A model generated the notes under the pieces. It saw only the letters and a program-made list of their open reading frames with translations. It searched no databases and was not told the DNA's origin. The translations under genes and the position numbers were made by a program. A DNA stretch of 64,000 nt. It comes from Longimicrobiales bacterium (lineage in GTDB: Bacteria; Gemmatimonadota; Gemmatimonadetes; Longimicrobiales; Gaopeijiaceae). The DNA lies in the NCBI GenBank assembly GCA_965198065.1, contig CBDAON010000004.1, positions 1,472,001-1,536,000 of the forward strand, written 5' to 3'. Of the stretch, positions 1 to 64,000 are shown one piece after another (the stretch's first letter is position 1; every line of letters begins with the position of its first letter).

Positions 1-719
1 TGCCGCTACGGGCCGACTACAACCGGAGGCTCGCGGAGAGTATCCGGTCCGAGGGTATGCGGTCGCAGTCGCGGGAGTCAGAGGCCGCCCTGACGCAGGA
101 CATGGAACGGATGATGGGCCAGTTGGAGCAGGCCTCCGCCCAGCTGAACGGGCAGCAGCAGGATCAGGCCCAGGAGCTGGCCGAGCAGGCGCGGGAGCTG
201 CTGCGCGGTGCGGAGTCGATGGAGGCGCGGATCCAGCAGGGGCAGGAGCGGTCGCTCCAGGGCCAGCAGGGACAACAACAGGGCGGCCAGCAGCCCGGCC
301 AGCAGCAGGGTGGTCAGCAGCCGGGCGGGGGCGGAGGCGGCCAGCTCGACGACCAGACGATCCGGCAGCTCCGGGCCGAAGCGGGCCGGCGCGCGGACCA
401 AGCCGAGGCGCTCCGCGACCGGATCGGGGACTTCGGCAGCGGCGACTATCGCGATTACGCGTGGGGCGGCCGTTTCGACGACATCGTCCGGACGTTTCGT
501 GAGCTCGAGGGTGGCCGGTGGTACGCCACGCCTAGAGAGCTGGCGGAGGTCCAGACGCTTCTCGTGGAGTCACTCCGGGAGCTGGACTTCGCGATCCGGA
601 GAGAGTTCACGACGGCGGGCCGCGAGGGCCCGGTGACGTCCGGATCCGGGGCAGTGCCGGAGTCCTACCGCGACGCCGTGAACGAGTACTTCCGCTCCCT
701 CGCCGTTCCGGACCGGTGA
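1..719 (+). CDS. C-terminal part of a large Gln-rich coiled-coil protein (DUF4175-like); begins upstream of window
   Basis: Frame open from window edge; Q/G-rich linker; C-terminal VPESYRDAVNEYFRSL motif. Confidence 0.6.
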   Translation, partial: PLRADYNRRLAESIRSEGMRSQSRESEAALTQDMERMMGQLEQASAQLNGQQQDQAQELAEQARELLRGAESMEARIQQGQERSLQGQQGQQQGGQQPGQQQGGQQPGGGGGGQLDDQTIRQLRAEAGRRADQAEALRDRIGDFGSGDYRDYAWGGRFDDIVRTFRELEGGRWYATPRELAEVQTLLVESLRELDFAIRREFTTAGREGPVTSGSGAVPESYRDAVNEYFRSLAVPDR

Positions 720-2242
720 TCGGGAGGATTTGCTCCACCGCCGCGAAGCGGCGGGGTCCAACCGCGACACCCCTGGGCGCGCCCAGGGGTGTCGTGCTTC
801 TCCAGCTGGCCGTCCCGTCCCTCTTCGTGGTCGGGGCGCTCCACGGCCTCGACCGTGCCGCCATCGTTCCCACCGCGAACGCGGAGGTGAGCGCAGAGCC
901 GGCAGTCGTCCCCTCGTCCGACCCGGCGCCGGCCCTGGTGCCTGCCCCCGCTAGCGCGGCCACCGCCGCCGCCCACGAGATCCCGGTGACGGTCCTGGTC
1001 CAGGCGTTCCTCCGGCCCGAGGGGGACGTGCTTCGAGTGCTCGTGCGTGCGCCCTTGAACTCTATGCGGGACTTCAACTTCCCGACTCGAGGCGAGGCGT
1101 TCTTTTTGAACATTGCCGAGGCGCAGCCGATGCTCCTGGCCGCAGCCAGGCTCTGGCTGGTGGATTACGTGCGGCTCTACGAGGAAGACACGCTCCTCAC
1201 CGATCCAGCCGTCGTGGCCGCGCAGACCTCGCTCCCGTCGGACCCGTCCTTTGAATCGTACGAAACGGCCCTCGCCCACATCCTGGGTCCACCCCTCCCA
1301 CAGGAGACCGACCTCGTCTGGACGCAGGCTATGATGGACGTCCTGATCGAGTACCCGATCGAGTCGGCCGACTCCCGCTTCTCGATCGACTCCGAGTGGG
1401 CCCACCTCGGGATCTCGACCTCCACGGTCCTCCGCTTCCAGCTCCCGGGGAGTGAGGAGCGCCTCTTCCAGTTCACGGGGGTCCCTGGGCTCGTTCGCCT
1501 CGACCCCAGCTGGTTCCAGGCGGCCGCTCGGTTCGTGCTGATGGGGTTCCTACACATCCTGGACGGGATCGACCACCTGCTCTTCATCTTCTGCCTGGTG
1601 ATCCCGTTTCGCAGGATCGTGCCACTGCTCGCGATCATCACCTCCTTCACGATCGCGCACTCGATCACGCTGATCGCGTCGGCGTTCGGGTATGCGCCGA
1701 ACACGCTCTGGTTCCCGCCCTTGGTCGAAGCGCTGATCGCAGTCTCGATTCTCTTCATGGCGTTGGAGAACATCGTGGGAGCCGAGCTCCAGCGACGATG
1801 GCTCGTGGCCTTCGGCTTCGGGCTCGTCCACGGCTTCGGGTTCTCGTTCGCGCTCCGTGAGTCGCTCCAGCTGGCCGGCGCGCACCTCACCACGTCGCTC
1901 TTCTCCTTCAACGTGGGCGTGGAGTTCGGACAGATGGCGGTGCTCGTTCTGATCATCCCAGCGCTGGCCGTGCTGTTCCGGTGGGTGATGGCGGAGCGTA
2001 TAGGGGTCATCCTCCTCTCCGCCCTGGTCGCCCATACGGCGTGGCACTGGACGACCGCCCGGTGGGAGACGTTCCGTGCCTACCCGCTCGAGCTGCCCGC
2101 CTTCAACCTGGTTTTCCTGCTCACCGCCACGCGGTGGCTGACCGCCATCCTGATCCTGGTCGGGATCGTCTGGGGGATGTACAACGTGTTCGGCCGGTTC
2201 GAGGGGCTCGGTGGGAAGCGGGAGCCCGAGGCCCCGAGATAG
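716..2242 (+). CDS. HupE/UreJ family membrane protein with N-terminal extension
   Basis: GFLHILDGIDHLLF, ITSFTIAHSITL, FGFGLVHGFGF and FNVGVEFGQ motifs; start uncertain. Confidence 0.85.
   Translation: MIGRICSTAAKRRGPTATPLGAPRGVVLLQLAVPSLFVVGALHGLDRAAIVPTANAEVSAEPAVVPSSDPAPALVPAPASAATAAAHEIPVTVLVQAFLRPEGDVLRVLVRAPLNSMRDFNFPTRGEAFFLNIAEAQPMLLAAARLWLVDYVRLYEEDTLLTDPAVVAAQTSLPSDPSFESYETALAHILGPPLPQETDLVWTQAMMDVLIEYPIESADSRFSIDSEWAHLGISTSTVLRFQLPGSEERLFQFTGVPGLVRLDPSWFQAAARFVLMGFLHILDGIDHLLFIFCLVIPFRRIVPLLAIITSFTIAHSITLIASAFGYAPNTLWFPPLVEALIAVSILFMALENIVGAELQRRWLVAFGFGLVHGFGFSFALRESLQLAGAHLTTSLFSFNVGVEFGQMAVLVLIIPALAVLFRWVMAERIGVILLSALVAHTAWHWTTARWETFRAYPLELPAFNLVFLLTATRWLTAILILVGIVWGMYNVFGRFEGLGGKREPEAPR
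765..794. repeat. Perfect 30-bp palindrome
   Basis: CGACACCCCTGGGCG|CGCCCAGGGGTGTCG is its own reverse complement. Confidence 0.9.
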
Positions 2243-2287
2243 GGGCGAGTCGATCGAGCCCGCGTGGGCAGCAAGCGCCCGGCCGCT

Positions 2288-3937
2288 TCAGCCGGCGATA
2301 GATGCCCGGTTCTCGGCCAGGTGCGCGGCGGTCCGCCCCGCCAGGGCCTGCACTGTGAGGGTGGGGTTTCGCGCCCCGCTCGTGCCCATCACCGACGCCC
2401 CGAGAACCCCCAGGTTCGGGATCTCGTGCGAGAAGCCCCACCGGTTCACGACGTTCGTCTCCGGGTTGTAGCCCATGCGGGTCCCCCCGTAGGCGTGGGT
2501 CGAGGCCCCCATCGAACCGCCGCCCGAGCCGCCTCTCGACGTCTCGATCGCGCCCGCCTCAAGGTACCACTCCTCCATCCGGTCCTGGACGAAGGACGTG
2601 ATCCCCTGCTCGTTTTCCCGGTACTGTCCGGTGATCCGGATGACCGGGACGCCGAGCGGATCCCTCACCGTCGGATCCAGGTCGAGGAAATTCTCTTCGT
2701 GCGGCAGGGTCGTCTTCTGGATGTAGGCGGAGCTCGTTCGGTCGGCGTTCTCCCTGATCCAGGCCTTCCAGTCCGATCCCCAATTGCGCGCGACCCGGCC
2801 CCACGTGCTCCCGCTCGCCGCGGAGATCGGGCGCCGGTCCGACATGACCCAGAGGTTCCCGCCGCCGATGAAGGCCGTGTCCGCGTGGTCGAAGTTGTCG
2901 TCCGCCCAATTGTCCACGGCCACGCCTTGGGCCGGGAGCCCGTACCACGCGTTCGTGTCGATGGGGAAGAGGGCGGATACGCCGGCTCCCTGCTGATGGC
3001 TGAAATAGTGGCGTCCCACCTGCCCGAGGTTGTTGGAGAGCCCGTTCGGGAAGGCGGGTGAGGTCGACGTGAGGAGAAGTCTCGCGTTCTCGTAGGTGTA
3101 CCCCGCGATCAGAACCGCCCGAGCCGGCTGGAAGTACTCGTCGCTCCCGATCACGTAATTCACGCCCGTGACGCGACCGTCGGCGTCCACGGCGATCGTC
3201 GTGACGAGTGTCGAGCTCTTCGCGTCCACGTGGCACCCCCCTGAGCTGCAGAAGCCGTGGTAGGTGCACCCGGGCCGCCCGTCGTAGGGAACGGTGTTGA
3301 TCGCCGCTGGGCCGGGGAACGGGTACCATCCCAGCCGGCGCGCGGCCTCGGCCATCCGCTCCAGGAAGCTCGTCCACCTGAGTGGCGGCATGGGGTACTC
3401 CCGCGCCCGTGGACCCTCGAAAGGGTTTCCGCGCGGGTCGATCGTGCCCTGGACGTTTCCCGCCTGCCCAGACACGCCGATGGCCCTTTCGACCGCGTCG
3501 TAATACGGTTCGAGCTCCTCGTATGCGAACGGCCAGTCCTCGACGGTGGATCCGGGAGGGATCCTGGACGCGCCGTAGCGGCGGGTCGTCTGGCTCACCA
3601 CCTGGAAATCCCACGGGTTCAACCGCCAGCTCTGGGCCCAGTAGTGGAGCGTCGTGCCTCCGACGGCGTTGATCATCGGGTGGCCGCCCCGAGTCGCCTC
3701 GCTGTTCCGGTCGGGCCTTGAGGTCGGGCGCTCGTCGTAGGTCTTGTGGACGATCATGGGCCAGTCCCGAAAGTTGTTCCGGATCTCGTCGGGGACGAAG
3801 TCGTCTCGACTGAGCCACGTCCCCGCCTCCAGGCCCACGACCTCGAGCCCGGCCTCCGCGAGGGGGAGGGCCGCCACCCCACCGGCCGCACCCATTCCCA
3901 CGATCACGACGTCCGTCGGCTGTTGTCGGATCACCAT
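2288..3937 (-). CDS. GMC oxidoreductase (gluconate 2-dehydrogenase flavoprotein-like), possibly with a short internal deletion
   Basis: GMGAAG FAD motif, VGGTTLHY, CxxxGFCxxGGC, THAYGGTRMG, NPTLT. Confidence 0.9.
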   Translation of the reverse strand: MVIRQQPTDVVIVGMGAAGGVAALPLAEAGLEVVGLEAGTWLSRDDFVPDEIRNNFRDWPMIVHKTYDERPTSRPDRNSEATRGGHPMINAVGGTTLHYWAQSWRLNPWDFQVVSQTTRRYGASRIPPGSTVEDWPFAYEELEPYYDAVERAIGVSGQAGNVQGTIDPRGNPFEGPRAREYPMPPLRWTSFLERMAEAARRLGWYPFPGPAAINTVPYDGRPGCTYHGFCSSGGCHVDAKSSTLVTTIAVDADGRVTGVNYVIGSDEYFQPARAVLIAGYTYENARLLLTSTSPAFPNGLSNNLGQVGRHYFSHQQGAGVSALFPIDTNAWYGLPAQGVAVDNWADDNFDHADTAFIGGGNLWVMSDRRPISAASGSTWGRVARNWGSDWKAWIRENADRTSSAYIQKTTLPHEENFLDLDPTVRDPLGVPVIRITGQYRENEQGITSFVQDRMEEWYLEAGAIETSRGGSGGGSMGASTHAYGGTRMGYNPETNVVNRWGFSHEIPNLGVLGASVMGTSGARNPTLTVQALAGRTAAHLAENRASIAG

Positions 3938-3988
3938 CGTTAGACTCCCGGTCGGTCGAGGCCCTCCCCTCCGCCCCCCGGCAACGGA

Positions 3989-4699
3989 TCAGGGCTGGTC
4001 GTAGGCGGAGAGGTGGTTCGGCGGAAGCTGACCCGCCTCCAGTAGCTGCTGATCCCTCGCGCTCACCACCCGGCGCACTCCCGGATAGCGGATCAGGTCC
4101 CACCCGACGAAGCCTTGGTTGCCGCCGTACTGTGGGTCGCCAAAGGTGCCCTGCCAGGTGTGCGAACGCACCATCCGGAAGAACGCGGCGGAGCTCCCCT
4201 GGAAGCCGGCTCCGGCCCCGGTGGCGGTGCCTGTCTGAACGTCGACGAGCACCGAGTCTTGGTCCACGGCGTCGAGCTCGGCAAACCGCGCGCCCCGGGA
4301 GTAGCGGGCGTAGCGGTCGAGCGCGGCGAGGCCCGCGCGATAGGCTTCCCTGGTGCTCGCGAGGGCCCCGCCTAGCTCCCGGTCGATGTAATAGATGGCC
4401 CCGGCCTCCCTGGCACCGGGGCCGAGGTCGTCCGCCGGGATCAGGCGCGCGATCATGGCGTCCAGGATCTCGGCCTCCTCCACGGTGAGGTTGGCGATCC
4501 GCGGCCGAGCTTGGGAGACCACGGGAAGCGCCGGGCTCCGGGGGGCCGCCCCTGCCTGGTCGCCTCTTCTGAGGGCAGCGCCCTCGCCCGGCCCCGGAGC
4601 CCGCGAGAGGGATCCGGGAAGTACGACCGCCGCGCCCAGCGTGCCGGCGCTCTTCAGGAGCTCGCGCCTCGATATCCTCTTCGCCTGTTCATCCGACAT
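3989..4699 (-). CDS. Gluconate 2-dehydrogenase subunit 3 family protein, Tat-exported
   Basis: SRRELLK twin-arginine signal; RLIPADD..PGA and FGDPQYGGN motifs; adjacent to the GMC gene. Confidence 0.9.
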   Translation of the reverse strand: MSDEQAKRISRRELLKSAGTLGAAVVLPGSLSRAPGPGEGAALRRGDQAGAAPRSPALPVVSQARPRIANLTVEEAEILDAMIARLIPADDLGPGAREAGAIYYIDRELGGALASTREAYRAGLAALDRYARYSRGARFAELDAVDQDSVLVDVQTGTATGAGAGFQGSSAAFFRMVRSHTWQGTFGDPQYGGNQGFVGWDLIRYPGVRRVVSARDQQLLEAGQLPPNHLSAYDQP

Positions 4700-4729
4700 C
4701 GCCGTCTCCTCCGGTCTTCCGCTGCGCTT

Positions 4730-5311
4730 TCAGTCCCACGGCGGCGGGCCCATCGGCTGCCGCTCGTAGATCGGTGTCATCTCACCCCGGCCGATCACGT
4801 GCCCGGCGATGCTCCCGAGCACCTCCGTCCTGTCGAGGCCCGGCGGGAGGTTCATCTCCGTGTCCAGCGCGTAAACCACGAACCGATACTCGTGCACAGT
4901 TCCCAAGGGGGGTGCCGGACCACGATACATGGGAAGCCCCCAACCGTTCAAACCCTGGCGCACCCCGTCCAGCCCGGCCGGCATAGGCTCACGCGAATCG
5001 AAGGGGATGCCCTCCGGGAGCCCGCCCGCGCTGACCGGGATGTTGTAGACGAGCCAGTGAACCCAGGGAGGCGGGCTTCCCGCACCGTGGTCCTCGCACA
5101 GGACCACCAGCTGGCGGGTTCCGGCCGGAAGGTTCCGCCACACGAGGGAAGGCGAGACGTTCCGGCCGTCCGGGGAATAATCCCTCGGCATCAACACCCC
5201 CGTCTCCATCGTCGGGCTTTCCACTAGGATGCCCAAAGGCTCCTGCTGGGCGAGTCCCGATCCGTGAGTCGGAAGGAGGAGCGAGGCTCCCAGCAAAGCC
5301 GCTCGTGTCAT
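4730..5311 (-). CDS. YbhB/YbcL (PEBP, Raf kinase inhibitor-like) protein
   Basis: NVSPSL, WVHWLVYNIP, YRGPAPP..HEYRFVVYALD. Confidence 0.9.
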   Translation of the reverse strand: MTRAALLGASLLLPTHGSGLAQQEPLGILVESPTMETGVLMPRDYSPDGRNVSPSLVWRNLPAGTRQLVVLCEDHGAGSPPPWVHWLVYNIPVSAGGLPEGIPFDSREPMPAGLDGVRQGLNGWGLPMYRGPAPPLGTVHEYRFVVYALDTEMNLPPGLDRTEVLGSIAGHVIGRGEMTPIYERQPMGPPPWD

Positions 5312-5532
5312 CGGCCGCAATGGACGCTCCGATGCGAAATGCGACGCATCCGCTCTGGACGAATGTCCGGCAGGGCTTATGGAAGAGCGAACATATGGCT
5401 CCCGCTGGAACCGGGTCAAAGTGAGGGTGGGGTTAACGCCCCATCCCCGGTAGGTATCTTACTCTGTGGCTGCGCCGCGGGTCGACCGTGGCGAGAGTGC
5501 GATCCTAGAACCCCAACAGTCGAGTCAATGTC

Positions 5533-6012
5533 ATGAAACGCTTCATGGTGCCCGCCCTCGCGTTGGCCCTCGTGGCTGCCCCCACCCTCCTCGAGGCGCA
5601 GGGGCGCGGGGGACGCGGGTTCGGAGCGGTGCAGCTGAACCCCATTCAGGCCATCCTGAACGCCGCGGACAGCCTCCAGCTCGACTTCACGGCCGAGCAG
5701 CAGTCGCGCCTGGAACAGATCCGGACCGACCTCGACACGGAGAACGCGCCGCGCCTGGCTCAGATCCAAGAGGCCCTGGGAGGAGGCGCGCCCGACCCGG
5801 GGACGATCATGCCGATCGTCCAGGGGATCTTCCAGGCGAACCAGGCGGCCATCGAGACGGCACGCTTGGTTCTCGACCCCGAGCAGCTGGCCGCGGTCAA
5901 TCTCTTCCTCGAGTCGCTCGCCCCGGCCGGCCGGGGGACGCGGAAGGGGAGCCCGAGGTGGCGGGCCTCCCGGTTAACCCCGAGGACAGCTAGCTTCTCC
6001 ACCTCGTCGTAG
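5533..6012 (+). CDS. Secreted helical hypothetical protein
   Basis: Signal peptide ending LEA-Q; helical body; C-terminus may be frameshifted. Confidence 0.6.
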   Translation: MKRFMVPALALALVAAPTLLEAQGRGGRGFGAVQLNPIQAILNAADSLQLDFTAEQQSRLEQIRTDLDTENAPRLAQIQEALGGGAPDPGTIMPIVQGIFQANQAAIETARLVLDPEQLAAVNLFLESLAPAGRGTRKGSPRWRASRLTPRTASFSTSS

Positions 6013-6090
6013 GCTGGTCGTCGTCACTGGCCGGTCGTTCGACGAGGCGGCTGGGCGGCCCTGGGGCCAGGGCCACTTCGTGCTGCGCAC

Positions 6091-8577
6091 GTGTCTTCTG
6101 ACCGTGAACCGGAGGCCGTCCCCTCGATGGGCCCACAGACGACCCCGCGCGCCGAGCCATCCGGCGCGTCCGCGGCCCGCCTGCTTCCCCTGGTTCTGCT
6201 CTTCGTTGGAAGCGGTGCCGCGGCGCTGATCTACGAGATCGTGTGGTTCCAGATGCTCTCCCTGGTCATCGGGTCCTCGGCGATCTCGCTCGGGGTCCTC
6301 CTCGCTACCTTCATGGGAGGCATGTGCCTGGGGAGCCTGGCCCTTCCCCACCTCGTGCCAGCCGATCGGCACCCGCTCCGCGTATATGCGACGATCGAGG
6401 GGACGATCGGGGTCCTCGGCCTCGTGGTTCTCTTCGCGCTCCCATGGGTGGGGGGCCTCTATGTCGCGATCGGGGGGGGAGGGTTCGGGGAGCTCCTCGT
6501 ACGGGCCGCGTTTTCCGCGGTCTGCCTCCTTCCACCGACGGCCCTGATGGGCGCGACGCTGCCCGCGATCGCGCGCTGGGTGAGAGCCACACCGCGGGGC
6601 GTATCGTGGCTCGGCTTCTTCTACGGGGGTAACATCGCCGGGGCCGTCTTCGGGTGCCTCCTGGCGGGTTTCTACCTCCTCCGAGTCCACGACATCATGG
6701 TCGCTACGTACGTGGCGGCCGCGTTGAACCTTCTCGTCGCGGGCGCGGCATTTCTGCTCTCGACTCGCGCGAGCCACGCCGCCTCACCCCAGCCGGCGGC
6801 CACTTCTACGTCCCTCTCCCCTGCAGCTTGGACGGTGCTCGTCACGATCGCGCTCTCGGGGTTTACGGCGCTCGGCGCCGAGGTTGTCTGGACGCGGAAC
6901 CTTTCGCTGATCCTGGGCGGCACGGTCTACACGTTCTCGCTGATTCTGGCCGCCTTCCTCGTTGGACTCGGGATCGGAAGCGGGGTGGGCTCGTTCTTCG
7001 CGTCGACGATCCGGAGCCCCCGCGTCGCGCTGGGCTGGTGCCAGCTCCTTGTCATGGCAGGGCTCGCCTGGGCCGCCGTCGCGCTCTCGCGCTCTCTGCC
7101 GTACTGGCCCACGAACCCCGCCCTCGCGATTTCGCCGTGGTTCAACTTTCAGATCGACCTCGCGCGCTGTCTCTGGACCGTCCTACCGGGCGCGATCCTC
7201 TGGGGGGCCAGCTTCCCGCTCGCCCTGGCCGCTGTCGCCACCCCCGAGCAGGACTCCGGGCACCTAGTGGGGCGGGTGTACGCCGCGAACACGGTGGGGG
7301 CGATCCTGGGTTCCATCGCGGTCTCCCTGTTCTTCATCGGATCGATCGGCACACAGGCCGCGCAGCAGCTCCTCATCGTGCTGGCAGCCGTTTCCGCGCT
7401 CATTGTCCTGCTCCCAGCCATAGAGGAGGGCGGTCGGGTCCGCCTTCCCGTGTCGAGGGCCGCGGGGTGGGGTCTGGCGGCACTGGCCTCCGCGGCGCTC
7501 CTGATGAGGATGGTCTCCCCGGTCCCAGGGATCCTCGTCGCGTACGGGCGCTACGCAGTGACCTGGCTCGAGAGCGCGGGCGAGGTGATCTATTCCGGCG
7601 AGGGCACCCACGCCTCCCTTGCCGTGACCCAGCTCCGCAACGGAACGCTGAACTACCACAACGCGGGGAAGGTCCAAGCCTCGAGCGAGCCGCAGGACAT
7701 GCGGCTCCAGCGCATGCTCGGGCACTTCACCACGATCGTTCCCGAAGACCCGGCCTCGGTTCTGGTCATCGGGCTCGGTGCGGGAGTCACCGCCGGCGCC
7801 GTTGCGATCGACCCACGGGTCGAGCAGGTCACGATCGCCGAGCTCGAGGAGCTCGTGCCGGAGGTGGTGTCGGCGTACTTCAGCGAGCACAACTTCTCCG
7901 TGGTGGCGAACCCCAAGGTGGAGCTGCGGATCGACGACGGCCGCCACTTCCTCCTCACCACGGACGAGACCTTCGACGCGATCACGTCCGACCCGCTGGA
8001 CCCGTGGGTGAAGGGCGCGGCCAACCTGTACACGATCGAGTTCTGGGAGTTGGTGAAGAGCCGCTTGAACCCCGGTGGAGTGGTGACCGTGTTCGTGCAG
8101 CTCTACGAGGCGGGAAGAGAGGCGGTGAGGACCGAGATCGCGACGTTCGTCCAGGCGTTCCCGAACGCGATCGTGTGGGCCAACACGGTAAACGGCTTCG
8201 GCTACGACCTGGTCCTCATGGGACAGGCCGAGCCGACCCAGATCGACGTGCCGGCGCTGGCCGCCAGGCTCGCCCGCCCCGAGTACGCTCCAATCCGCGA
8301 GTCCCTCGCAGAGATCGGCTTCCGGTCCGTAGACGCGCTCCTGGGCACGTACGCGGCGGACGCGGCGGACCTCGCCCCCTGGCTCGCGGGAGTCGAGGTC
8401 ACGCGCGACCGGAACCTCCGGCTTCAGTACTTGGCGGGGCTTGGCGTGAACCGCTACGAGCAGGACTCAATCTACCGGGAGATCATCTCGTACCGGACGT
8501 TTCCCGACCAGATGCTGGTCGCTCCCCCCGAACAGCTTGCCTACATCCGGGATCTGATGGCGGGGCCGCGGCCATAG
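6091..8577 (+). CDS. Fused MFS-like membrane domain / spermidine synthase-type methyltransferase
   Basis: Many TM helices (ALIYEIVW, LGAEVVWTR); VLVIGLGAGVTAG SAM motif; DDGRHFL, FDAITSDP. Confidence 0.9.
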   Translation: MSSDREPEAVPSMGPQTTPRAEPSGASAARLLPLVLLFVGSGAAALIYEIVWFQMLSLVIGSSAISLGVLLATFMGGMCLGSLALPHLVPADRHPLRVYATIEGTIGVLGLVVLFALPWVGGLYVAIGGGGFGELLVRAAFSAVCLLPPTALMGATLPAIARWVRATPRGVSWLGFFYGGNIAGAVFGCLLAGFYLLRVHDIMVATYVAAALNLLVAGAAFLLSTRASHAASPQPAATSTSLSPAAWTVLVTIALSGFTALGAEVVWTRNLSLILGGTVYTFSLILAAFLVGLGIGSGVGSFFASTIRSPRVALGWCQLLVMAGLAWAAVALSRSLPYWPTNPALAISPWFNFQIDLARCLWTVLPGAILWGASFPLALAAVATPEQDSGHLVGRVYAANTVGAILGSIAVSLFFIGSIGTQAAQQLLIVLAAVSALIVLLPAIEEGGRVRLPVSRAAGWGLAALASAALLMRMVSPVPGILVAYGRYAVTWLESAGEVIYSGEGTHASLAVTQLRNGTLNYHNAGKVQASSEPQDMRLQRMLGHFTTIVPEDPASVLVIGLGAGVTAGAVAIDPRVEQVTIAELEELVPEVVSAYFSEHNFSVVANPKVELRIDDGRHFLLTTDETFDAITSDPLDPWVKGAANLYTIEFWELVKSRLNPGGVVTVFVQLYEAGREAVRTEIATFVQAFPNAIVWANTVNGFGYDLVLMGQAEPTQIDVPALAARLARPEYAPIRESLAEIGFRSVDALLGTYAADAADLAPWLAGVEVTRDRNLRLQYLAGLGVNRYEQDSIYREIISYRTFPDQMLVAPPEQLAYIRDLMAGPRP

Positions 8578-8716
8578 AGAGGCCGGTCCGAGCCTCAGTT
8601 GCGGCCCCGCCCTTGCTTCCCCCCGGACGCATTTCTACCGTGGTCTCTCCCACGCTCGGAGGCGTTCGCTCGGGGCGCCTTCCCCCTTGTGCGGCCACTA
8701 CACCCGGGAGATCGTG

Positions 8717-9397
8717 ATGTCGTCCGGCCCAGCCAGAGAGGGGAAGTCCATCTACGGGCTCGTCATCGAGAGCCGGCCCGGCCCCGGAGTGCTCCACGAG
8801 CTTAGCGGCGTGATCGCCCGGCGCGGAGGCAACATCACGTGGGTCGTTATCCTAGACAGCCAGAAGCCAATCGAGACGATCTTCTTCGAGATCAGCGACC
8901 TGGAGGACCTCGACGAGGTCATGGAGGAGCTCCGGGCGCTCCCGGTGGTGTCGAGCGTCACCCGGGAGCAGCCGATGGGGAGCGTCTTCGGAAAGCGGGT
9001 CATCATCATCGGCGGGGGCGCCCAGGTCGGTCAGGTCGCCGTAGGGGCGGTCTCCGAGGCGGACCGTCACAACTTGAGGGGTGAGCGGATCTCGGTGGAC
9101 ACGATCCCACTCGTGGGCGAGAAGACGCTCGCCGAGGCCGTCGAGGCCGTGGCTCGGCTCCCGCGCGCGCGGGCCCTCGTGCTGGCCGGTGCCCTCATGG
9201 GAGGAGACATCGAGCAGGCCGTCCGGACGGTCCGCGAGAAGGGGGTCGTCGTGATCTCTCTGAACATGGCCGGATCGGTCCCCGAGGCGGCCGACCTGAT
9301 CGTGAGCGACCCGATCCAGGCCGGCGTGATGGCCGTGATGGCCGTCGCGGACACGGCCCGCTTCCGGGTCGACAAGCTCAAGAAGAAGACGTACTGA
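8717..9397 (+). CDS. ACT domain + DUF5612 protein (putative regulator)
   Basis: N-terminal PGVLHELSGVIA ACT motif; GKRVIIIGGGAQV..SEADRHNLRGERISVDTIPLVGE. Confidence 0.8.
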   Translation: MSSGPAREGKSIYGLVIESRPGPGVLHELSGVIARRGGNITWVVILDSQKPIETIFFEISDLEDLDEVMEELRALPVVSSVTREQPMGSVFGKRVIIIGGGAQVGQVAVGAVSEADRHNLRGERISVDTIPLVGEKTLAEAVEAVARLPRARALVLAGALMGGDIEQAVRTVREKGVVVISLNMAGSVPEAADLIVSDPIQAGVMAVMAVADTARFRVDKLKKKTY

Positions 9398-9902
9398 GCT
9401 TCGATGATCTGGGAACGGAGAGGCTCCGCCACTCGCTGTCCGCCATCGCCTTGCACAGATACACGATCTGGCCCACGTGGTACGCCGTGTGGGTGAGCGA
9501 GCGCTGGATGGCCTGGATCACCGAGAGCTTCTCGCCCCGGATCGTCACCGTTCGCTCGAGGTGCGCCGGCGAGAGAGCCCCCAGGCTCTTGAACAGGATG
9601 TCCCATCCGCTCTCCCAGGCGGCCAGGAGCTCCTCCCTGGAGACGTGCTTCTCCTCGAGCTCCCCGGCCCGGTCCCTCCACTCCTTCTCTCCGTCCGCGG
9701 TGAGGAAATCCGTCCATCGGGAACGCAAGTTCCCACTCACGTGCTGGATCAGGACGGAGATCGAGTTCGACTCCGGGCTGAACTTCTCGAAGAGCGAGGC
9801 GTCGTCGATCTGTTCGAGCGCTCCGTCGGCTAGCTTCTTGTACGCGCGGAACTGACTGCTGCTGCTCTCGATAAAACCGCTGAGGCGCGAGTCCGACCGC
9901 AT
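9378..9902 (-). CDS. DUF1572 / DinB-like protein
   Basis: NSISVLIQHVSGNLRSRWTDFLTADGEK; HTAYHVGQI. Confidence 0.88.
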   Translation of the reverse strand: MRSDSRLSGFIESSSSQFRAYKKLADGALEQIDDASLFEKFSPESNSISVLIQHVSGNLRSRWTDFLTADGEKEWRDRAGELEEKHVSREELLAAWESGWDILFKSLGALSPAHLERTVTIRGEKLSVIQAIQRSLTHTAYHVGQIVYLCKAMADSEWRSLSVPRSSKLSTSSS

Positions 9903-10000
9903 GCCGATCCTCCTTCACTCCCATACGTTGAAGTGGAACTCGTGACCCCGCCGGGCGTACCGGCTCACCGCACTCGACACCACCCTTCCCGGAGACACCA

Positions 10001-10483
10001 GTGATACCGCATCGTCCCCTTTCCCTCGTCGCGGCGACGTTCCTCCTCCTCTCCGTGCCGGCGTGTGGCGGCGACGCTCCCCCTGCAGAGTCGGGAGCCG
10101 AAACCGGCGCTCCCGGCACCGCCGCCAGCGCGCCCGAGACACCCAGCGAGATTCATGTCGAGCTCATGCCGACTCCCGACTACATCGCCGAAGGAACACT
10201 AACGCTCACCCGCAACGGGGATAACCTCGTGGCTCGGGCGTTCGTCGAGACGCATCTGAATCAGGGCGACTACGCGATGCACATCCACGAGGGCTTGTGC
10301 GCCGAAGGCGGCCGCGTCGTTGTCGCACTGACGTCGGTCGAGGGGCAGGAGCTGGGAGAGGGTGAGGCGACGACCACGTTCCCGGCCTCCGAGCTCTCCC
10401 CCACCGCGTCGTACTTCGTGTGGATCCATTCGCCAACGGGCGAACCCGTTGCGTGCGCCGACATTCCGCCGGTGAACCTGTAG
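10001..10483 (+). CDS. Lipoprotein with a Cu/Zn-SOD- or CHRD-like C-terminal domain
   Basis: Lipobox VPAC; MHIHEGLC and IH..VACADI. Confidence 0.6.
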   Translation: MIPHRPLSLVAATFLLLSVPACGGDAPPAESGAETGAPGTAASAPETPSEIHVELMPTPDYIAEGTLTLTRNGDNLVARAFVETHLNQGDYAMHIHEGLCAEGGRVVVALTSVEGQELGEGEATTTFPASELSPTASYFVWIHSPTGEPVACADIPPVNL

Positions 10484-10498
10484 TCTACGCAAGGACCT

Positions 10499-10536
10499 CC
10501 ACCGCGCCCCCGTCGCGCTCGCGGTGGGCGCGGTGG
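10499..10536. terminator. Hairpin between convergent genes
   Basis: CCACCGCGCCC...GGGCGCGGTGG inverted repeat. Confidence 0.5.
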
Positions 10537-10576
10537 CGCCGAGGGCTCTCGTCAAGCACCGGGCCGAGGGCTCTCG

Positions 10577-11692
10577 TCAAGCACCGGATTGAGGAGATCG
10601 AGACCGAGGCCGGCGTCCTTCGGAACTTCGTCGTAGCGGAGTGCGCAAGGAGGTAGGGGAAGCGGCTCTCCGAACAGCCGCCACCGCCTCCTGCGTGTCG
10701 GCCTCCGTGACGTCGAGGTGGAAGACGGTGCGCACCCGGTCCCTGTTCACCGGTAGCACAAGAACGCCCTCCCCCTCGAGCGCGCGGCAGAGCTCTGGGG
10801 CAGTTCCGATCCCGGGCACGACGTCGAAGAAGACCATGTTCGTCTCCACCTCGTCGGGGTCGGTCAGGATCCCCTCGATCCCCCCGATCCCCGCCGCGAA
10901 GGCGCGCGCGTTTCGGTGATCCTTCCCGAGCCGCTCCACGTTGTGGTCGAGCGCGTAGAGCGCCGCCGCCGCCACGATCCCCGACTGACGCATCGCCCCA
11001 CCGAACCGCTTCCGGAGCGCTCGCGCCCGCTCGATGGTCTCCCCATCACCCGCCACGACGGATCCGACAGGGGCCCCGAGGCCCTTCGAGAAGCACATGG
11101 CGACCGTGTCGAAGTGCTGCGTGTAGAGGGTGGCCTCGAGGCCCGTGGCCGCGCACGCGTTCAGGAGCCGGGCCCCGTCGAGATGACACCAGAGACCGAG
11201 CGCCCGGGCCTGGTCGGTCACGGTCTCGATCTGGGACAGCGGCCAGACGGATCCTCCCCCCCGGTTGTGCGAATTCTCCACGACGAGGAGCCGACTCCTC
11301 GGGACGTGTATGGATCGCGGGCGGAAGAGTCGGTCGACCTCGGCTGCCTCGAAGATCCCCCGCCGCCCTGGGGCGAGCCGGACCGAGCACCCCGCCACCG
11401 CTGCGAAGGCGCCCGACTCGTTCAAGTAGAAGTGGCTCTCCTCGTGGGCGATGATCTCGTCCCCAGGCGACGTCTGGGCCGCGATCGCACACAGGTTTGC
11501 CATCGTCCCGGAGGGGACGAAGACCGCAGCCTCCTTGCCGAAGAGCTCCGCCGCTCGCTCCTGAAGCCGAATAACGGTCGGGTCGTCCCCCAGCACGTCG
11601 TCTCCGACCTCCGCGCGAGCCATGGCTTCGCGCATCGCCGGAGACGGCTTCGTTACGGTGTCGCTTCGGAGATCGATCACGCCCTCAGCCAC
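10577..11692 (-). CDS. ltaE: Low-specificity L-threonine aldolase
   Basis: IDLRSDTVT, VGDDV, SGTMAN, HLDGARLLNA, CFSKGLGAPVG, GGAMRQSG. Confidence 0.93.
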   Translation of the reverse strand: MAEGVIDLRSDTVTKPSPAMREAMARAEVGDDVLGDDPTVIRLQERAAELFGKEAAVFVPSGTMANLCAIAAQTSPGDEIIAHEESHFYLNESGAFAAVAGCSVRLAPGRRGIFEAAEVDRLFRPRSIHVPRSRLLVVENSHNRGGGSVWPLSQIETVTDQARALGLWCHLDGARLLNACAATGLEATLYTQHFDTVAMCFSKGLGAPVGSVVAGDGETIERARALRKRFGGAMRQSGIVAAAALYALDHNVERLGKDHRNARAFAAGIGGIEGILTDPDEVETNMVFFDVVPGIGTAPELCRALEGEGVLVLPVNRDRVRTVFHLDVTEADTQEAVAAVRRAASPTSLRTPLRRSSEGRRPRSRSPQSGA

Positions 11693-11845
11693 CTCCGGTT
11701 GCCTGTCATCAGAGCCGCCTCGGATGATAACGCTCCCGGAGACTGGGAGCAGGCCGGGACCGAGTGCACCCCGGTGTCAACGAAGCCGCTTACCTAACGA
11801 CCCGGTCGTCACGCGCGTCCACGTGGCAGAACGACCCGTCAAAGG

Positions 11846-13201
11846 ATGACGCCGATGGACACGATACTCAGAGCGCTGAACCGCTTCGGGCTGGGGGCGA
11901 GGATCGGCGAGCGGGAGACGATCGGGGACCCCCGCTCCTGGCTCCTCGCACAGCTCGACGCGAGGCCCGGCTCCACCGTGGCCCCGGACCTTACCACGCT
12001 CGCGGAGGCGGGCGAGGCTCTCCAGGAACTCCGCCGGGCCCAGCGAGAGGACCCGGAAAGAGCGCGGGAAGCCAGAGCGGCCTTCCAGGGCATCCGGCGG
12101 GCCGAGATCTCCTTCGCCCTCGGTGAAAGGGTCGCCACGGAGACGCCGTTCGTCGAGCGACTCGTGGCCTTCTGGTCGAACCACCTGTGCGTGTCCGTCG
12201 TCGGCAAGCAGCCTCTGGTCGTGCTCGCGGGACTGTACGAACGGGAGGTCATCCGACCGCACGTGCTCGGCAGCTTCACGGACATGGTGCTCGCGTCAGC
12301 GCGACACCCGGCCATGCTCTTCTATCTCGACAACTTCCAGTCCATTGGCCCGACCTCCCGGGGCGCGAGCCTCGCGGCTCGGCGGCAGGGGCGGGAGCGC
12401 GGACTGAACGAGAACTATGCCCGGGAGCTCCTCGAGCTCCACACGCTCGGCGTGGACGGCGGGTACACCCAGGCGGACGTCGAGGCGCTGGCCCGGATCC
12501 TGACGGGCTGGACCCTGATCGGCGTCGGGCCGAGGGCTCCCGGGACGCTCCGGTTCCGGTTCGATCCCGCTCTGCACGAGCCGGGCTCGAAGACACTCCT
12601 CGGGGTCACGTATCAGGAGGGAGGGGAGGCCGAGGGGGAAGCCGCGATCCGGGCTCTGGCCGTGCACCCCTCGACCGCGCGGTTCGTCGCGACCAAGCTG
12701 GTACGCCACTTCGTCGCGGACGTCCCTCCCCCCGCCGCCATCGACCGCGTCGAAGAGGTGTTCGTCCGAAGTGGCGGGAACCTGAAACAGGTCGCGGCCG
12801 CCCTGGTGGAGCTCGAAGAGGCCTGGGAGCCCACGATGCAGAAACTCCGTACGCCGCAGGAGTGGCTCACGGCCGTGCTCCGGGCGACCGGCGTCCGTGC
12901 GCCCCAGGTCGCACAGGTGCTCGAGCCGCTCCGGCACCCGTTCTGGGCACCCCCGTCTCCCAAGGGCTACGGGGACACAGTGAGGGACTGGACGGATCCC
13001 GACGGGCTCATGAATCGGGCCGAGCTGTCCCGAACCCTCGTCCGGCGGCTCGGGCGAGCGGGACTCGACCCGGCCGGTTTCCTGGACGTCGTGGACGTGC
13101 CGCCCGACGACCCGCTTCGCTCCACCCTGACAGACTCGTCGATCCCGGCGGACGAGCGGATCGCGCTCGCCATCGCGGGCCCGGCGTTCCACTGGAGGTG
13201 A
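11846..13201 (+). CDS. DUF1800 family protein
   Basis: ERLVAFWSNH, HPAMLFYLDN, NENYARELLELHTLG..YTQADV. Confidence 0.92.
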   Translation: MTPMDTILRALNRFGLGARIGERETIGDPRSWLLAQLDARPGSTVAPDLTTLAEAGEALQELRRAQREDPERAREARAAFQGIRRAEISFALGERVATETPFVERLVAFWSNHLCVSVVGKQPLVVLAGLYEREVIRPHVLGSFTDMVLASARHPAMLFYLDNFQSIGPTSRGASLAARRQGRERGLNENYARELLELHTLGVDGGYTQADVEALARILTGWTLIGVGPRAPGTLRFRFDPALHEPGSKTLLGVTYQEGGEAEGEAAIRALAVHPSTARFVATKLVRHFVADVPPPAAIDRVEEVFVRSGGNLKQVAAALVELEEAWEPTMQKLRTPQEWLTAVLRATGVRAPQVAQVLEPLRHPFWAPPSPKGYGDTVRDWTDPDGLMNRAELSRTLVRRLGRAGLDPAGFLDVVDVPPDDPLRSTLTDSSIPADERIALAIAGPAFHWR

Positions 13202-13203
13202 CG

Positions 13204-13990
13204 ATGGACAGGAGAGTGTTCATCCGCGGCATGTGCTATGGGGGCTCGCGACGTTCGCGGCGCCGCTCGTCACCTTCGCGCAGGTCCCGGCCCACGGGCG
13301 CTTCGTTTTCGTGCTTCTCAGGGGAGGCTTCGACGGGCTCGCCGCCGTAGTCCCGGTCGGAGACCCCGGGTACGCTGCACTTCGCGGGAGCATGGCGTTC
13401 ACCGCGGACAACCTAATGCCCCTGACGGGCCCCTTCGCGCTCGCCCTGGGACTCGCCCCACTGAAGGAGCTCTGGGACGCAGATGAGTTGGTGGCGATCC
13501 ACGCGCTCGCGATCCCGTACCGCACGCGGAGCCACTTTGACGGACAGGCCGTGCTGGAGACCGGGCTCGACCAGCCCGTCGGCTCCTCCGACGGCTGGCT
13601 GAACCGGCTTCTCCAGGTCATGGAGGGGGAACGCTCGGGGATTGCCGTGTCCGCCGGGCTGCCCCGCTCCCTCACGGGGCCGCACCCCGTTCTGACCTGG
13701 TCACCCGCGCAGCTCGGGATCGTGGAGGACGAGTACCTCGAGAGGCTGCGCTTCCTCTATCAGGGAGACCCCGTCCTTCACGACCACTTCGAGTCGGCGA
13801 TCCAGCTCCGCACCCTCCAGGAGGAACAGGGCACGATGGGCGCAGCCGGCCCGGCGGGTCGGGCGGCGGGCAACCGCATGGCGCCTATTATGGGTGCGGT
13901 CGCTCGATTCCTGAAGGAGCCGACGGGCCCGAACCTCGCCGCGGTTGAGTTCAGCGGATGGGACACGCACGCGAACCAGGGGATGACGGT
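13204..13990 (+). pseudogene. DUF1501 family protein; frameshift in a G-run at ~13240 and truncation at the island boundary
   Basis: MDRRVFI Tat-like start; LRGGFDGL, RSHFDGQ, GWLNR, GWDTHANQG, then an abrupt switch to AT-rich sequence. Confidence 0.85.
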
Positions 13991-14195
13991 TGCTCTACTG
14001 TCTATCCTGTTCCTATGTCGTCATAAGTATATGACTCATAGTTAGTTATAGACGTGATAGGCTTGGGTCCTCCTCGTTTCTGTCGTATATGATCCCGTAT
14101 ATTTTTAGCGCGATGACATGGGACCGTACGGTACGTTGGCGGAACCCGTGACAGGTGCGACCTTGGACGCCGCGGGCGTCGCGAGGGGCTGAGAC

Positions 14196-15330
14196 GCTAG
14201 ATTTACTTGGCTGGACCAGGATGTGCCGTTCGGCCAGCCACCCCGCCTCATCGAGCAGGGCACCAAATGACGGAGCGGAAACCACAGCAGAGACACCCGG
14301 GGGACACGTCGCACCTGAGTCACCTTCGGGGCGAGGACTTCACGGACGAGAACGGCGTCTACGACTTTGAGGCGGCGGCGTACGCGGTGTGGAAGGCGCG
14401 GGAGGCTGCCGGTCTGAACTATCAGCCCCGCAGGCAGCCGGCCAAGGAGGAGCCAGACAACATCGGCATGGGGAACCGCGAGCGGGAGCGGGAGGCTTAC
14501 GTGATCCTCGGCCCCCCCGGTGCCGGCAAGTCCAGCGCCGTCGCCAACCGGCTCGTTGCCGAACACGGAGGCCTCGAGATCAATTGGCATTTCGCGGCGG
14601 AGCGCCTTCCCGAGTTCATGGACGGCATCAACGCGCAGGGGGTCCACCTTGAGTCCGTAGACATCGTCGACGCGGTGCTCAAGCGAGCCATGGAGAACGG
14701 TGACAACGTTGTCCTCCCGCGGGTCGGTAGTGAGACTGGTTACGTCCAAGAGCTTCTAGACAAGCTGAAGGAAGCCGGATACACAACGGAGCTCTACCTG
14801 GTCGATCTCGCCCCCATGCTGGCAGCCGGTCGCGTCGTGACACGCTTCTTCGAGACGGGCCTGTTCGTCGACCCAGCGTATGTACTCAATAGGGTCGGGA
14901 CGAAGCCACGTGAGTCGTTTGAGGAGTTAAAAGGCCACCCCGCAGTTGCTAGATTTACTTGGTTGGATCAGGATGTTCCGTTCGGTCAACCACCCAACGT
15001 GGTAGAGGAGGGAGAAAACAACCCCGAGGGACCCAGCTGACTTTTCGTACCTGAAGGATCTCCGGACGGGGGACTTCAAGATGCCGGACGCACCCTGGAT
15101 CTCGAGGCGATAGAGTAGAGGAAGCGGCGGAGGAGTAGTTCCCCTAGGAGTCCACCCGCTCGCGCCGACCGCCCGGGTCTCAGAGCAGCTCTGCAGCGCG
15201 GGCAAATTCCAGGCAGGCACGGCACGCGAGGCCCCGAAGGCGACGGCCATCGGGCGCCATCTCCAGATTTACTTGGCTGGATCAGGACGTTCCGTTCGGT
15301 CAGCCTCCCCATCTCATCGAGGAAATGAAA
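14196..15330 (+). repeat. Three copies (~14196, ~14948, ~15262) of a ~60-bp segment encoding RFTWLDQDVPFGQPP
   Basis: AGATTTACTTGGyTGGAyCAGGAyGTkCCGTTCGGyCArCCwCCC seen three times; differences are synonymous. Confidence 0.92.
14267..15040 (+). CDS. Zeta-toxin-like P-loop kinase with a ~60-aa N-terminal module
   Basis: ILGPPGAGKSS Walker A, LPEF..VHLES, GDNVVLP, GY..ELYLV..A.RVVTRF. Confidence 0.65.
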   Translation: MTERKPQQRHPGDTSHLSHLRGEDFTDENGVYDFEAAAYAVWKAREAAGLNYQPRRQPAKEEPDNIGMGNREREREAYVILGPPGAGKSSAVANRLVAEHGGLEINWHFAAERLPEFMDGINAQGVHLESVDIVDAVLKRAMENGDNVVLPRVGSETGYVQELLDKLKEAGYTTELYLVDLAPMLAAGRVVTRFFETGLFVDPAYVLNRVGTKPRESFEELKGHPAVARFTWLDQDVPFGQPPNVVEEGENNPEGPS

Positions 15331-15401
15331 TGGCGGCCCAGCTGACAAGTGGCTGTGACTGTCAACCGGGTTAGCTGTAGGGGAATGGGATACCTGCTCC
15401 A

Positions 15402-15473
15402 ATGACCAGCCGTTTTGAACACGCCCTCGTGTTCACCGCGCAACTCCACCGAGAGCAGCGGAGGAAGGGCTCT
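15402..15473 (+). pseudogene. N-terminal fragment of an HD-domain (small alarmone hydrolase / Mesh1-like) protein
   Basis: MTSRFEHALVFTAQLHREQRRKGS, then breaks into a GAGTCCGG short repeat. Confidence 0.6.
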
Positions 15474-15623
15474 AGCGTTGAGTCCGGGAGTCCGGGAGTC
15501 CGTGAGTCCGAGGCCGTCGGGTGGGGTAGCAAACCAGCACGAGCCAGCGGCCGGCGCCACTGTCAGAGTCCACCGTGGGGAGGTAGTTCTGAGAACGCAT
15601 TCTAGTGAAGATTTCCGTACTGA

Positions 15624-18175
15624 GTGCAGGCCATCGTGAGCGACTCACAGGAGAGTGGCGAGACCTCGATTCCTTACTTCAGGGAGATCGTCAGGCACGA
15701 TCCCTACCCGTGGCAGCGGTGCTTGTATAAAAGGTTTGTCGAAGGGAGTGTCCCCAAAGCCTTGGATATCCCGACCGGCTTGGGCAAGACCCTTTGCGTG
15801 CTTCTTTTCCTACTCGCACGGATCCGGAATACTGCACTACCCACGCGGGTCATCTACATCGTTGACAGGCGCGCCATCGTCGATCAGACAGCGACCGCAA
15901 TCCGGACATGGATCGAACGCATTGCCGAGTTGCCAGAGTTCGCGGGAGTGCTCGACGCGACTTCCGCGTTCTCGTCCGATCTTCCCGTCCAACTCGGCGT
16001 TTTGCGAGGCGGCTTAGCGGACGATGGCGAGTGGCGAATCGATCCCGCCAGACCGGCGGTCGTCGTCGGTACTGTCGATATGATCGGGTCCCGTATGATG
16101 TTCTCAGGTTACGGAGACGGGCGATCACGCCGACCGATGCATGCGGGACTCTTGGGCCATGACAGCATCGTCATGCTGGACGAGGCCCATTTATCGCCGG
16201 CGATGGCGGTACTCATCCACACCATCAATCAGCTCCAGAGCCACCTGATGTTCCAGACCATGACGCTGTCGGCGACGAGCACCGATACCGAAAGCGTGTT
16301 TCAACTCCTTCCCGAGGACGAGGCCAATCCCGCAGTTCGTAGCCGCCTTCATTCGGTCAAGACACAGAGTCTCCATCAGGTCGGGAAACCCGTGGATCGG
16401 GTCGGCCGCATTTGTGAGGTGGCCACCGCTCATAAATCTGGCTCCGTCGCGGTGTTTACCCGAACTGTCGCGGATGCCGAGAAGATTGCGGCGAAGCTGA
16501 TCAGCATACTCGACGATGGCTTCGAGCGCGTTGCACTACTGACGGGGACGCTCTGCGGGAAAGAACGCGCCGAGCTGGCAGATGGAACGGTCTGGCGGAG
16601 CTTCCTTCCGAATCGGGACCGTGACGCGAGTGCTCCCTCCGTCTACCTGGTGATGACCTCGGCCGGCGAAGTCGGAGTCGATCTGGATGCCGATCACGGT
16701 GTCATGGATCTCAGCACGCTCGATTCGATGATTCAGCGCGTTGGCCGAGTGAACCGACTGGGCCTGACGGAGGCGGACGTTGCGATCGTCTTCACGGAGC
16801 AAGAGGCGGTGGAGTCACCGGCAGAGCCGAAGACGCACAGCCAAAGACTTGCTGCGGCTCGTACGAAGACACTGAAAGTACTTGGGCAGCTTCCCGACCT
16901 CTCTCCTGCGACTCTTCGAGGCCTGGACAAGCAAGTCCTCGAAGAGTGCTGTGTACCACCAGCGCGCCCAGCTCGGCTGCACGCGGAAGTGGTCGAGGCA
17001 TTCGCGGCGACGTCCGCCACGCTCCAGCTCCCTCATGTCTCGATCTATCTGCACGGAGTGTCGGATCAGCCCGATCCGCCCGAGAGCTTTCTGATTTGGC
17101 GCTGGGACGTGGCGCACCTGGTCCAGCTCGGAAACGATGCGGCTGCAGAGGCAATCGCTTTCTTTCGGCCGAGCGCCGATGAGGTCGCTCGTGTGCCAGC
17201 ACGGGTGGCGCAGGACTTGATCCTGTCTGCTCTTGAACGGCAAGGGGCGAGGGGGTGATCGTGGTCGAACCGGGGGGCGATGTCCGTGCTGTCCTGTTGA
17301 TGAGCGAGGACGAACTCTCTTTGCTCGACTACGCGACTGTTTTTCTGCCAACGACTGCCGGAGGCTTGGAATCCTCTGGTCTCCCCTCGAAATTGGCGAG
17401 ACACGAGGTTTCCGACGTCGGTGACAGTGATGATCGGGTTCGTTACGTGGACGCGAGTGGTGATGGGGATGTCGAGGGTGATGAGAGTGAACAGGCACTT
17501 CCAGCTTGGTTGGATCAGGCCATCGAGCTTCGAGTCCCATTACATGACGTCAATGAAGACGACGAGGAACGTTTTCTGGTCTACGCACTACGCCGTTCCG
17601 ATCCGGCGCTCCAAACCGGTGAGAGCAATCTGACCTGGATCGGGGCCTCTACCCAGACTGTGGATGAGCACTGCGCTCTTGTCGGCGCTGCCGCTCGGCG
17701 GATTGGCGCAGCACTCTCACTCCCCGATCATGAAGTTGATGCGTTGGAAGCAGCCGGTCGCTGGCATGACCGCGGCAAGGCGAGGAAGGTGTGGCAACGG
17801 GCTGCCGGCGTTCCCGCCAATGGTCCCCTCCTCGTGAAATCGAGGAAGGGGCGTTTCCGTCCGGCGTTACTCGGTGGCTATCGCCATGAGTTCGGCTCTC
17901 TCGCCGAAGCGGAGCGGGAAATCCCGGTGAAATCTCCCAATCGCGAGCTCATCTTGCACCTGATCGCCTCTCACCACGGGCGGGCACGGCCAGGCTTTCC
18001 CCAGTCTCGACAGTGGGACCCGGATGTTCCCTCCGCGTTGAACCGACGGCTCGCCATCGAAGCGGCGAACCGCTTTGCAAGCCTTCAGGCCGAGTATGGG
18101 CCGTGGCGACTCGCATGGTTGGAGGCTCTCCTGAAGGCTGCGGATGTCTACGTGTCGAGTCGCAATGGGAAGTGA
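15624..18175 (+). pseudogene. cas3: Type I-G (I-U) Cas3 helicase with C-terminal HD nuclease, split by a frameshift at ~17255
   Basis: PYPWQ, PTGLGKT, VDRR, GTVDMIGSR, DEAHL, EVGVDLD, QRVGRVNR; downstream ORF has HDRGK, RHEFGS, SHHGRARP. Confidence 0.88.
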
Positions 18176-18806
18176 GGGCGTAATGGAGTGGCACATCGAT
18201 CCCCGCAATCCCGGAGAAGTATTCGCGTGTGCCGGATTCGCACATCTCGCCTGGCGCGCAGACCCGAAACTAAAAACCGGCTTCGAGTCGAACGATCGAT
18301 TCCGCTTCGTGACTCCGGATCTCTCGGCGGTGCTCGACCGTCTGGCGGAAGCATCTCTTGAAGGGACAGAGGACGGACTCCGCTTCGCCGGCGTCGAACT
18401 CGACTGGTGGCGGGAATGGGGGTTGAATCCCGGACTCAAGAACTGGGCGGGGCAGCAATCCGCGCTGACGGTTCACGAGTCCCTACTCCGTGCTGCAGAA
18501 GGATCAAGCCCGGCCGACTGGCTCACTCATGCGGCTCCGACCACCGGCCGACTCAATCTCGACACCGACGGGACTTGGAACGCTCTGCATATGGGTTGGA
18601 GCTTGAACGAACATCAAGAGGCCAGGATGGTTTGTCGGCCCTGGGTCGAACTCCTAGCTTCGATCGGACTCCAAGCCTTTCCCGTCGAAGGCCGTAGATC
18701 GGAGCGCCGTTTCAGTTACAGCCTATATGGCGAGTGCGGTCGCCGTGGCGGCCGCCAACCGTCTACGCTGTCGAGTGCAGTTGCCGCCTTTGGCGGCTAC
18801 GGGCCA
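18165..18806 (+). pseudogene. cas8g: Type I-G Cas8g2-like protein, 3' end joined to cas7
   Basis: DPRNPGEVFACAG, LKNWAG, GWSLN, VELLASIGLQ; lies between cas3 and cas7. Confidence 0.65.
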
Positions 18807-19195
18807 AGCCAACTCCGAGATCCTCGCTTTGACGTTCAGGCAAAGATTGGAGCCGATCGAAGGCCCCGATGTGCCGGTATTCCCTCCGACCTACCCAGCT
18901 CCAGAGCGAGGGCAGCACCGCTTCGAAACCCCCTATACCGTCAACGAAACTAAGGACGGTACTCGGATCTGCGATCTCGATTCCGTTCAGTCGCAAGCAA
19001 ACCGGATGGAGGCGGCCTTCACGACCGACCTCGCCGACATCGTTCCTCAGCACGTCGTAAAGGCAGGCACTCATCAGGTTGCGCTCACTGAGTTGCCACA
19101 CCGGATCGTCGATGCATCGATACGGGCCACCGATCTCGCTGACAGCATCCACCAGTGCATGCTGGACGTCAGCTCGGGAGACCCGGTACCCCTCG
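18807..19195 (+). pseudogene. cas7: Type I-G Cas7 (Csb1) N-terminal fragment
   Basis: LEPIEG..VFPPTY, LDSVQSQANRME, LPHRIVDA; truncated. Confidence 0.85.
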
Positions 19196-19338
19196 AGGAC
19201 ACACGAGCAAAGTCTGCGCTCCGAACAGCCCTGCAGGCTCACCGTGGAAAACTAGGCAATGTTGATCCCAAAGCGCTGGCCGCGTAGTGGTCGGACCGCA
19301 CCGACGCGGCGCATGTCAATATCCGTCGGGACGACCCC

Positions 19339-20196
19339 TCACTCGCCGAGCAGGTACTTGAAGCCGAGCATCATCGACCAGGGATTGATGCGACTGATTT
19401 CGGTGTCGTTCATTATGGGAAACGGATGCACCTCGTAAGGACTCGTGTCCACAAGGTCGTCGACCCAGCTGTAGGACGCCTTCAGGCCGAGTAGGAGCTT
19501 GTCGCCCAGACGATAGTCGGTGCCGGCAAAGAGCTGCTTGGAAAGACCGCTGTCGGACAGATCAACGTCCTGCAGACTGTTGTACTCCGCCGCGGGACGA
19601 CCGCCGCATGGCTGACTAATGCACGAGTATTCGCTGCTGAAATACAGCCCCGACAGCTCGACGAAGGACAGGCCCAGCCCGGCGCCCAGGTAAAGCATGA
19701 CCCGGCTTTCTGCGAACGCGAAGTCGTGATAGGCGTTCAGGAACAGCGCGCGCGCGGCCAAGGCATCGACCCTGGTGGTGTTGGTCGACGTATAGTTGCT
19801 GTCTTCGTTAGGCAGGATCGGAGATCCATCGAGAAAGGTAATGTCGGTGAATTCTTGCTCGATGTTGTTCGATCGCTGGGAGACCGACACCTCCACGCGC
19901 ACGTCGCCGAAATTTCGACCGACGGCGACTTCAAAAGCAGTACCCAGATCCGAGGGAAGGTCGTAAAACCAGCGGTAGCCCTCGGGCGTGCCGCTGCAAA
20001 GGTCATTCGGGTAACAGATATTGTCCCGGTTATGGCCCGCCTGCTTCATCACGGGATTCCAGTTCGTCCCGCCGCTCGCGCTCACGTACCACCCGTAAGA
20101 CCCCGGCTGTTGACCCGCACCTTGTTCCGCTCGGCCGAGCAGGGTGCAGATCGCAAGCGTGGCTCCGAAGGCATGTAACTGCCAGGACAAAGGCAT
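19339..20196 (-). CDS. Outer-membrane beta-barrel protein (Opa/Msp2-like)
   Basis: Signal peptide, WYVSASGG, NAYHDF..YLGAGLG, C-terminal LGFKY. Confidence 0.7.
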   Translation of the reverse strand: MPLSWQLHAFGATLAICTLLGRAEQGAGQQPGSYGWYVSASGGTNWNPVMKQAGHNRDNICYPNDLCSGTPEGYRWFYDLPSDLGTAFEVAVGRNFGDVRVEVSVSQRSNNIEQEFTDITFLDGSPILPNEDSNYTSTNTTRVDALAARALFLNAYHDFAFAESRVMLYLGAGLGLSFVELSGLYFSSEYSCISQPCGGRPAAEYNSLQDVDLSDSGLSKQLFAGTDYRLGDKLLLGLKASYSWVDDLVDTSPYEVHPFPIMNDTEISRINPWSMMLGFKYLLGE

Positions 20197-20272
20197 TTGA
20201 GTCACCTCCAGTTGGAGTCCGATGGCCTTCATTTGAGGATACCGCCTCCCAAGGACCCCGATCAACGGATCC

Positions 20273-20314
20273 TGACCTGCCCCCGAGAGTGGTACCGCTC
20301 TTGGGGGTGGGTCA
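20273..20314. mobile_element. 42-bp imperfect palindrome: two fused IS3-type inverted repeats
   Basis: TGACCTGCCCCCGAGAGTGGTACCGCTCTTGGGGGTGGGTCA; halves match the IS end at 33579-33604. Confidence 0.65.
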
Positions 20315-20526
20315 AAGCCTCCCTCAAGTAAGGTTTTGTTGACTTCCATCGTGCGCGAAGTACACTGCTTCGACAGGGTGGCTGGGGAACTCGGTGCTTG
20401 GCCCGGGTTCGGTCAGATCGCCGATTGCGATTGAAGGTGGCCCGTGAACCCGGGTGACGGTTGGTGCGCGATCAGCCGCATCGTCTTTCTGGAGAGCTCA
20501 TCATAAAGAGTAAAGCTCTCTCACGT

Positions 20527-21135
20527 ATGCGACGAGCGATCATTGGCCTACTCAGTGCTGCGCTGGCAGTGTTATGTGTGCCCCCATCGGCTCGGGCACA
20601 ACAGCAACGATCATTGTGGCGTGGCCTAGTTGTCGCGCCCGAGCAGCGCTGCTCTGCCTACAACGCGGACGACTACCGGTACCCACAGTCTGTAGAAGAT
20701 CAGATCGTCACCGAACTCGGCGGTGTCTATGGTCCCTACACCGGCCGATGGTTCGCCAGCCAGTTCGAGACCGACATCGAGCACATGGTCGCGCGCTCAG
20801 AGGCGCACGACAGTGGCCTCTGCACAGCAGACGAGGCGACCCGGCGTCGCTTCGCAACCGACCTGCTCAACCTGACGCTGGCGGCTCCCGGAGTGAACCG
20901 TAGCCAGAAGGGTGCCCGCGACGCCACCGATTGGCTTCCCGATCAGAACACTTGTTGGTTCGCTGGTCGCGTCATCGCGGTTCGTCAAAAGTACCGGCTC
21001 ACCATCGACCGGCGCGAAGCCGATACCCTTGAGCGCGTACTGGCTGGTTGCACCTCGACCAGCTTGGTCGTGGTGGGTCGTGGCACCGTGCCACCCCGCA
21101 AGACGAAGCCCAAGGGCCGCCAGGCCGGCTCATGA
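20527..21135 (+). CDS. Secreted HNH-like nuclease (DUF1524-type)
   Basis: Signal peptide; DIEHMVARSEAHDSG, NLTLA..VNRSQKGARDA..WLP. Confidence 0.75.
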   Translation: MRRAIIGLLSAALAVLCVPPSARAQQQRSLWRGLVVAPEQRCSAYNADDYRYPQSVEDQIVTELGGVYGPYTGRWFASQFETDIEHMVARSEAHDSGLCTADEATRRRFATDLLNLTLAAPGVNRSQKGARDATDWLPDQNTCWFAGRVIAVRQKYRLTIDRREADTLERVLAGCTSTSLVVVGRGTVPPRKTKPKGRQAGS

Positions 21136-21291
21136 AACGACTGGTCGCCTACCTGGCCGGAGAGACTCCGGCCCCAGGAGGCCGCGCTGATCCGCCAAAG
21201 GACCTCCACTGATCCTCGAGCGCCGGCCGATTCGCAGCCGAGAACCACTAGCGGCTCGGACCAAAATCCCGCTCTCGCCCACGCTGGCGCA

Positions 21292-21460
21292 TCAGGTCCA
21301 GCGCCCGCGCAACGTCTCGGCGAGCGTCCCGTAGTCCCGGGCCAAGTGCGTCACTTGCCCGCTGAGCTGCTCGACCTGCCGCCGCAAGGTCTCGACCTGC
21401 GCGGTGTGCTGCTGCTGCGCCTGCTCGTACTGCGCGGACAACGCCCGCAAGGCGGAATAC
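21292..21460 (-). pseudogene. Mobilisation-protein (MbeD-like) coiled-coil fragment
   Basis: ALRALSAQYEQ..QVEQLSGQVTHLARDY. Confidence 0.4.
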
Positions 21461-21728
21461 TCGGGGCCTGAATCACGGCAAGAAATCACGTAAGTTCAAT
21501 CAGGACTGCACGATCTGCCGCTCTTGCCATGGGAGGACTATCCGATTCCGTCGTCTCAAAATGGCCGGAATGCAGGAGTGAACGGCGGGAGTTCAGACGG
21601 ATGATTTCGACGCCGTTCGAGGTCGGCCGAGAGCTTCGGGATGCGCTTGGGGCGAGCCGCTCAAGTGGCGGGTGATGTCCGCCCTTTCCCAACACTCCGC
21701 AGATGCGCGTCCATTGAGGTTTGGGATA

Positions 21729-22770
21729 TGATCTGCCCCCTAAAACGAGACCGAGTCCAGTTTTAGAATTCTAGACGGGTCGAGACATGGGAAAGGAGGT
21801 CAGAATGGCAGCGCCAAAGAAGCTAAGCGCGGGACAGATCATCAACCAGCTGCGCAAGGCGGAGGTGGGCCTAGCGAACGGGAAGAGGGTCAAGCAAGTG
21901 TGCCGGGAGCTTGGGGTGAGCGAAAGGAAGGCGTGCCGGGTGTTGGGCCAGGCGCGCTCGACGCAGCGTCGGATCCCGAAGCGAAGGGAGGACGAGGAGG
22001 CGCTGAGACAGGGCGTGGTGAAGGTGGCCCGACGGTTTGGACGCTACGGGTACCGGATGGTGACGGGGATGCTGAGGACGCAGGGCTGGGGTGTGAACCA
22101 CAAGCGGGTGGAGCGGATCTGGAGGCTGGAGGGGCTCAAGGTACCAAGTAAGCAGCCGAAACAGGGCCGCCTGTGGTTGACGGACGGCTCGTGTATCCGA
22201 CTGCGGCCCCTGTACCGACATCACGTATGGGCGTATGACTTCGTGTCCGACCGGACGCATGATGGACGGCCGCTCAAGATGCTGACGGTCCTAGACGAAT
22301 ACAGCCGGGAGTGCCTGGCGATCGTGGTGGCCCGCAGGCTTCAGTCGGACGATGTCCTGCAGACGCTGAGTGAGCTGTTTGCCGAGCATGGTCCCCCGAC
22401 GAACCTACGTTCGGACAACGGGCCGGAGTTCACGGCCCAGGTGGTTCGGCAGTGGCTTGGAGGGTTGGGTGTGAAGACGCTGTTCATCGAACCCGGCAGC
22501 CCGTGGAAAAACGGCTACAACGAGAGCTTCAACGGCACGCTCAGGCAAGAGCTGTTGAGGCGCGAGATTTTCTATTCGCTCCAGGAGGCGAAGGTGCTGA
22601 TCGAGCAGTGGCGACGCGAATACAACACCGTCCGACCCCACAGCTCTCTGGGCTATTTACCGCCCGCTCCTGAAGCAATCCGACCCGACCCGAAGCTGCT
22701 CAACCTGCCCTTGCTACTCGGACCTCACCCCAGACAAAATGAGGCGGTTCGACTAACACTCTAGGTGGTC
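21729..22770 (+). mobile_element. IS3-family (IS407-like) element; orfA and orfB fused by internal deletion; right end truncated
   Basis: Left IR TGATCTGCCCCC; ORF 21787-22764 with W.YDFV, RSDNGPEF, ESFNG, YNTVRPHSSLG. Confidence 0.88.
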
Positions 22771-22855
22771 ACCGTGGAGACCGGCGGGTACGAGCTGCAC
22801 CCGGTCGCCACCAGCAGATAATTCACCATGCGCTGGAACACGTGGGAGAGCGGCA

Positions 22856-23131
22856 CATCCACGCGACGTCGAGGTTGAGGTTCCGGTGGTAGACGTCGTC
22901 CACCACGTGCGCCTGCACCAGGTCCCGCAGCTCTTTCAGGTCGATGACGTATCCGGTCTCCGGATCCACCGGCCCGCGCACGGTCACCTCGAGCTCGTAG
23001 TTGTGGCCGTGCCAGTTCGGGCTTGAGCAGTCCCCGAACACGTCCGCGTTGTGCGCGTCGGACCACTCGCTGCGGAACAGCCGATGCGCGGCGCTGAAAT
23101 GGAGCCGGCGGGTGACCCGGACCTCGGGCAT
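22856..23131 (-). pseudogene. queD: 6-carboxytetrahydropterin synthase, 3'-truncated
   Basis: HFSAAHRL, C...HGHNYELEVTVRG.VD.ETG.VIDL; ends after HRNLNLDV. Confidence 0.85.
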
Positions 23132-23283
23132 CCAGTGGCCTCCGGGTTGGATCGAGCGGGAGCGCGGCGAGGCGGCCGAGGACCGCCGGCGCCTACCGGG
23201 CCGCGCGCTCGTGCGGCGGACCGTGCGCGGGCGATACCCATGGCCGATGGGATCGTTTCCGCTTGCCGGCCAGGATCGGCCCG

Positions 23284-23322
23284 AAAAGGAGCGGGGCCGG
23301 CGCCCTGAAGCGCCGACCCCGC
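23284..23322 (-). terminator. Rho-independent terminator
   Basis: Minus strand GCGGGGTCGGCGC-TTCAGG-GCGCCGGCCCCGC followed by TCCTTTT. Confidence 0.75.
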
Positions 23323-23326
23323 AGGT

Positions 23327-23480
23327 GTACCTGGAGGGTTTTTTTATTGAAGCCCGGGTCGATACGTCTGGCGACCTCCCCTCGGCTTCCGCCTTCCTCA
23401 CGACGGAGGCGTGACGTCCACCTCGGGAGCTCGGTCCCGGCTTCGCTTGTGTTGGCTCAATAAACGAGCCCCCCAAGCAC
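23327..23480 (-). ncRNA. ssrS: 6S-like RNA
   Basis: 5' GUGCUUGGGGGG pairs with 3' CCCUCCAGGUAC; UUUAUUGAGCC pairs with GGCUUCAAUAAA; central A-rich bubble; upstream TATATT -10 box and downstream terminator. Confidence 0.6.
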
Positions 23481-23486
23481 GTTCGA

Positions 23487-23492
23487 AATATA
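23487..23492 (-). promoter_or_regulatory. Putative -10 box for the 6S-like RNA
   Basis: TATATT 6 nt upstream of the closing stem. Confidence 0.45.
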
Positions 23493-23546
23493 GGGAGCAG
23501 GACCCGTGCCGTTCATCACCGCATGATCGCGCTGCCGCCGCGCCAA

Positions 23547-24011
23547 TCACTGCACGGTGACGAGCACGGGCCATGGTCCGAGATCCTCGTGCTGCTCCAC
23601 GTTGTGCCACAGCACGAAATCGAGGCTCGTGCTGCCCGCGGTGACCCCGGTCAAGGTGGCCGTAAACGCGCCTGTGCGCGAGAAGGTCAGCAGAGAGGCA
23701 TTCGCGGGAGTGAGACGCAGCTCGAACTCTCCCAGTTCCGCATTCACCGAGGCGCCCGCATCGTTCAGGAACGTGGCGGTGACGTTTTGCGTGCCCGTGG
23801 GGATCACGATCGGGCTGGGGCCGGCGATGACCGTGCCGCTCGTGTTCAACGTCACGGTGCTCGCCCCCACGGTGAGCTGGATCGTCGCGATCGCCTCTGC
23901 CGGATCGTCGATCGCCTCTGTCGGATCGTCGTCGCATGCGGCCAGCATCGCGACGGTAGCGAAGAGCGGAGCCAAAGCGAGCGCGCGGATCCAACGGGTT
24001 CTGGTCTGCAT
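23547..24011 (-). CDS. Lipoprotein associated with a TonB receptor
   Basis: Lipobox LAAC; C-terminal WH...HED; directly downstream of the receptor. Confidence 0.75.
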   Translation of the reverse strand: MQTRTRWIRALALAPLFATVAMLAACDDDPTEAIDDPAEAIATIQLTVGASTVTLNTSGTVIAGPSPIVIPTGTQNVTATFLNDAGASVNAELGEFELRLTPANASLLTFSRTGAFTATLTGVTAGSTSLDFVLWHNVEQHEDLGPWPVLVTVQ

Positions 24012-24062
24012 GGTAGTTCTCCGCTGGCTGTGTGTGTGGGATGTGTGTGTGTTGTTGGACGT

Positions 24063-26373
24063 CTAGAACGACAGCCGGTACATGAGCACAAAGTTCCGCC
24101 CGGGCTGCGGCATGATGTCCTTGATGCGAGACAAGTGGTCGCGGTACTCCGTGTCGGTGACGTTTTCCACGCGCGACGTGAGCGTGTGGAACCGTCCGCC
24201 GATCAGCCTGCGCACGCCTACGTCCAGCGTTCCGGTCACGTATTCCGGGGTGCGCGTCTCGAAGTCGCCCAGCCGCTCCTGGGCCGCGGCCCAGCGTATG
24301 CTCACACCCCCGAACACGCGCGGGTTCTCGTAGCGGAGCCCCACCCGCCCATTGAGCGGCGGGATGAGCGACGGATACGGCGAGGCCGGCACGAACGTCG
24401 TGTCGGTCCCCTGGATGATCGGGACCGACGCGCGCTCCGACGTGAAGCGGGCGCGCACGTAAGAGGCGGTGGCCTCCGCGACCCAGGCACCCCCGAGGCT
24501 CACCTGAGCCTCCCCCTCGGCGCCCACGAAGCGCGTGTTTTCGTTCGTGTACTGGAAGCGGGGGCGCCCCCCCTGAGTGCCCAGCTCCGCCCGCCCCCGG
24601 CTGGACGGGAAGACGTAGTCGTTCAGCCAGTTGCTGAATCCGGCGAGCTCGGCCGTGAATCCCTCGGTCGTCACCCGCACGAACGCGTCCACCCCCAGCC
24701 CCGTCTCCCGCCCCAGAGATGGATCGCCCACGTCGTACGAGTTGGCCGCCAGGTGCGGCCCGTTCGAGTAGAGCTCGTTGAAGTCGGGCGTACGGTACGC
24801 ACGGCTCACGCTCGTGCCGAGCCGCACGGCGTTAGTGGCCGCGAAGAGCAGCCCCGCCGAGCCCGACACGGCGCCGAATGTGCGCGGCCGCACCGGAATC
24901 CGCTGTCCGCCCGCGAAGATGAACGCGGTCGTATCGCGCGGGACGTAGTGGGCCCAGTCGTAGCGCGCGCCCAACTGGAGCCGGAGCCGGCCGATCCCGA
25001 TCTCCTCCACCAAGAACGCCGCCAGCGCCAAGTCGTACGTAGATGGCGTGCGCAGCGAGCCCCCGGTCTGGATGTCGCGATAATGCGCCTGCGCGCCCAC
25101 CGCCCCGAGCGCCAACGGACCCGCCGCGCCGTGGCGCGCGAGCAGGTCCAGATTGCTCATGTTCTGAGTGTACTCGGTGCCGACGTTGCCGCTCTGCTCC
25201 AGCTCGACATGGTTGTAGTAGGTGTACGAGCCGGCCGCACGAAGCGTGTTGACGAAGCGCTCTTCCTCGTAATGCCGCTCCGCCTCGCCGCGAAACGAGT
25301 GGCGCCGCATCTCGATGTCGACGCCGCGCTCGTGTCCGCCCACGAAGCCGCCGGGAATCCCGTAATGAGTGTCGAAGAAGCGGTACGCGGCTCCCGCGTG
25401 GCCCCAAGGCCCGATCGTCGCGCCGCCGAGCGCACCCGAGAACGTGCGCGCCCCGGTGTTCACCAGGTCGCCCACCGGCGTAGCCACGTCGCCCGACCGC
25501 CGCACGCTCCCCTCCGCGCGCAGCGCGAGCGGTCCGAGTCCGGCGGTGACGAACCCGCCGGCGGTGAAGCTGTCGTTGCCAAGTCTCGCCCTGCGTCGTG
25601 AGGGTGCCGTGCGCCTGCCCGGTACGCGAGGTCGGAATCTCCTCGCTCACGACGTTCACCACCCCACCGAGCGCGCTGCTCCCGTAGAGCAGCGACATCG
25701 GCCCCCGCACGATCTCGAACCGCTTCGCGTTCACCGCGTCGATGGCAACCGCGTGATCGCCCGAGGTGGACGACATGTCCCCCGGCCGCATCCCGTCCTC
25801 CAGGATCAGGATCCGATCGCCTCCCAGCCCACGCAGCACGGGCCGTCCCGTCACCGGCCCGATCGAGCTCACCGCGAGCCCGGGCTCGGACTCCAAGGTG
25901 CCGGCCACGGTCGTGCTGAGGCGCCGGTCCAGCTCGGCCCCGCTCATCACCGAGACGGGGCTCATCACGTCCTGCCCGGCGCGCCGGGTGAGCGCGCCGG
26001 TCACCACGATCTCGGAGAGCTCGATGGCGCGAACGTGCAAGGCGGTCAGGATCTCGGTGGTCGCGTCGGCGCGCACCTCCACTTCCTGGACGTGCCGGTC
26101 GTAGCCGAGCTGCTCGATCTCGACCGTGTAGCGGCCGGCGGGCAGACGGACGAAGCGGAAGGAGCCGTCCTCCGCGGCCAGCTCGGCGCGATGCGCCTCG
26201 ACCACCTCCACCCGCGCGAGCGGGAGGGGCTCCCCGGTCTGCTCGTCGGTGACGCGGCCCGACAGTACGCCGACTGGCGTCTGCGCGGCGGCCGGTGCGG
26301 CCCCGTATGCGGCCCCGAGCGCCGCCCCTAGAACCAGCCCGATGCGGGCTGCGAATCCCGTCCCCTGAACCAC
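24063..26373 (-). CDS. TonB-dependent receptor (ZnuD-like metal uptake), frameshift at ~25583
   Basis: GGAGG RBS + GTG; IVVTG TonB box, GRPVLRG, GDHAVAID, RGPMSLLYGSSALGGVVN; HLA, C-terminal PGRNF..RLSF. Confidence 0.88.
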
Positions 26374-26453
26374 GTGGCCTCCTGCTCGAATGCACCGACT
26401 CGCCGCGCGCGATCGGCGCGCACGGCTTCGACGATCCTCGGATGGGATTGGGG

Positions 26454-26789
26454 TCAGGCCGCAGGGGGTGCGCGCGAGCGGAGCGAGGAAACGCGCGTGA
26501 AATGAGGAGGCCAGGCCTCGGGGGAGGCGTCGGGATTCGGCGCGAGCAGCCCATCCCGGTGATAGCGGGACCCATCGGTGGGAGCGGCGCTCGACACCAC
26601 TACCTGCGTGCAGATTGTGTGGTCGTGGCCGCGCACGCACGCGCCGGGATCGTGCGCGCTCTCCACCACCGCGCCGTGGCTCCATCCGTCGGCATCCATG
26701 ATCGGCACGGCGAGCCCCGCCCAGAGCGAGAACGTCGCCAGACATGGCGTCAGGACACGGCGGAGCGGATGGTGAGAGCGAGCGTTCAC
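26454..26789 (-). CDS. DUF2946-like leader protein with His/Cys motif and C-terminal RAPP
   Basis: Hydrophobic N-terminus, HDPGACVRGHDHTIC, ends RSRAPPAA*; upstream of the TonB receptor. Confidence 0.7.
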   Translation of the reverse strand: MNARSHHPLRRVLTPCLATFSLWAGLAVPIMDADGWSHGAVVESAHDPGACVRGHDHTICTQVVVSSAAPTDGSRYHRDGLLAPNPDASPEAWPPHFTRVSSLRSRAPPAA

Positions 26790-26903
26790 GGCCTTAGGTT
26801 AGACGCGTGGTCGGTGCGTGTCAAAAGACGCTCCGCCCCCGGCCCCTCCCGTTGCGGAGCCGGTCGGCTGCGTAACGGGCGGTTGAGAGCACGGCCGGAC
26901 GGG

Positions 26904-26996
26904 CTACCCATTGAGACCCGGCAGCTCTCCGCGTTCTAGTTGGTCGAAGGCGCGCCGTACATAGCGCTGCGTGCGGTACTCTCCGAATTCCTTCAG
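26904..26996 (-). pseudogene. C-terminal remnant of an Eco57I-like (type IIG) restriction-modification gene
   Basis: Translates as LKEFGEYRTQRYVRRAFDQLERGELPGLNG*; abuts an IS256-like end (GGTAGTGTCC...TTTGTGTAAA). Confidence 0.5.
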
Positions 26997-27244
26997 GTAG
27001 TGTCCCGGGATTTGTGTAAAAGCGGTAGGCTGGACGGCGGGGATTGGGCTCGGCGCGGTTACGGTGGCGTTGTCTCTGGTGGCGGGGCTGCTCGGCCCGG
27101 TGGCGATCGCGGTCTATAGCGGTGGTGCTCATCATGCCGGTGTGGGTGGCATGGTACTAGCTCGCGCGGCGAGGATGAAGGCGGCGGATGGCGGGCCGGC
27201 TGCGCAGCAGCGCCGCCGGCGCGACCGGTGACGCGAGGGTGGCG

Positions 27245-27430
27245 TCAGTCGATCTCACTTGCCGCGATGCGCAGCTTCCCGCCAGTGGCCGAGCGCGGCT
27301 GGCGGATGACGATGTCGATATCGCGGCCGAGCGCGGTCAGCAGGCGGAACAGGCGCTCCAGGGAATACTCGCGGAAGTCGCCCCTGAGCAGCCACGACAC
27401 GTCGGGCTGGGTGAGGCCGAGCAGGCGCGC
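27245..27430 (-). pseudogene. XRE-family HTH (antitoxin-like) C-terminal fragment
   Basis: ARLLGLTQPDVSWLLRGDFREYSLERLFRLLTALGRDIDIVIR. Confidence 0.75.
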
Positions 27431-27453
27431 CGGGAACGGAAGCACGCGGCCGG

Positions 27454-28590
27454 GTGCTGGAGAAGGGTCTGAACGGCGTCATCAAGAAGATCGCCGCCCT
27501 GCTCGAAGGCGGTACGGTCGAATCGGAGCGTCGCGCCTCCCTGCATATGGCGTTTGGCGTCGCCCTGGCGACCCTGGGTGAGCGGGAGCCCGGGACAGAG
27601 CGCCTTGAGCAGGCCGTGGCTGTCCACACTGGGGCGCTCAAGGAGTGGACGCGCGTGCGGGTGCCCCTCAAATGGGCTATGACGCAGAGCAACCTCGGTG
27701 TTGCCCTTACGGCCTTGGGTGAGCGGGAGCCCGGGACAGAGCGCCTTAAGCAGGCCGTGGCCGCCTATACCGAGGCGCTCAAGGAGCGTACCCGTGAGCA
27801 GGTGCCCCTCGACTGGGCCGGGACGCAGAGCAACCTCGGCGCCGCCCTTACGACCCTGGGTGAGCGAGAGCCCGGGACAGAGCGCCTTAAGCAGGCCGTG
27901 GCCGCCTTCACCGAGGCACTCAAGGAGCGTACCCGTGAGCAGGTGCCCCTCAACTGGGCCGCGACGCAGAGCAACCTCGGCGCCGCCCTTACGGCCCTAG
28001 GCGAGCGGGAGCCCGGGCCAGAGCGCCTTAAGCAGGCCGTGGCCGCCTATACCGAGGCGCTCAAGGAGCGTACCCGTGAGCAGGTGCCCCTCGACTGGGC
28101 CGGGACGCAGAACAACCTCGGCGCCGCCCTGGCGACCTTGGGCAAACGGGAGCCCGGGCCAGAGCGCCTTAAGCAGGCCGTGGCCGCCTATACCGAGGCG
28201 CTCAAGGAGCGTACCCGTGAGCAGGTGCCCCTCAATTGGGCCGAGACGCAGAGCAACCTCGGCGCCGCCCTTACGACCCTAGGCGAGCGGGAGCCCGGGC
28301 CAGAGCGCCTTAAGCAGGCCGTGGCCGCCTATACCGAGGCACTCAAGGAGCGTACCCGTGAGCAGGTGCCCCTCAAATGGGCCGCGACGCAGAACAACCT
28401 CGGTGTTGCCCTTACGGCCCTGGGCGAGCGGGAGCCTGGGACAAAGCGCCTTAAGCAGGCCGTGGCCGCCTTCACCGAGGCGCTCAAGGAGCGTACCCGT
28501 GAGCAGGTGCCCCTCGACTGGGCCATGACACAGAGCAACTTCGACCGCGCCATTCAGATCTTACGTGACCGGGGCAGACGGTCCCGCTGA
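27454..28590 (+). CDS. TPR-repeat protein (seven near-identical 47-aa units), probably N-truncated
   Basis: 141-bp tandem unit recurring at ~27580, 27721, 27862, 28003, 28144, 28285, 28426; WAxTQxNLGxAL. Confidence 0.85.
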   Translation: MLEKGLNGVIKKIAALLEGGTVESERRASLHMAFGVALATLGEREPGTERLEQAVAVHTGALKEWTRVRVPLKWAMTQSNLGVALTALGEREPGTERLKQAVAAYTEALKERTREQVPLDWAGTQSNLGAALTTLGEREPGTERLKQAVAAFTEALKERTREQVPLNWAATQSNLGAALTALGEREPGPERLKQAVAAYTEALKERTREQVPLDWAGTQNNLGAALATLGKREPGPERLKQAVAAYTEALKERTREQVPLNWAETQSNLGAALTTLGEREPGPERLKQAVAAYTEALKERTREQVPLKWAATQNNLGVALTALGEREPGTKRLKQAVAAFTEALKERTREQVPLDWAMTQSNFDRAIQILRDRGRRSR

Positions 28591-28994
28591 TCGGATGCGG
28601 CGAGGGACTGCCCCCCTCTGATTGGTTTCGGTAAGTGCATATCGAACAAGAAAATAGAGCCGCCCGCGGCACGTCACCCGCTACTTCGCCACAGAGCGAC
28701 GGCGATGACTGATCGGAGCTCAGAGAGGTGGATTTTAGGCCAGCCGACTGTTCCCGGACGCCAACCAGCCAGCTCCGATCGCTCCCGGCCCGGCTCTTCC
28801 GGGTGCCTCCCTTCTCCGGCGCCTTCGCGTTGAAGCGCGGGAACCAGGTCGAGGCGCTGCGCTCGATCCCGTCATGCCCCCGGTCGGACTCTTCGGCCCG
28901 GCACCTCTTCCCGAGGACGCCGACTCCGATACTTTCTGATAGACCCTACAACCCCATTCACGCTTGCTTCAGGTCTGGCTAGAGAGGTTTCCGC

Positions 28995-29621
28995 ATGGGC
29001 AGTGTGTTCGTCTATTGGGACAACTCGAACATTTTCCACGAAGCGCAACGCTTTGCTGTCGAACGCAACGAAGGGCCCGACGCCCGCTATCGGGTGAGGA
29101 TCAACTTCGAGAACATGCTGCGGCTAGCGCACGCCGACCGGCCGCTTGAGAGGGCGCTTGCGGCCGGTTCCGTCCCGCCGGAACTGCGACACCTGTGGAA
29201 CCGGCTGGACGGGCTCGGAGTGGACGTGACGTTGTTTGATCGGGGCGAACCCGGTCGCGGTGAGCAAAACATGCCCGACCACGTCCTGCAGTTACGCATG
29301 CTCGAAGATGCCCTCGACTACAATGGCGATCCTGGCATCGTGGCGCTCCTGACCGGTGACGGCGCTGGATACATGGATGGCGCTGGATTCCATAGCACCC
29401 TGGAACGCATGCACAAGCGCGGCTGGCGCATCGAGATCCTTTCGTGGGCGCATTCATGCAATCAACGGATGCGCTCCTGGGCGCAAGAGCATGGCGTTTT
29501 TGTGCCGCTGGACGACTTCTACGAGGCCATCACGTTCATGGAGCCATCTCGACCGGGGCATGAATTTGCCCCCGAGCGGAGGTCGGGCGAATTGGACTTG
29601 TCCCGTCGACCGACGGCGTGA
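28995..29621 (+). CDS. NYN-domain (PIN-like) ribonuclease
   Basis: VFVYWDNSNI, EQNMPD, LLTGDGAGY, GWRIEILSW. Confidence 0.8.
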   Translation: MGSVFVYWDNSNIFHEAQRFAVERNEGPDARYRVRINFENMLRLAHADRPLERALAAGSVPPELRHLWNRLDGLGVDVTLFDRGEPGRGEQNMPDHVLQLRMLEDALDYNGDPGIVALLTGDGAGYMDGAGFHSTLERMHKRGWRIEILSWAHSCNQRMRSWAQEHGVFVPLDDFYEAITFMEPSRPGHEFAPERRSGELDLSRRPTA

Positions 29622-29850
29622 GCACTGTTGGTCGGCCGGCCGACGGCGCTGCCGATGAGCAGATGCTGGCCGGCACGCTCACAACCGAGGCGTTCGTCGA
29701 GCGGGTGCGGCGCGGATCGCGTCAGTTTGTGGAGATCTGAGGGCAAGTGCCGAGTCCCGCGCGTGCGAACGACTGGCAGAGCCAGCACTCTCACCACTCC
29801 TCGTTCAGGGAGAAGCTCATCGAGCATCTCGTGTAGTAGTTCACACCAGC

Positions 29851-31282
29851 CGGATCATCCCCGCGTAGGCGGGGAACACTGCGCCCTCTTCGCCTTCTTC
29901 TGTAGATACTTCGGATCATCCCCGCGTAGGCGGGGAACACTGGGGGGGGTCGGACAGCTCACCCCACGTATCCGGATCATCCCCGCGTAGGCGGGGAACA
30001 CCGCCGAATATGCCACCCACCTGGACCTCCTATCGGATCATCCCCGCGTAGGCGGGGAACACGTGAGTGCGATCGCGCCGTTCGACTCCGTAGCCGGATC
30101 ATCCCCGCGTAGGCGGGGAACACAATACATCCAGCACCACCTGGTCCATCGTATCCGGATCATCCCCGCGTAGGCGGGGAACACATGGACTGCTCCACAC
30201 CCGTCTTGTGCGTCGCCGGATCATCCCCGCGTAGGCGGGGAACACGGCGTACAGTTCCGCGAGTCCGGTCAGGACATCGGATCATCCCCGCGTAGGCGGG
30301 GAACACACCTCGCGATCTATCTTCTCGTAATACTGCCTCGGATCATCCCCGCGTAGGCGGGGAACACTCGTCGAGAGCGGCCGGGATCTCGACCACCTTC
30401 GGATCATCCCCGCGTAGGCGGGGAACACTCCTCGGCCATGCCGCGCACCTGACCAGTAACCGGATCATCCCCGCGTAGGCGGGGAACACTTTCGCGCCGG
30501 CCGTTCTAGTAAACATTGACGCGGATCATCCCCGCGTAGGCGGGGAACACCCATGATCGAAGTATGCCTCGATCGCCGGGTACGGATCATCCCCGCGTAG
30601 GCGGGGAACACATCACACCGCACATCGCCCGGACTGTTGCCGCCGGATCATCCCCGCGTAGGCGGGGAACACTGTCGCCTACCGTCCGGAGCCGCCTCCG
30701 GAGACGGATCATCCCCGCGTAGGCGGGGAACACGATGACCGAGTAGGCCATAAGCGATCCGGTGGCGGATCATCCCCGCGTAGGCGGGGAACACGTGGCA
30801 GCCACACTAGGAGGGATCCCCGGGGTCGGATCATCCCCGCGTAGGCGGGGAACACTGAAGCGCACGGTCTGCAAGTACCTCCTGGAACGGATCATCCCCG
30901 CGTAGGCGGGGAACACGCAGATGTCGATCCCCTCGAGTGACTTGATCTCGGATCATCCCCGCGTAGGCGGGGAACACATTCCCAGACACCCCCCAGCCCC
31001 CGCAGATGGCGGATCATCCCCGCGTAGGCGGGGAACACCCCATGCCATGGTACCGTTCGGCGAGCTGTGCCGGATCATCCCCGCGTAGGCGGGGAACACG
31101 TAGGGCTGGTGCTCATGGAGGGCGGAATGGCCGGATCATCCCCGCGTAGGCGGGGAACACGATCCAGAGCACGCTCACGGGCGCCACTGGTGCGGATCAT
31201 CCCCGCGTAGGCGGGGAACACGAGAGATCGCGCACAAGGCGGAAGCGATCGTCCGGATCATCCCCGCGTAGGCGGGGAACAC
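29851..31282 (-). CRISPR. Type I-E CRISPR array, 24 repeats and 23 spacers
   Basis: Identical 29-bp repeat (minus strand GTGTTCCCCGCCTACGCGGGGATGATCCG), 32-bp spacers, 61-bp period. Confidence 0.98.
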
Positions 31283-31304
31283 CGTGGGCCGACTCTTTCA
31301 ACCG

Positions 31305-31904
31305 GACGCGGTCCTTCGCGCCCACGACGGCGGTCTTGGTCACCGGGCCGCGCCCCAGGCGCGCCCTCTTGACGGCGTGCTTGTTCTTCTCGAGCCCGCC
31401 GATGTAGCACTCGTCGACCTCGACGGGACCGGCGAAGGTCGCACCCTCATGCGCCCACGCCTCGCGTAGCCGGTGCAGCATATGCCAGGCGGAGCTTTGA
31501 GCGATTCCCAGATCCCGGTGCAGCTTCATGGAAGACACGCCCTTCAGGTTCGTGGTCATCAGGTAGGCCGCGATCGCCCACTTGCGAAGTGGGATGTTGG
31601 AGTCCTGCATCGCGGTACCCATACGGACACTGAACCGCTTCCGGCAATCGCGGCACCGCAAGGGCATGGTCTTGTGCTTCGCGCCGGTCTGGACGTTCAC
31701 GCTTCCGCAGTGCGTGCAGGCGGGCTCATCGCCCCAGCGGGCCTTGGCGAACCACTGCTCGGCCGCCGCATCGTCGGGGAACCTGTCGAACGCCTCGATC
31801 AGCGACAGTCCCTTCCGGTAGCTCTTCCCTGGCCCTTTCTCGCTCGCCATCCTATTAGCTCCCTTGCGGTTATCGCTTCTACCCGGCACTATAAATATAG
31901 TGCC
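31305..31904 (-). mobile_element. IS1595-family element, 3'-truncated
   Basis: ATG 31850; CTHCGS / CRDCRKRF zinc ribbon, KGVSSMKLHRDL, VEVDECYIGG; end palindrome GGCACTATAAATATAGTGCC. Confidence 0.88.
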
Positions 31905-31944
31905 CAGGGGGGTGGTTTGCAAGGGAGGCTTGGGCACCATTCGC

Positions 31945-32295
31945 TATAATTCCCATCCGGCACACCGCCAGGAAAGGGGTCGCAGGTGACCGTGCCGGGG
32001 GCAATGCGATGCAACCAATCCGGCGGAGAGATGGCACGCAGCGTGGCGACAGGGTCGGGAGCCTGTACGGTGCGCGGGTCGAGCGGGGCACTCGGGGGGC
32101 ATGATTTACGCCCCAGATATAATGCGAATACCGGACGCTGGAGCGCCATTGCGATGTGCCGCATAGACCAGGTTCCGTCCTCACTCCATACAGCTACGGC
32201 AATGGCTACATCGGTCCGGTAGTCACGAACCGTGATGATCGTGTTGATGCCGCGCCCGATGGCCTCAACGGCGGCGCGACGACCATTACTTGTCC
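31945..32295 (-). pseudogene. cas5e: Type I-E Cas5 (CasD) internal fragment
   Basis: Extended frame reads NTIITVRDYRTDV...ALQRPVFALYLGRKSCPPSAPL. Confidence 0.75.
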
Positions 32296-32588
32296 GCCCA
32301 TTCGAATGCTGCAGCCCGCGGGTTCCGAGTACCGATACCCGGCCCCTAGCAACATGGGAACGCCGGTCTCCCCTCGGCGGCTGCCATCGCCGCGCACACC
32401 ACCCTGAGGGAGCAAGACCACAGCCGCCTCCGCACTCAAACCGTGCTGCATTCGTTCGACTTGTTCACATGGCTTCTTGATCAATTCCCTCTCTTCTGAA
32501 CGCTCCGCCACAGGCTCCGCGGTGCGTCCTTGCACAGCTATAATATGTGTGTTACATATATATGGCATGGCAAAACGAGGAGGTGACT

Positions 32589-33365
32589 ATGCCGCCGGTA
32601 ATCCGGATATCCGACGAGAACTACGACAAGCTCAAGCTACTTGTCGATGACCCCTTCGGTGGGGAAACTCCGAACACGGTGGTCGGGCGTCTCCTAGACG
32701 CCGTGCTGAGGTCGGAGCGGACCCTGAGTCACAACGGGCGCAACGCCGCCGCCCCGCCCGTTCCGGTCAGGACCCTCGATCCCGAAGCGCCCGGAGAACT
32801 CAAGCATACCTCGGTACGAAGAGTGACCATAGATGGCCGCGACATCCCGAAGGCAAACTGGAATCAGCTCCTTCGAGAAGTCCACATGCGGGCGGCCGAG
32901 GAACTCGGCAGCCCCGAGGTGATCCGGATTTCCGAGGCCAACGTCCGGGCCGGTGAATTCACCGAGGGAGGTTACTATCATCTCGCGGCAGTCGACCTGT
33001 CCGTTCAGGGCCAGGACTCCAACGAGTGTTGGCGAAGCAGCTACCGGCTGGCCGAGCGTCTGAATGTCCCTATCAGCGTTGAGCTCCGCTGGCGAAACAA
33101 GGACGGCGCAGCCTACCCGGGCGAGCTCGGGAAACTGAGCTTCGATGCCCGCGTCTACCTTGTAGAGCCGGTCGGCGGCGAATGGTCCCTTCGGCGGCAG
33201 GGCGTCGATGCGCCGATGGAGTCAGCACCCACTCTCGACGAGGCGCGCGAATCCGCTCTAGGACGGCTGAGGGGCTTCGCGCCGTGTAACCTGCGCATGC
33301 TCGCGGACCCCTACGAGGAGTGGCGGCTCCGTCATATGGATGCGGATTGGCACCAGATTACGTAG
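32589..33365 (+). CDS. SepA-like (T4SS-effector-annotated family) protein
   Basis: GAGGAGG RBS; ANWNQLL, GY..L...DLSVQGQDSN..W, WRNKDGAAYPG. Confidence 0.55.
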   Translation: MPPVIRISDENYDKLKLLVDDPFGGETPNTVVGRLLDAVLRSERTLSHNGRNAAAPPVPVRTLDPEAPGELKHTSVRRVTIDGRDIPKANWNQLLREVHMRAAEELGSPEVIRISEANVRAGEFTEGGYYHLAAVDLSVQGQDSNECWRSSYRLAERLNVPISVELRWRNKDGAAYPGELGKLSFDARVYLVEPVGGEWSLRRQGVDAPMESAPTLDEARESALGRLRGFAPCNLRMLADPYEEWRLRHMDADWHQIT

Positions 33366-33578
33366 CAACCGATGCCACATCACATTAAGGTTCGAACAGC
33401 TGCACGTCACAGCGCGAGCGAGGGCGCTGCCATGGCGCCCGTATACACATGTGTGAACACGCTGTTACTGACGAGGCAGTGAGCCCATGGTAGGATCTCC
33501 GACGATCCCATGCCTCTGACATTTTGAATGGAATCCACAGTGCCTTGAAATGACGACCGCTACCTATCTGACCCACGT

Positions 33579-33790
33579 TGACCTGCCCCCAAGAGCGGTA
33601 CCACATCCTATGTTAGTCCCAGCACCTGTGGAGGGCCATGAAGGACGGGCATCCTCAGGAACCAGGGCGACGGAGCGGCCTCAGCCGGATGCACGATCCG
33701 TCGTTGAGCCACAGCCGACCTCGCTTCGGCTGCCGCTCCGGCACCTTCAGCCCCTCCTGCCTCCAGATCCGCTCCACCCGCTTGTGACCG
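33579..33790 (-). mobile_element. Internally deleted IS3 (IS407-like) remnant with right IR
   Basis: HKRVERIWRQEGLKVP..RGRLWLNDGSCIRLRP; IR GTGGTACCGCTCTTGGGGGCAGGTCA. Confidence 0.75.
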
Positions 33791-33845
33791 ACCTCCGCGT
33801 CTCGACGCTCACCGGCGAGATACGAGGCCCAGTCGCTCATGGGTC
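33790..33845 (-). pseudogene. Tyrosine-integrase C-terminal tail
   Basis: MSDWASYLAGERRD matches the end of the integrase at 40519. Confidence 0.65.
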
Positions 33846-34865
33846 AGTGCCTCCGCCCAAACAGGTCCTTGCGCCGGTAGGGCGCCTCGCCGCGGTACCG
33901 ATTCTGACTCCGGTGTACTCCGAATCCTGCAACAAGAAAGCCAGGGAGCTTCGACACTCTCCGGGCCTTGCGGGACTACTTGTGGGCTGCGACCGTGCTA
34001 CTTGGAGAGCATGAGAGATGCGTCAACGATCGAGGTAGCGGCCAATGAAGCAATGGGTCAAGGACGGCGTCGCCGAGGTTGCAAGACAACTTGCCGACGA
34101 GGAACCCCATCGTGTTGGGCCAGGGGGTTCCCCTTGGCAGTGTTTGCTGCCGTGCGTGATCGACGGCCAGACATCTTGTCGCACATCGAGAGATACCGTC
34201 ACGGGGTAGACCCCTATCAAGTCGTGGCATGTTTCATCCCGCCGCGCGACCGTCTCCTATCCCAAAGCTGATCTGCGCTGGATACGGCCCCGTGGGGAGT
34301 GGGAGATCGCCCGGTCCGACTTGTCTCTCCGCCTTCCTCGCCCAGAACTTCGTCCGCAGCCATCCCACTCGGTCCGACGACTTCTCCCTCATATTTGTAT
34401 ATCTGAAGTGATACAGAGACCACTGTTGCGAACGACAACATGTTGTATAACAACATCTTATGATCGGCATAGCTAGTCCTAGTACTTATACGATTACTTG
34501 CCGTAATCACGTCACCTGTACTGTGCCTGATGTGCACTCGCCGATCAGCACCGACCCTCGCCGATCCGCGTTCAAAATCGGCCTCCAGGGAGCCGTCTCG
34601 AGCGCCATGTCGCGAAGCCGTGGATCAACGTTCCGGGACTCGAGGATCGGTGGAGGTCGTTCAGCTCGACGATCCGCTTGAGGCAGGCCTGCAGGTCGCC
34701 ATACTCTTTGAGCACCCGGTCATCCTTCTTGCGGATGGCCTGCTCGATTCGGGCGATCTCGCGGCGAGCCGCACTGTCGGGTTCCGGAACAGCGGAGGGG
34801 CCGGATGCTGTAGATGTGTTGGTCCAGTTCTCGAGGATCGTCAGGGCCCGCTGCAGCTCCCTCTG

Positions 34866-35338
34866 AGGTGTTGCGACGACCTCTTGAATTCACCCAGTAC
34901 ACGTCGATCGCATTCGGGCTCCGCTGCAAGCATATGGGTGTTCGGCCCTCGATGGGCTCGGTGGGTGATGCGTACGACAACGCGCTGTGCGAGAGCTTCT
35001 TCGCGACGCTCGAGTGCGAGCTGATCGAACGCAGGCGCTTCGCGAATCGTGTGGAGGCCAAGATGGCGGTGTTCCGCTTCATCGAGGGCTGGTACAACCC
35101 GCGTCGCAGACACTCAGCGCTGGGCTACAAGTAGCCCGTCAATTTCGAAGCGAAGCACTCGGAGGCCGCGTGAACACTTGGGCCTTCAGAGCGCCGAGGC
35201 TCTTCTAACCTTGGCGGATTCTAGCTGCCTTCCACTCCCCTGCGCCTCTGGCGCAGCGGAAGCTTCTGACTCCATCGGGGGTGGGGTACAGAAACAAAAC
35301 TCAAACACTTACCTGTCCACTGAATCGGGGGAAGTCCA
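34866..35338 (+). mobile_element. IS3-family 3' fragment preceded by an IS30-like end
   Basis: QYTS..SMGSVGDAYDNALCESFFATLECE..YNPRRRHSALG; right IR CTGTCCACTGAATCGGGGGAAGTCCA; GTGTTGCGACGACCTCTTGAA at the join. Confidence 0.75.
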
Positions 35339-35519
35339 GCTCAGATGGTGGAGGGACTCTTAGAGAGGGTCTCGGTCTAGCAAGGCTTCTCCACCTGACG
35401 CAACGTATACCCGCCGCTGCCGGGGCTCTGGACCCATTCACCCTCGACCCTTTGCTGTCGAGTGATTAGGGTGCATTGTTCGACCTCCTCAGTTCTGGCA
35501 AGCAGCTTTGGAGCAGCTC

Positions 35520-38500
35520 ATGTCACAGATTGCCTCATTCAGTTCTGTGCGCGACGACCTGGCCGAGATCATTTCTCCAGGTACCGCTGGGCTAGTGTTG
35601 GGCGCCGGCGCGAGTGAGAGCAGTGGGGGTATGCTTTGGGGGCCACTCGTCAAAGAGTTGTGCGATAGGTTTCCGAAAGCACCGGTCAGTCCATCACAGC
35701 ATCCGTTTGAGATCTGCGATCTTATTTGCGAAACACCTGTCTATGGCCGGGCTCCACTAGTTGAATTCGTGAAGGAGCGCTTGGGCTCCCTGGTGCCGTC
35801 TCAGGATTACGCTCAAATCCCACGAGTGAAGTGGCAAGCTATTTTCACGACTAACTACGACGACCTCCTTGAACAAGCATACCGATCCACCTCCCGCCGA
35901 CAGAACCTAGACACCGTCCACCTTCTCCCAGATGCTCTGGTACTTGCTGCGCGTCCCAAACACGTACTTGGCTGTTGCCTGATGGGATCTGTGAGGAATC
36001 GCTTCGATTCGTCCGCGTCTCCGGTCCTGACTTGGAGCGACTTTTACTCGACCCAAAGTGATCGTGAAAAGATGCTCGCGCTTGTGGAAACCATTCTCCT
36101 CCAGGGCGGAAAGATCATATACGTCGGATACAGCTTCGACGACTTCATACTTTTGAGGGTAGTGGAGGCTGTGGTCTCCAAGATTGGCCTGCAGGCAGCC
36201 CCCTACGGTTACGCTTTGATGGGTTCCGGCGACGGACCTACTGGGACCCACCTACACCGATTACAGGCTCGAAAGGTGGTGCCCATTCGCGGATCCTTTG
36301 AGGATCTCGCGGCACTCCTTCGCGATATCGCAGACGGAAGCCTGGAGCCTAGGCATGGAGATGCCCCCAAGCTTGAGAGTCCAGGAGGAGGACGAGCGCT
36401 GTTCATCCATAATGAGGAGATTCGGCTTGATGATGAAGTCGCCTCAGTCTTTGACGAGTCCTTCCAAGTCCTTTCAGAAGAGGAGATCATAGATCCCCGT
36501 GGGTCGGAATCTGAGAGCACCGATGAATCGTCATTGGCGAAGAGCTTCCTAGAGGGAATGACTCTTGGATGGCTCCCCTATGTGAAAGGGTGGACATACT
36601 GCAGACCGGCATATCATGAAATCTACGGCAATGTCCGAACCACCGCGGAGCTTGGGGACCCAGCGGCTAATGAAGTGATTCTGATCCATGGCCCTGCAGG
36701 CCTCGGGAAGTCTGTTATGGTGAGACAACTAGCCTTCGACTTGTATCGAAAGGCTCAGATTCCCGTGTTGCTTGCGCGAGCGTCCTGGATCTCCCGTCCC
36801 GATATCCGCCTACTCGACAGGTATCTCAACGAAATCGAGCTGGCGCGAACTTCGAATGGCAACCTGCCGGCACTCGTAGTCATTGTCGATCAGGCAGAGC
36901 TCCTGGAACACAACCTTCCCTATCGAGCCGCAAAATACTTACGAGGCAAGGGACGATCAGTTCTCTTTGTGCTCACAGCCCGGACTAATGAGTACTTTCG
37001 GGACAACACCGGAGAGAAGAATCTTGGAGATCCTCGAGAATTTGAGATACCAGAGAAGCTTGAAGAAGGTGAAGTTGCGGGCCTAATCGCCCACATCCAG
37101 AAGCTGGGCGTATGGGATAGGCCCATGGTCACGACAGAAGCGTTTTGGAAGGAGTACGTCGCCAAGGAATTTGATAACACATTCTTTGACACAGTCTATT
37201 CGCTCGTGGAGCCCACTCGAGAACCTCTGCGGAAACGAGTTTGGTCCGAGTTTGAGAACCTCAGTGCACTCGCGCAGAGAGCGTACATATATATTGCTGC
37301 CCTTCACCAGTTCAGCATACCACTGAAAATGGAAGTGCTTCGCCGTGCGCTGGACGTCCCGTTCACAGATTTTCTACAAGATATCATCAAGAGTGATGCC
37401 AGAGCGGTGCTCTTTTCGGAAAGCCAGGGAGCGGATCTCAATCTCTATTTTCGCGGGCGATCACGCATGATCAGTGAGCTCGTGTTCAGCCGTGCATTGG
37501 TTGACCCACAGGAGCAACTGGACACATTCAAGGAGATCGTTCGAGCCACCGAGCCAAGCGAGATGTTCGGTAACGACGAACTGGATGCCTTGCGGCATCT
37601 CCTCGTTCATGTTCTTGGGCCAAGCGGCTACGATCACCGCTTTTCGGTTGAAGAGACAGCCGAGCTGTTCCGTGAGGCAGTGGAGCAAGTAGAAGATGAC
37701 GTCTTGGAACACCACTGTGGGTTGGCGGAGCGTGAGGCGGGCCGGCTACTTTCTGCCAAGCAACACCTTGAAAAATCCCTCGCCATGTCGGCGCTTATTC
37801 CTGTGGATTACACCGTCCAGAGAGAGGCGCCGCAAAATATTGAAAATTCACTGGCGGTCGTTTGTGGGCTGCTCGCTCTCGAGGCGTTGAAACGAAAGTC
37901 GCTCCCAGAGTCGGATGGCTTATATGAGGATGCGAAGCGGCACTTTGTGAATGCGCGTGCAGGGCAGTTCCCTAATGCTGCTGCATACGATGCCCACGCC
38001 CGCGTCCTGCGGGATCGTGCCGCGATCCGCTTTGCACAGGGTTCGCCGGACCAGGCACTTGCCTTGGGCGAAGCTCTAGCGATCGTGGATGACGGGATTG
38101 ACAGCGTTAATGAAGATTACCGTAAAGGTCTCGTGGAGCTGCGCTCCAGGATCCTGTATCAATTGGGGGACTTTCAAGAGGCGATCGCAGATCTGGCCGC
38201 GCGTGCCGAGAAGGGCAACCTACGGAATCGGGCCCTCTACCACATTATTCTTGGCCGTCTCCTGATGGATCTTCCCAACGTCAAAGGGAAGCATTTCAAA
38301 AAAGCTCTCTCCCACGCTACGAGCGCCTGCGAGTTAGACCCGACGCTATTCCAGGCATGGAAACTGAGGGCGAAGTGCTATGCGAGGCTCCAACCTAAGG
38401 ACCGAGTAACACAGTTTGAATACCTGGAACAGTGCCTGGTGCTACCGGGCGGTCGCGAGGACACGTGGGTGCTTTACAACTCGGCGGTCATAGCCTTCGA

Positions 38501-38819
38501 CTTAGAGAAATTCACAGGTTCTTTTGAGCACTTTCGCCAACTCAGGAAAATTGCGAAGGGAGATGAAAGGCAGTTTGGAATGATAGAATACGCAGGGGTT
38601 AGGGGAGGACTAGCGGATCCTCTTGAGTTCACTGGACGCGTCGTACGGACCGGACCCGCCCGCCTTGGAATCGAGTGTGAAGAGCTGTCGGTTTTTTCAC
38701 CGGTGTGGTTCAACCCAAAAATCCAGCGATTCTACACCGCACGCCAAGGGCATAATGTAAAATTTCTTGTTGGCTTCAATTACCGTGGGCTCAGCGGCGA
38801 GGATGTGGAGCAGACATGA
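35520..38819 (+). CDS. SIR2-like + STAND NTPase + TPR + C-terminal OB-like protein (Avs-type defence candidate)
   Basis: LGAGAS, FTTNYD, VGYSFDD; GPAGLGKS Walker A, VVIVDQAE Walker B; helical repeats; beta-rich tail; visibly lower GC. Confidence 0.8.
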   Translation: MSQIASFSSVRDDLAEIISPGTAGLVLGAGASESSGGMLWGPLVKELCDRFPKAPVSPSQHPFEICDLICETPVYGRAPLVEFVKERLGSLVPSQDYAQIPRVKWQAIFTTNYDDLLEQAYRSTSRRQNLDTVHLLPDALVLAARPKHVLGCCLMGSVRNRFDSSASPVLTWSDFYSTQSDREKMLALVETILLQGGKIIYVGYSFDDFILLRVVEAVVSKIGLQAAPYGYALMGSGDGPTGTHLHRLQARKVVPIRGSFEDLAALLRDIADGSLEPRHGDAPKLESPGGGRALFIHNEEIRLDDEVASVFDESFQVLSEEEIIDPRGSESESTDESSLAKSFLEGMTLGWLPYVKGWTYCRPAYHEIYGNVRTTAELGDPAANEVILIHGPAGLGKSVMVRQLAFDLYRKAQIPVLLARASWISRPDIRLLDRYLNEIELARTSNGNLPALVVIVDQAELLEHNLPYRAAKYLRGKGRSVLFVLTARTNEYFRDNTGEKNLGDPREFEIPEKLEEGEVAGLIAHIQKLGVWDRPMVTTEAFWKEYVAKEFDNTFFDTVYSLVEPTREPLRKRVWSEFENLSALAQRAYIYIAALHQFSIPLKMEVLRRALDVPFTDFLQDIIKSDARAVLFSESQGADLNLYFRGRSRMISELVFSRALVDPQEQLDTFKEIVRATEPSEMFGNDELDALRHLLVHVLGPSGYDHRFSVEETAELFREAVEQVEDDVLEHHCGLAEREAGRLLSAKQHLEKSLAMSALIPVDYTVQREAPQNIENSLAVVCGLLALEALKRKSLPESDGLYEDAKRHFVNARAGQFPNAAAYDAHARVLRDRAAIRFAQGSPDQALALGEALAIVDDGIDSVNEDYRKGLVELRSRILYQLGDFQEAIADLAARAEKGNLRNRALYHIILGRLLMDLPNVKGKHFKKALSHATSACELDPTLFQAWKLRAKCYARLQPKDRVTQFEYLEQCLVLPGGREDTWVLYNSAVIAFDLEKFTGSFEHFRQLRKIAKGDERQFGMIEYAGVRGGLADPLEFTGRVVRTGPARLGIECEELSVFSPVWFNPKIQRFYTARQGHNVKFLVGFNYRGLSGEDVEQT

Positions 38820-39257
38820 TTAGGTATTCCCCACCCATGGTTTTCTTCCCCAGAGGGGTGCGACCCCTGAACCTTTCCGATGAGACCATCTGACAAGCCG
38901 AGTACCGAAGGCCAAAACCAGTTGATCGTTCTTAAAGGGTGAGTCCCTCGGGTCTAAATGGAAGCGTCAGAGAAGATCGAAGAGTTGAGGAACTCACTCC
39001 AAACGATCCTCCTGGAACTGAACAAGATAGTTCAGCGCCTGGATGAGGTTTTGAACCGAGCGCCACCAGCTGGGGTTCAGAAATAGGGCTCGACGGTGGC
39101 TGGCGGAGAGTGGAGAGGTCGAGAGCCCTGGTCTCGTTTCAGGGGGCCACGTCAGCTGGACGGGACTGCGACTCAGCGCTGAGCGACCAGCACCAACAAT
39201 CCGGCACAACGGGCGGTTGTTCCTCCTATCAAGCAGTTTGGTGAGCGATATCCTGAA

Positions 39258-39584
39258 ATGCCATTCTGCCACACGCCACACTGGACCGAGTTTCAGGAAC
39301 GCTACCAAGACGAGCTCACGACCGCACCTGAAGAGCTAGCTCTGAAGCATCTTGCTGGGACAGCGTATGTCCTTGGTCACGAATATCCAGAATATCGGGG
39401 ATGGAATGACCTAGCTGCAGCTATAGCAACGCATTGGCCCTCTCGTCAGGAAGCCTTCCGCCGGGTCCGCGAAAAGGCGGAGTTCATCATGCAGATCAAT
39501 CCGGATGACGTTGAGAATCAGCTAGGGCTATTGCTGGACGACATGGGTTTCAGCCGCCCAATCGGCGCTTCCACGCGCGCATAA
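39258..39584 (+). CDS. Hypothetical protein or fragment
   Basis: Protein-like lower-GC ORF; an IS-IR-like sequence lies upstream at 39130-39154. Confidence 0.35.
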   Translation: MPFCHTPHWTEFQERYQDELTTAPEELALKHLAGTAYVLGHEYPEYRGWNDLAAAIATHWPSRQEAFRRVREKAEFIMQINPDDVENQLGLLLDDMGFSRPIGASTRA

Positions 39585-39603
39585 ACAGAAGGGGCCCAGG
39601 TTC

Positions 39604-40199
39604 TCAGCGCTCGTCGGCGAGGTAGGCAGCCCAGTCGTCCATGAGCCGGCGGCGGCGCTCGAACAGGTCCGTGCGCCGATAGGCCGCCTCGACGTAGGCG
39701 CGGTGCCCGGGTTGCTGCACCCGCGCCAGCGCCGGGTCATCCGGCCGGCTCCAGCCCTCCTCGGCGTTGAAGGCATCGCGGAGCGGGTCGAAGTCTTCTG
39801 CCAGCCCGGCGGCGCGATGTTGAGGCTCCGGCCGGTCTCCAGGTCGCATCGCGCGGCGAGGACATGCACGTGAACGCAGCCGTCGCGCTCGCGGTGCACC
39901 ACGGCCGCCCAGGCGTAGCGGTCGGGCTCCAGCCCCGCCCACGCCGTCCTCTCGAACTCGTCGAGTACGGCTTCGATCTGCGCGTCGGTCGGAGTGTCGT
40001 CCGGTGCCCAGGCAATCACGCCCGACGTGTACTTGTGCTCGAACGCCAGCGCGTCGGCCACCGCAGCCACCTGATGGGGATCCCCCTGGAGGACCTCCAC
40101 GCCCTCGCGCAGTTGCCCTGTCGTGTCCCGCGCCCCGAGGAGGTAGTCGGCCGCCTCCCGGGCCGAGCCGGTTCCGCGGGCCAGGAACTTAATGTGCAT
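39604..40199 (-). pseudogene. MOBP-type relaxase N-terminus, frameshifted and fused to an integrase tail
   Basis: MHIKF..GS..AADYLL, YTSGVIAW, HRE...HVHVL; ends VEAAYRRTDLFERRRRLMDDWAAYL. Confidence 0.8.
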
Positions 40200-40440
40200 C
40201 GGCGTCGGGGCGGACGACGGGGGCCAACGCTGCGAGCGCCCGCTCGATGGCGACCAGGTGGGCGACGATCTCGACGGTCTCGGCGTTCGCTTTGAAGGTA
40301 TTGGCCCAGCGGGCGATCTGGTTCAGGTTCGCCCCGATCCGCGCCAGCTCGCGGGTCCGCTCTCGCTCCACCCCGGCGTGCGCCACGGTCCAGGGGCGCA
40401 CCCGGCCCACCGACCGGCGCACCAGATCCGACAGCGTTAA
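40189..40440 (-). pseudogene. mobC: MobC relaxosome accessory protein fragment
   Basis: ELARIGANLNQIARWAN. Confidence 0.8.
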
Positions 40441-40518
40441 CCCTGCGGAGCGCGCCTTCGCGCCCCCGCTCTTCAGCGCCCTGACGGACTCGTCCGCCGG
40501 CGCTACGAGCGCGGCGGA

Positions 40519-41724
40519 TCAACCGACCCGCTGGGCCTCCGGGTCCCGACGCTCGCCCGCCAGATACGCAGCCCAATTGTCCATCAGGACGCGCCTGCGC
40601 TCGAAGAGGTCCGAACGCGCATAGGCAGCTTCCACCTTGTTACGAACCGCATGCGCCAACGCGGCCTCGGCGACTTCACGCGGTGCGTTGGAACACTCGC
40701 CGCACCAGTCCCTGAAGCTCGACCGGAAGCCGTGCGGCACGGCCGCGATACCCAGGTCTCGAAGCAGCGTGGAGAGTCTGCTGTGGGCAGATGCGCGGCC
40801 CTCCGGCGACGGGAAAACGAGACCGCTGCCGCCGCCGAGCGTCCGCGCCTCGCTCAGTACCTCCACAGCGCGCCCGGACAGCGGCACCCTGTGGGGGCGA
40901 TGGGCCTTCGTGCGTTCGGCGGGAACCGTCCACTCTCGAGCCTCCAGGTCGATTTCATCCCAGTGCGCCAAGCGAACCTCTCCCGAGCGGGCCACCGTCA
41001 ACACCAGGAACTCGAAGGCGAGTTTCGTGGCCGGGTAAGCGTGCGACTTCCGCACCGTCTCCATCGCGCCCGCGACCTTCGAGTGAGGCAACGCGCGCAT
41101 GTGCCGGACTACGGCTTGCTGTCGGCCAAGCGCTTGACCGAGCACATCGCTGGCGGGGTTGTCCGGCCGAAGCCCCATCGCCACCGCCCACTTCATCACC
41201 GCCCCGATGCGCTGGCGCACCCGTCTGGCAGTCACCTGCTTGGCGTGCCAGATCGGTGTCAGCACCGCCAGGATGTCGGCTGTCGTTATCTCCCCAACCG
41301 GTCGATGGCCCAGCTGTGAGAACGCATAGACGCGCAGGCTGGAGACCCAGTCCTTTGCATGCCTGGCGCTGCGCCAGCCCGGCCGCAGCTGTTCCAGAAC
41401 GCGGGCGGCCGCTTCGGCGAACGTGGGCATGTCCCGGACCTTGTGCCGCTCGGTACGCGGATCACCGCCCGAGCGCGCGATCTTGCGGTTCATGAATGCC
41501 TTCTCGCGGGCCTCGGCCAGCGATACCAGCTGGTAGCCCCCCAGGCCCAGCGTGCGGTTTCGACCCTGGATCCGCAGACGCTGCTCCCATCGGCGCGCGC
41601 CCGATCGGTCCACGCGCAGATAGAGGCCGTTCCCATCGCAGTAGTATCCGGGCTTGGCGCTGCGCACGAAGGCCGCGCTGAGTGCGTTATGCGGGCGCCT
41701 GCCTCGGTGTTTGGGCAAATCCAA
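40519..41724 (-). CDS. P4-like tyrosine integrase with arm-binding domain
   Basis: DGNGLYL, ARSGEVR, K..RPHRVPLS, HGFRSSFRDW, LAH..VEAAY. Confidence 0.93.
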   Translation of the reverse strand: MDLPKHRGRRPHNALSAAFVRSAKPGYYCDGNGLYLRVDRSGARRWEQRLRIQGRNRTLGLGGYQLVSLAEAREKAFMNRKIARSGGDPRTERHKVRDMPTFAEAAARVLEQLRPGWRSARHAKDWVSSLRVYAFSQLGHRPVGEITTADILAVLTPIWHAKQVTARRVRQRIGAVMKWAVAMGLRPDNPASDVLGQALGRQQAVVRHMRALPHSKVAGAMETVRKSHAYPATKLAFEFLVLTVARSGEVRLAHWDEIDLEAREWTVPAERTKAHRPHRVPLSGRAVEVLSEARTLGGGSGLVFPSPEGRASAHSRLSTLLRDLGIAAVPHGFRSSFRDWCGECSNAPREVAEAALAHAVRNKVEAAYARSDLFERRRVLMDNWAAYLAGERRDPEAQRVG

Positions 41725-42047
41725 TTCGGGAGTCCCCGTATAAAATATCGTATGTTATATACGGGAACATAGTGGACACACAGCGACAGTGCAACCGGGA
41801 GTGTCCTACATAACTCAATGTGATAGCTATAGTTATAGAATCTTATCAGACACATATGGATTGTATTGGAATCTATGTGTAGCAGACGATTGATCAGCTC
41901 TCCGGGGCAGCTTGCGGTGCCGCGTAGTTGCCGACGCGCGAGCGGCCGCGTTTTCTCGCTCGGCATCCGGGGCCCCGCTATCTTGCGAATGACGCGCGGA
42001 GGCGCGGGCACCGCCCTCCCGGAGCGAACCCACGAGGCGGGAATCCG

Positions 42048-42479
42048 ATGGCGCACGGGGAGGGAACAGATCCGAGCCTGGCCACGAGAGCGCACGAGCT
42101 CTACTGGAACTCCGACCAAAGCGTAAACTCGATCGCGGACGACCTCGGGCTCTCGAAAGGCCGCCTGTACGAGTTGGTGCACCCGTTGCCCGTGGGGGTG
42201 CTCTGCGCGGAGTGCGGGACGGAGCTCGTCTACGACACCCGAACCGCACGCGAGCGGGACCTCCCCACATGTCCGTTTTGTCGTGGGGCTGAGGGCGAGC
42301 CTCGGCCCGCCGCCGGGCTGGCCTCGGCCAAGAGGAGCGGGGCACCGGGGGGTCTCCACACCGCCGGCGACCCGAGTCGCCCGAGCGCTCCCGATTCCGG
42401 AGACCCAGCCCGCGTCCTGGGCGGCCTCTTGATTGGAGTGGCCGCGGCCCTCCTCCTCGTTCGCTACCTCCGCCGGTGA
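42048..42479 (+). CDS. Hypothetical protein: HTH-like region, Zn ribbon, C-terminal TM
   Basis: VNSIADDLGLSK; CAEC..CPFC; hydrophobic tail. Confidence 0.6.
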   Translation: MAHGEGTDPSLATRAHELYWNSDQSVNSIADDLGLSKGRLYELVHPLPVGVLCAECGTELVYDTRTARERDLPTCPFCRGAEGEPRPAAGLASAKRSGAPGGLHTAGDPSRPSAPDSGDPARVLGGLLIGVAAALLLVRYLRR

Positions 42480-43387
42480 GCCCTCCATCCCGCGGTTCCC
42501 CCGCGGGAGAGCCGTCCGAGCCTCCCGTGGCCGCGAAGGACTCGCAGGCCGCCGAGCTCGAGGCTATCCCGGACACGCAGTCCCGGACCGTCGCCGAGCG
42601 ATTCGCCCGGCGGGTCGAGATGCGGGTCCCGGATCGTCACAATCCCCGGCTCCGCGAGACAATGGAATGGGTGAACGCGAACGACGAGCTCTATGCCTAT
42701 TGGGTATCGGCGAACGTGAACGCGATCGAGCGGCAGGGGATGAGCGACCACGGCCCGGTGCACGTGAAGATCGTGATGAACCTCGCGGTCCGTCTCCTGC
42801 GGCTGCTGATGGACGGCGGTGTTGAGCCGGCAGTAGTGACCTCGTTCGGCCTCGAGCGCGAGGACGCAGAGGTGGTGGTGGCACTGGCCGCTCTCTTCCA
42901 CGACCTCGGGATGTCGATCCATCGCCACGACCACGAAAGCTACTCGCTCTTCCTGTCGAAGGACCTACTCGGGGAGCTTCTCCCGAGGATTTACGACGCC
43001 CGGACGGCTGCCGTCCTCCGATCTGAGGTCCTTCACGCGATCATCGGACACCGTAGCGACGGGACGCCCCAGACCCTGGAGGCTGGAGTCGTGCGGATCG
43101 CCGACGCGCTCGACATGGCAAAGGGACGCTCGATAATCCCCTTCGAGGCAGGCTCCGTGAGCATCCATTCGGTGTCCGCCGCGGCCGTGGAGCAGGTGCA
43201 CCTCACGCCGAGTCAGCACAAGCCCGTCCGGATCGGTATCGAGCTGTCGAACTCGGCCGGTATCTTCCAGCTCGACCAGCTGTTTCGAAACAAGCTCAAG
43301 GGAAGCGGGTTGGAGCCATACGTGGAGCTCGACGCCTCCCTAGCGGGGGATAGCGAAAAACGACTTTTTCGCCATTTTCAGCTCTGA
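42476..43387 (+). CDS. HD-superfamily phosphohydrolase (COG3294-like)
   Basis: SDHGPVH, FHDLGMSIHR..H, EAGVVRIADALDMAKGRS. Confidence 0.85.
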   Translation: MSPPSRGSPAGEPSEPPVAAKDSQAAELEAIPDTQSRTVAERFARRVEMRVPDRHNPRLRETMEWVNANDELYAYWVSANVNAIERQGMSDHGPVHVKIVMNLAVRLLRLLMDGGVEPAVVTSFGLEREDAEVVVALAALFHDLGMSIHRHDHESYSLFLSKDLLGELLPRIYDARTAAVLRSEVLHAIIGHRSDGTPQTLEAGVVRIADALDMAKGRSIIPFEAGSVSIHSVSAAAVEQVHLTPSQHKPVRIGIELSNSAGIFQLDQLFRNKLKGSGLEPYVELDASLAGDSEKRLFRHFQL

Positions 43388-43418
43388 CCGAGACCAACAG
43401 GGACACACGGGAGCAACC

Positions 43419-44156
43419 ATGACCTACACGACCCGACCTTCCCCCATCCTCCGGGCGGTTGGCGCCTCGACGTTCCTTATCTTCGCCGCCGCCGGGTGCG
43501 GTGACGAGGGCGCTCAGGTCGAAGCCTCCGCGCAAGCCACGGGGGCCCCGGCCGAGACCCAGACGCTCGACCTGTCCTGGCTCGGCCACGACGAGGGGAA
43601 CGAAGCCACCGCGGCCTTCGGGGTGATCGAGTTCGCCGACTTCGGCTGCATTCACTGCTACAACTTCCATCACGACAGCTATGCGGCCCTGCACGCCGAG
43701 TTCATCGCCTCGGGGGACCTGCTCTGGAAGTACGTCCCCGTGACGCTCGCGGGATTCCCGAACTCCGAGTTGGCCGCGCTCAGCGGAATCTGCGCAGCCG
43801 ACCTGGGCCGGTTCGCGGAAATGCGCGATCACCTCTACGAGACCCAGACCGAGTGGGTCGTGAGCAGTGGAGGGACGGCCCTCTTCGTGGAGTACGCGGC
43901 GAGCGTCGGGCTGAATACCGACCAGTTCCAGGCCTGTCTCTTGGAGCCTCGGGCCATGGCCCGGCTCGAGGCGAACAACGGGATGGCCCGGCAGATCGGG
44001 GTGCGCGGCACCCCCACCTTCCTCATCGCGGGGAGCCCGGTTCAGGGTGCCCCTCCCCTCGAAAACTTCCAGGGGGCGCTTCGGGAGATGATCTCCGAGG
44101 CCCGCGCTCGGGAGAGCGGTGGGGGCGCGGCCCCGCCCCCGGCGGCGAGCCCCTGA
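43419..44156 (+). CDS. DsbA-family lipoprotein
   Basis: Lipobox AAGC; EFADFGCIHC; GVRGTPTF. Confidence 0.88.
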   Translation: MTYTTRPSPILRAVGASTFLIFAAAGCGDEGAQVEASAQATGAPAETQTLDLSWLGHDEGNEATAAFGVIEFADFGCIHCYNFHHDSYAALHAEFIASGDLLWKYVPVTLAGFPNSELAALSGICAADLGRFAEMRDHLYETQTEWVVSSGGTALFVEYAASVGLNTDQFQACLLEPRAMARLEANNGMARQIGVRGTPTFLIAGSPVQGAPPLENFQGALREMISEARARESGGGAAPPPAASP

Positions 44157-45129
44157 CCGGACGGCGGGACGGCCCTGCTCCTGCCCAGCGGGGATCGGCC
44201 AGGCGGGAGTCGTACGTCAGGGTCGCGCCGATCCTCGTCTTCGTGCTGGTAGCCGGCACGGCCTCATGCGGCCCCGCCTTCGTGGGCTTCTCCGCGCCCT
44301 GCACCCTGGCTGCCCCCACCCGTTTCCTCCCCTCCGAGATCGCGGAGAGCAGCGGCCTCGTGGCCAGCCGGAGCCGGCCGGGGGCCTTCTGGACGCACAA
44401 CGATGGGCCGGGGTATGAACCGCTCTACCTGATCGATGCGGGCGGAGGATTGCTTGAGTCCGTTCGGCTGGTCGGCGCGTCCGTTCAGGATTGGGAAGAC
44501 CTCGCGATCGGTGGGTGCGGACCGAACGGCGAGACGATCTGTCTGTACCTCGCCGACACCGGGGACAACGACGAGCGCCGGGACGAGCCCACACTCTACC
44601 GAGTCCCGGAGCCGCCTCCCGGAGCGTCCGAGACGGCACCACTCCAGCGCTTCGCGCTCCGTTTCCCGGACGGCCCGAGAGACGTAGAGGCCCTCTACCT
44701 GCTTCCCGGAGAGCGCCTCTTCCTCGTCACGAAGGGCAGGAACCAGCCGGTGGAGCTCTACCGTGTGCCGGCTCTCCCCACGCTCGAAGCGGTGCCGCCG
44801 GACGTGCCTCTCATGCTCGAGCGCGTTCAGGCCCTCACCTCCGAAGCACCCCCTCTTCCTCAGTGGGTTACGGGGGCGAGCGCCACCCCGGATGGACGCT
44901 TCATCGCCATCCGCACGTACGCGACCCTTCAGCTCTACCGTCCCGGTCCCGGAGGAACGGTGGTTCCCCTGCGGGCGGCCTGGTGAACCTCAGCGTGGTC
45001 GGCGAGGTCCAGGGTGAGGCGGTCGCGTTCGCCTCGGGAACGAATGTCGTCCTGACGAGCGAGGCCGGGCCGCTGGGCGGAAGAGGGACGCTTTCGACGC
45101 TCCGGTGCACACCCGAGGAAGGCCGTTGA
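44153..45129 (+). CDS. Beta-propeller hypothetical lipoprotein, frameshift at ~44975
   Basis: ESSGL, WTHND, DWEDLA, ADTGDN, QGEAV; start uncertain. Confidence 0.65.
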
Positions 45130-45273
45130 GCGACCCGACCTATTCTGCTATGGCGCAGCACCAACCGTGTGCCGGATGGCGACCCACCATGCCTCACGAC
45201 ATGCGCGGGTTCCTCGAGAAACCGTTCCGGACGGAGCGCCTCCTCCGGGAGGTTCGATGGGTCCTGGACTCGG

Positions 45274-45807
45274 ATGGGGAGTGAGGAGCCGGCGGGCCCC
45301 ACGGGCGGCTATGTCGCCCCGGCCGGAACCCGCATCGGGCACGTGCACCTGAAGGGCTCGGATCTCGAGCGCGCCCTGGATTTCTACCGAGGTGTGCTGG
45401 GACTCGACCTGACCCAGCGTTACGGCAGAAGCGCCGCGTTCCTCTCGGCGGGCGGCTATCACCACCACATCGGGTTGAACACGTGGGAGAGCCTCGGTGG
45501 CTCGCCCCCGCCCCGGAGCGCGACCGGACTCTACCACGTCGCCCTTCTCTATCCGGACCGGCCCAGTCTCGCGCGCGCGGTCCGGAGGGTGCTCGATGCC
45601 GGTCTCCAGCTCGAGGGCGCAAGCGACCACGGTGTGAGTGAGGCCGTGTATCTGAGGGACCCCGACGGAAACGGCATCGAGCTCTACCGCGACCGGCCGC
45701 CCGAGGACTGGCCCCGGGAAGCGGACGGCGAGCTCCGCATGGGAACCGGGCCGCTCGACCTCGGGTCGTTACTGGACGACGCCGAGCCCGCAGGCGACGA
45801 CGCCTGA
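45274..45807 (+). CDS. VOC family protein (CatE-like)
   Basis: IGHVHL, GGYHHHIGLNTW, DHGVSEAVYLRDPDGNGIELY. Confidence 0.9.
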   Translation: MGSEEPAGPTGGYVAPAGTRIGHVHLKGSDLERALDFYRGVLGLDLTQRYGRSAAFLSAGGYHHHIGLNTWESLGGSPPPRSATGLYHVALLYPDRPSLARAVRRVLDAGLQLEGASDHGVSEAVYLRDPDGNGIELYRDRPPEDWPREADGELRMGTGPLDLGSLLDDAEPAGDDA

Positions 45808-45810
45808 CCC

Positions 45811-46317
45811 ATGCGCCTCCGCCTCACCTTCCTGGCCGCCGCAGGCCTCGCAGGTTCGCTCGTGGCCATCACTCCTGCTTGGGCCCGAGGCCAGGTCGTT
45901 CTGGGCATTCATGCGGTCGAGGCATCGAGCACCCTCGGCGGATCCACCGGGGCGGGGCTTCGGGCAGGACTCGACCTCCCGCTGCTTCCGTTCGACGTCC
46001 TGGCCTCGGCCGAGTACTTCTTTCCGAGCTGTACGGACGAGCAGGAGGGATGCGCGTTCTGGGGCGCCGCGCTGGACGCGAACGTGGAGATGATCTCCCC
46101 GGTGGTGACTCCGTATGTCTCGGGTGGCGTGGCGTGCCGGAGCTTGAAGCTCTTCGAGGGGGACGACGCGGAGACCGCGTCGGGAGCCAGCGTGGGCGCC
46201 GGGGTCAGCGTTTCGCTCGGCCGGCTTCGCGGATTCGCGGAAGTGCGCTACGAGCTGGTCCAGATCCCCGACCGGCAGACCTTGATCCGCGCGGGGCTCC
46301 TGATCGGGGTCCCCTGA
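45811..46317 (+). CDS. Small outer-membrane beta-barrel protein
   Basis: Signal peptide; TPYVSGG, FAEVRY alternating strands. Confidence 0.7.
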   Translation: MRLRLTFLAAAGLAGSLVAITPAWARGQVVLGIHAVEASSTLGGSTGAGLRAGLDLPLLPFDVLASAEYFFPSCTDEQEGCAFWGAALDANVEMISPVVTPYVSGGVACRSLKLFEGDDAETASGASVGAGVSVSLGRLRGFAEVRYELVQIPDRQTLIRAGLLIGVP

Positions 46318-46320
46318 GGG

Positions 46321-47013
46321 CTACCCCCACACGTCGAAGGGATCGGGCCCCTGGAGTCCCGGATCCACATAGGCGGACAGGAGCTGCACGAGCTCTTCGA
46401 CGAGAGTCTCGCGGGTGAGAGTCGGGGCCTCGTCTCCCGCTCCCGGCGACGCAAGGCCCGTGGCCGAGGGGTCGCCCAGGACCCCGGTAAGGACGCGCGC
46501 GACCAGCGCCGCCTTTGGTAGCTCAATCGCCAGCAGATCCGCCAACTCCCCCGCGAAGAACCTCTCGAGGCGACGCCGGCGCGTGGGCGGGGGATCGTCG
46601 AGTCCATCCAGGAGGGCCAGCCGACTCGCCGGCCCGTCCAGGTAGAGCTCCGCCATCGAGCTCACGACTGCGGCGACCCGTCTCCGGACGGCTCCGCCCG
46701 CCCCCATGGCGTCGCGCGCAACCCTCCACGTCGCCATCGCCTCGTCCAGCGCTCCCTCGCCTAGATAGCGGAGGAAGTCCTCCTTCCCCTGAAAGCGCGC
46801 ATAAAAGGAACCGACGGAGGTGCGGGCCCGCCTCGTGACCCCCGTGATCGTCAGGGCGTCGGGCCCGCCTGCCCGCAGCAAAGCGGCGCCGGCGTTCGCG
46901 AGACGCTCGAGCGTCCGGCGGCTCCTCTCCTGCTGAGGCGCTCGGACAAGCGCTTCCGCAGGGGCGTCGGAACCGCGAATCGGGGCCGGGTCATGGTCGT
47001 TATGCACGTTCAC
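46321..47013 (-). CDS. TetR family regulator
   Basis: PQQERSRRT..LTITGV..SVGSFYARFQGK. Confidence 0.85.
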   Translation of the reverse strand: MNVHNDHDPAPIRGSDAPAEALVRAPQQERSRRTLERLANAGAALLRAGGPDALTITGVTRRARTSVGSFYARFQGKEDFLRYLGEGALDEAMATWRVARDAMGAGGAVRRRVAAVVSSMAELYLDGPASRLALLDGLDDPPPTRRRRLERFFAGELADLLAIELPKAALVARVLTGVLGDPSATGLASPGAGDEAPTLTRETLVEELVQLLSAYVDPGLQGPDPFDVWG

Positions 47014-47217
47014 CGAGAGCTGATAGGAACCGTGCTGGCTCGACGAACAGGGTAAGACCGAGATTGTACTAAAACAAGGATTCTGGTTTTGAGAAGCGGA
47101 TGTGGGCCGTGCGTCAACTCTGCCTGGGGGTCTCGGGATCGACGCGACGCGGGGTCGCATGCGCGGTAAGGTCCAGGGGGTAGCGTCCGGCAACCCGCGA
47201 CATCGGAGGTCCCCAAC

Positions 47218-48100
47218 ATGCCTCGCCACCTCTCGCTTCCGGTCTTTTCGCTGTTCCCGCCACCCTATGCGGCGTTCCTCCCGGTGGACCCGACCGAGGG
47301 ATTTGCGTCCAGGCAGGAGGTGCTGAGGGGGGTGGCGCTGCTCTGGTACATGGAGCAGGGGCACGGCACCGAGGAGCTCGCTTGGGCAGCGACGCGCCCG
47401 CCCGGGGTTCCGCTGATGGTCATCCTGCCGCCGTCTGCCGTCGTGCGGCGTCTGAAGAATCGCGTGCTCGAGATCGTCGAGGAGGCGCGGCCGCAGTCAA
47501 TCCTTCCCTACCACCCCGTCCCCGATCCGGAGGAGATGTGTCACCTTCTCCGTCGTGAACCGGAGGGGCTGGCCGGAGAGCTCGTGGATTTCCTCCACCT
47601 GGCGCGGACTTCGACTGGATCAGGAGACACGGAGGATCGTGCGTCGCGTCGCCGACCTGTCGGCGGAGGTTCGAACCCTGACGGCGCTCGCCCGGGGCGT
47701 CTATCTGTCGCGCCGGGCTCTGGGAAGACGATTCAGGGATCGAGGCCTCCCGGTGCCGTCGCACTGGCTCCAGTTCTGCAGGATCTTGCGCACCGCCATC
47801 AAGCTCCAGAACTGCGACGCGCCCCTCCACGAGGTCGCTCGGTCCCTCGGGTATCCCGACGGCTTCACCCTGAGCAATCAGATGGACCGCCTGGTGGGCA
47901 TACGCCCATCGCTCGCCCGTGAGAGACTGGGATGGGAGTGGGTCGTGGAGGCGTGGCTCCAGTTGGAGGGGAGGAGCAGCGGACTCGAGGTCCCGCTCCC
48001 CGGGCTGGTCGAGTCCGGAGATCGAGGAAGCTCGCAAGGCAGCGCTGCGGTCCCGCCCCGGGGACCTGACCGGTCGGACGCACCGCCTCTCGCCCGTGAC
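47218..48100 (+). pseudogene. AraC-type HTH regulator, frameshift at ~47598
   Basis: LARGVYLSRRALGRRF; VARSLGYPDGFTLSNQM. Confidence 0.65.
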
Positions 48101-48233
48101 CAGAATGGTCGTGACGACGCCGTCGACCGGATTTCGGAGAAGCTCCGTGACCTGCTGCAGGTCTTCGCGTCGTCCTACGAGGGGGGGGATCCTCGGCCAT
48201 CGAGACCGCGGACGCTCGCCGAGCCGCGAGATC

Positions 48234-48705
48234 GCCGAGGCGGGATTGGAAAAACACGCCTGGTTCGAGAGGCCCTCGCGCGCGCTCCGTTCGACGGACT
48301 GCGGGTGCTACAGAGAACCTGCTCGGACTTCGAGCAAACTATCCCTCTGAGCCCGATCCTCCGATCCCTCACGCCGGACTGGGTGGGGCACGCGATCCAC
48401 GAGGTCGGCCACCCGTGGGACTCGATCCTTCTTCCACTGCTACCGGAGCTCTGGCAAGCCGGTCGCCCGGAGTCACCGGCCTTTCGGGGCCAGGCCGAGG
48501 AGGTTCCGAGCGCTACGCGCGAGGCCTTCCTGCGGCTGTTCACGCAGCTGGCCGACACCGACCCGCTGGTGGTCTTTCTGGACGACTTTCACTGGGTCGA
48601 CCGTACGTCGCTCTCGGTCCTCGAGCATCTCCGCGGCCGGTGGACGGGGCGCGGACTGGTGCTGGTGCTCGCACTTAGGCCAGCCGAAGTCCGGCCGACC
48701 TCCCC
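48234..48705 (+). pseudogene. AAA ATPase (LuxR/SARP-type) fragment
   Basis: GGIGKTRLV; LVVFLDDFHWVD; cut at the join with the HD-GYP gene. Confidence 0.65.
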
Positions 48706-48707
48706 CC

Positions 48708-49482
48708 TGGGGTCCCTCGTCTCAATCGCCTTCACGAGCACCCGCAGCAAGTCCCTGTTGGCCGCCTCTAACCTGAACTTCGCGAGGTACGAGTACCGAA
48801 TGAACAAGAGGGGAAGGAGCGAAACGAAGAGGCCGATTACGTGCAGCTCGAAGTAAAGGAATGCTACAAGAATCGCGACGGGAAGCACCATCAGGTCGTT
48901 CAGCACTGTGCCGCCGACCCGGTACGCGGCCTTACGAAGCACAGTCCAGACTTGGTCCTTCTGGCTCAACGCAATCGCAACCGCTACGGCAACGTGGTTG
49001 ATCAACAGGGCGGTGACGCCAAACGCCAACACCGGCCCCACCTGAGGGTTAAAGCCGTCCAATTCCGAACCCGCGACAGCCAGGGGATATCCTCCCGTGG
49101 CCCCGAACAGAGCACCGGCTGCCCACGTCGCCACCACGTACTGAGATGTATTGAAGAGCGCCCGAAGCAGCGGCTTCCTTCGGATGACGAACTCCGCGGA
49201 CGTCGCCGTCACGACGATGAAGAAGACGGCTGGTACTGGTCCGAACAGGAGAATTGCCGCAACCAGGGGCAGGAAGACAAGGGACGACCGCCCGCCGGAC
49301 ACCCCAATGTTGGACGAGAAAGCAGAGCCTTCGGAGAAGACACCAAGAGCTATGAGGGCAAGGAGGCCTAGGACGGCGGATGGGGGGAGATTTACGAGCG
49401 CGCCCCAGTCAGCCAGCACGAGCACTCCCGAAGCGAGGAGCGCAGTGGCAACTACGTAAACGTGGATCGCTCTCAATGGCAT
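48708..49482 (-). pseudogene. Membrane-sensor HD-GYP phosphodiesterase, truncated at the start of the HD-GYP domain
   Basis: Multiple TM helices followed by LVKAIETRDP, then a break. Confidence 0.7.
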
Positions 49483-49536
49483 GCCGATGGATCGCCCCCC
49501 TCTCTGGACCCGTTCCTACCACGTCTGGACCCGTTC

Positions 49537-49608
49537 CTACCACGTGAGGAAGCCGCGTAGGAACCCGAACGCCATAAGGCTGCAGCAGAAGTCAACGAGA
49601 GCACGCAT
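49537..49608 (-). CDS. 23-aa peptide MRALVDFCCSLMAFGFLRGFLTW
   Basis: Strong SD GAGGAGGTGA at 49615-49624; lies directly upstream of the HD-GYP gene. Confidence 0.6.
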   Translation of the reverse strand: MRALVDFCCSLMAFGFLRGFLTW

Positions 49609-49649
49609 AACCGATCACCTCCTCTTGTCCTTAGGACGGGGTGTCGGCC

Positions 49650-49779
49650 GCTGTCACCACCGGGGCGCGCGACGATCCGAGCGGAGAGCACGCCTGTCAG
49701 GCTCGAAAGCAGCCGCTCCGCCTCCTCGATCGTCCAGAGGTGTGGCCCTCCTCTCTCCGCGGGCTTGGCCGGCACTCAT
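49650..49779 (-). pseudogene. N-terminal fragment of a conserved hypothetical protein
   Basis: WTIEEAERLLSSLTGVLSARIVARPGG, then a break. Confidence 0.45.
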
Positions 49780-49821
49780 GCTCTCCCGTGGTCCGGCGGC
49801 GATCTCCGCAACTGGAAATTC

Positions 49822-51256
49822 GAGTGAGTCCCATCTTTAGTTGAAATTGAAGCGGCCTCCAACCTCAGGTAACGTGGGTGTGCGACCACACCACGGGATC
49901 ACAAGAGAGGAAGGAGGCCACCGATGGGAAGGATGCCAAGGCTCGTCGAGCGGGGGCAAGAAGGACCGGCGGCTCGGGGAACCGAGGGAGGTGAGTTGGG
50001 AGGAGATCGAGGCGCTGGAGCTGGACCCTCGGGTGGAGCTGATCCGGCAGCTGATTCCGCTGGGACTGGCGGAGGTGGGCCGGATGCTCGAGGAGGAAGT
50101 GGAGCAACTGGCGGGGCAACGTCACGCCAGGAAGACCGAGGACGATCGACATTGCCGGCATGGGCATAACCCAGGGTCGGTGCGGTTGGGCGGCCAGCGG
50201 CATCCGGTGCGAGTACCGCGGGTGCGAGGCCCGGCCGGAGAGTCGAGGCTGGCGGCGTATGAGCAGCTGCATGGCTCGCCCGGCGAGATGGACGAGGGGC
50301 TGTTTTCGGAAGGTGCTGCTCGGGATCTCGTGCCGGGACTACGAGGCAGCGGTCGAGGCGGTGCCTGGAGCCATCGGGCTGTCGAAGTCGACGGTCTCGC
50401 GGGAGTTCAAGAAGGCCACGGCCGCGAAGCTGAAGGAGTTTCAGGAGCGGGACCTCTCGGGTTACGACGTGGGGTGGCACTCGTCCTGGACGGCAAGAGC
50501 TTTGCCGAGGACGAGATGGTCGTCGCGCTCGGGGTGACGACCAAGGGGGACAAGGTCTTCCTCGGGTTCGTCCAGACCGACACGGAGAACGCCGTGGTGA
50601 TCCGATCCTTCCTTCGGAGTCTGAAGGACCGAGGTCTCGACCTGTCGGCCGGAGCGCTCGTGGTGATCGATGGAGCCCGCGGTCTCCGGAGCGGCGTCCT
50701 GGCGGTCTTCAAGGGACAGGTGCTCATCCAGCGGTGCCAGTGGCACAAGCGGGAGAACGTGATCTCGTATCTGCCGAGAGCGGAGCAGAAGGGCTGGCGC
50801 CAGCGTCTGCAGCGCGCCTACCAGCGGCCCACGTACGAAGAGGCCGTCAAGGACCTCAAGGCCCTGCGCCAGGAGCTCGCGGGGGTGAACCAGTCCGCGG
50901 CGGCCAGTCTCGATGAGGGGTTCGAGGAGACCCTCACCCTCCACCGGTTGGGAGTCTTCCCCCTGGTCGGCCAGTCGCTCAAGACCACCAACGTGCTCGA
51001 GTCCGTGAACGCCCTGGCCGAGCAGAGGTGCGGACGCGTGGACCACTGGAAGAACTCGAGCCAGAAGCACCGATGGCTCGCGACCACGCTCCTGGAGATC
51101 TAGTCACGGCTCCGGAGGTTGCTCGGGTACCGACACCTCCCGCTCCTCAGGGCCGCGATCCAGAAGGACCTCGGGATCACCCTTCCCGAGAGCCGTTCAC
51201 ATGCTGTCGCCTGAGACGGAGGCCGCTCCAGTTTCAACTAACTTTGGGATTGACTC
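49822..51256 (+). mobile_element. IS256-family element with frameshifts and an internal stop
   Basis: 39-bp imperfect IRs; 8-bp TSD GGAAATTC/GGGAATTC; IDGARGL, QRCQWHK.EN, TTNVLESVN; TAG at 51101. Confidence 0.92.
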
Positions 51257-51574
51257 GGGAATTCTCCTGGACCACAAGAACGCAGGTCACCCCTCGGGCC
51301 CTGCTATATAGGCCCAAGAGCCACGCTAGCATGTTGGGTAACGGGCGTCAAATGTTTCCATCACGCAGCAGGAACGGGTGGATCCGGACCGCTCCGCGCA
51401 GCGGGTCCGGACCGAACCCGAGTGAGGATTTGGGGGGTGGGCTCGGAGACGTGCGACCGGCTCGACCCGGTTACGCTCCACAAGTGGAAGCCCCTCGGTA
51501 ACGGACCGCGCAGGCCAGCCCAGCCTGGACCCAGCCTGGACACTCACTTCACGCGGGGGTAGACTACCGGCACC

Positions 51575-52300
51575 ATGCCTCGTCAGCGTTCGCTGGACCG
51601 GCGGCGGCGTCCCTCGGCCGACCTTCCTCGGGTCGGCGCGCTCCTCCTCCTGGGATCGGTACTCTTCGGGCTTTCGCCCCACCCGGTCTCCGCGCAGGAC
51701 TCCCTCTTCGGGATCCAGCCAGGAGACGAGATCGAGATCCGCATCTTCACTCAGTCCGGGGAGCCCCTCGAGGCGGTGTAGGGCGTACGGTACGTGGACC
51801 GCGAGGGACACCTCTTCCTGCCGTTCGTCGGATCCGTCGAGGTGGGGGGGGCTCGACACGGCCGGCATCCGCGCCGCCCTCGAGCGTCGCTTCTCCTCGT
51901 TCTACGACAACCCTGTCGTGGACGTGACTACTCGGTTCCGCGTGAACGTGACCGGGGCGGTTAGAACCCCCGGGCATTACTTCGTGGTGCCGGGCGCGAC
52001 CATCCAGGACGCAGTGGCGCTCGCCGGTGGCATCACGTCCGAGCTCGACACCTCCGTTAGTGGCCAGGGGGGGTCGGACCCGAGCCAGGTGCGACTCATT
52101 CGGGGCGACACCGTCAGGATCCTGGACATGCGGGCCGAGCTCCTCACGAACCCCGAGACCCGCGAACCGGTCGTCTCGGGCGACTGGATTTTCGTCCCGA
52201 TCCGCGAAAGGGCCCGATTCCGCGAGAACCTGGACCTGGCTTCCAACGTGCTGACCGTTATTGGCTCCATCGCGGCGATCATCGTGGTGGTCACCCGATA
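51575..52300 (+). pseudogene. Polysaccharide export / SLBB-domain protein, interrupted
   Basis: IQPGDEI, LPFVG, VTGAVRTPG, ALAGG, SGDWIFVP; TAG at 51779 and G-run frameshift at ~51850. Confidence 0.75.
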
Positions 52301-52344
52301 GGGCCCGAAGGGTCTCCGTCCCCGCCCGAGTCGCTTCGACCCAA

Positions 52345-53054
52345 ATGAGCATGGCCCCGCCCCCCCGGCGGGCTTTCTCTTCAGGCCGGATGAACGGCCA
52401 ACCTCAGGTCCCTTCGGACAAACGGGCTTCGGCGCCAGCCTTCTTCTCGACGAGAGAAGCCGCCCCGACTTCCGTGATCTCTACGGCCACTACGCGTCCG
52501 GGGCAGGGTCGCTCCACGCCGCAGTCCGGCGGGTTCGGCTCGGCGGTATCGACCTGAAGGCCAGGGAGGTCGGCCACCTACGAGGTCTTCGGCTGCTGGT
52601 GGGCGAGGTGAACGCACTCGAGCTCTCCACGGAGGCGGATACGCTCGCAGCCGACCCCGAGCGACGAGCGCGCCTCTCGGTCTTGGCGGCGCTTCTCCGG
52701 GACGGCCGCCTCGAGGTTCGCGTCGCACCACTCGCGGGATGGATCCCGGACTTCTCGGTGTTCCTTCCGCCGGACTCGTCGCACACCGCTGAGGTTCCTG
52801 GGTCAGGGGGCTCGTCCACTCCCAGCCCTCATCGACTGAAGGTGCCCACGCTCATGGTCGGGACGCACTGGTTCGAGCGGCCGTTCCCGCACCCGGGCCC
52901 AGCGCTGGGCGTCGTGCTCCACGGAGAGGCGGCCCTCCGGGCGTTCCGACGATTCGACGAGACCTGGCGCGGCGGCCACGACCTGGCCGGACCGATCCAA
53001 GGGATTCTCGGGGACGCACTGGGCCGCGGCATCGTACGGCCGGAGGCGGGTTGA
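52345..53054 (+). CDS. Hypothetical protein (5' end likely frameshifted)
   Basis: Frame open upstream of the 52599 ORF: LLDERSRPDFRDLYG..; WIPDFSVF. Confidence 0.5.
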
Positions 53055-53081
53055 CACTTTCGTCCAGCGCGGGGTATTCAT
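53051..53081 (+). promoter_or_regulatory. Sigma70-type promoter for tRNA-Asn
   Basis: TTGACA-18 nt-TATTCA. Confidence 0.6.
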
Positions 53082-53112
53082 CTCGTGCCATGCGCCGATC
53101 GGCGCACGTCGA

Positions 53113-53185
53113 TCCCGCGTAGCTCAGCTGGTAGAGCAGCCGGCTGTTAACCGGCGGGTCGCAGGTTCGAGTCCTGCCGCGGGAG
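53113..53185 (+). tRNA. tRNA-Asn(GTT), CCA not encoded
   Basis: Acceptor stem TCCCGCG/CGCGGGA, anticodon loop CTGTTAA, T-loop GGTTCGAGTCC. Confidence 0.97.
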
Positions 53186-53506
53186 TGGAACGGGGCAGTC
53201 GATGAGCGCTCTCCAGGCACACGCCTGGGGAGCGTCTTCGTGTGTCCTCGTTTCACGAGGCTCACCGAGATCGATCGAGTCAGAGGACGTCGGCCAGGCT
53301 CAGCTCACCTACGCGACATCCCGCCCCTCAAGCTGCAGCACACTGCCGTACGCGCGAGCTCAAGCGCCGGGCCACGGGCAACCCTCGCGTGCTCCCTTAG
53401 AGATCCCTCGCTAAGTACATACCCTACCTGGACCTTTGTGGCATAGCGCCTGTGCCGGAAGGTCCTCGAGCGCGGAGGCCGAGGTTCCCCCTCCCTCCCT
53501 GGTGCC

Positions 53507-53897
53507 TCAGCTCTTGGAGGGGAGGTCCAGGATGGCTCGCACTCGGGCGCCGAGCTCCTGGGGACTGAACGGCTTATGGAGAAGTGGGGTGTCGGGATCC
53601 AGGAGCCCCTGTCGCAGGAGGTCCTGGTCCGCGTATCCGGACATGAAGAACACCCGAATTCCCGGGCGGAAGCGCGTGACGCTCGCCGCGACCTCGAGGC
53701 CGTTCATGCCGGGCATCATGATGTCGGTGAGAAGGAGGTGGATCCGGCCCTGAAAGTTGCGCGCGAGCCGAAGGGCGTCCCTCTCCGCTCTCGGCCGACA
53801 GGACCGTGTACCCGAATCGCAGAAGCGCCTTGCGTGCCACGGCACGGACCGCCGCATCGTCCTCCACCAGGAGGACGGTCTCCGTTCCGACTGCCAT
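53507..53897 (-). CDS. Stand-alone response-regulator receiver, frameshift at ~53780
   Basis: VLLVEDD; LLLTDIMMPGMNG; FMSGY; KPF. Confidence 0.85.
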
Positions 53898-54062
53898 GGC
53901 GGTTTCCAGCAAACGGGCTCCGGCCGAAGTGGCTCCCACGCGGCCACGCCCGATATTATACCACGGCCTCAGACCCGTCTAGACGAGCGGACCGTTCGTC
54001 AGGCCACTCCGGCGTTGGCGTCCCGGGAGGTCTACCGGTCGCCCGCTCCGGAGGTGTCACGA

Positions 54063-54470
54063 ATGATGCGGTTCCAGAGCGAGGTCAGGGTCCGAAGCTA
54101 CGAGCTCGACTCCCTCGGCCACGTGAACCACGCCGTGTACCTGAACTACTTCGAGCAGGCTCGCTGGGACGCGCTTGAGGCCGGGGGCTACTCGCACACC
54201 GCGCTCACGGACCGGGGCTGGGGGGTGCACGTGGTCCGCATCGAGGTGGGCTTCCGCAGAGAGTGTCGCCAGGGTCAGCGGCTCCACATCCTCACGCGCG
54301 TGGACAAGCTCCGGAGCTCCTCGGTAACCCTCTCGCACGAGCTCCGCCGAGTGGACGACGGACCCGACGCGGATCCGGCCGTCACCGCCAAGGTGGTGCT
54401 CGTCTGGGTGGGGAAGGACGGGCGACCCGTTCGGATTCCGGAAGAGGCACGGTGGGCTCTCGCGGGATGA
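54063..54470 (+). CDS. Acyl-CoA thioesterase (YbgC/FadM family)
   Basis: ELDSLGHVNHAVYLNYFEQAR. Confidence 0.9.
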   Translation: MMRFQSEVRVRSYELDSLGHVNHAVYLNYFEQARWDALEAGGYSHTALTDRGWGVHVVRIEVGFRRECRQGQRLHILTRVDKLRSSSVTLSHELRRVDDGPDADPAVTAKVVLVWVGKDGRPVRIPEEARWALAG

Positions 54471-54522
54471 GTGGGTCCGGCGGCGCCCTCGCGAGCGTGG
54501 CGTGATGCGGCCCGCGGCTCCC

Positions 54523-55470
54523 TTACTCGAGAACGGTCGCACCGATGGGCGTCGTCCACTGCCGGACCCGCCCCCCCTGGATCAGGGTGAGCTCGATCTC
54601 CGTGGCGCCGGCCGCGGCACGGAACAGGTGGATCTCCCCAATCCCGTAGAGCTCCTGGGCGGGACGATCCACGTCCAGGATGCGTTGGTCGGCCCCGTCG
54701 GCTAGTCGGTATCCGATGGAATGGGCGGCCTCGCCGGAGATGCGAATCGTCTCGCCGTGCAGGTCGTAGGCGGCCACGGTATACGTCGCCGACGTGCCGG
54801 GCTCGCCGGGGGAGAGGGGGGGCAGGGCCTCGACGTCCCATCCGCCCGAGAGCGTCCACGTGGCCGCGACTTGGCCGCCCGAGCGGATCTCGAGCGAATA
54901 CATGTCCGTCCAGGCGGCCCCTCCTTCGCTGGAGTCGCGAGCAGGCCTGCACGCACCGCCCACACGAGCCGAGGGAACGCGAACTCACGGGGCCGGCGAT
55001 GCCTCCGGCTGCGACGCCTCCGCTCCAAACGCCGGTCGGGCGCAGAACGACGCGCGATCGACGAGTCGGACGTTTCGTCCGGGCTCCGGCCCCACGTCCT
55101 TCGTGCGGGACAGATGACCCCGCCACTCGGTGTCCAGGACGTTTTCGACGCCCAAGCTGAGTGAGTACGCACGCTCCCCCTCGAACTATCGGAGGTCGAA
55201 ACCCATGTCGATGAGGTGGTACCCATCGATGGCGAGATGCGGTCCTGCTCCGCGCCTCCCTTCGCCTCGACAGTAACGAAAAATGTGACCGTGTCTCGTG
55301 CCGGGCGCGTAGACGACCCGTACAGCGGAGGGATCTGGGGAGGCGGGTCGCCACTGGGCCGGTGCTCGGCGCGCACGTAGCTCGCCGGGGTCTCAAGCAC
55401 CGGTTCGCGACGGGCCTCCACCCCCACCTGCCTGTTGGTACCGCCGCAAGGAACAGGAGGGCGACCGCCC
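54523..55470 (-). CDS. Hypothetical exported protein, frameshifted
   Basis: Protein-like segments in overlapping minus-strand frames. Confidence 0.4.
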
Positions 55471-56502
55471 GGGCGGGGACGGCCAGTGGAACGCGAGTGG
55501 ATCTGGCGGGTGCCTGCATTCCAGCCACACGGTGGCCGTCCGCGCACGAAGCCCTACTCACGATCGCCTGGAACGCTATTGAGAATCGATCCTCATGGCC
55601 ACGACTCTGCACGGCCCGGAGAGTCACGGTTCCGATCGAGCGCCGGGCGCGCCGTCGTTCCCCAATCTGTCGGAAACGACGTGCTGGATCTCGAGCATCC
55701 TAGGTGCGGGGACCGCCCGCCCGGGGACCGGCTTCTGGCCCGCATCCTCGCTCCCGGCGAGGAGGGGTGGCTCGAGGACGGAGGCCCGCCGGAGCTCCGG
55801 GCGGTTCGACTCTGGACGCTCTGGGCCGCCAAGGAGGCGGCCTTCAAGGTGCTAAGCAAGCTGGGCCGCGGGAGGAGCGTCTTTCGACCCGCCCAGATCT
55901 CCTGCGACCTTCAGATCCTCCCCTCGAACGGAGAGCCGTGGGCTCCGGGCGAACGGCCGAACCCAATCGAGAGCCTCGGGCCCCCGCGAGGAGCCGGCTC
56001 GGCTCGGCCACCCCTCCGCATCGTCGGGTCGGCTCTGGGCGACCACGCTGACGAGGAGGTTCGGATCGAGGGGACGTCCGGGGGCTCGTTCGTGCACGTG
56101 GTCGGATGGTGCGAAGAGCCAGCGGGCTCGGGGCGCGGCCGCCTGGAGGTTGGCCTCGAGCAGATTGCCGCCAACGACCCGGCCCCGAAGCTCGAGGCCA
56201 TGCGCCCCCACTTCACCGCGGCGGAATGGGAGGGCGTCAACTCCGTCGCCTCGGCGCGCGTCCGCCTTCTCGCTCGCGCCCGCCTGGAGGCAGAGCTGCG
56301 CAGGGACCCCCCGCCCGTGGGACCCTCGGGCACTACTCCGTGGCCGGTCGAGATCGTGACCCGACGCGTCGGCCCGCGTGGATCGCTCCCACGGGTCCAT
56401 CTCGGAGGACGGGAGCGGCCCGACGTGAGCCTCTCGCTCTCACACCACGGGCGTTACGTCGCCTGGGCGATCCTGTTTACAGCGACGGACGAAACTGCAT
56501 GA
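55435..56502 (+). CDS. 4'-phosphopantetheinyl transferase superfamily protein (true start probably ~55650)
   Basis: VGNDVLDL, WAAKEAAFK, SLSHHG. Confidence 0.8.
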   Translation: MVPPQGTGGRPPGRGRPVEREWIWRVPAFQPHGGRPRTKPYSRSPGTLLRIDPHGHDSARPGESRFRSSAGRAVVPQSVGNDVLDLEHPRCGDRPPGDRLLARILAPGEEGWLEDGGPPELRAVRLWTLWAAKEAAFKVLSKLGRGRSVFRPAQISCDLQILPSNGEPWAPGERPNPIESLGPPRGAGSARPPLRIVGSALGDHADEEVRIEGTSGGSFVHVVGWCEEPAGSGRGRLEVGLEQIAANDPAPKLEAMRPHFTAAEWEGVNSVASARVRLLARARLEAELRRDPPPVGPSGTTPWPVEIVTRRVGPRGSLPRVHLGGRERPDVSLSLSHHGRYVAWAILFTATDETA

Positions 56503-57625
56503 GGAACGAGCCGCCGTACCGCTGGAAGTAGGCCCCGCCGATCTCGGTCTCCGCGCGGGTCCAACCCACGCGAACGGTTCCGGCGAGGTTACGCGCGACG
56601 GCCCGGGACAACGAGACGTAGGCGAGTGAGGCGTTGTCCGCCTCTTCGCCCGGAAGGAGACGGGCGAAGCCCGTGGGGTGCAGGTACTGCTTTCCGGTCA
56701 CGGCACCGTACACCGCCAGGGCTACGCCTCCCGGGAGCGACGTCGAGTAGAGGCCCCGGAGCGTGAAGGCGTCGTACTCGGGCCGGTTCGAGTTGGAGCG
56801 GTTGGCCCGTCCGTCGAGCTCGATCTGGATGACGTGAGGCCCCTCGTAGGTCCACGAAGCGCCTCCGAAATACGTGCGGTCCCTTCGGACCGGATCGGCG
56901 CCGTCGAAGGTGGCCTGCTTTGGGTAGCGGCTCGCCTCCACGGCAGCGAACAGCCGAAGGGTGGTGGCGCCGTTTCCGGGCAGCGTCGCTCCCAGCTCCG
57001 CGCGGAGCCCATCCCGGTCGAGGAGTCGCACCTGCGGGGCAAACCGCGGTGCGAAGTAGTCGCTCCTCGAGCCGCCGGCCCGGAGGTCGTAGAGGACCCT
57101 TCGGGGCCCCAGAACGTCCAGTCCCACGCTGCCCTCGACGGCGCGGTACCCCGGCTGGAGGAAGAGCGGCATGGGCGGCCGGTCCTCCACGTGCCGCCCC
57201 CGGACGCGAGCCCTGAGGTCGAGCGTGGCTCGGCCCCCCAGGGGGTAGCGGTGCCCCGCGTCGAGCGTCCCGACCCATTCCCGGGGCGCGTAGTCCTTCA
57301 ACTCAAATCCCCGAGCTGAGAACTGACGGAGCCCGCCGTCGAACGACACGACGAGGCTCCCGCGTCCCTCGGTGCCGTAGATCACGTCGGTCCGGAGGGC
57401 CACCTCGCCGACCACGGCCGAGGCGAACTCCGTCGAGTCGGTGACGGGGACGCTCACGGCGCGGAGGTTCCCCTGGTAACCCTCGGCCGATGCGCCCGCC
57501 GTCACGACCAGATCGCCCAGGGTGAGCTGCGCGCCGGCCCCGGCGGGCCAGGCGAGGACTACGAGGAGCGAAGCCGCCCGAAGGGCCCCCGGCGCCGGGC
57601 GCGTCCAGATGCTCCGCGCGCTCAT
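56477..57625 (-). CDS. Putative outer-membrane beta-barrel protein
   Basis: Signal peptide AGA-Q; alternating beta strands. Confidence 0.65.
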   Translation of the reverse strand: MSARSIWTRPAPGALRAASLLVVLAWPAGAGAQLTLGDLVVTAGASAEGYQGNLRAVSVPVTDSTEFASAVVGEVALRTDVIYGTEGRGSLVVSFDGGLRQFSARGFELKDYAPREWVGTLDAGHRYPLGGRATLDLRARVRGRHVEDRPPMPLFLQPGYRAVEGSVGLDVLGPRRVLYDLRAGGSRSDYFAPRFAPQVRLLDRDGLRAELGATLPGNGATTLRLFAAVEASRYPKQATFDGADPVRRDRTYFGGASWTYEGPHVIQIELDGRANRSNSNRPEYDAFTLRGLYSTSLPGGVALAVYGAVTGKQYLHPTGFARLLPGEEADNASLAYVSLSRAVARNLAGTVRVGWTRAETEIGGAYFQRYGGSFLMQFRPSL

Positions 57626-58554
57626 CCCGGAGACCCCACGGTCGCGAGCTCGCGGAAGACCTGAGCCTGTGTGCGCGCCCGGTCGCGGTACAGGATCGTC
57701 TGGGCGAACAGAGCCTGGAAGATGCCCAGCTGATCGGGAAGGGAGCGCCCCGCGAGGATCGACGGTGCGGAGCCGTTGGGCTCGGTAGAGGGGAGCCGCG
57801 CGTCCGTCCCCAGCTGGCCGCCGGGCGAGATATCAGAGTCGTACCTCCGGAGGCCCTGGAGAAGGCCCACCGCGTTCTGCATCTGCAGGATCCTCGCCTC
57901 GACGAGCGCGATCTCTCCCTCGATCCACGTGATGACCACGTCGTACTGAGACGCCCGCTCCTCCATAAACGCGGCCTTGAAGCTCAGGTCGCTAGGCGTG
58001 TCGCGGGGAGTCACGGTGAGTTCGGGCGCAGGCCGGAGGGCGATCTGCTCCTCGATCTGCGAGCCGGCGGCCTCGAGCTGGTCGGCGCGCTCCCCGTTCT
58101 GATCCCATTCGGCGAGGAGTTGCGCCCGGCGCTCGGGATTCGTCTCGAGCTCCAGAGCGGACAGGATCTCCACGTCCCGTGCATCCAGAACCGCGAGGAG
58201 CGTTCGGCGCGCTGCCTCCAGGCCCACCGCAGCCGCATCCGCCTGGGTTTGGGCGTCCATCGCCTGGACCGCCAGCGTGGTGAAGCGCGCCAGGGCGCCC
58301 TCGTACGCCGGCGTGCCCCGGGATGCCTCTACTTGGTCCAGCGAGATCTCGTATGCCTCGAACGCACTCCGGTATTCCCCGAGCCGCTGATCAAGGACGG
58401 CCTGGGCATTCTGGCGCTGCTCCTCGGCCTGGGCGACGGTGATCTGGGCCGAGCCGGGCCGGGCGGTGACGGCGAGGGCCATTACCAGGAGACCGAACGA
58501 GAGGCCCAAAGCGGGCCGGGATCGGCCCCAGCGGGACCGGCGACCGCAGCTCAT
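57622..58554 (-). CDS. Secreted coiled-coil hypothetical protein
   Basis: Signal peptide; helical; ATGA-coupled in operon. Confidence 0.7.
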   Translation of the reverse strand: MSCGRRSRWGRSRPALGLSFGLLVMALAVTARPGSAQITVAQAEEQRQNAQAVLDQRLGEYRSAFEAYEISLDQVEASRGTPAYEGALARFTTLAVQAMDAQTQADAAAVGLEAARRTLLAVLDARDVEILSALELETNPERRAQLLAEWDQNGERADQLEAAGSQIEEQIALRPAPELTVTPRDTPSDLSFKAAFMEERASQYDVVITWIEGEIALVEARILQMQNAVGLLQGLRRYDSDISPGGQLGTDARLPSTEPNGSAPSILAGRSLPDQLGIFQALFAQTILYRDRARTQAQVFRELATVGSPG

Positions 58555-59960
58555 GCTCCGATCCCGTACTTTTCCAGCTTGTAGTAGAGAGCGCTCGGCT
58601 TCAGGCCGAGGAGACGGGCCGCCTCCGCCTTCACCCCTCCGGCCTGATCGAGCGCATGCCTGAGGAGCCGCTCCTCCATCCTCTCCACGATCCGGTTCAG
58701 GTCCATGCCGTCGGTGGTGAGGACCGGCCCCGCGTCTCCCTCGTCGCTCGATTCACCTCCATCGAACGCGGGCAGGTCGTCCGGCTCGAGGGTCTCCCCA
58801 TCCGCGAGGACGAGGGCCCGCTCGAGCACGTTCTCGAGCTCGCGGACGTTCCCGGGCCAGGCATAGGCGGCCAGCTTCTCGAGGGTCCGCGGGTCGACTC
58901 CCCGCACGGGCGAACGCGTGCGGTCACGCAGCTTCTCGACAAAGTGCGCGACCAGGACGGGGATGTCGTCCCGTCGCTCGCGCAGAGGGGGCAGCGTGAT
59001 CGGGACGACGTGAAGGCGATAGAACAGGTCCTCCCGAAAGCCGTTCCCCTGGAGGAGCTGTTCGCGCGGCTGGTTGGTGGCCGCGATGATGCGCACGTCG
59101 ACGGGGATCGTTTCCTCGCCCCCGACCCGCTCGAGCTCGCGCTCCTGCAGGACGCGGAGGAGGCGAACCTGGGTCTGCGGCGCCACGCTCGCGATCTCGT
59201 CCAGGAAGAGGGTCCCTCCGTTGGCCAGCTCGAAGCGGCCGCGCCGCCGCCGCTCGGCACCCGTGAACGCTCCCTTTTCGTGTCCGAACAGCTCCGAGTC
59301 GAGGAGGCTCTCCGAGAGCGCGCCGCAGTTCACTCGGACGAACGCGCCTTCGCCCCTGGACGACCCCGCGTGAATCGCACGGGCGAGGAGCTCCTTCCCC
59401 GTGCCGGACTCCCCGTAGATCATGACCGTGGATTCGCTGCGGGCCACGCGGTCGATCCAGCGGTACACCTCCTCCATGGCCTCGGACTGCCCGATGATGG
59501 CACCGTACCTAGGCTCGAGCTCCCGGTCCAGCCCCTCTTTCAGGTAGGTGTTCTCCACCCGGAGCGACCGGTTCTCCATGTGGAGGCGGCGCCGCTCTTC
59601 CATCGTCTGCACGAGCCGGTCCACCTTCACGCCGAACTCCTCGGGGGAAAAAGGCTTCGTTATGAAGTCCACGGCCCCGAGCTTCATCGCGTCCACCGCC
59701 TTCTCGATCGTCCCGTAGCCGGTAATGACCAAGACCTCGGTGTGCGGGTAACGCTCCCGGACGGAGCGAAGTACCTCCATCCCGTCCATCTTGGCCATCT
59801 TGAGGTCGGTGATGACGAGATCGGCTCCACCCTCCTCGAGGAGCTCCATGCCTCGGGCGCCGCTCTCGGCCGCGAGCGTCCGGTGGCCCCTGCGGCGGAG
59901 GAGTAGCTCGAGCCCCTCCCGCATGGAGTCGTGGTCGTCGATGATGACAATCTGTGCCAT
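58551..59960 (-). CDS. Sigma54-dependent response regulator (NtrC family)
   Basis: Receiver, GESGTGKE, ELFGHEKGAFTGA, FLDEI, WPGNVRELEN, Fis-type HTH. Confidence 0.95.
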   Translation of the reverse strand: MAQIVIIDDHDSMREGLELLLRRRGHRTLAAESGARGMELLEEGGADLVITDLKMAKMDGMEVLRSVRERYPHTEVLVITGYGTIEKAVDAMKLGAVDFITKPFSPEEFGVKVDRLVQTMEERRRLHMENRSLRVENTYLKEGLDRELEPRYGAIIGQSEAMEEVYRWIDRVARSESTVMIYGESGTGKELLARAIHAGSSRGEGAFVRVNCGALSESLLDSELFGHEKGAFTGAERRRRGRFELANGGTLFLDEIASVAPQTQVRLLRVLQERELERVGGEETIPVDVRIIAATNQPREQLLQGNGFREDLFYRLHVVPITLPPLRERRDDIPVLVAHFVEKLRDRTRSPVRGVDPRTLEKLAAYAWPGNVRELENVLERALVLADGETLEPDDLPAFDGGESSDEGDAGPVLTTDGMDLNRIVERMEERLLRHALDQAGGVKAEAARLLGLKPSALYYKLEKYGIGA

Positions 59961-60006
59961 GGTCCGCGTCGGATGCACCGGATAGGGGATCAGGGCCGAC
60001 GGTTGG

Positions 60007-61527
60007 CTAGATCTCGGAGTCCTCGGAGTCTCGGGCGGGCAGATCCTCCGATCCCTGGAAATATATGCGGAACTCGGCGCCCCTCCCAACGGGAACCACC
60101 GGGTCGTCGGGCTCCCGCTCCTCCTTTGGGGGCATGAGGACCACTCTCGCGCCGTTCGTCTCCAGCACTCGCTTCACGATGGCGAGCCCCAGCCCAGCGC
60201 CCTGCTCCTTGTCCGAGACGAAGGGCTCGAAGATGCGCTCCACGAAGTGGGGCGCGACCCCGGGCCCGTCGTCCCGAACCGACACGATGGCCTCCCCGCG
60301 CCGGAGCCAGGCGTCCAGCCAGACGTTAGTCCCGGCCTGGGCCGCGTTCTGGAGCAGGTTCAGGACGGACCGTTTCACGTGATCCAGATCGGCCCTCGCA
60401 AGGAGCGGCCTGTCAGGGAGCCGCACCGTGAGCGCTCCCCCGCGCTCCCGGAGCTGGGGCTCGAACAGCTCGACCGCAGCCCTAAGGGGCTCGCGCACGT
60501 CGTGGAGTCGGGGCTCGGGGTGGAGCGGTCGCGCGAACGTAAGGAACTCGTCGATGATGCCGTTCAGCGCCTCCACCTCCGCCTGAACCCGGTGGAAGAG
60601 CCGCTGACGCTCCTCCGGATCCTCGCTCTTCTCGAAGGCGGCCGAGGCGAAGAGCTCGAGGCCTCCGAGCGGGTTTCGGATCTCGTGGGCCACCTGCGCG
60701 AGCATGAGGCGGAGCTGCTCGTCCCGCTGGACGATGCCGACCCGCATGCGTTCCATGGCCCGGGATAGGCGGCCCAGCTCGTCTCGCCGTTCGTCCGCCA
60801 CGCTCTCGTCCCAGCGTCCTCTCTGGATCCGCAGCGCGGCGCGGGAGAGACGCTCGAGCGGGCGAACGATCCCGGTGGCCAGGGAGGCCGCGAGCACCCC
60901 GAACAGAAGGGCCGCACCCGCGGATCCGAGAACGAGCGTCCGCCTGAACTCGGCGAGGGACGAGAGGTAGTCCGCCTGCATGAGGACGACCAGCATGGCG
61001 TCGCTGGGTCGCCGCACGAAGGCGCCCGCCGAGGAGTCGGCCGGCACATCGATGTCCAGACGCTTGAAGCCGTACTTGTACGAGCGCGCGTCCTCCCCCT
61101 CGAACAGCGGCGTTACCGCGTCGCCCTCGCTCCACGCCACGTCCAGCTCCGCGGGATACGCGTCCAGCCAGCGGACCGGGCTTCCGATCGGCGCGGCCTC
61201 GGGGGGATCGGTGCTGACGAGGAGGGAAAGCGACTGGAGGTCGCGTCGAACGACGTGCGCCGCGTCCACGTACGGGAGGAGCGCTAGCAGCCGCTCACGC
61301 CACGGGTCGTAGATGAAGGGGCGGTCCTCGTCGCCGGGCCGGAGCGCCAGCATGAACTCGGCGTCCAGCCCCACTTCGGCCGCGGCGCCCGCCACCCAGA
61401 CCAGCTTCTCGTCCAGCTCCCGTTCGATCGCGCGGCTGGCGAGCGTCCACGCTGACCACCCTCCCGCCACGGTGATCAGGAGGGAGCATCCGACGAGGAG
61501 GAGAATGTACTTCCGTCGTAGGCTCAT
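60007..61527 (-). CDS. HAMP sensor histidine kinase
   Basis: Two TMs, HAMP, AHEIRNPL, NLLQNA, DDGPG, GAGLGL. Confidence 0.95.
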   Translation of the reverse strand: MSLRRKYILLLVGCSLLITVAGGWSAWTLASRAIERELDEKLVWVAGAAAEVGLDAEFMLALRPGDEDRPFIYDPWRERLLALLPYVDAAHVVRRDLQSLSLLVSTDPPEAAPIGSPVRWLDAYPAELDVAWSEGDAVTPLFEGEDARSYKYGFKRLDIDVPADSSAGAFVRRPSDAMLVVLMQADYLSSLAEFRRTLVLGSAGAALLFGVLAASLATGIVRPLERLSRAALRIQRGRWDESVADERRDELGRLSRAMERMRVGIVQRDEQLRLMLAQVAHEIRNPLGGLELFASAAFEKSEDPEERQRLFHRVQAEVEALNGIIDEFLTFARPLHPEPRLHDVREPLRAAVELFEPQLRERGGALTVRLPDRPLLARADLDHVKRSVLNLLQNAAQAGTNVWLDAWLRRGEAIVSVRDDGPGVAPHFVERIFEPFVSDKEQGAGLGLAIVKRVLETNGARVVLMPPKEEREPDDPVVPVGRGAEFRIYFQGSEDLPARDSEDSEI

Positions 61528-61575
61528 GCGCGGGGGCGCACCGAGCCGCGGGGACCGACGCTCACGCCTCGGACC

Positions 61576-62643
61576 TCACGCGCCACATGGGATGCGCTCG
61601 ATCTGGGGCGGCGTGAACTCCACGGGGATGGGGACCGCCGGCACCACCACGAGATGGAACGGGTGAGTCCGCTTGGCCGCGGGCGAGCAGAAGTTCCCGG
61701 GGAGGTGCTCGACGAGCTCGACCCTCGTAAACGTGCCGATCCCGAGCACCCGCCGGATCCCCACTACATCCCCGGCTTCCTCGCGCTCCCCGACGGCGGC
61801 CAGGAGCACGTATTCGGTGTTCCACTCCACCTGTGGAAGCGGCGCGTTCGTCCCGGCGTGGCTCTCCCAGAACTGGCGAAACTCGGAAGGCGCCTGCCCG
61901 TCCTGCGACACGAACTCCCGCGAACCGGACGGGAGGGCCGCCGAGTGCTCGCCCTGGTCGAGCGTGCCGAACGGAATCGTCGACGTATAGGTGGACTCCG
62001 CTCCCTCGCCCAGCGTGAAGAAGCGCGCGAGCTGCGCGGCCGTGACCACGCGCGCCGCCTGGGGATCGGGTCCGGCGGCGCCGGGGGCGATGGCGTTGTC
62101 CGGGTGGAGCAGCGAACCCTCGGCACACCGGACCCACCGGCTAGTCTCCCCCCGGATCTCGTCGCGGATCGTGAACATGACCCGGGTAGGCAGCTCTCCG
62201 GCGGCGGGTTCGCAGTCTGGCAGCAGATCCTGTGAGGCCGCTCCCCCGAAAAGTCGATGCCCCGGAGCCTCGCTCAGCTGCTGGACGAAGGAAGCGTACT
62301 CGGCCACGAGCTCACCGGGGTTCAGGCGGCTCCGTCGGATCGTTTCGCTCCCCTGGATGCCGCGGTAGCTCAGGCGCTCCGCCAGGACCCAGGCGCCCCC
62401 GGACTGCCACCGGAGGCTCTCCGTCAGGGCCCCACGGTCGTCGTTCAGGCGAGAGGTGACGTCGACCTGGATGTATCCGACCTCACCAAATAGGGTGGGC
62501 CCGAGCACCGTGGTTTTACCGTCGCATCCGAATAGGACCGCGACCATGCCGAGCCGTCCGAGCCACGCCCCTGATCGTCCGCGGCGTGACCTCGCCTTGA
62601 CGCGGCGTCGCGTGCTCGGAACTTGATGGGGATGGATCACCAC
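61576..62643 (-). CDS. Lipoprotein with a PrcB-like C-terminal domain (start uncertain)
   Basis: VLFGC lipobox; LPQVEW..AAVGER..THPFHLVVVP. Confidence 0.6.
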   Translation of the reverse strand: MVIHPHQVPSTRRRVKARSRRGRSGAWLGRLGMVAVLFGCDGKTTVLGPTLFGEVGYIQVDVTSRLNDDRGALTESLRWQSGGAWVLAERLSYRGIQGSETIRRSRLNPGELVAEYASFVQQLSEAPGHRLFGGAASQDLLPDCEPAAGELPTRVMFTIRDEIRGETSRWVRCAEGSLLHPDNAIAPGAAGPDPQAARVVTAAQLARFFTLGEGAESTYTSTIPFGTLDQGEHSAALPSGSREFVSQDGQAPSEFRQFWESHAGTNAPLPQVEWNTEYVLLAAVGEREEAGDVVGIRRVLGIGTFTRVELVEHLPGNFCSPAAKRTHPFHLVVVPAVPIPVEFTPPQIERIPCGA

Positions 62644-63186
62644 GTCCGCCTCCGCTCCCTTCTGGTCGAGCGTTCATTGGCGATCGGAGACTTTACCCTC
62701 TCGAGCGGCGCCCGTTCGTCATACTACATCGATGGCCGCCTCACGACGATGTCGGCCGAGGGTCAGTTCCTGGTCGGCACGGTGGGATTCGAGGCGATGC
62801 GCAAGCACTGGCCGGACGCCCGCTGGCTCGGAGGACTGACGCTGGGCGCCGATCCTATAGCGTACGCGGTTGCGCACCGGAGCTGGCTCGAGGGTGCGCC
62901 CCTGGGCGCATTCACTGTCCGTAAGGCGGGAAAGGAGCACGGCGCAGGACGTCGGATTGAAGGGGGTCCTCCCCCGGGGGCGAGGGTCGTGATTGTCGAA
63001 GACACGCTCACCTCCGGTGCCAGCTCTCTCTCAGCCGCCGAGGCGGTAGAAGCGGAGGCTGGGGTTATTGTGGGCGTCCTAGCGCTCGTGGATCGCGGGG
63101 CGGGAGGTGCCGAACGGGTCCGGGCAGCGGGTCACACGCTCGTCTCGCTTTTTACTGCTCAGGAGCTACTCGCCACTGCCGGTTAG
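62632..63186 (+). CDS. pyrE: Orotate phosphoribosyltransferase
   Basis: GDFTLSSG..YYID, VRK..KEHG, IVEDTLTSGAS. Confidence 0.95.
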   Translation: MDHHVRLRSLLVERSLAIGDFTLSSGARSSYYIDGRLTTMSAEGQFLVGTVGFEAMRKHWPDARWLGGLTLGADPIAYAVAHRSWLEGAPLGAFTVRKAGKEHGAGRRIEGGPPPGARVVIVEDTLTSGASSLSAAEAVEAEAGVIVGVLALVDRGAGGAERVRAAGHTLVSLFTAQELLATAG

Positions 63187-63204
63187 AGCTCGTCGCCAGG
63201 TTAC

Positions 63205-64000
63205 TCAGTCGACAAGCCGAAGGGGCATCACGAGACAGAGGTAGTCCCGAGCTTCTTCCCCGTCGTCGGAAACGGGCTCGATCGTAGCGGCACGCTCGGG
63301 AGCTTTGAACCCCAAGCGGATCTCGTCTGTCCCTACATAGCGGAGGACCTCGAGGAGATAGTTTGCGTTGAAGCCAATTTGAATGTCTTCCCCTTCGTAG
63401 CTTATTTCCAGCTCATCGTGTGCCTCACCCAGATCTGGTGTCAGCACGTTCAACTCGACTCGGCCGTCCTCGAACTTCATCCGGATCCTGTGTGTCTGCT
63501 CTGACGCGACAGCGGCAACTCGCCTCACTGCCGACTCAAACTCCTTTAGCGCCACAACCGCAAACCGATCGTTGTCCTTTGGAATGACCTGCTCATAGTT
63601 GGGATAAGTTCCGTCGATCAGCCTCGTATAGACCTCGGTACCCCCTGCCGAAAACCCGAGGTGGTTACCCCCCTGCGCTACCTGCACCGTGTCGTCCTCA
63701 CCAAAGAGCCTCTGAACATGCTGAAGTGCTGCCTGCGGCACGATGAGCTGCGTCGTTGTCTGGAGAGATGGTCCGGCGGGAATCGTCATCCTGGCAAGCC
63801 GGTGACCGTTCGTCGCGACCATCCGCATCTCATGATCACGTAGCTCCCATAGCACTCCATTCAGGACGGGCCGGCTCTCCTCGGTTGAGACCGCAAAGGC
63901 AGTATGCCGGATGAGTGACAGGAGATCCCGTCCTGATGCGCTCCATCCACCATCAAATGCAACATCGGGAAGAGTAGGAAAGTCACTGGTAGGGAGACCA
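63205..64000 (-). CDS. dnaN: DNA polymerase III beta clamp (3' part)
   Basis: VATNGHRLA, RLIDGTYPNYEQVIP, IGFNANYL, LVMPLRL. Confidence 0.96.
   Translation of the reverse strand, partial: GLPTSDFPTLPDVAFDGGWSASGRDLLSLIRHTAFAVSTEESRPVLNGVLWELRDHEMRMVATNGHRLARMTIPAGPSLQTTTQLIVPQAALQHVQRLFGEDDTVQVAQGGNHLGFSAGGTEVYTRLIDGTYPNYEQVIPKDNDRFAVVALKEFESAVRRVAAVASEQTHRIRMKFEDGRVELNVLTPDLGEAHDELEISYEGEDIQIGFNANYLLEVLRYVGTDEIRLGFKAPERAATIEPVSDDGEEARDYLCLVMPLRLVD

Follow-up and report, generated by a model that had tools for sequence, protein, structure and literature searches.

The gene described here lies in a decayed mobile/defence island of the window, i.e. of the whole stretch of 64,000 nucleotides of contig CBDAON010000004.1 (Longimicrobiales bacterium) that was analysed. 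Remnants of Cas, Zeta-toxin and GmrSD genes were also found in the window. The gene and its surroundings are as follows:

29851..31282, no strand: CRISPR array, 24 exact 29-nt repeats with a period of 61 nt, ~4.2 kb upstream of the gene
34814..35134, + strand: upstream IS3-type integrase-core (rve_3) remnant (E 2e-13, only 106 aa)
35510..35513, + strand: GGAG, a Shine-Dalgarno-like motif of putative function, 6 nt 5' of the ATG (string check)
35520..38819, + strand: whole gene of the SIR2-nSTAND5-helical repeat-OB protein, 1099 codons plus TGA, uninterrupted
39528..40199, - strand: relaxase fragment (annotation of neighbours)
40189..40422, - strand: MobC (annotation of neighbours)
40519..41724, - strand: tyrosine integrase (annotation of neighbours)

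The ORF listing gives a single ORF at 35508..38819 (+), 1103 aa if counted from a TTG, and besides it no ORF longer than 114 aa overlapping 35.5-38.8 kb. The N-termini of homologues align to the Met encoded at 35520, and with this ATG as start the protein is 1099 aa long. A preliminary description of this DNA had reported an intact ORF of 1100 aa, with low GC content, between IS remnants and an integrase/mob module. The frame is indeed uninterrupted, the size given was near the exact one, and the rve_3 remnant, relaxase fragment, MobC and tyrosine integrase bear out the setting. Between 35 and 39 kb the GC content per 1-kb bin is 0.574, 0.545, 0.535 and 0.542, as opposed to 0.65-0.72 in the flanks and 0.63-0.72 across most of the window, and GC3 of the gene is 0.58, compared to ~0.8 in typical neighbours. 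The gene is foreign by composition and was acquired horizontally.

Pfam, an AlphaFold model of the whole chain (pLDDT 81.5, pTM 0.62) and fold searches divide the protein into four parts: SIR2 comes first, then a P-loop NOD of the nSTAND5 type, then the helical repeats, with a cold-shock-like OB barrel at the C-terminus. Together with the SIR2 and Walker motifs, they agree with the SIR2-STAND-repeat-OB architecture proposed in the preliminary description. The Pfam scan of the whole protein detected no effector domain other than SIR2. The features encoded on the + strand are:

35520..36344, +: SIR2 domain, residues 1-275, Rossmann part and small subdomain (Pfam, structure and profile matches)
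35601..35615, +: GAGAS NAD-binding loop, residues 28-32 (G28, G30, A31 and S32 invariant in alignments A1 and A2)
35847..35864, +: TTNYDD motif, residues 110-115 (conservation; equivalents of PaAvs5-1 residues)
35982..35984, +: codon of Met155, which takes the place of the catalytic His of sirtuins ('HG'; 'NG' in Avs5; HMM alignments)
36345..36644, +: SIR2-NOD linker domain, residues 276-375, beta-hairpin and helices (secondary structure of the model; least conserved part)
36543..36995, +: STAND nucleotide-binding domain, residues 342-492 (Pfam nSTAND_NTPase5, PF25199, E 4.2e-11)
36690..36713, +: Walker A GPAGLGKS, residues 391-398, with canonical Lys397 (G391, G396 and K397 invariant)
36876..36899, +: Walker B VVIVDQAE, residues 453-460, Asp457 present (sequence and alignments)
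37020..37619, +: helical and winged-helix part of the NOD, residues ~501-700, boundaries approximate (model; superposes with the SAMD9 and EfAvs5 NOD)
37620..38564, +: helical-repeat (TPR-like) region, residues ~701-1015, 16 helices in the model
38565..38795, +: five-stranded OB/cold-shock-like barrel, residues ~1016-1092 (tail-only model, Foldseek, VIA-align)

Pfam SIR2_2 (PF13289) matches residues 107-249 with E 3.3e-13 (50.4 bits, curated cut-off 24.5). In VIA-align comparisons the SIR2 fold superposes on KomC, BcThsA and SeThsA with Z 21-23 and rmsd 2.9-3.1 A over 255-261 residues, and on DSR2 with Z ~21; profile matches to ThsA reach E 1.4e-18. Judged from the model, the domain is a complete fold of the ThsA/KomC/DSR2 type: the whole fold is shared, and the motifs GAGxS, TTNxD and GxSFxD align column for column. 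G28 is kept in 129 of 132 relatives, T110, N112 and D114 in all 132, G156 in 130 and D208 in 127, and GYSFxD, present here as GYSFDD at residues 203-208, is invariant in the family. N112 and D114 correspond to N110 and D112 of PaAvs5-1, for which a role of the motif is reported in PMC12931631. The differences from ThsA, KomC and DSR2 are in the partner domains (SLOG, KomB or DSR2's own C-terminal domain versus NOD-TPR-OB in our protein) and in the catalytic His of their 'MHG', 'LHG' or 'FHG' motif, which is replaced by Met.

In the HMM alignments the His of BcThsA, SeThsA, EcThsA and KomC stands opposite Met155. This residue had not been noticed in the preliminary description. The 59 end-to-end relatives have Met (49), Gln (3), Leu (3), Asn (2), Phe (1) or Ala (1) at this position and in no case His; Met155 is the norm of the family, not a private mutation. 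The His is retained in 21 of the 48 relatives without an aligned tail, i.e. in this tally the presence of the OB tail and the loss of His go together. It must be noted that these are not independent events, because the sequences are related and only 4 changes between the His and non-His states are needed on the tree. The assumption of a standard SIR2 NADase effector in the preliminary description does not hold for this protein, since Met at the catalytic position runs through the OB-tailed family. With the catalytic His replaced by Met, it is uncertain whether the sirtuin domain destroys NAD+, and the NADase activity predicted from the sequence must be regarded as uncertain. Avs5 proteins that have Asn for the catalytic His are reported to be active NADases (PMC12931631; PMC11897194), and in PaAvs5-1 both N153A and N153Q are reported to abolish defence (PMC12931631). 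We found no NADase with Met at the catalytic position in the literature searched. According to the titles of the structure entries, the NAD-bound deposits of DSR2 and KomC are His-to-Ala or His-to-Asn variants.

Mean identity to the query in alignment A1 is 0.29 for the linker versus 0.42-0.51 for the other domains; for the SIR2 domain and the NOD the values are 0.42 and 0.48, respectively, so that SIR2 is conserved to the same degree as the NOD. The linker is part of the region superposed on SAMD9 389-1309, and it may be the equivalent of the SAMD9 'Delta' domain. In the NOD nSTAND_NTPase5 scores 43.3 bits (cut-off 34), whereas nSTAND3, with 15.5 bits, does not reach its cut-off of 27.2. Of the 59 end-to-end relatives, 54 carry GKS or GKT in Walker A. 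At residue 458 in Walker B this protein and its two closest relatives have Gln, most others Glu, and across the family this second Walker B position is occupied by E, Q, S or N. Other family-invariant residues (ARTNE, an HH pair and the tail motifs) are kept in the gene.

The model has helices from ~500 to 1012, followed by a beta-domain at residues 1021-1088. All matches to TPR Pfam families were under their cut-offs; up to residues 884-963 the chain can be superposed on SAMD9 TPR1. By analogy with Avs proteins, the helical-repeat region is presumed to be the sensor. The tail, modelled alone with pLDDT 92.4, is predicted to form a five-stranded closed beta-barrel of CSD topology, inside which lies the family motif GFNYRG (residues 1085-1090). 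It matched CspA in Foldseek (TM 0.70, target-normalised, rmsd 2.7 A, E 6.9e-3) and the Unr CSD in a VIA-align search of 48,161 chains (Z 6.8), where nearly all of the top 50 matches were CSD, S1 or OB domains; when the two preceding helices were included, 99 of 114 residues aligned with SAMD9 1433-1589 (VIA-align, Z 6.7). With Z below 8 and all E above 1e-3, the likeness is at the level of the fold. No Pfam CSD or S1 family matched the tail at E <= 1. It had been suggested in the preliminary description that the tail is an OB domain that may bind nucleic acid; the barrel fold is supported by our comparisons, and nucleic-acid binding is just one of the options, the homologous OB of human SAMD9 being reported to dock on the SIR2 domain during activation (PMC13600222).

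The kinship with antiviral STAND proteins, also proposed in the preliminary description, is borne out by the top Foldseek match, EfAvs5 (PDB 9jap; whole chain, E 1.6e-19; Z 20.4). Our protein has in common with Avs5 the N-terminal PF13289 SIR2 domain, the STAND NOD with canonical Walker A, the C-terminal helical repeats and the single-gene organization. EfAvs5 and PaAvs5-1 also lack the canonical His of the 'HG' motif, but active Avs5 proteins have Asn or His where our protein has Met155; the residue on which PaAvs5-1 defence depends at the 'HG/NG' position is missing. Identity to EfAvs5 is 14%, and HMM-level similarity to Avs5 is confined to the SIR2 domain (query 7-214). The protein is ~250 residues longer than EfAvs5 and has a second repeat block and the OB barrel; EfAvs5 covers only the range 5-885 of the model, with the barrel outside. 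In the short (~810-830 aa) SIR2-STAND relatives nSTAND5 was found in five of six and nSTAND3, the family reported for PaAvs5, in two of six. None of the NCBIfam and PADLOC models passes for the window protein, and the PADLOC Avs models gave no match in the eight family members scanned, a silence that is not discriminating because the six short SIR2-STAND relatives were not called either. The protein matched none of the characterised subtypes with high identity; on the grounds of the 14% identity to EfAvs5 and the lack of a passing PADLOC or NCBIfam model, the earlier suggestion of an uncharacterised subfamily seems appropriate. Attention has already been drawn to the long SIR2-STAND form in a publication: the Avs5 protein A0A1F9N8W4 (Desulfobacula sp.), whose architecture is alike (a comparison by description only), is presented by Legrand et al. 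2025 as a structural analogue of SAMD9, a SIR2-bearing Avs matching at least 80% of SAMD9 and having no AlbA_2.

It is instructive to compare the protein with human SAMD9, whose core has the order SIR2-like, Delta, NOD, TPR1, TPR2, OB (PDB 9zjr). The domain order of the SAMD9/SAMD9L core is identical to that of our protein and the spacing is very similar. The SAMD9 monomer was matched by Foldseek with E 1.4e-16 and TM 0.47/0.46, and autoinhibited SAMD9 superposes rigidly (Z 19, rmsd 6.0-6.1 A, 716-720 residues); rigid superpositions of 716-763 residues place model residues 5-887/963 on SAMD9 389-1309/1401. The OB tail is cold-shock-like, as in SAMD9, for which such an OB was predicted by Mekhedov 2017. 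Identity to SAMD9 is 10-11%, and the likeness in structure is strong; profile A1 matched the SAMD9 chain 37ib_A with E 0.084, over query 331-416 only. The SAM domain and the AlbA_2 tRNase effector of SAMD9 are absent from our protein: Pfam gave no AlbA_2 match at E <= 1, and the SIR2 domain begins at ~residue 5. An AlbA_2 N-terminal of Sir2 is a feature of the SAMD9 family as described by Mekhedov et al. 2017, according to whom it was lost in some members. The Walker A motif is GKS, whereas GGT/S, with Gly replacing Lys, is diagnostic of the SAMD9 family. Our SIR2 domain, which has its small subdomain and its NAD motifs, is complete; the SAMD9 counterpart, in contrast, is lid-less and, as stated in PMC13600222, is thought not to bind NAD. 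Because of the GKS Walker A, the lack of an AlbA domain and the Met at the 'HG/NG' position, the protein belongs strictly to neither the Avs5 nor the SAMD9 family.

The full-length homologues (25-59% identity) fall into ~85 clusters and are found in bacteria and archaea, with a patchy distribution that crosses phyla and domains. The gene is present as a single copy in its own genome, there was no full-length match in 40 relatives searched, and a search of 72,556 plasmids, 50,697 phages and IMG/VR contigs did not bring up a full-length member either. At the six homologue loci with flanks the GC content of the gene was always lower than that of the locus, and no neighbour gene was conserved. Most homologue loci have housekeeping neighbours; known defence genes adjoin one of the six flanked loci, in addition to the window itself. 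At one homologue locus (L001) SoFic (E 9.4e-78) is directly upstream. Thus, of the defence-island context proposed previously, the foreign, island-like setting is confirmed, while the enrichment of homologues in such islands is weak.

In the best reading of these data the protein represents a long subfamily, so far uncharacterised, of single-gene defence sensors that resemble Avs5 and the SAMD9 core. We give a probability of about 0.5 to a single-gene antiphage sensor in which a phage cue leads to oligomerisation through the NOD and SIR2 domains and to NAD+ consumption by the SIR2 domain. The trigger would be bound, by analogy with Avs proteins, by the helical repeats, alone or together with the OB barrel. 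Assembly would be licensed by ATP binding rather than by hydrolysis, as suggested by the varied second Walker B position. The OB barrel could bind nucleic acid or, as in SAMD9, dock on SIR2 and stabilise the open state, and catalysis would be switched on by SIR2-SIR2 contact, as in EfAvs5, ThsA and DSR2. The weakest link is the last step, in which Asn112 and Asp114 would have to cleave nicotinamide off without the usual His or Asn.

About half as probable is a SIR2 domain that has lost NAD+ hydrolysis and works in regulation or assembly, either by binding NAD+ or a related nucleotide or just through SIR2-SIR2 and OB-SIR2 contacts, as has been proposed for human SAMD9/SAMD9L; the output would then have another source, e.g. 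the OB barrel and the repeats, which would sequester a nucleic acid or protein of the phage, or an unlinked partner. The Met, Gln, Leu or Phe at the catalytic position of the OB-tailed family, the inactive N153Q and N153A variants of PaAvs5-1, the coincidence of His loss with the tail and the global arrangement superposing on autoinhibited SAMD9 all favour it, as does SAMD9 itself, whose SIR2-like domain is described as non-enzymatic and whose activation is reported to require SIR2/SIR2 and OB/SIR2 contacts (PMC13600222; SAMD9L preprint 10.64898/2026.02.01.703102). However, a full ThsA-type fold with invariant GAGAS, TTNYDD and GYSFxD is hard to explain in a pure scaffold, neither another effector domain nor a conserved neighbour gene would supply the output, and the link between His loss and tail comes from related sequences with the few tree changes mentioned. 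We consider it unlikely that SIR2 carries out a different NAD+-dependent reaction, e.g. ADP-ribosylation of a protein or nucleic acid, from the phage or the host, that the OB barrel and the repeats would hold. An acceptor nucleophile in place of water would make the general-base His dispensable, which would fit the loss of this base from an intact NAD pocket and the C-terminal fold of nucleic-acid-binding type, and sirtuins as a class are reported to transfer ADP-ribose to varied acceptors (PMC12700824); but no known SIR2 transferase outscored the NADases in the structure comparison, and the Pfam CSD or S1 match is missing from the tail.

Still less probable is a non-defence role, either as a signalling STAND NTPase, in line with the signal-transduction roles suggested by Mekhedov et al. 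for bacterial SAMD9-like proteins, or as selfish mobile-element cargo of no antiphage benefit. The housekeeping neighbours of most homologues and the absence of defence-database matches point in this direction, but every one of the closest relatives of solved structure is an immune protein, the patchy spread and deviant GC are typical of defence genes, and the window contains the CRISPR array and other defence remnants. Finally, the gene could be a dead relic that, for all its intact frame, has ceased to encode a functional protein, as its broken neighbours have. The IS, relaxase and Cas fragments around it, Gln458 in Walker B and a homologue split across two ORFs (locus L007) would be compatible with decay; it is a very improbable explanation, as the 3.3 kb frame is free of stops, every family-invariant residue is retained, Met155 is the family norm and Gln458 is common to the two closest relatives.

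If the antiphage sensor proves to be an ordinary NADase, it merely extends the diversity of Avs5. Current papers link SIR2-STAND (Avs5) proteins and human SAMD9/SAMD9L structurally, and the family bears on the relation of the catalytic sirtuin effector to the non-catalytic SIR2-like domain of SAMD9: it combines the full SAMD9 core order with a ThsA-type SIR2 with invariant NAD motifs, and has a hydrophobic residue at the position where every tested antiphage sirtuin requires His or Asn. It thus poses a testable question, whether the sirtuin still destroys NAD+ or has turned into a regulatory module. A bolder and rather doubtful proposal is that the family is a prokaryotic counterpart of the whole SAMD9 core at an intermediate stage, in which the sirtuin is still complete and its NAD pocket intact, Met replaced the catalytic residue as the OB tail was gained, and SIR2 became an NAD+/nucleotide-binding or OB-docking switch instead of an NADase, a defence mechanism that would be new for SIR2-STANDs. 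The protein could also serve as a small, soluble-sized bacterial model of the SIR2-OB latch proposed in SAMD9 activation. The match of the domain order to the published SAMD9 core was absent from the preliminary description, which had compared the protein with Avs.

The gene is a single ORF on the + strand (35508..38819), in which the ATG at 35520, with a GGAG 6 nt before it, yields a protein of 1099 residues; this is also the start matched by the N-termini of the homologues in the alignment. The remaining ORFs overlapping the gene are all of 114 aa or less. The GC content across 35-39 kb is 0.54-0.57 as compared with 0.63-0.72 for most of the window, and GC3 is 0.58 in the gene vs. about 0.8 in typical neighbours. 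There is one copy in the genome, which is 87.6% complete. A sigma-70 promoter scan, which is uninformative for this organism, gave 0 sites vs. 1.9 expected, and terminator-like sites were no commoner than in shuffled sequence. The preliminary description had reported an intact ORF of low GC content between IS remnants and an integrase/mob module, and had assigned to its product a SIR2-STAND-repeat-OB architecture. The first observation is confirmed by the ORF list, the GC bins and the neighbouring genes, and Pfam, the AlphaFold2 model and the fold searches agree with the second.

Domains and motifs of the protein encoded at 35520..38819 (+), residue numbers
107-249: SIR2_2 (Pfam), E 3.3e-13, above the curated cut-off
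342-492: nSTAND_NTPase5 (Pfam), E 4.2e-11, above the curated cut-off
391-398: Walker A, GPAGLGKS, canonical
Walker B, reading VVIVDQAE
about 500-1012: helical region (AlphaFold2 model)
1021-1088: beta-domain (AlphaFold2 model)

The TPR matches in Pfam were all under their cut-offs. The AlphaFold2 model of the whole chain, built from a 15-sequence family alignment, had a mean pLDDT of 81.5 and a pTM of 0.62. Its residues ~3-275 superposed on the SIR2 domains of KomC, BcThsA and SeThsA with Z scores of 21-23 (2.9-3.1 Å, 255-261 residues), and on that of DSR2 with a Z score of about 21. The superposition on the KomC and ThsA domains over nearly their full length indicates that the SIR2 part is an antiphage-type sirtuin domain in complete rather than reduced form. 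The tail (residues 986-1099) was also folded alone, with 18 aligned sequences (pLDDT 92.4). Foldseek placed cold-shock proteins at the top (CspA: target-normalised TM 0.70, rmsd 2.7 Å, 70 columns), with no E-value below 1e-3. In an independent alignment to 48,161 representative chains the cold-shock domain of Unr ranked first (Z 6.8, 67 residues, 2.4 Å), followed by the C-terminus of human SAMD9 (chain residues 1433-1589; Z 6.7, 99 of 114 residues, 3.3 Å), and the top 50 matches, none of which reached Z 8, were nearly all CSD, S1 and OB domains. Pfam gave no CSD or S1 match to the tail. These fold matches identify the tail, at the level of fold, as a cold-shock-type OB barrel.

An unexpected feature of the protein is found in the SIR2 domain. 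In profile alignments Met155 faces the catalytic His of BcThsA, SeThsA, EcThsA and KomC (His146 in KomC, the residue mutated in entry 9xvc), and the SIR2 motifs other than this position align column for column with those NADases. Of 15 close relatives, 11 have Met and 4 have Gln at position 155, and Met is also present in four relatives of 25-27% identity, which come from other phyla and an archaeal MAG. Judged from these sequences, Met155 is a family trait and not a private mutation. When 1.84 billion cluster representatives were searched exhaustively, there were 1082 matches with E <= 1e-3, 415 with E <= 1e-10 and 85 with E <= 1e-30; many of them have lengths of 1050-1100 aa and align from end to end. 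Aligned were 132 of 170 proteins, those having the TTNxD motif within the first 260 residues; the other 38, fragments or motif-less sequences, were dropped. T110, N112 and D114 were present in 132/132 of these relatives and G156 in 130/132; position 155 was Met in 76, His in 28, Phe in 8, Gln in 6, Asn in 6, Leu in 4 and another residue in 4. A coverage class could be assigned to 130 of the 132.

Residue at position 155 by extent of alignment to the window protein
End to end, SIR2 through tail (n=59): His 0, Met 49, Gln 3, Leu 3, Asn 2, Phe 1, Ala 1
Through NOD (the STAND nucleotide-binding domain) or TPR, tail unaligned (n=48): His 21
SIR2 only, or short (n=18): Met 11, His 3, Gln 2, Ser 1, Asn 1
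Other coverage (n=5): His 2, Met 1, Phe 1, gap 1

Short loci of Avs5 size with a Walker A motif (n=7) had HG in six cases and NG in one. Of the 130 rows, 30 were dropped because of their length or coverage, and a FastTree phylogeny was calculated for the other 100; it was restricted to residues 1-720 to keep the tail from influencing the topology. The His/non-His state at position 155 requires four changes on this tree, which has many long branches and SH-like support only. Since the sequences are related, the pattern represents few events, not 59 independent ones. The literature searched contained no report of a Met-type SIR2 NADase or of a Met-type SIR2 in a STAND protein, and nothing on nSTAND5 (Novel STAND NTPase 5, PF25199). 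The long, SAMD9-like form of SIR2-STAND proteins has already been noticed in print. The family-wide Met at position 155 and its association with the OB tail were absent from the literature searched, which extended to PMC12680541 and PMC12931631 but not to their supplementary tables.

It is instructive to compare the window protein with Avs5 and SAMD9. The top whole-chain match of Foldseek in the PDB was EfAvs5 (9jap_A, E 1.6e-19), followed by the cryo-EM structures of human SAMD9 (9zjr, E 1.4e-16, TM 0.47/0.46), then by the AVAST5 filament 9nc9 and DSR2. Rigid-body superposition on SAMD9 gave Z scores of 19.0-19.4 and an rmsd of 6.0-6.1 Å for 716-720 residues, model residues 5-887 falling on SAMD9 389-1309; with the SAMD9 shell dimer 763 residues aligned, up to model residue 963. 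The superposition on EfAvs5 (672 residues) had an rmsd of 25 Å, which we infer to be a conformational difference, as the EfAvs5 structure is an active filament. According to Mekhedov et al. (2017), the SAMD9 core consists of Sir2-like, P-loop, TPR and cold-shock-like OB parts in this order, thus the whole-chain and tail matches together cover each part of the published core, in order. The link between Avs5 and SAMD9 is itself published, in Legrand et al. (2025) and in the PaAvs5 paper (PMC12931631).

The window protein is nevertheless a strict member of neither group. It does not have the Lys-to-Gly change in Walker A (GGT/S), which is diagnostic of the SAMD9 family, and it has no AlbA_2 domain. 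Its SIR2 domain retains the small subdomain and the NAD motifs, whereas that of SAMD9 is described, in PMC13600222, as lid-less and an unlikely NAD binder. With characterised Avs5 proteins it shares only 14% identity, and its profile similarity to EfAvs5 (query 7-214, E 2e-9) does not extend past SIR2. It exceeds them in length by about 250 residues and has the OB tail in addition. PaAvs5 is reported to carry the Pfam family nSTAND3, which in the window protein is under the cut-off. In short SIR2-STAND relatives (809-828 aa) nSTAND5 was found in five and nSTAND3 in two of six, which places the NOD of the window protein in the same broad group; the Protein Atlas clusters retrieved with the homologue P0012 all had the SIR2_2 plus nSTAND5 make-up. 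Assignment at high identity to a characterised Avs or Dsr type was rejected: the best PADLOC matches covered SIR2 only (ThsA 1.5e-9, Dsr2 1.7e-4), and the NCBIfam Dsr2 model scored 17.5 bits vs. a cut-off of 1400. The PADLOC Avs models matched neither the window protein nor eight scanned family members; as PADLOC also missed 6/6 short SIR2-STAND controls, its silence is uninformative as a test for Avs5. The Avs kinship suggested in the preliminary description is thus borne out by the EfAvs5 match, and the proposal of an uncharacterised subfamily stands with the PADLOC and NCBIfam results.

The data concern the anatomy of the protein and its evolutionary pattern, and the functional steps are all inferred. 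We give a probability of about one half to an Avs5-like sensor encoded by a single gene. A phage cue would be recognised by the repeat region, alone or together with the OB domain, assembly would be driven by the ATP-bound NOD and by SIR2 contacts, and the assembled SIR2 would consume NAD+. That SIR2 is an active effector is suggested by its conservation, which is about that of the NOD (mean identity to the query 0.42 and 0.48, respectively, and 0.29 for the linker between them, residues 276-375), by the invariance of the NAD-contact motifs over distances of 25% identity, and by the absence of a second effector domain and of a conserved partner gene among the six loci with flanks. Avs5 enzymes work with Asn instead of His, as reported in PMC12931631 and PMC11897194, and this also argues for activity.

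Other observations count against an active effector. In PaAvs5-1 Ala or Gln at the catalytic position abolished protection, according to the same paper (PMC12931631), and His mutants of DSR2 and KomC are the standard dead forms, as the titles of PDB entries indicate. The preliminary description, which assumed a standard SIR2 NADase, was overconfident in view of the Met found family-wide in place of the catalytic His. The main alternative is that the sirtuin has turned into a non-hydrolytic switch. In SAMD9/SAMD9L a scaffolding role is ascribed to the SIR2-like domain, and activation needs SIR2/SIR2 and OB/SIR2 contacts (PMC13600222 and 10.64898/2026.02.01.703102). We consider such a switch rather unlikely, the conservation of the NAD-contact motifs weighing on the side of the NAD+-consuming sensor. 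In light of the OB/SIR2 contacts, binding of nucleic acid by the OB tail had been proposed too confidently. It must be noted that the second position of Walker B, residue 458 (36891-36893), is Gln in the window protein and in its two closest relatives (P0002 and P0003), whereas the remaining close relatives have Glu and the distant ones Ser or Asn, thus the catalytic acid is not conserved. This may mean that ATP is bound but not efficiently hydrolysed, as was reported for SAMD9L.

The distribution of the gene is patchy. No full-length copy was found in 40 related genomes, of which 24 belong to the same family (one of them to the same genus) and 16 to the same order; one of the 16 had a weak, SIR2-only match. 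A pattern-based search of a collection of 185,579 species, which provides a lower bound, detected full-length relatives at a minimum of seven loci, in Longimicrobiaceae, Thermodesulfovibrionales, WOR-3, Ectothiorhodospiraceae, Phycisphaerales, an unclassified bacterium and a Methanobacteriota archaeon. The gene was lower in GC than its locus in 6/6 loci with flanks (e.g. 0.37 vs. 0.50 and 0.33 vs. 0.49); in these loci and in the window it lies 4-16 GC points under its surroundings, with host GC ranging from 0.39 to 0.68. Members of the family seem to retain an AT-shifted composition in whatever host they occur. Plasmids, phages and IMG/VR viral contigs contained no full-length member, only partial SIR2(-NOD) matches (6, 0 and 3, respectively).

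The evidence of genomic context for a role in defence is mixed. One of the six flanked loci has a known defence neighbour and the other five have housekeeping neighbours. The exception is the locus of the Longimicrobiaceae homologue (43% identity), where a gene for a SoFic-type Fic protein (L001:8463-9680, PADLOC E 9.4e-78) precedes that of the homologue by about 260 bp, in the same orientation. In the archaeal MAG the full-length member (L006:803-4153, 27% identity) is followed 2.4 kb downstream by an NAD kinase gene, and a KAP-NTPase and TPR gene pair lies at 8284-11474. The Phycisphaerales homologue (L007:6890-10124) is divided between two ORFs (476 and 635 aa) that overlap, perhaps owing to a frameshift in this copy or to misassembly.

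Mobile elements and remnants of defence systems are present in the window.

Mobile and defence features of the window
14207-15040: Zeta_toxin-like ORF
15624-17258: Cas3-like helicase
18727-19287: Cas_GSU0053 protein
20461-21135: GmrSD_C fragment
21787-22764: IS3-family transposase, after the GmrSD_C fragment
29851-31282: CRISPR array, 24 exact 29-nt repeats with a 61-nt period, 4.2 kb from the gene
31197-31940 (-): IS1595 transposase ORF (zinc-ribbon and DDE fragments), overlapping the 3' end of the CRISPR array
34814-35134: rve_3 integrase-core remnant
39528-41724: relaxase fragment, MobC and a 401-aa tyrosine integrase

The stretch with defence remnants (14207-21135) has a low GC content of about 0.60. 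No complete cas operon was seen adjoining the CRISPR array. The sole tRNA gene of the window, tRNA-Asn at 53113, is far from the integrase and gives no sign of tRNA-linked integration. Seven tandem copies of a 141-bp unit (27556-28543, 89% matches) lie inside a TPR_10-rich ORF (27454-28590), which is a recently expanded repeat protein.
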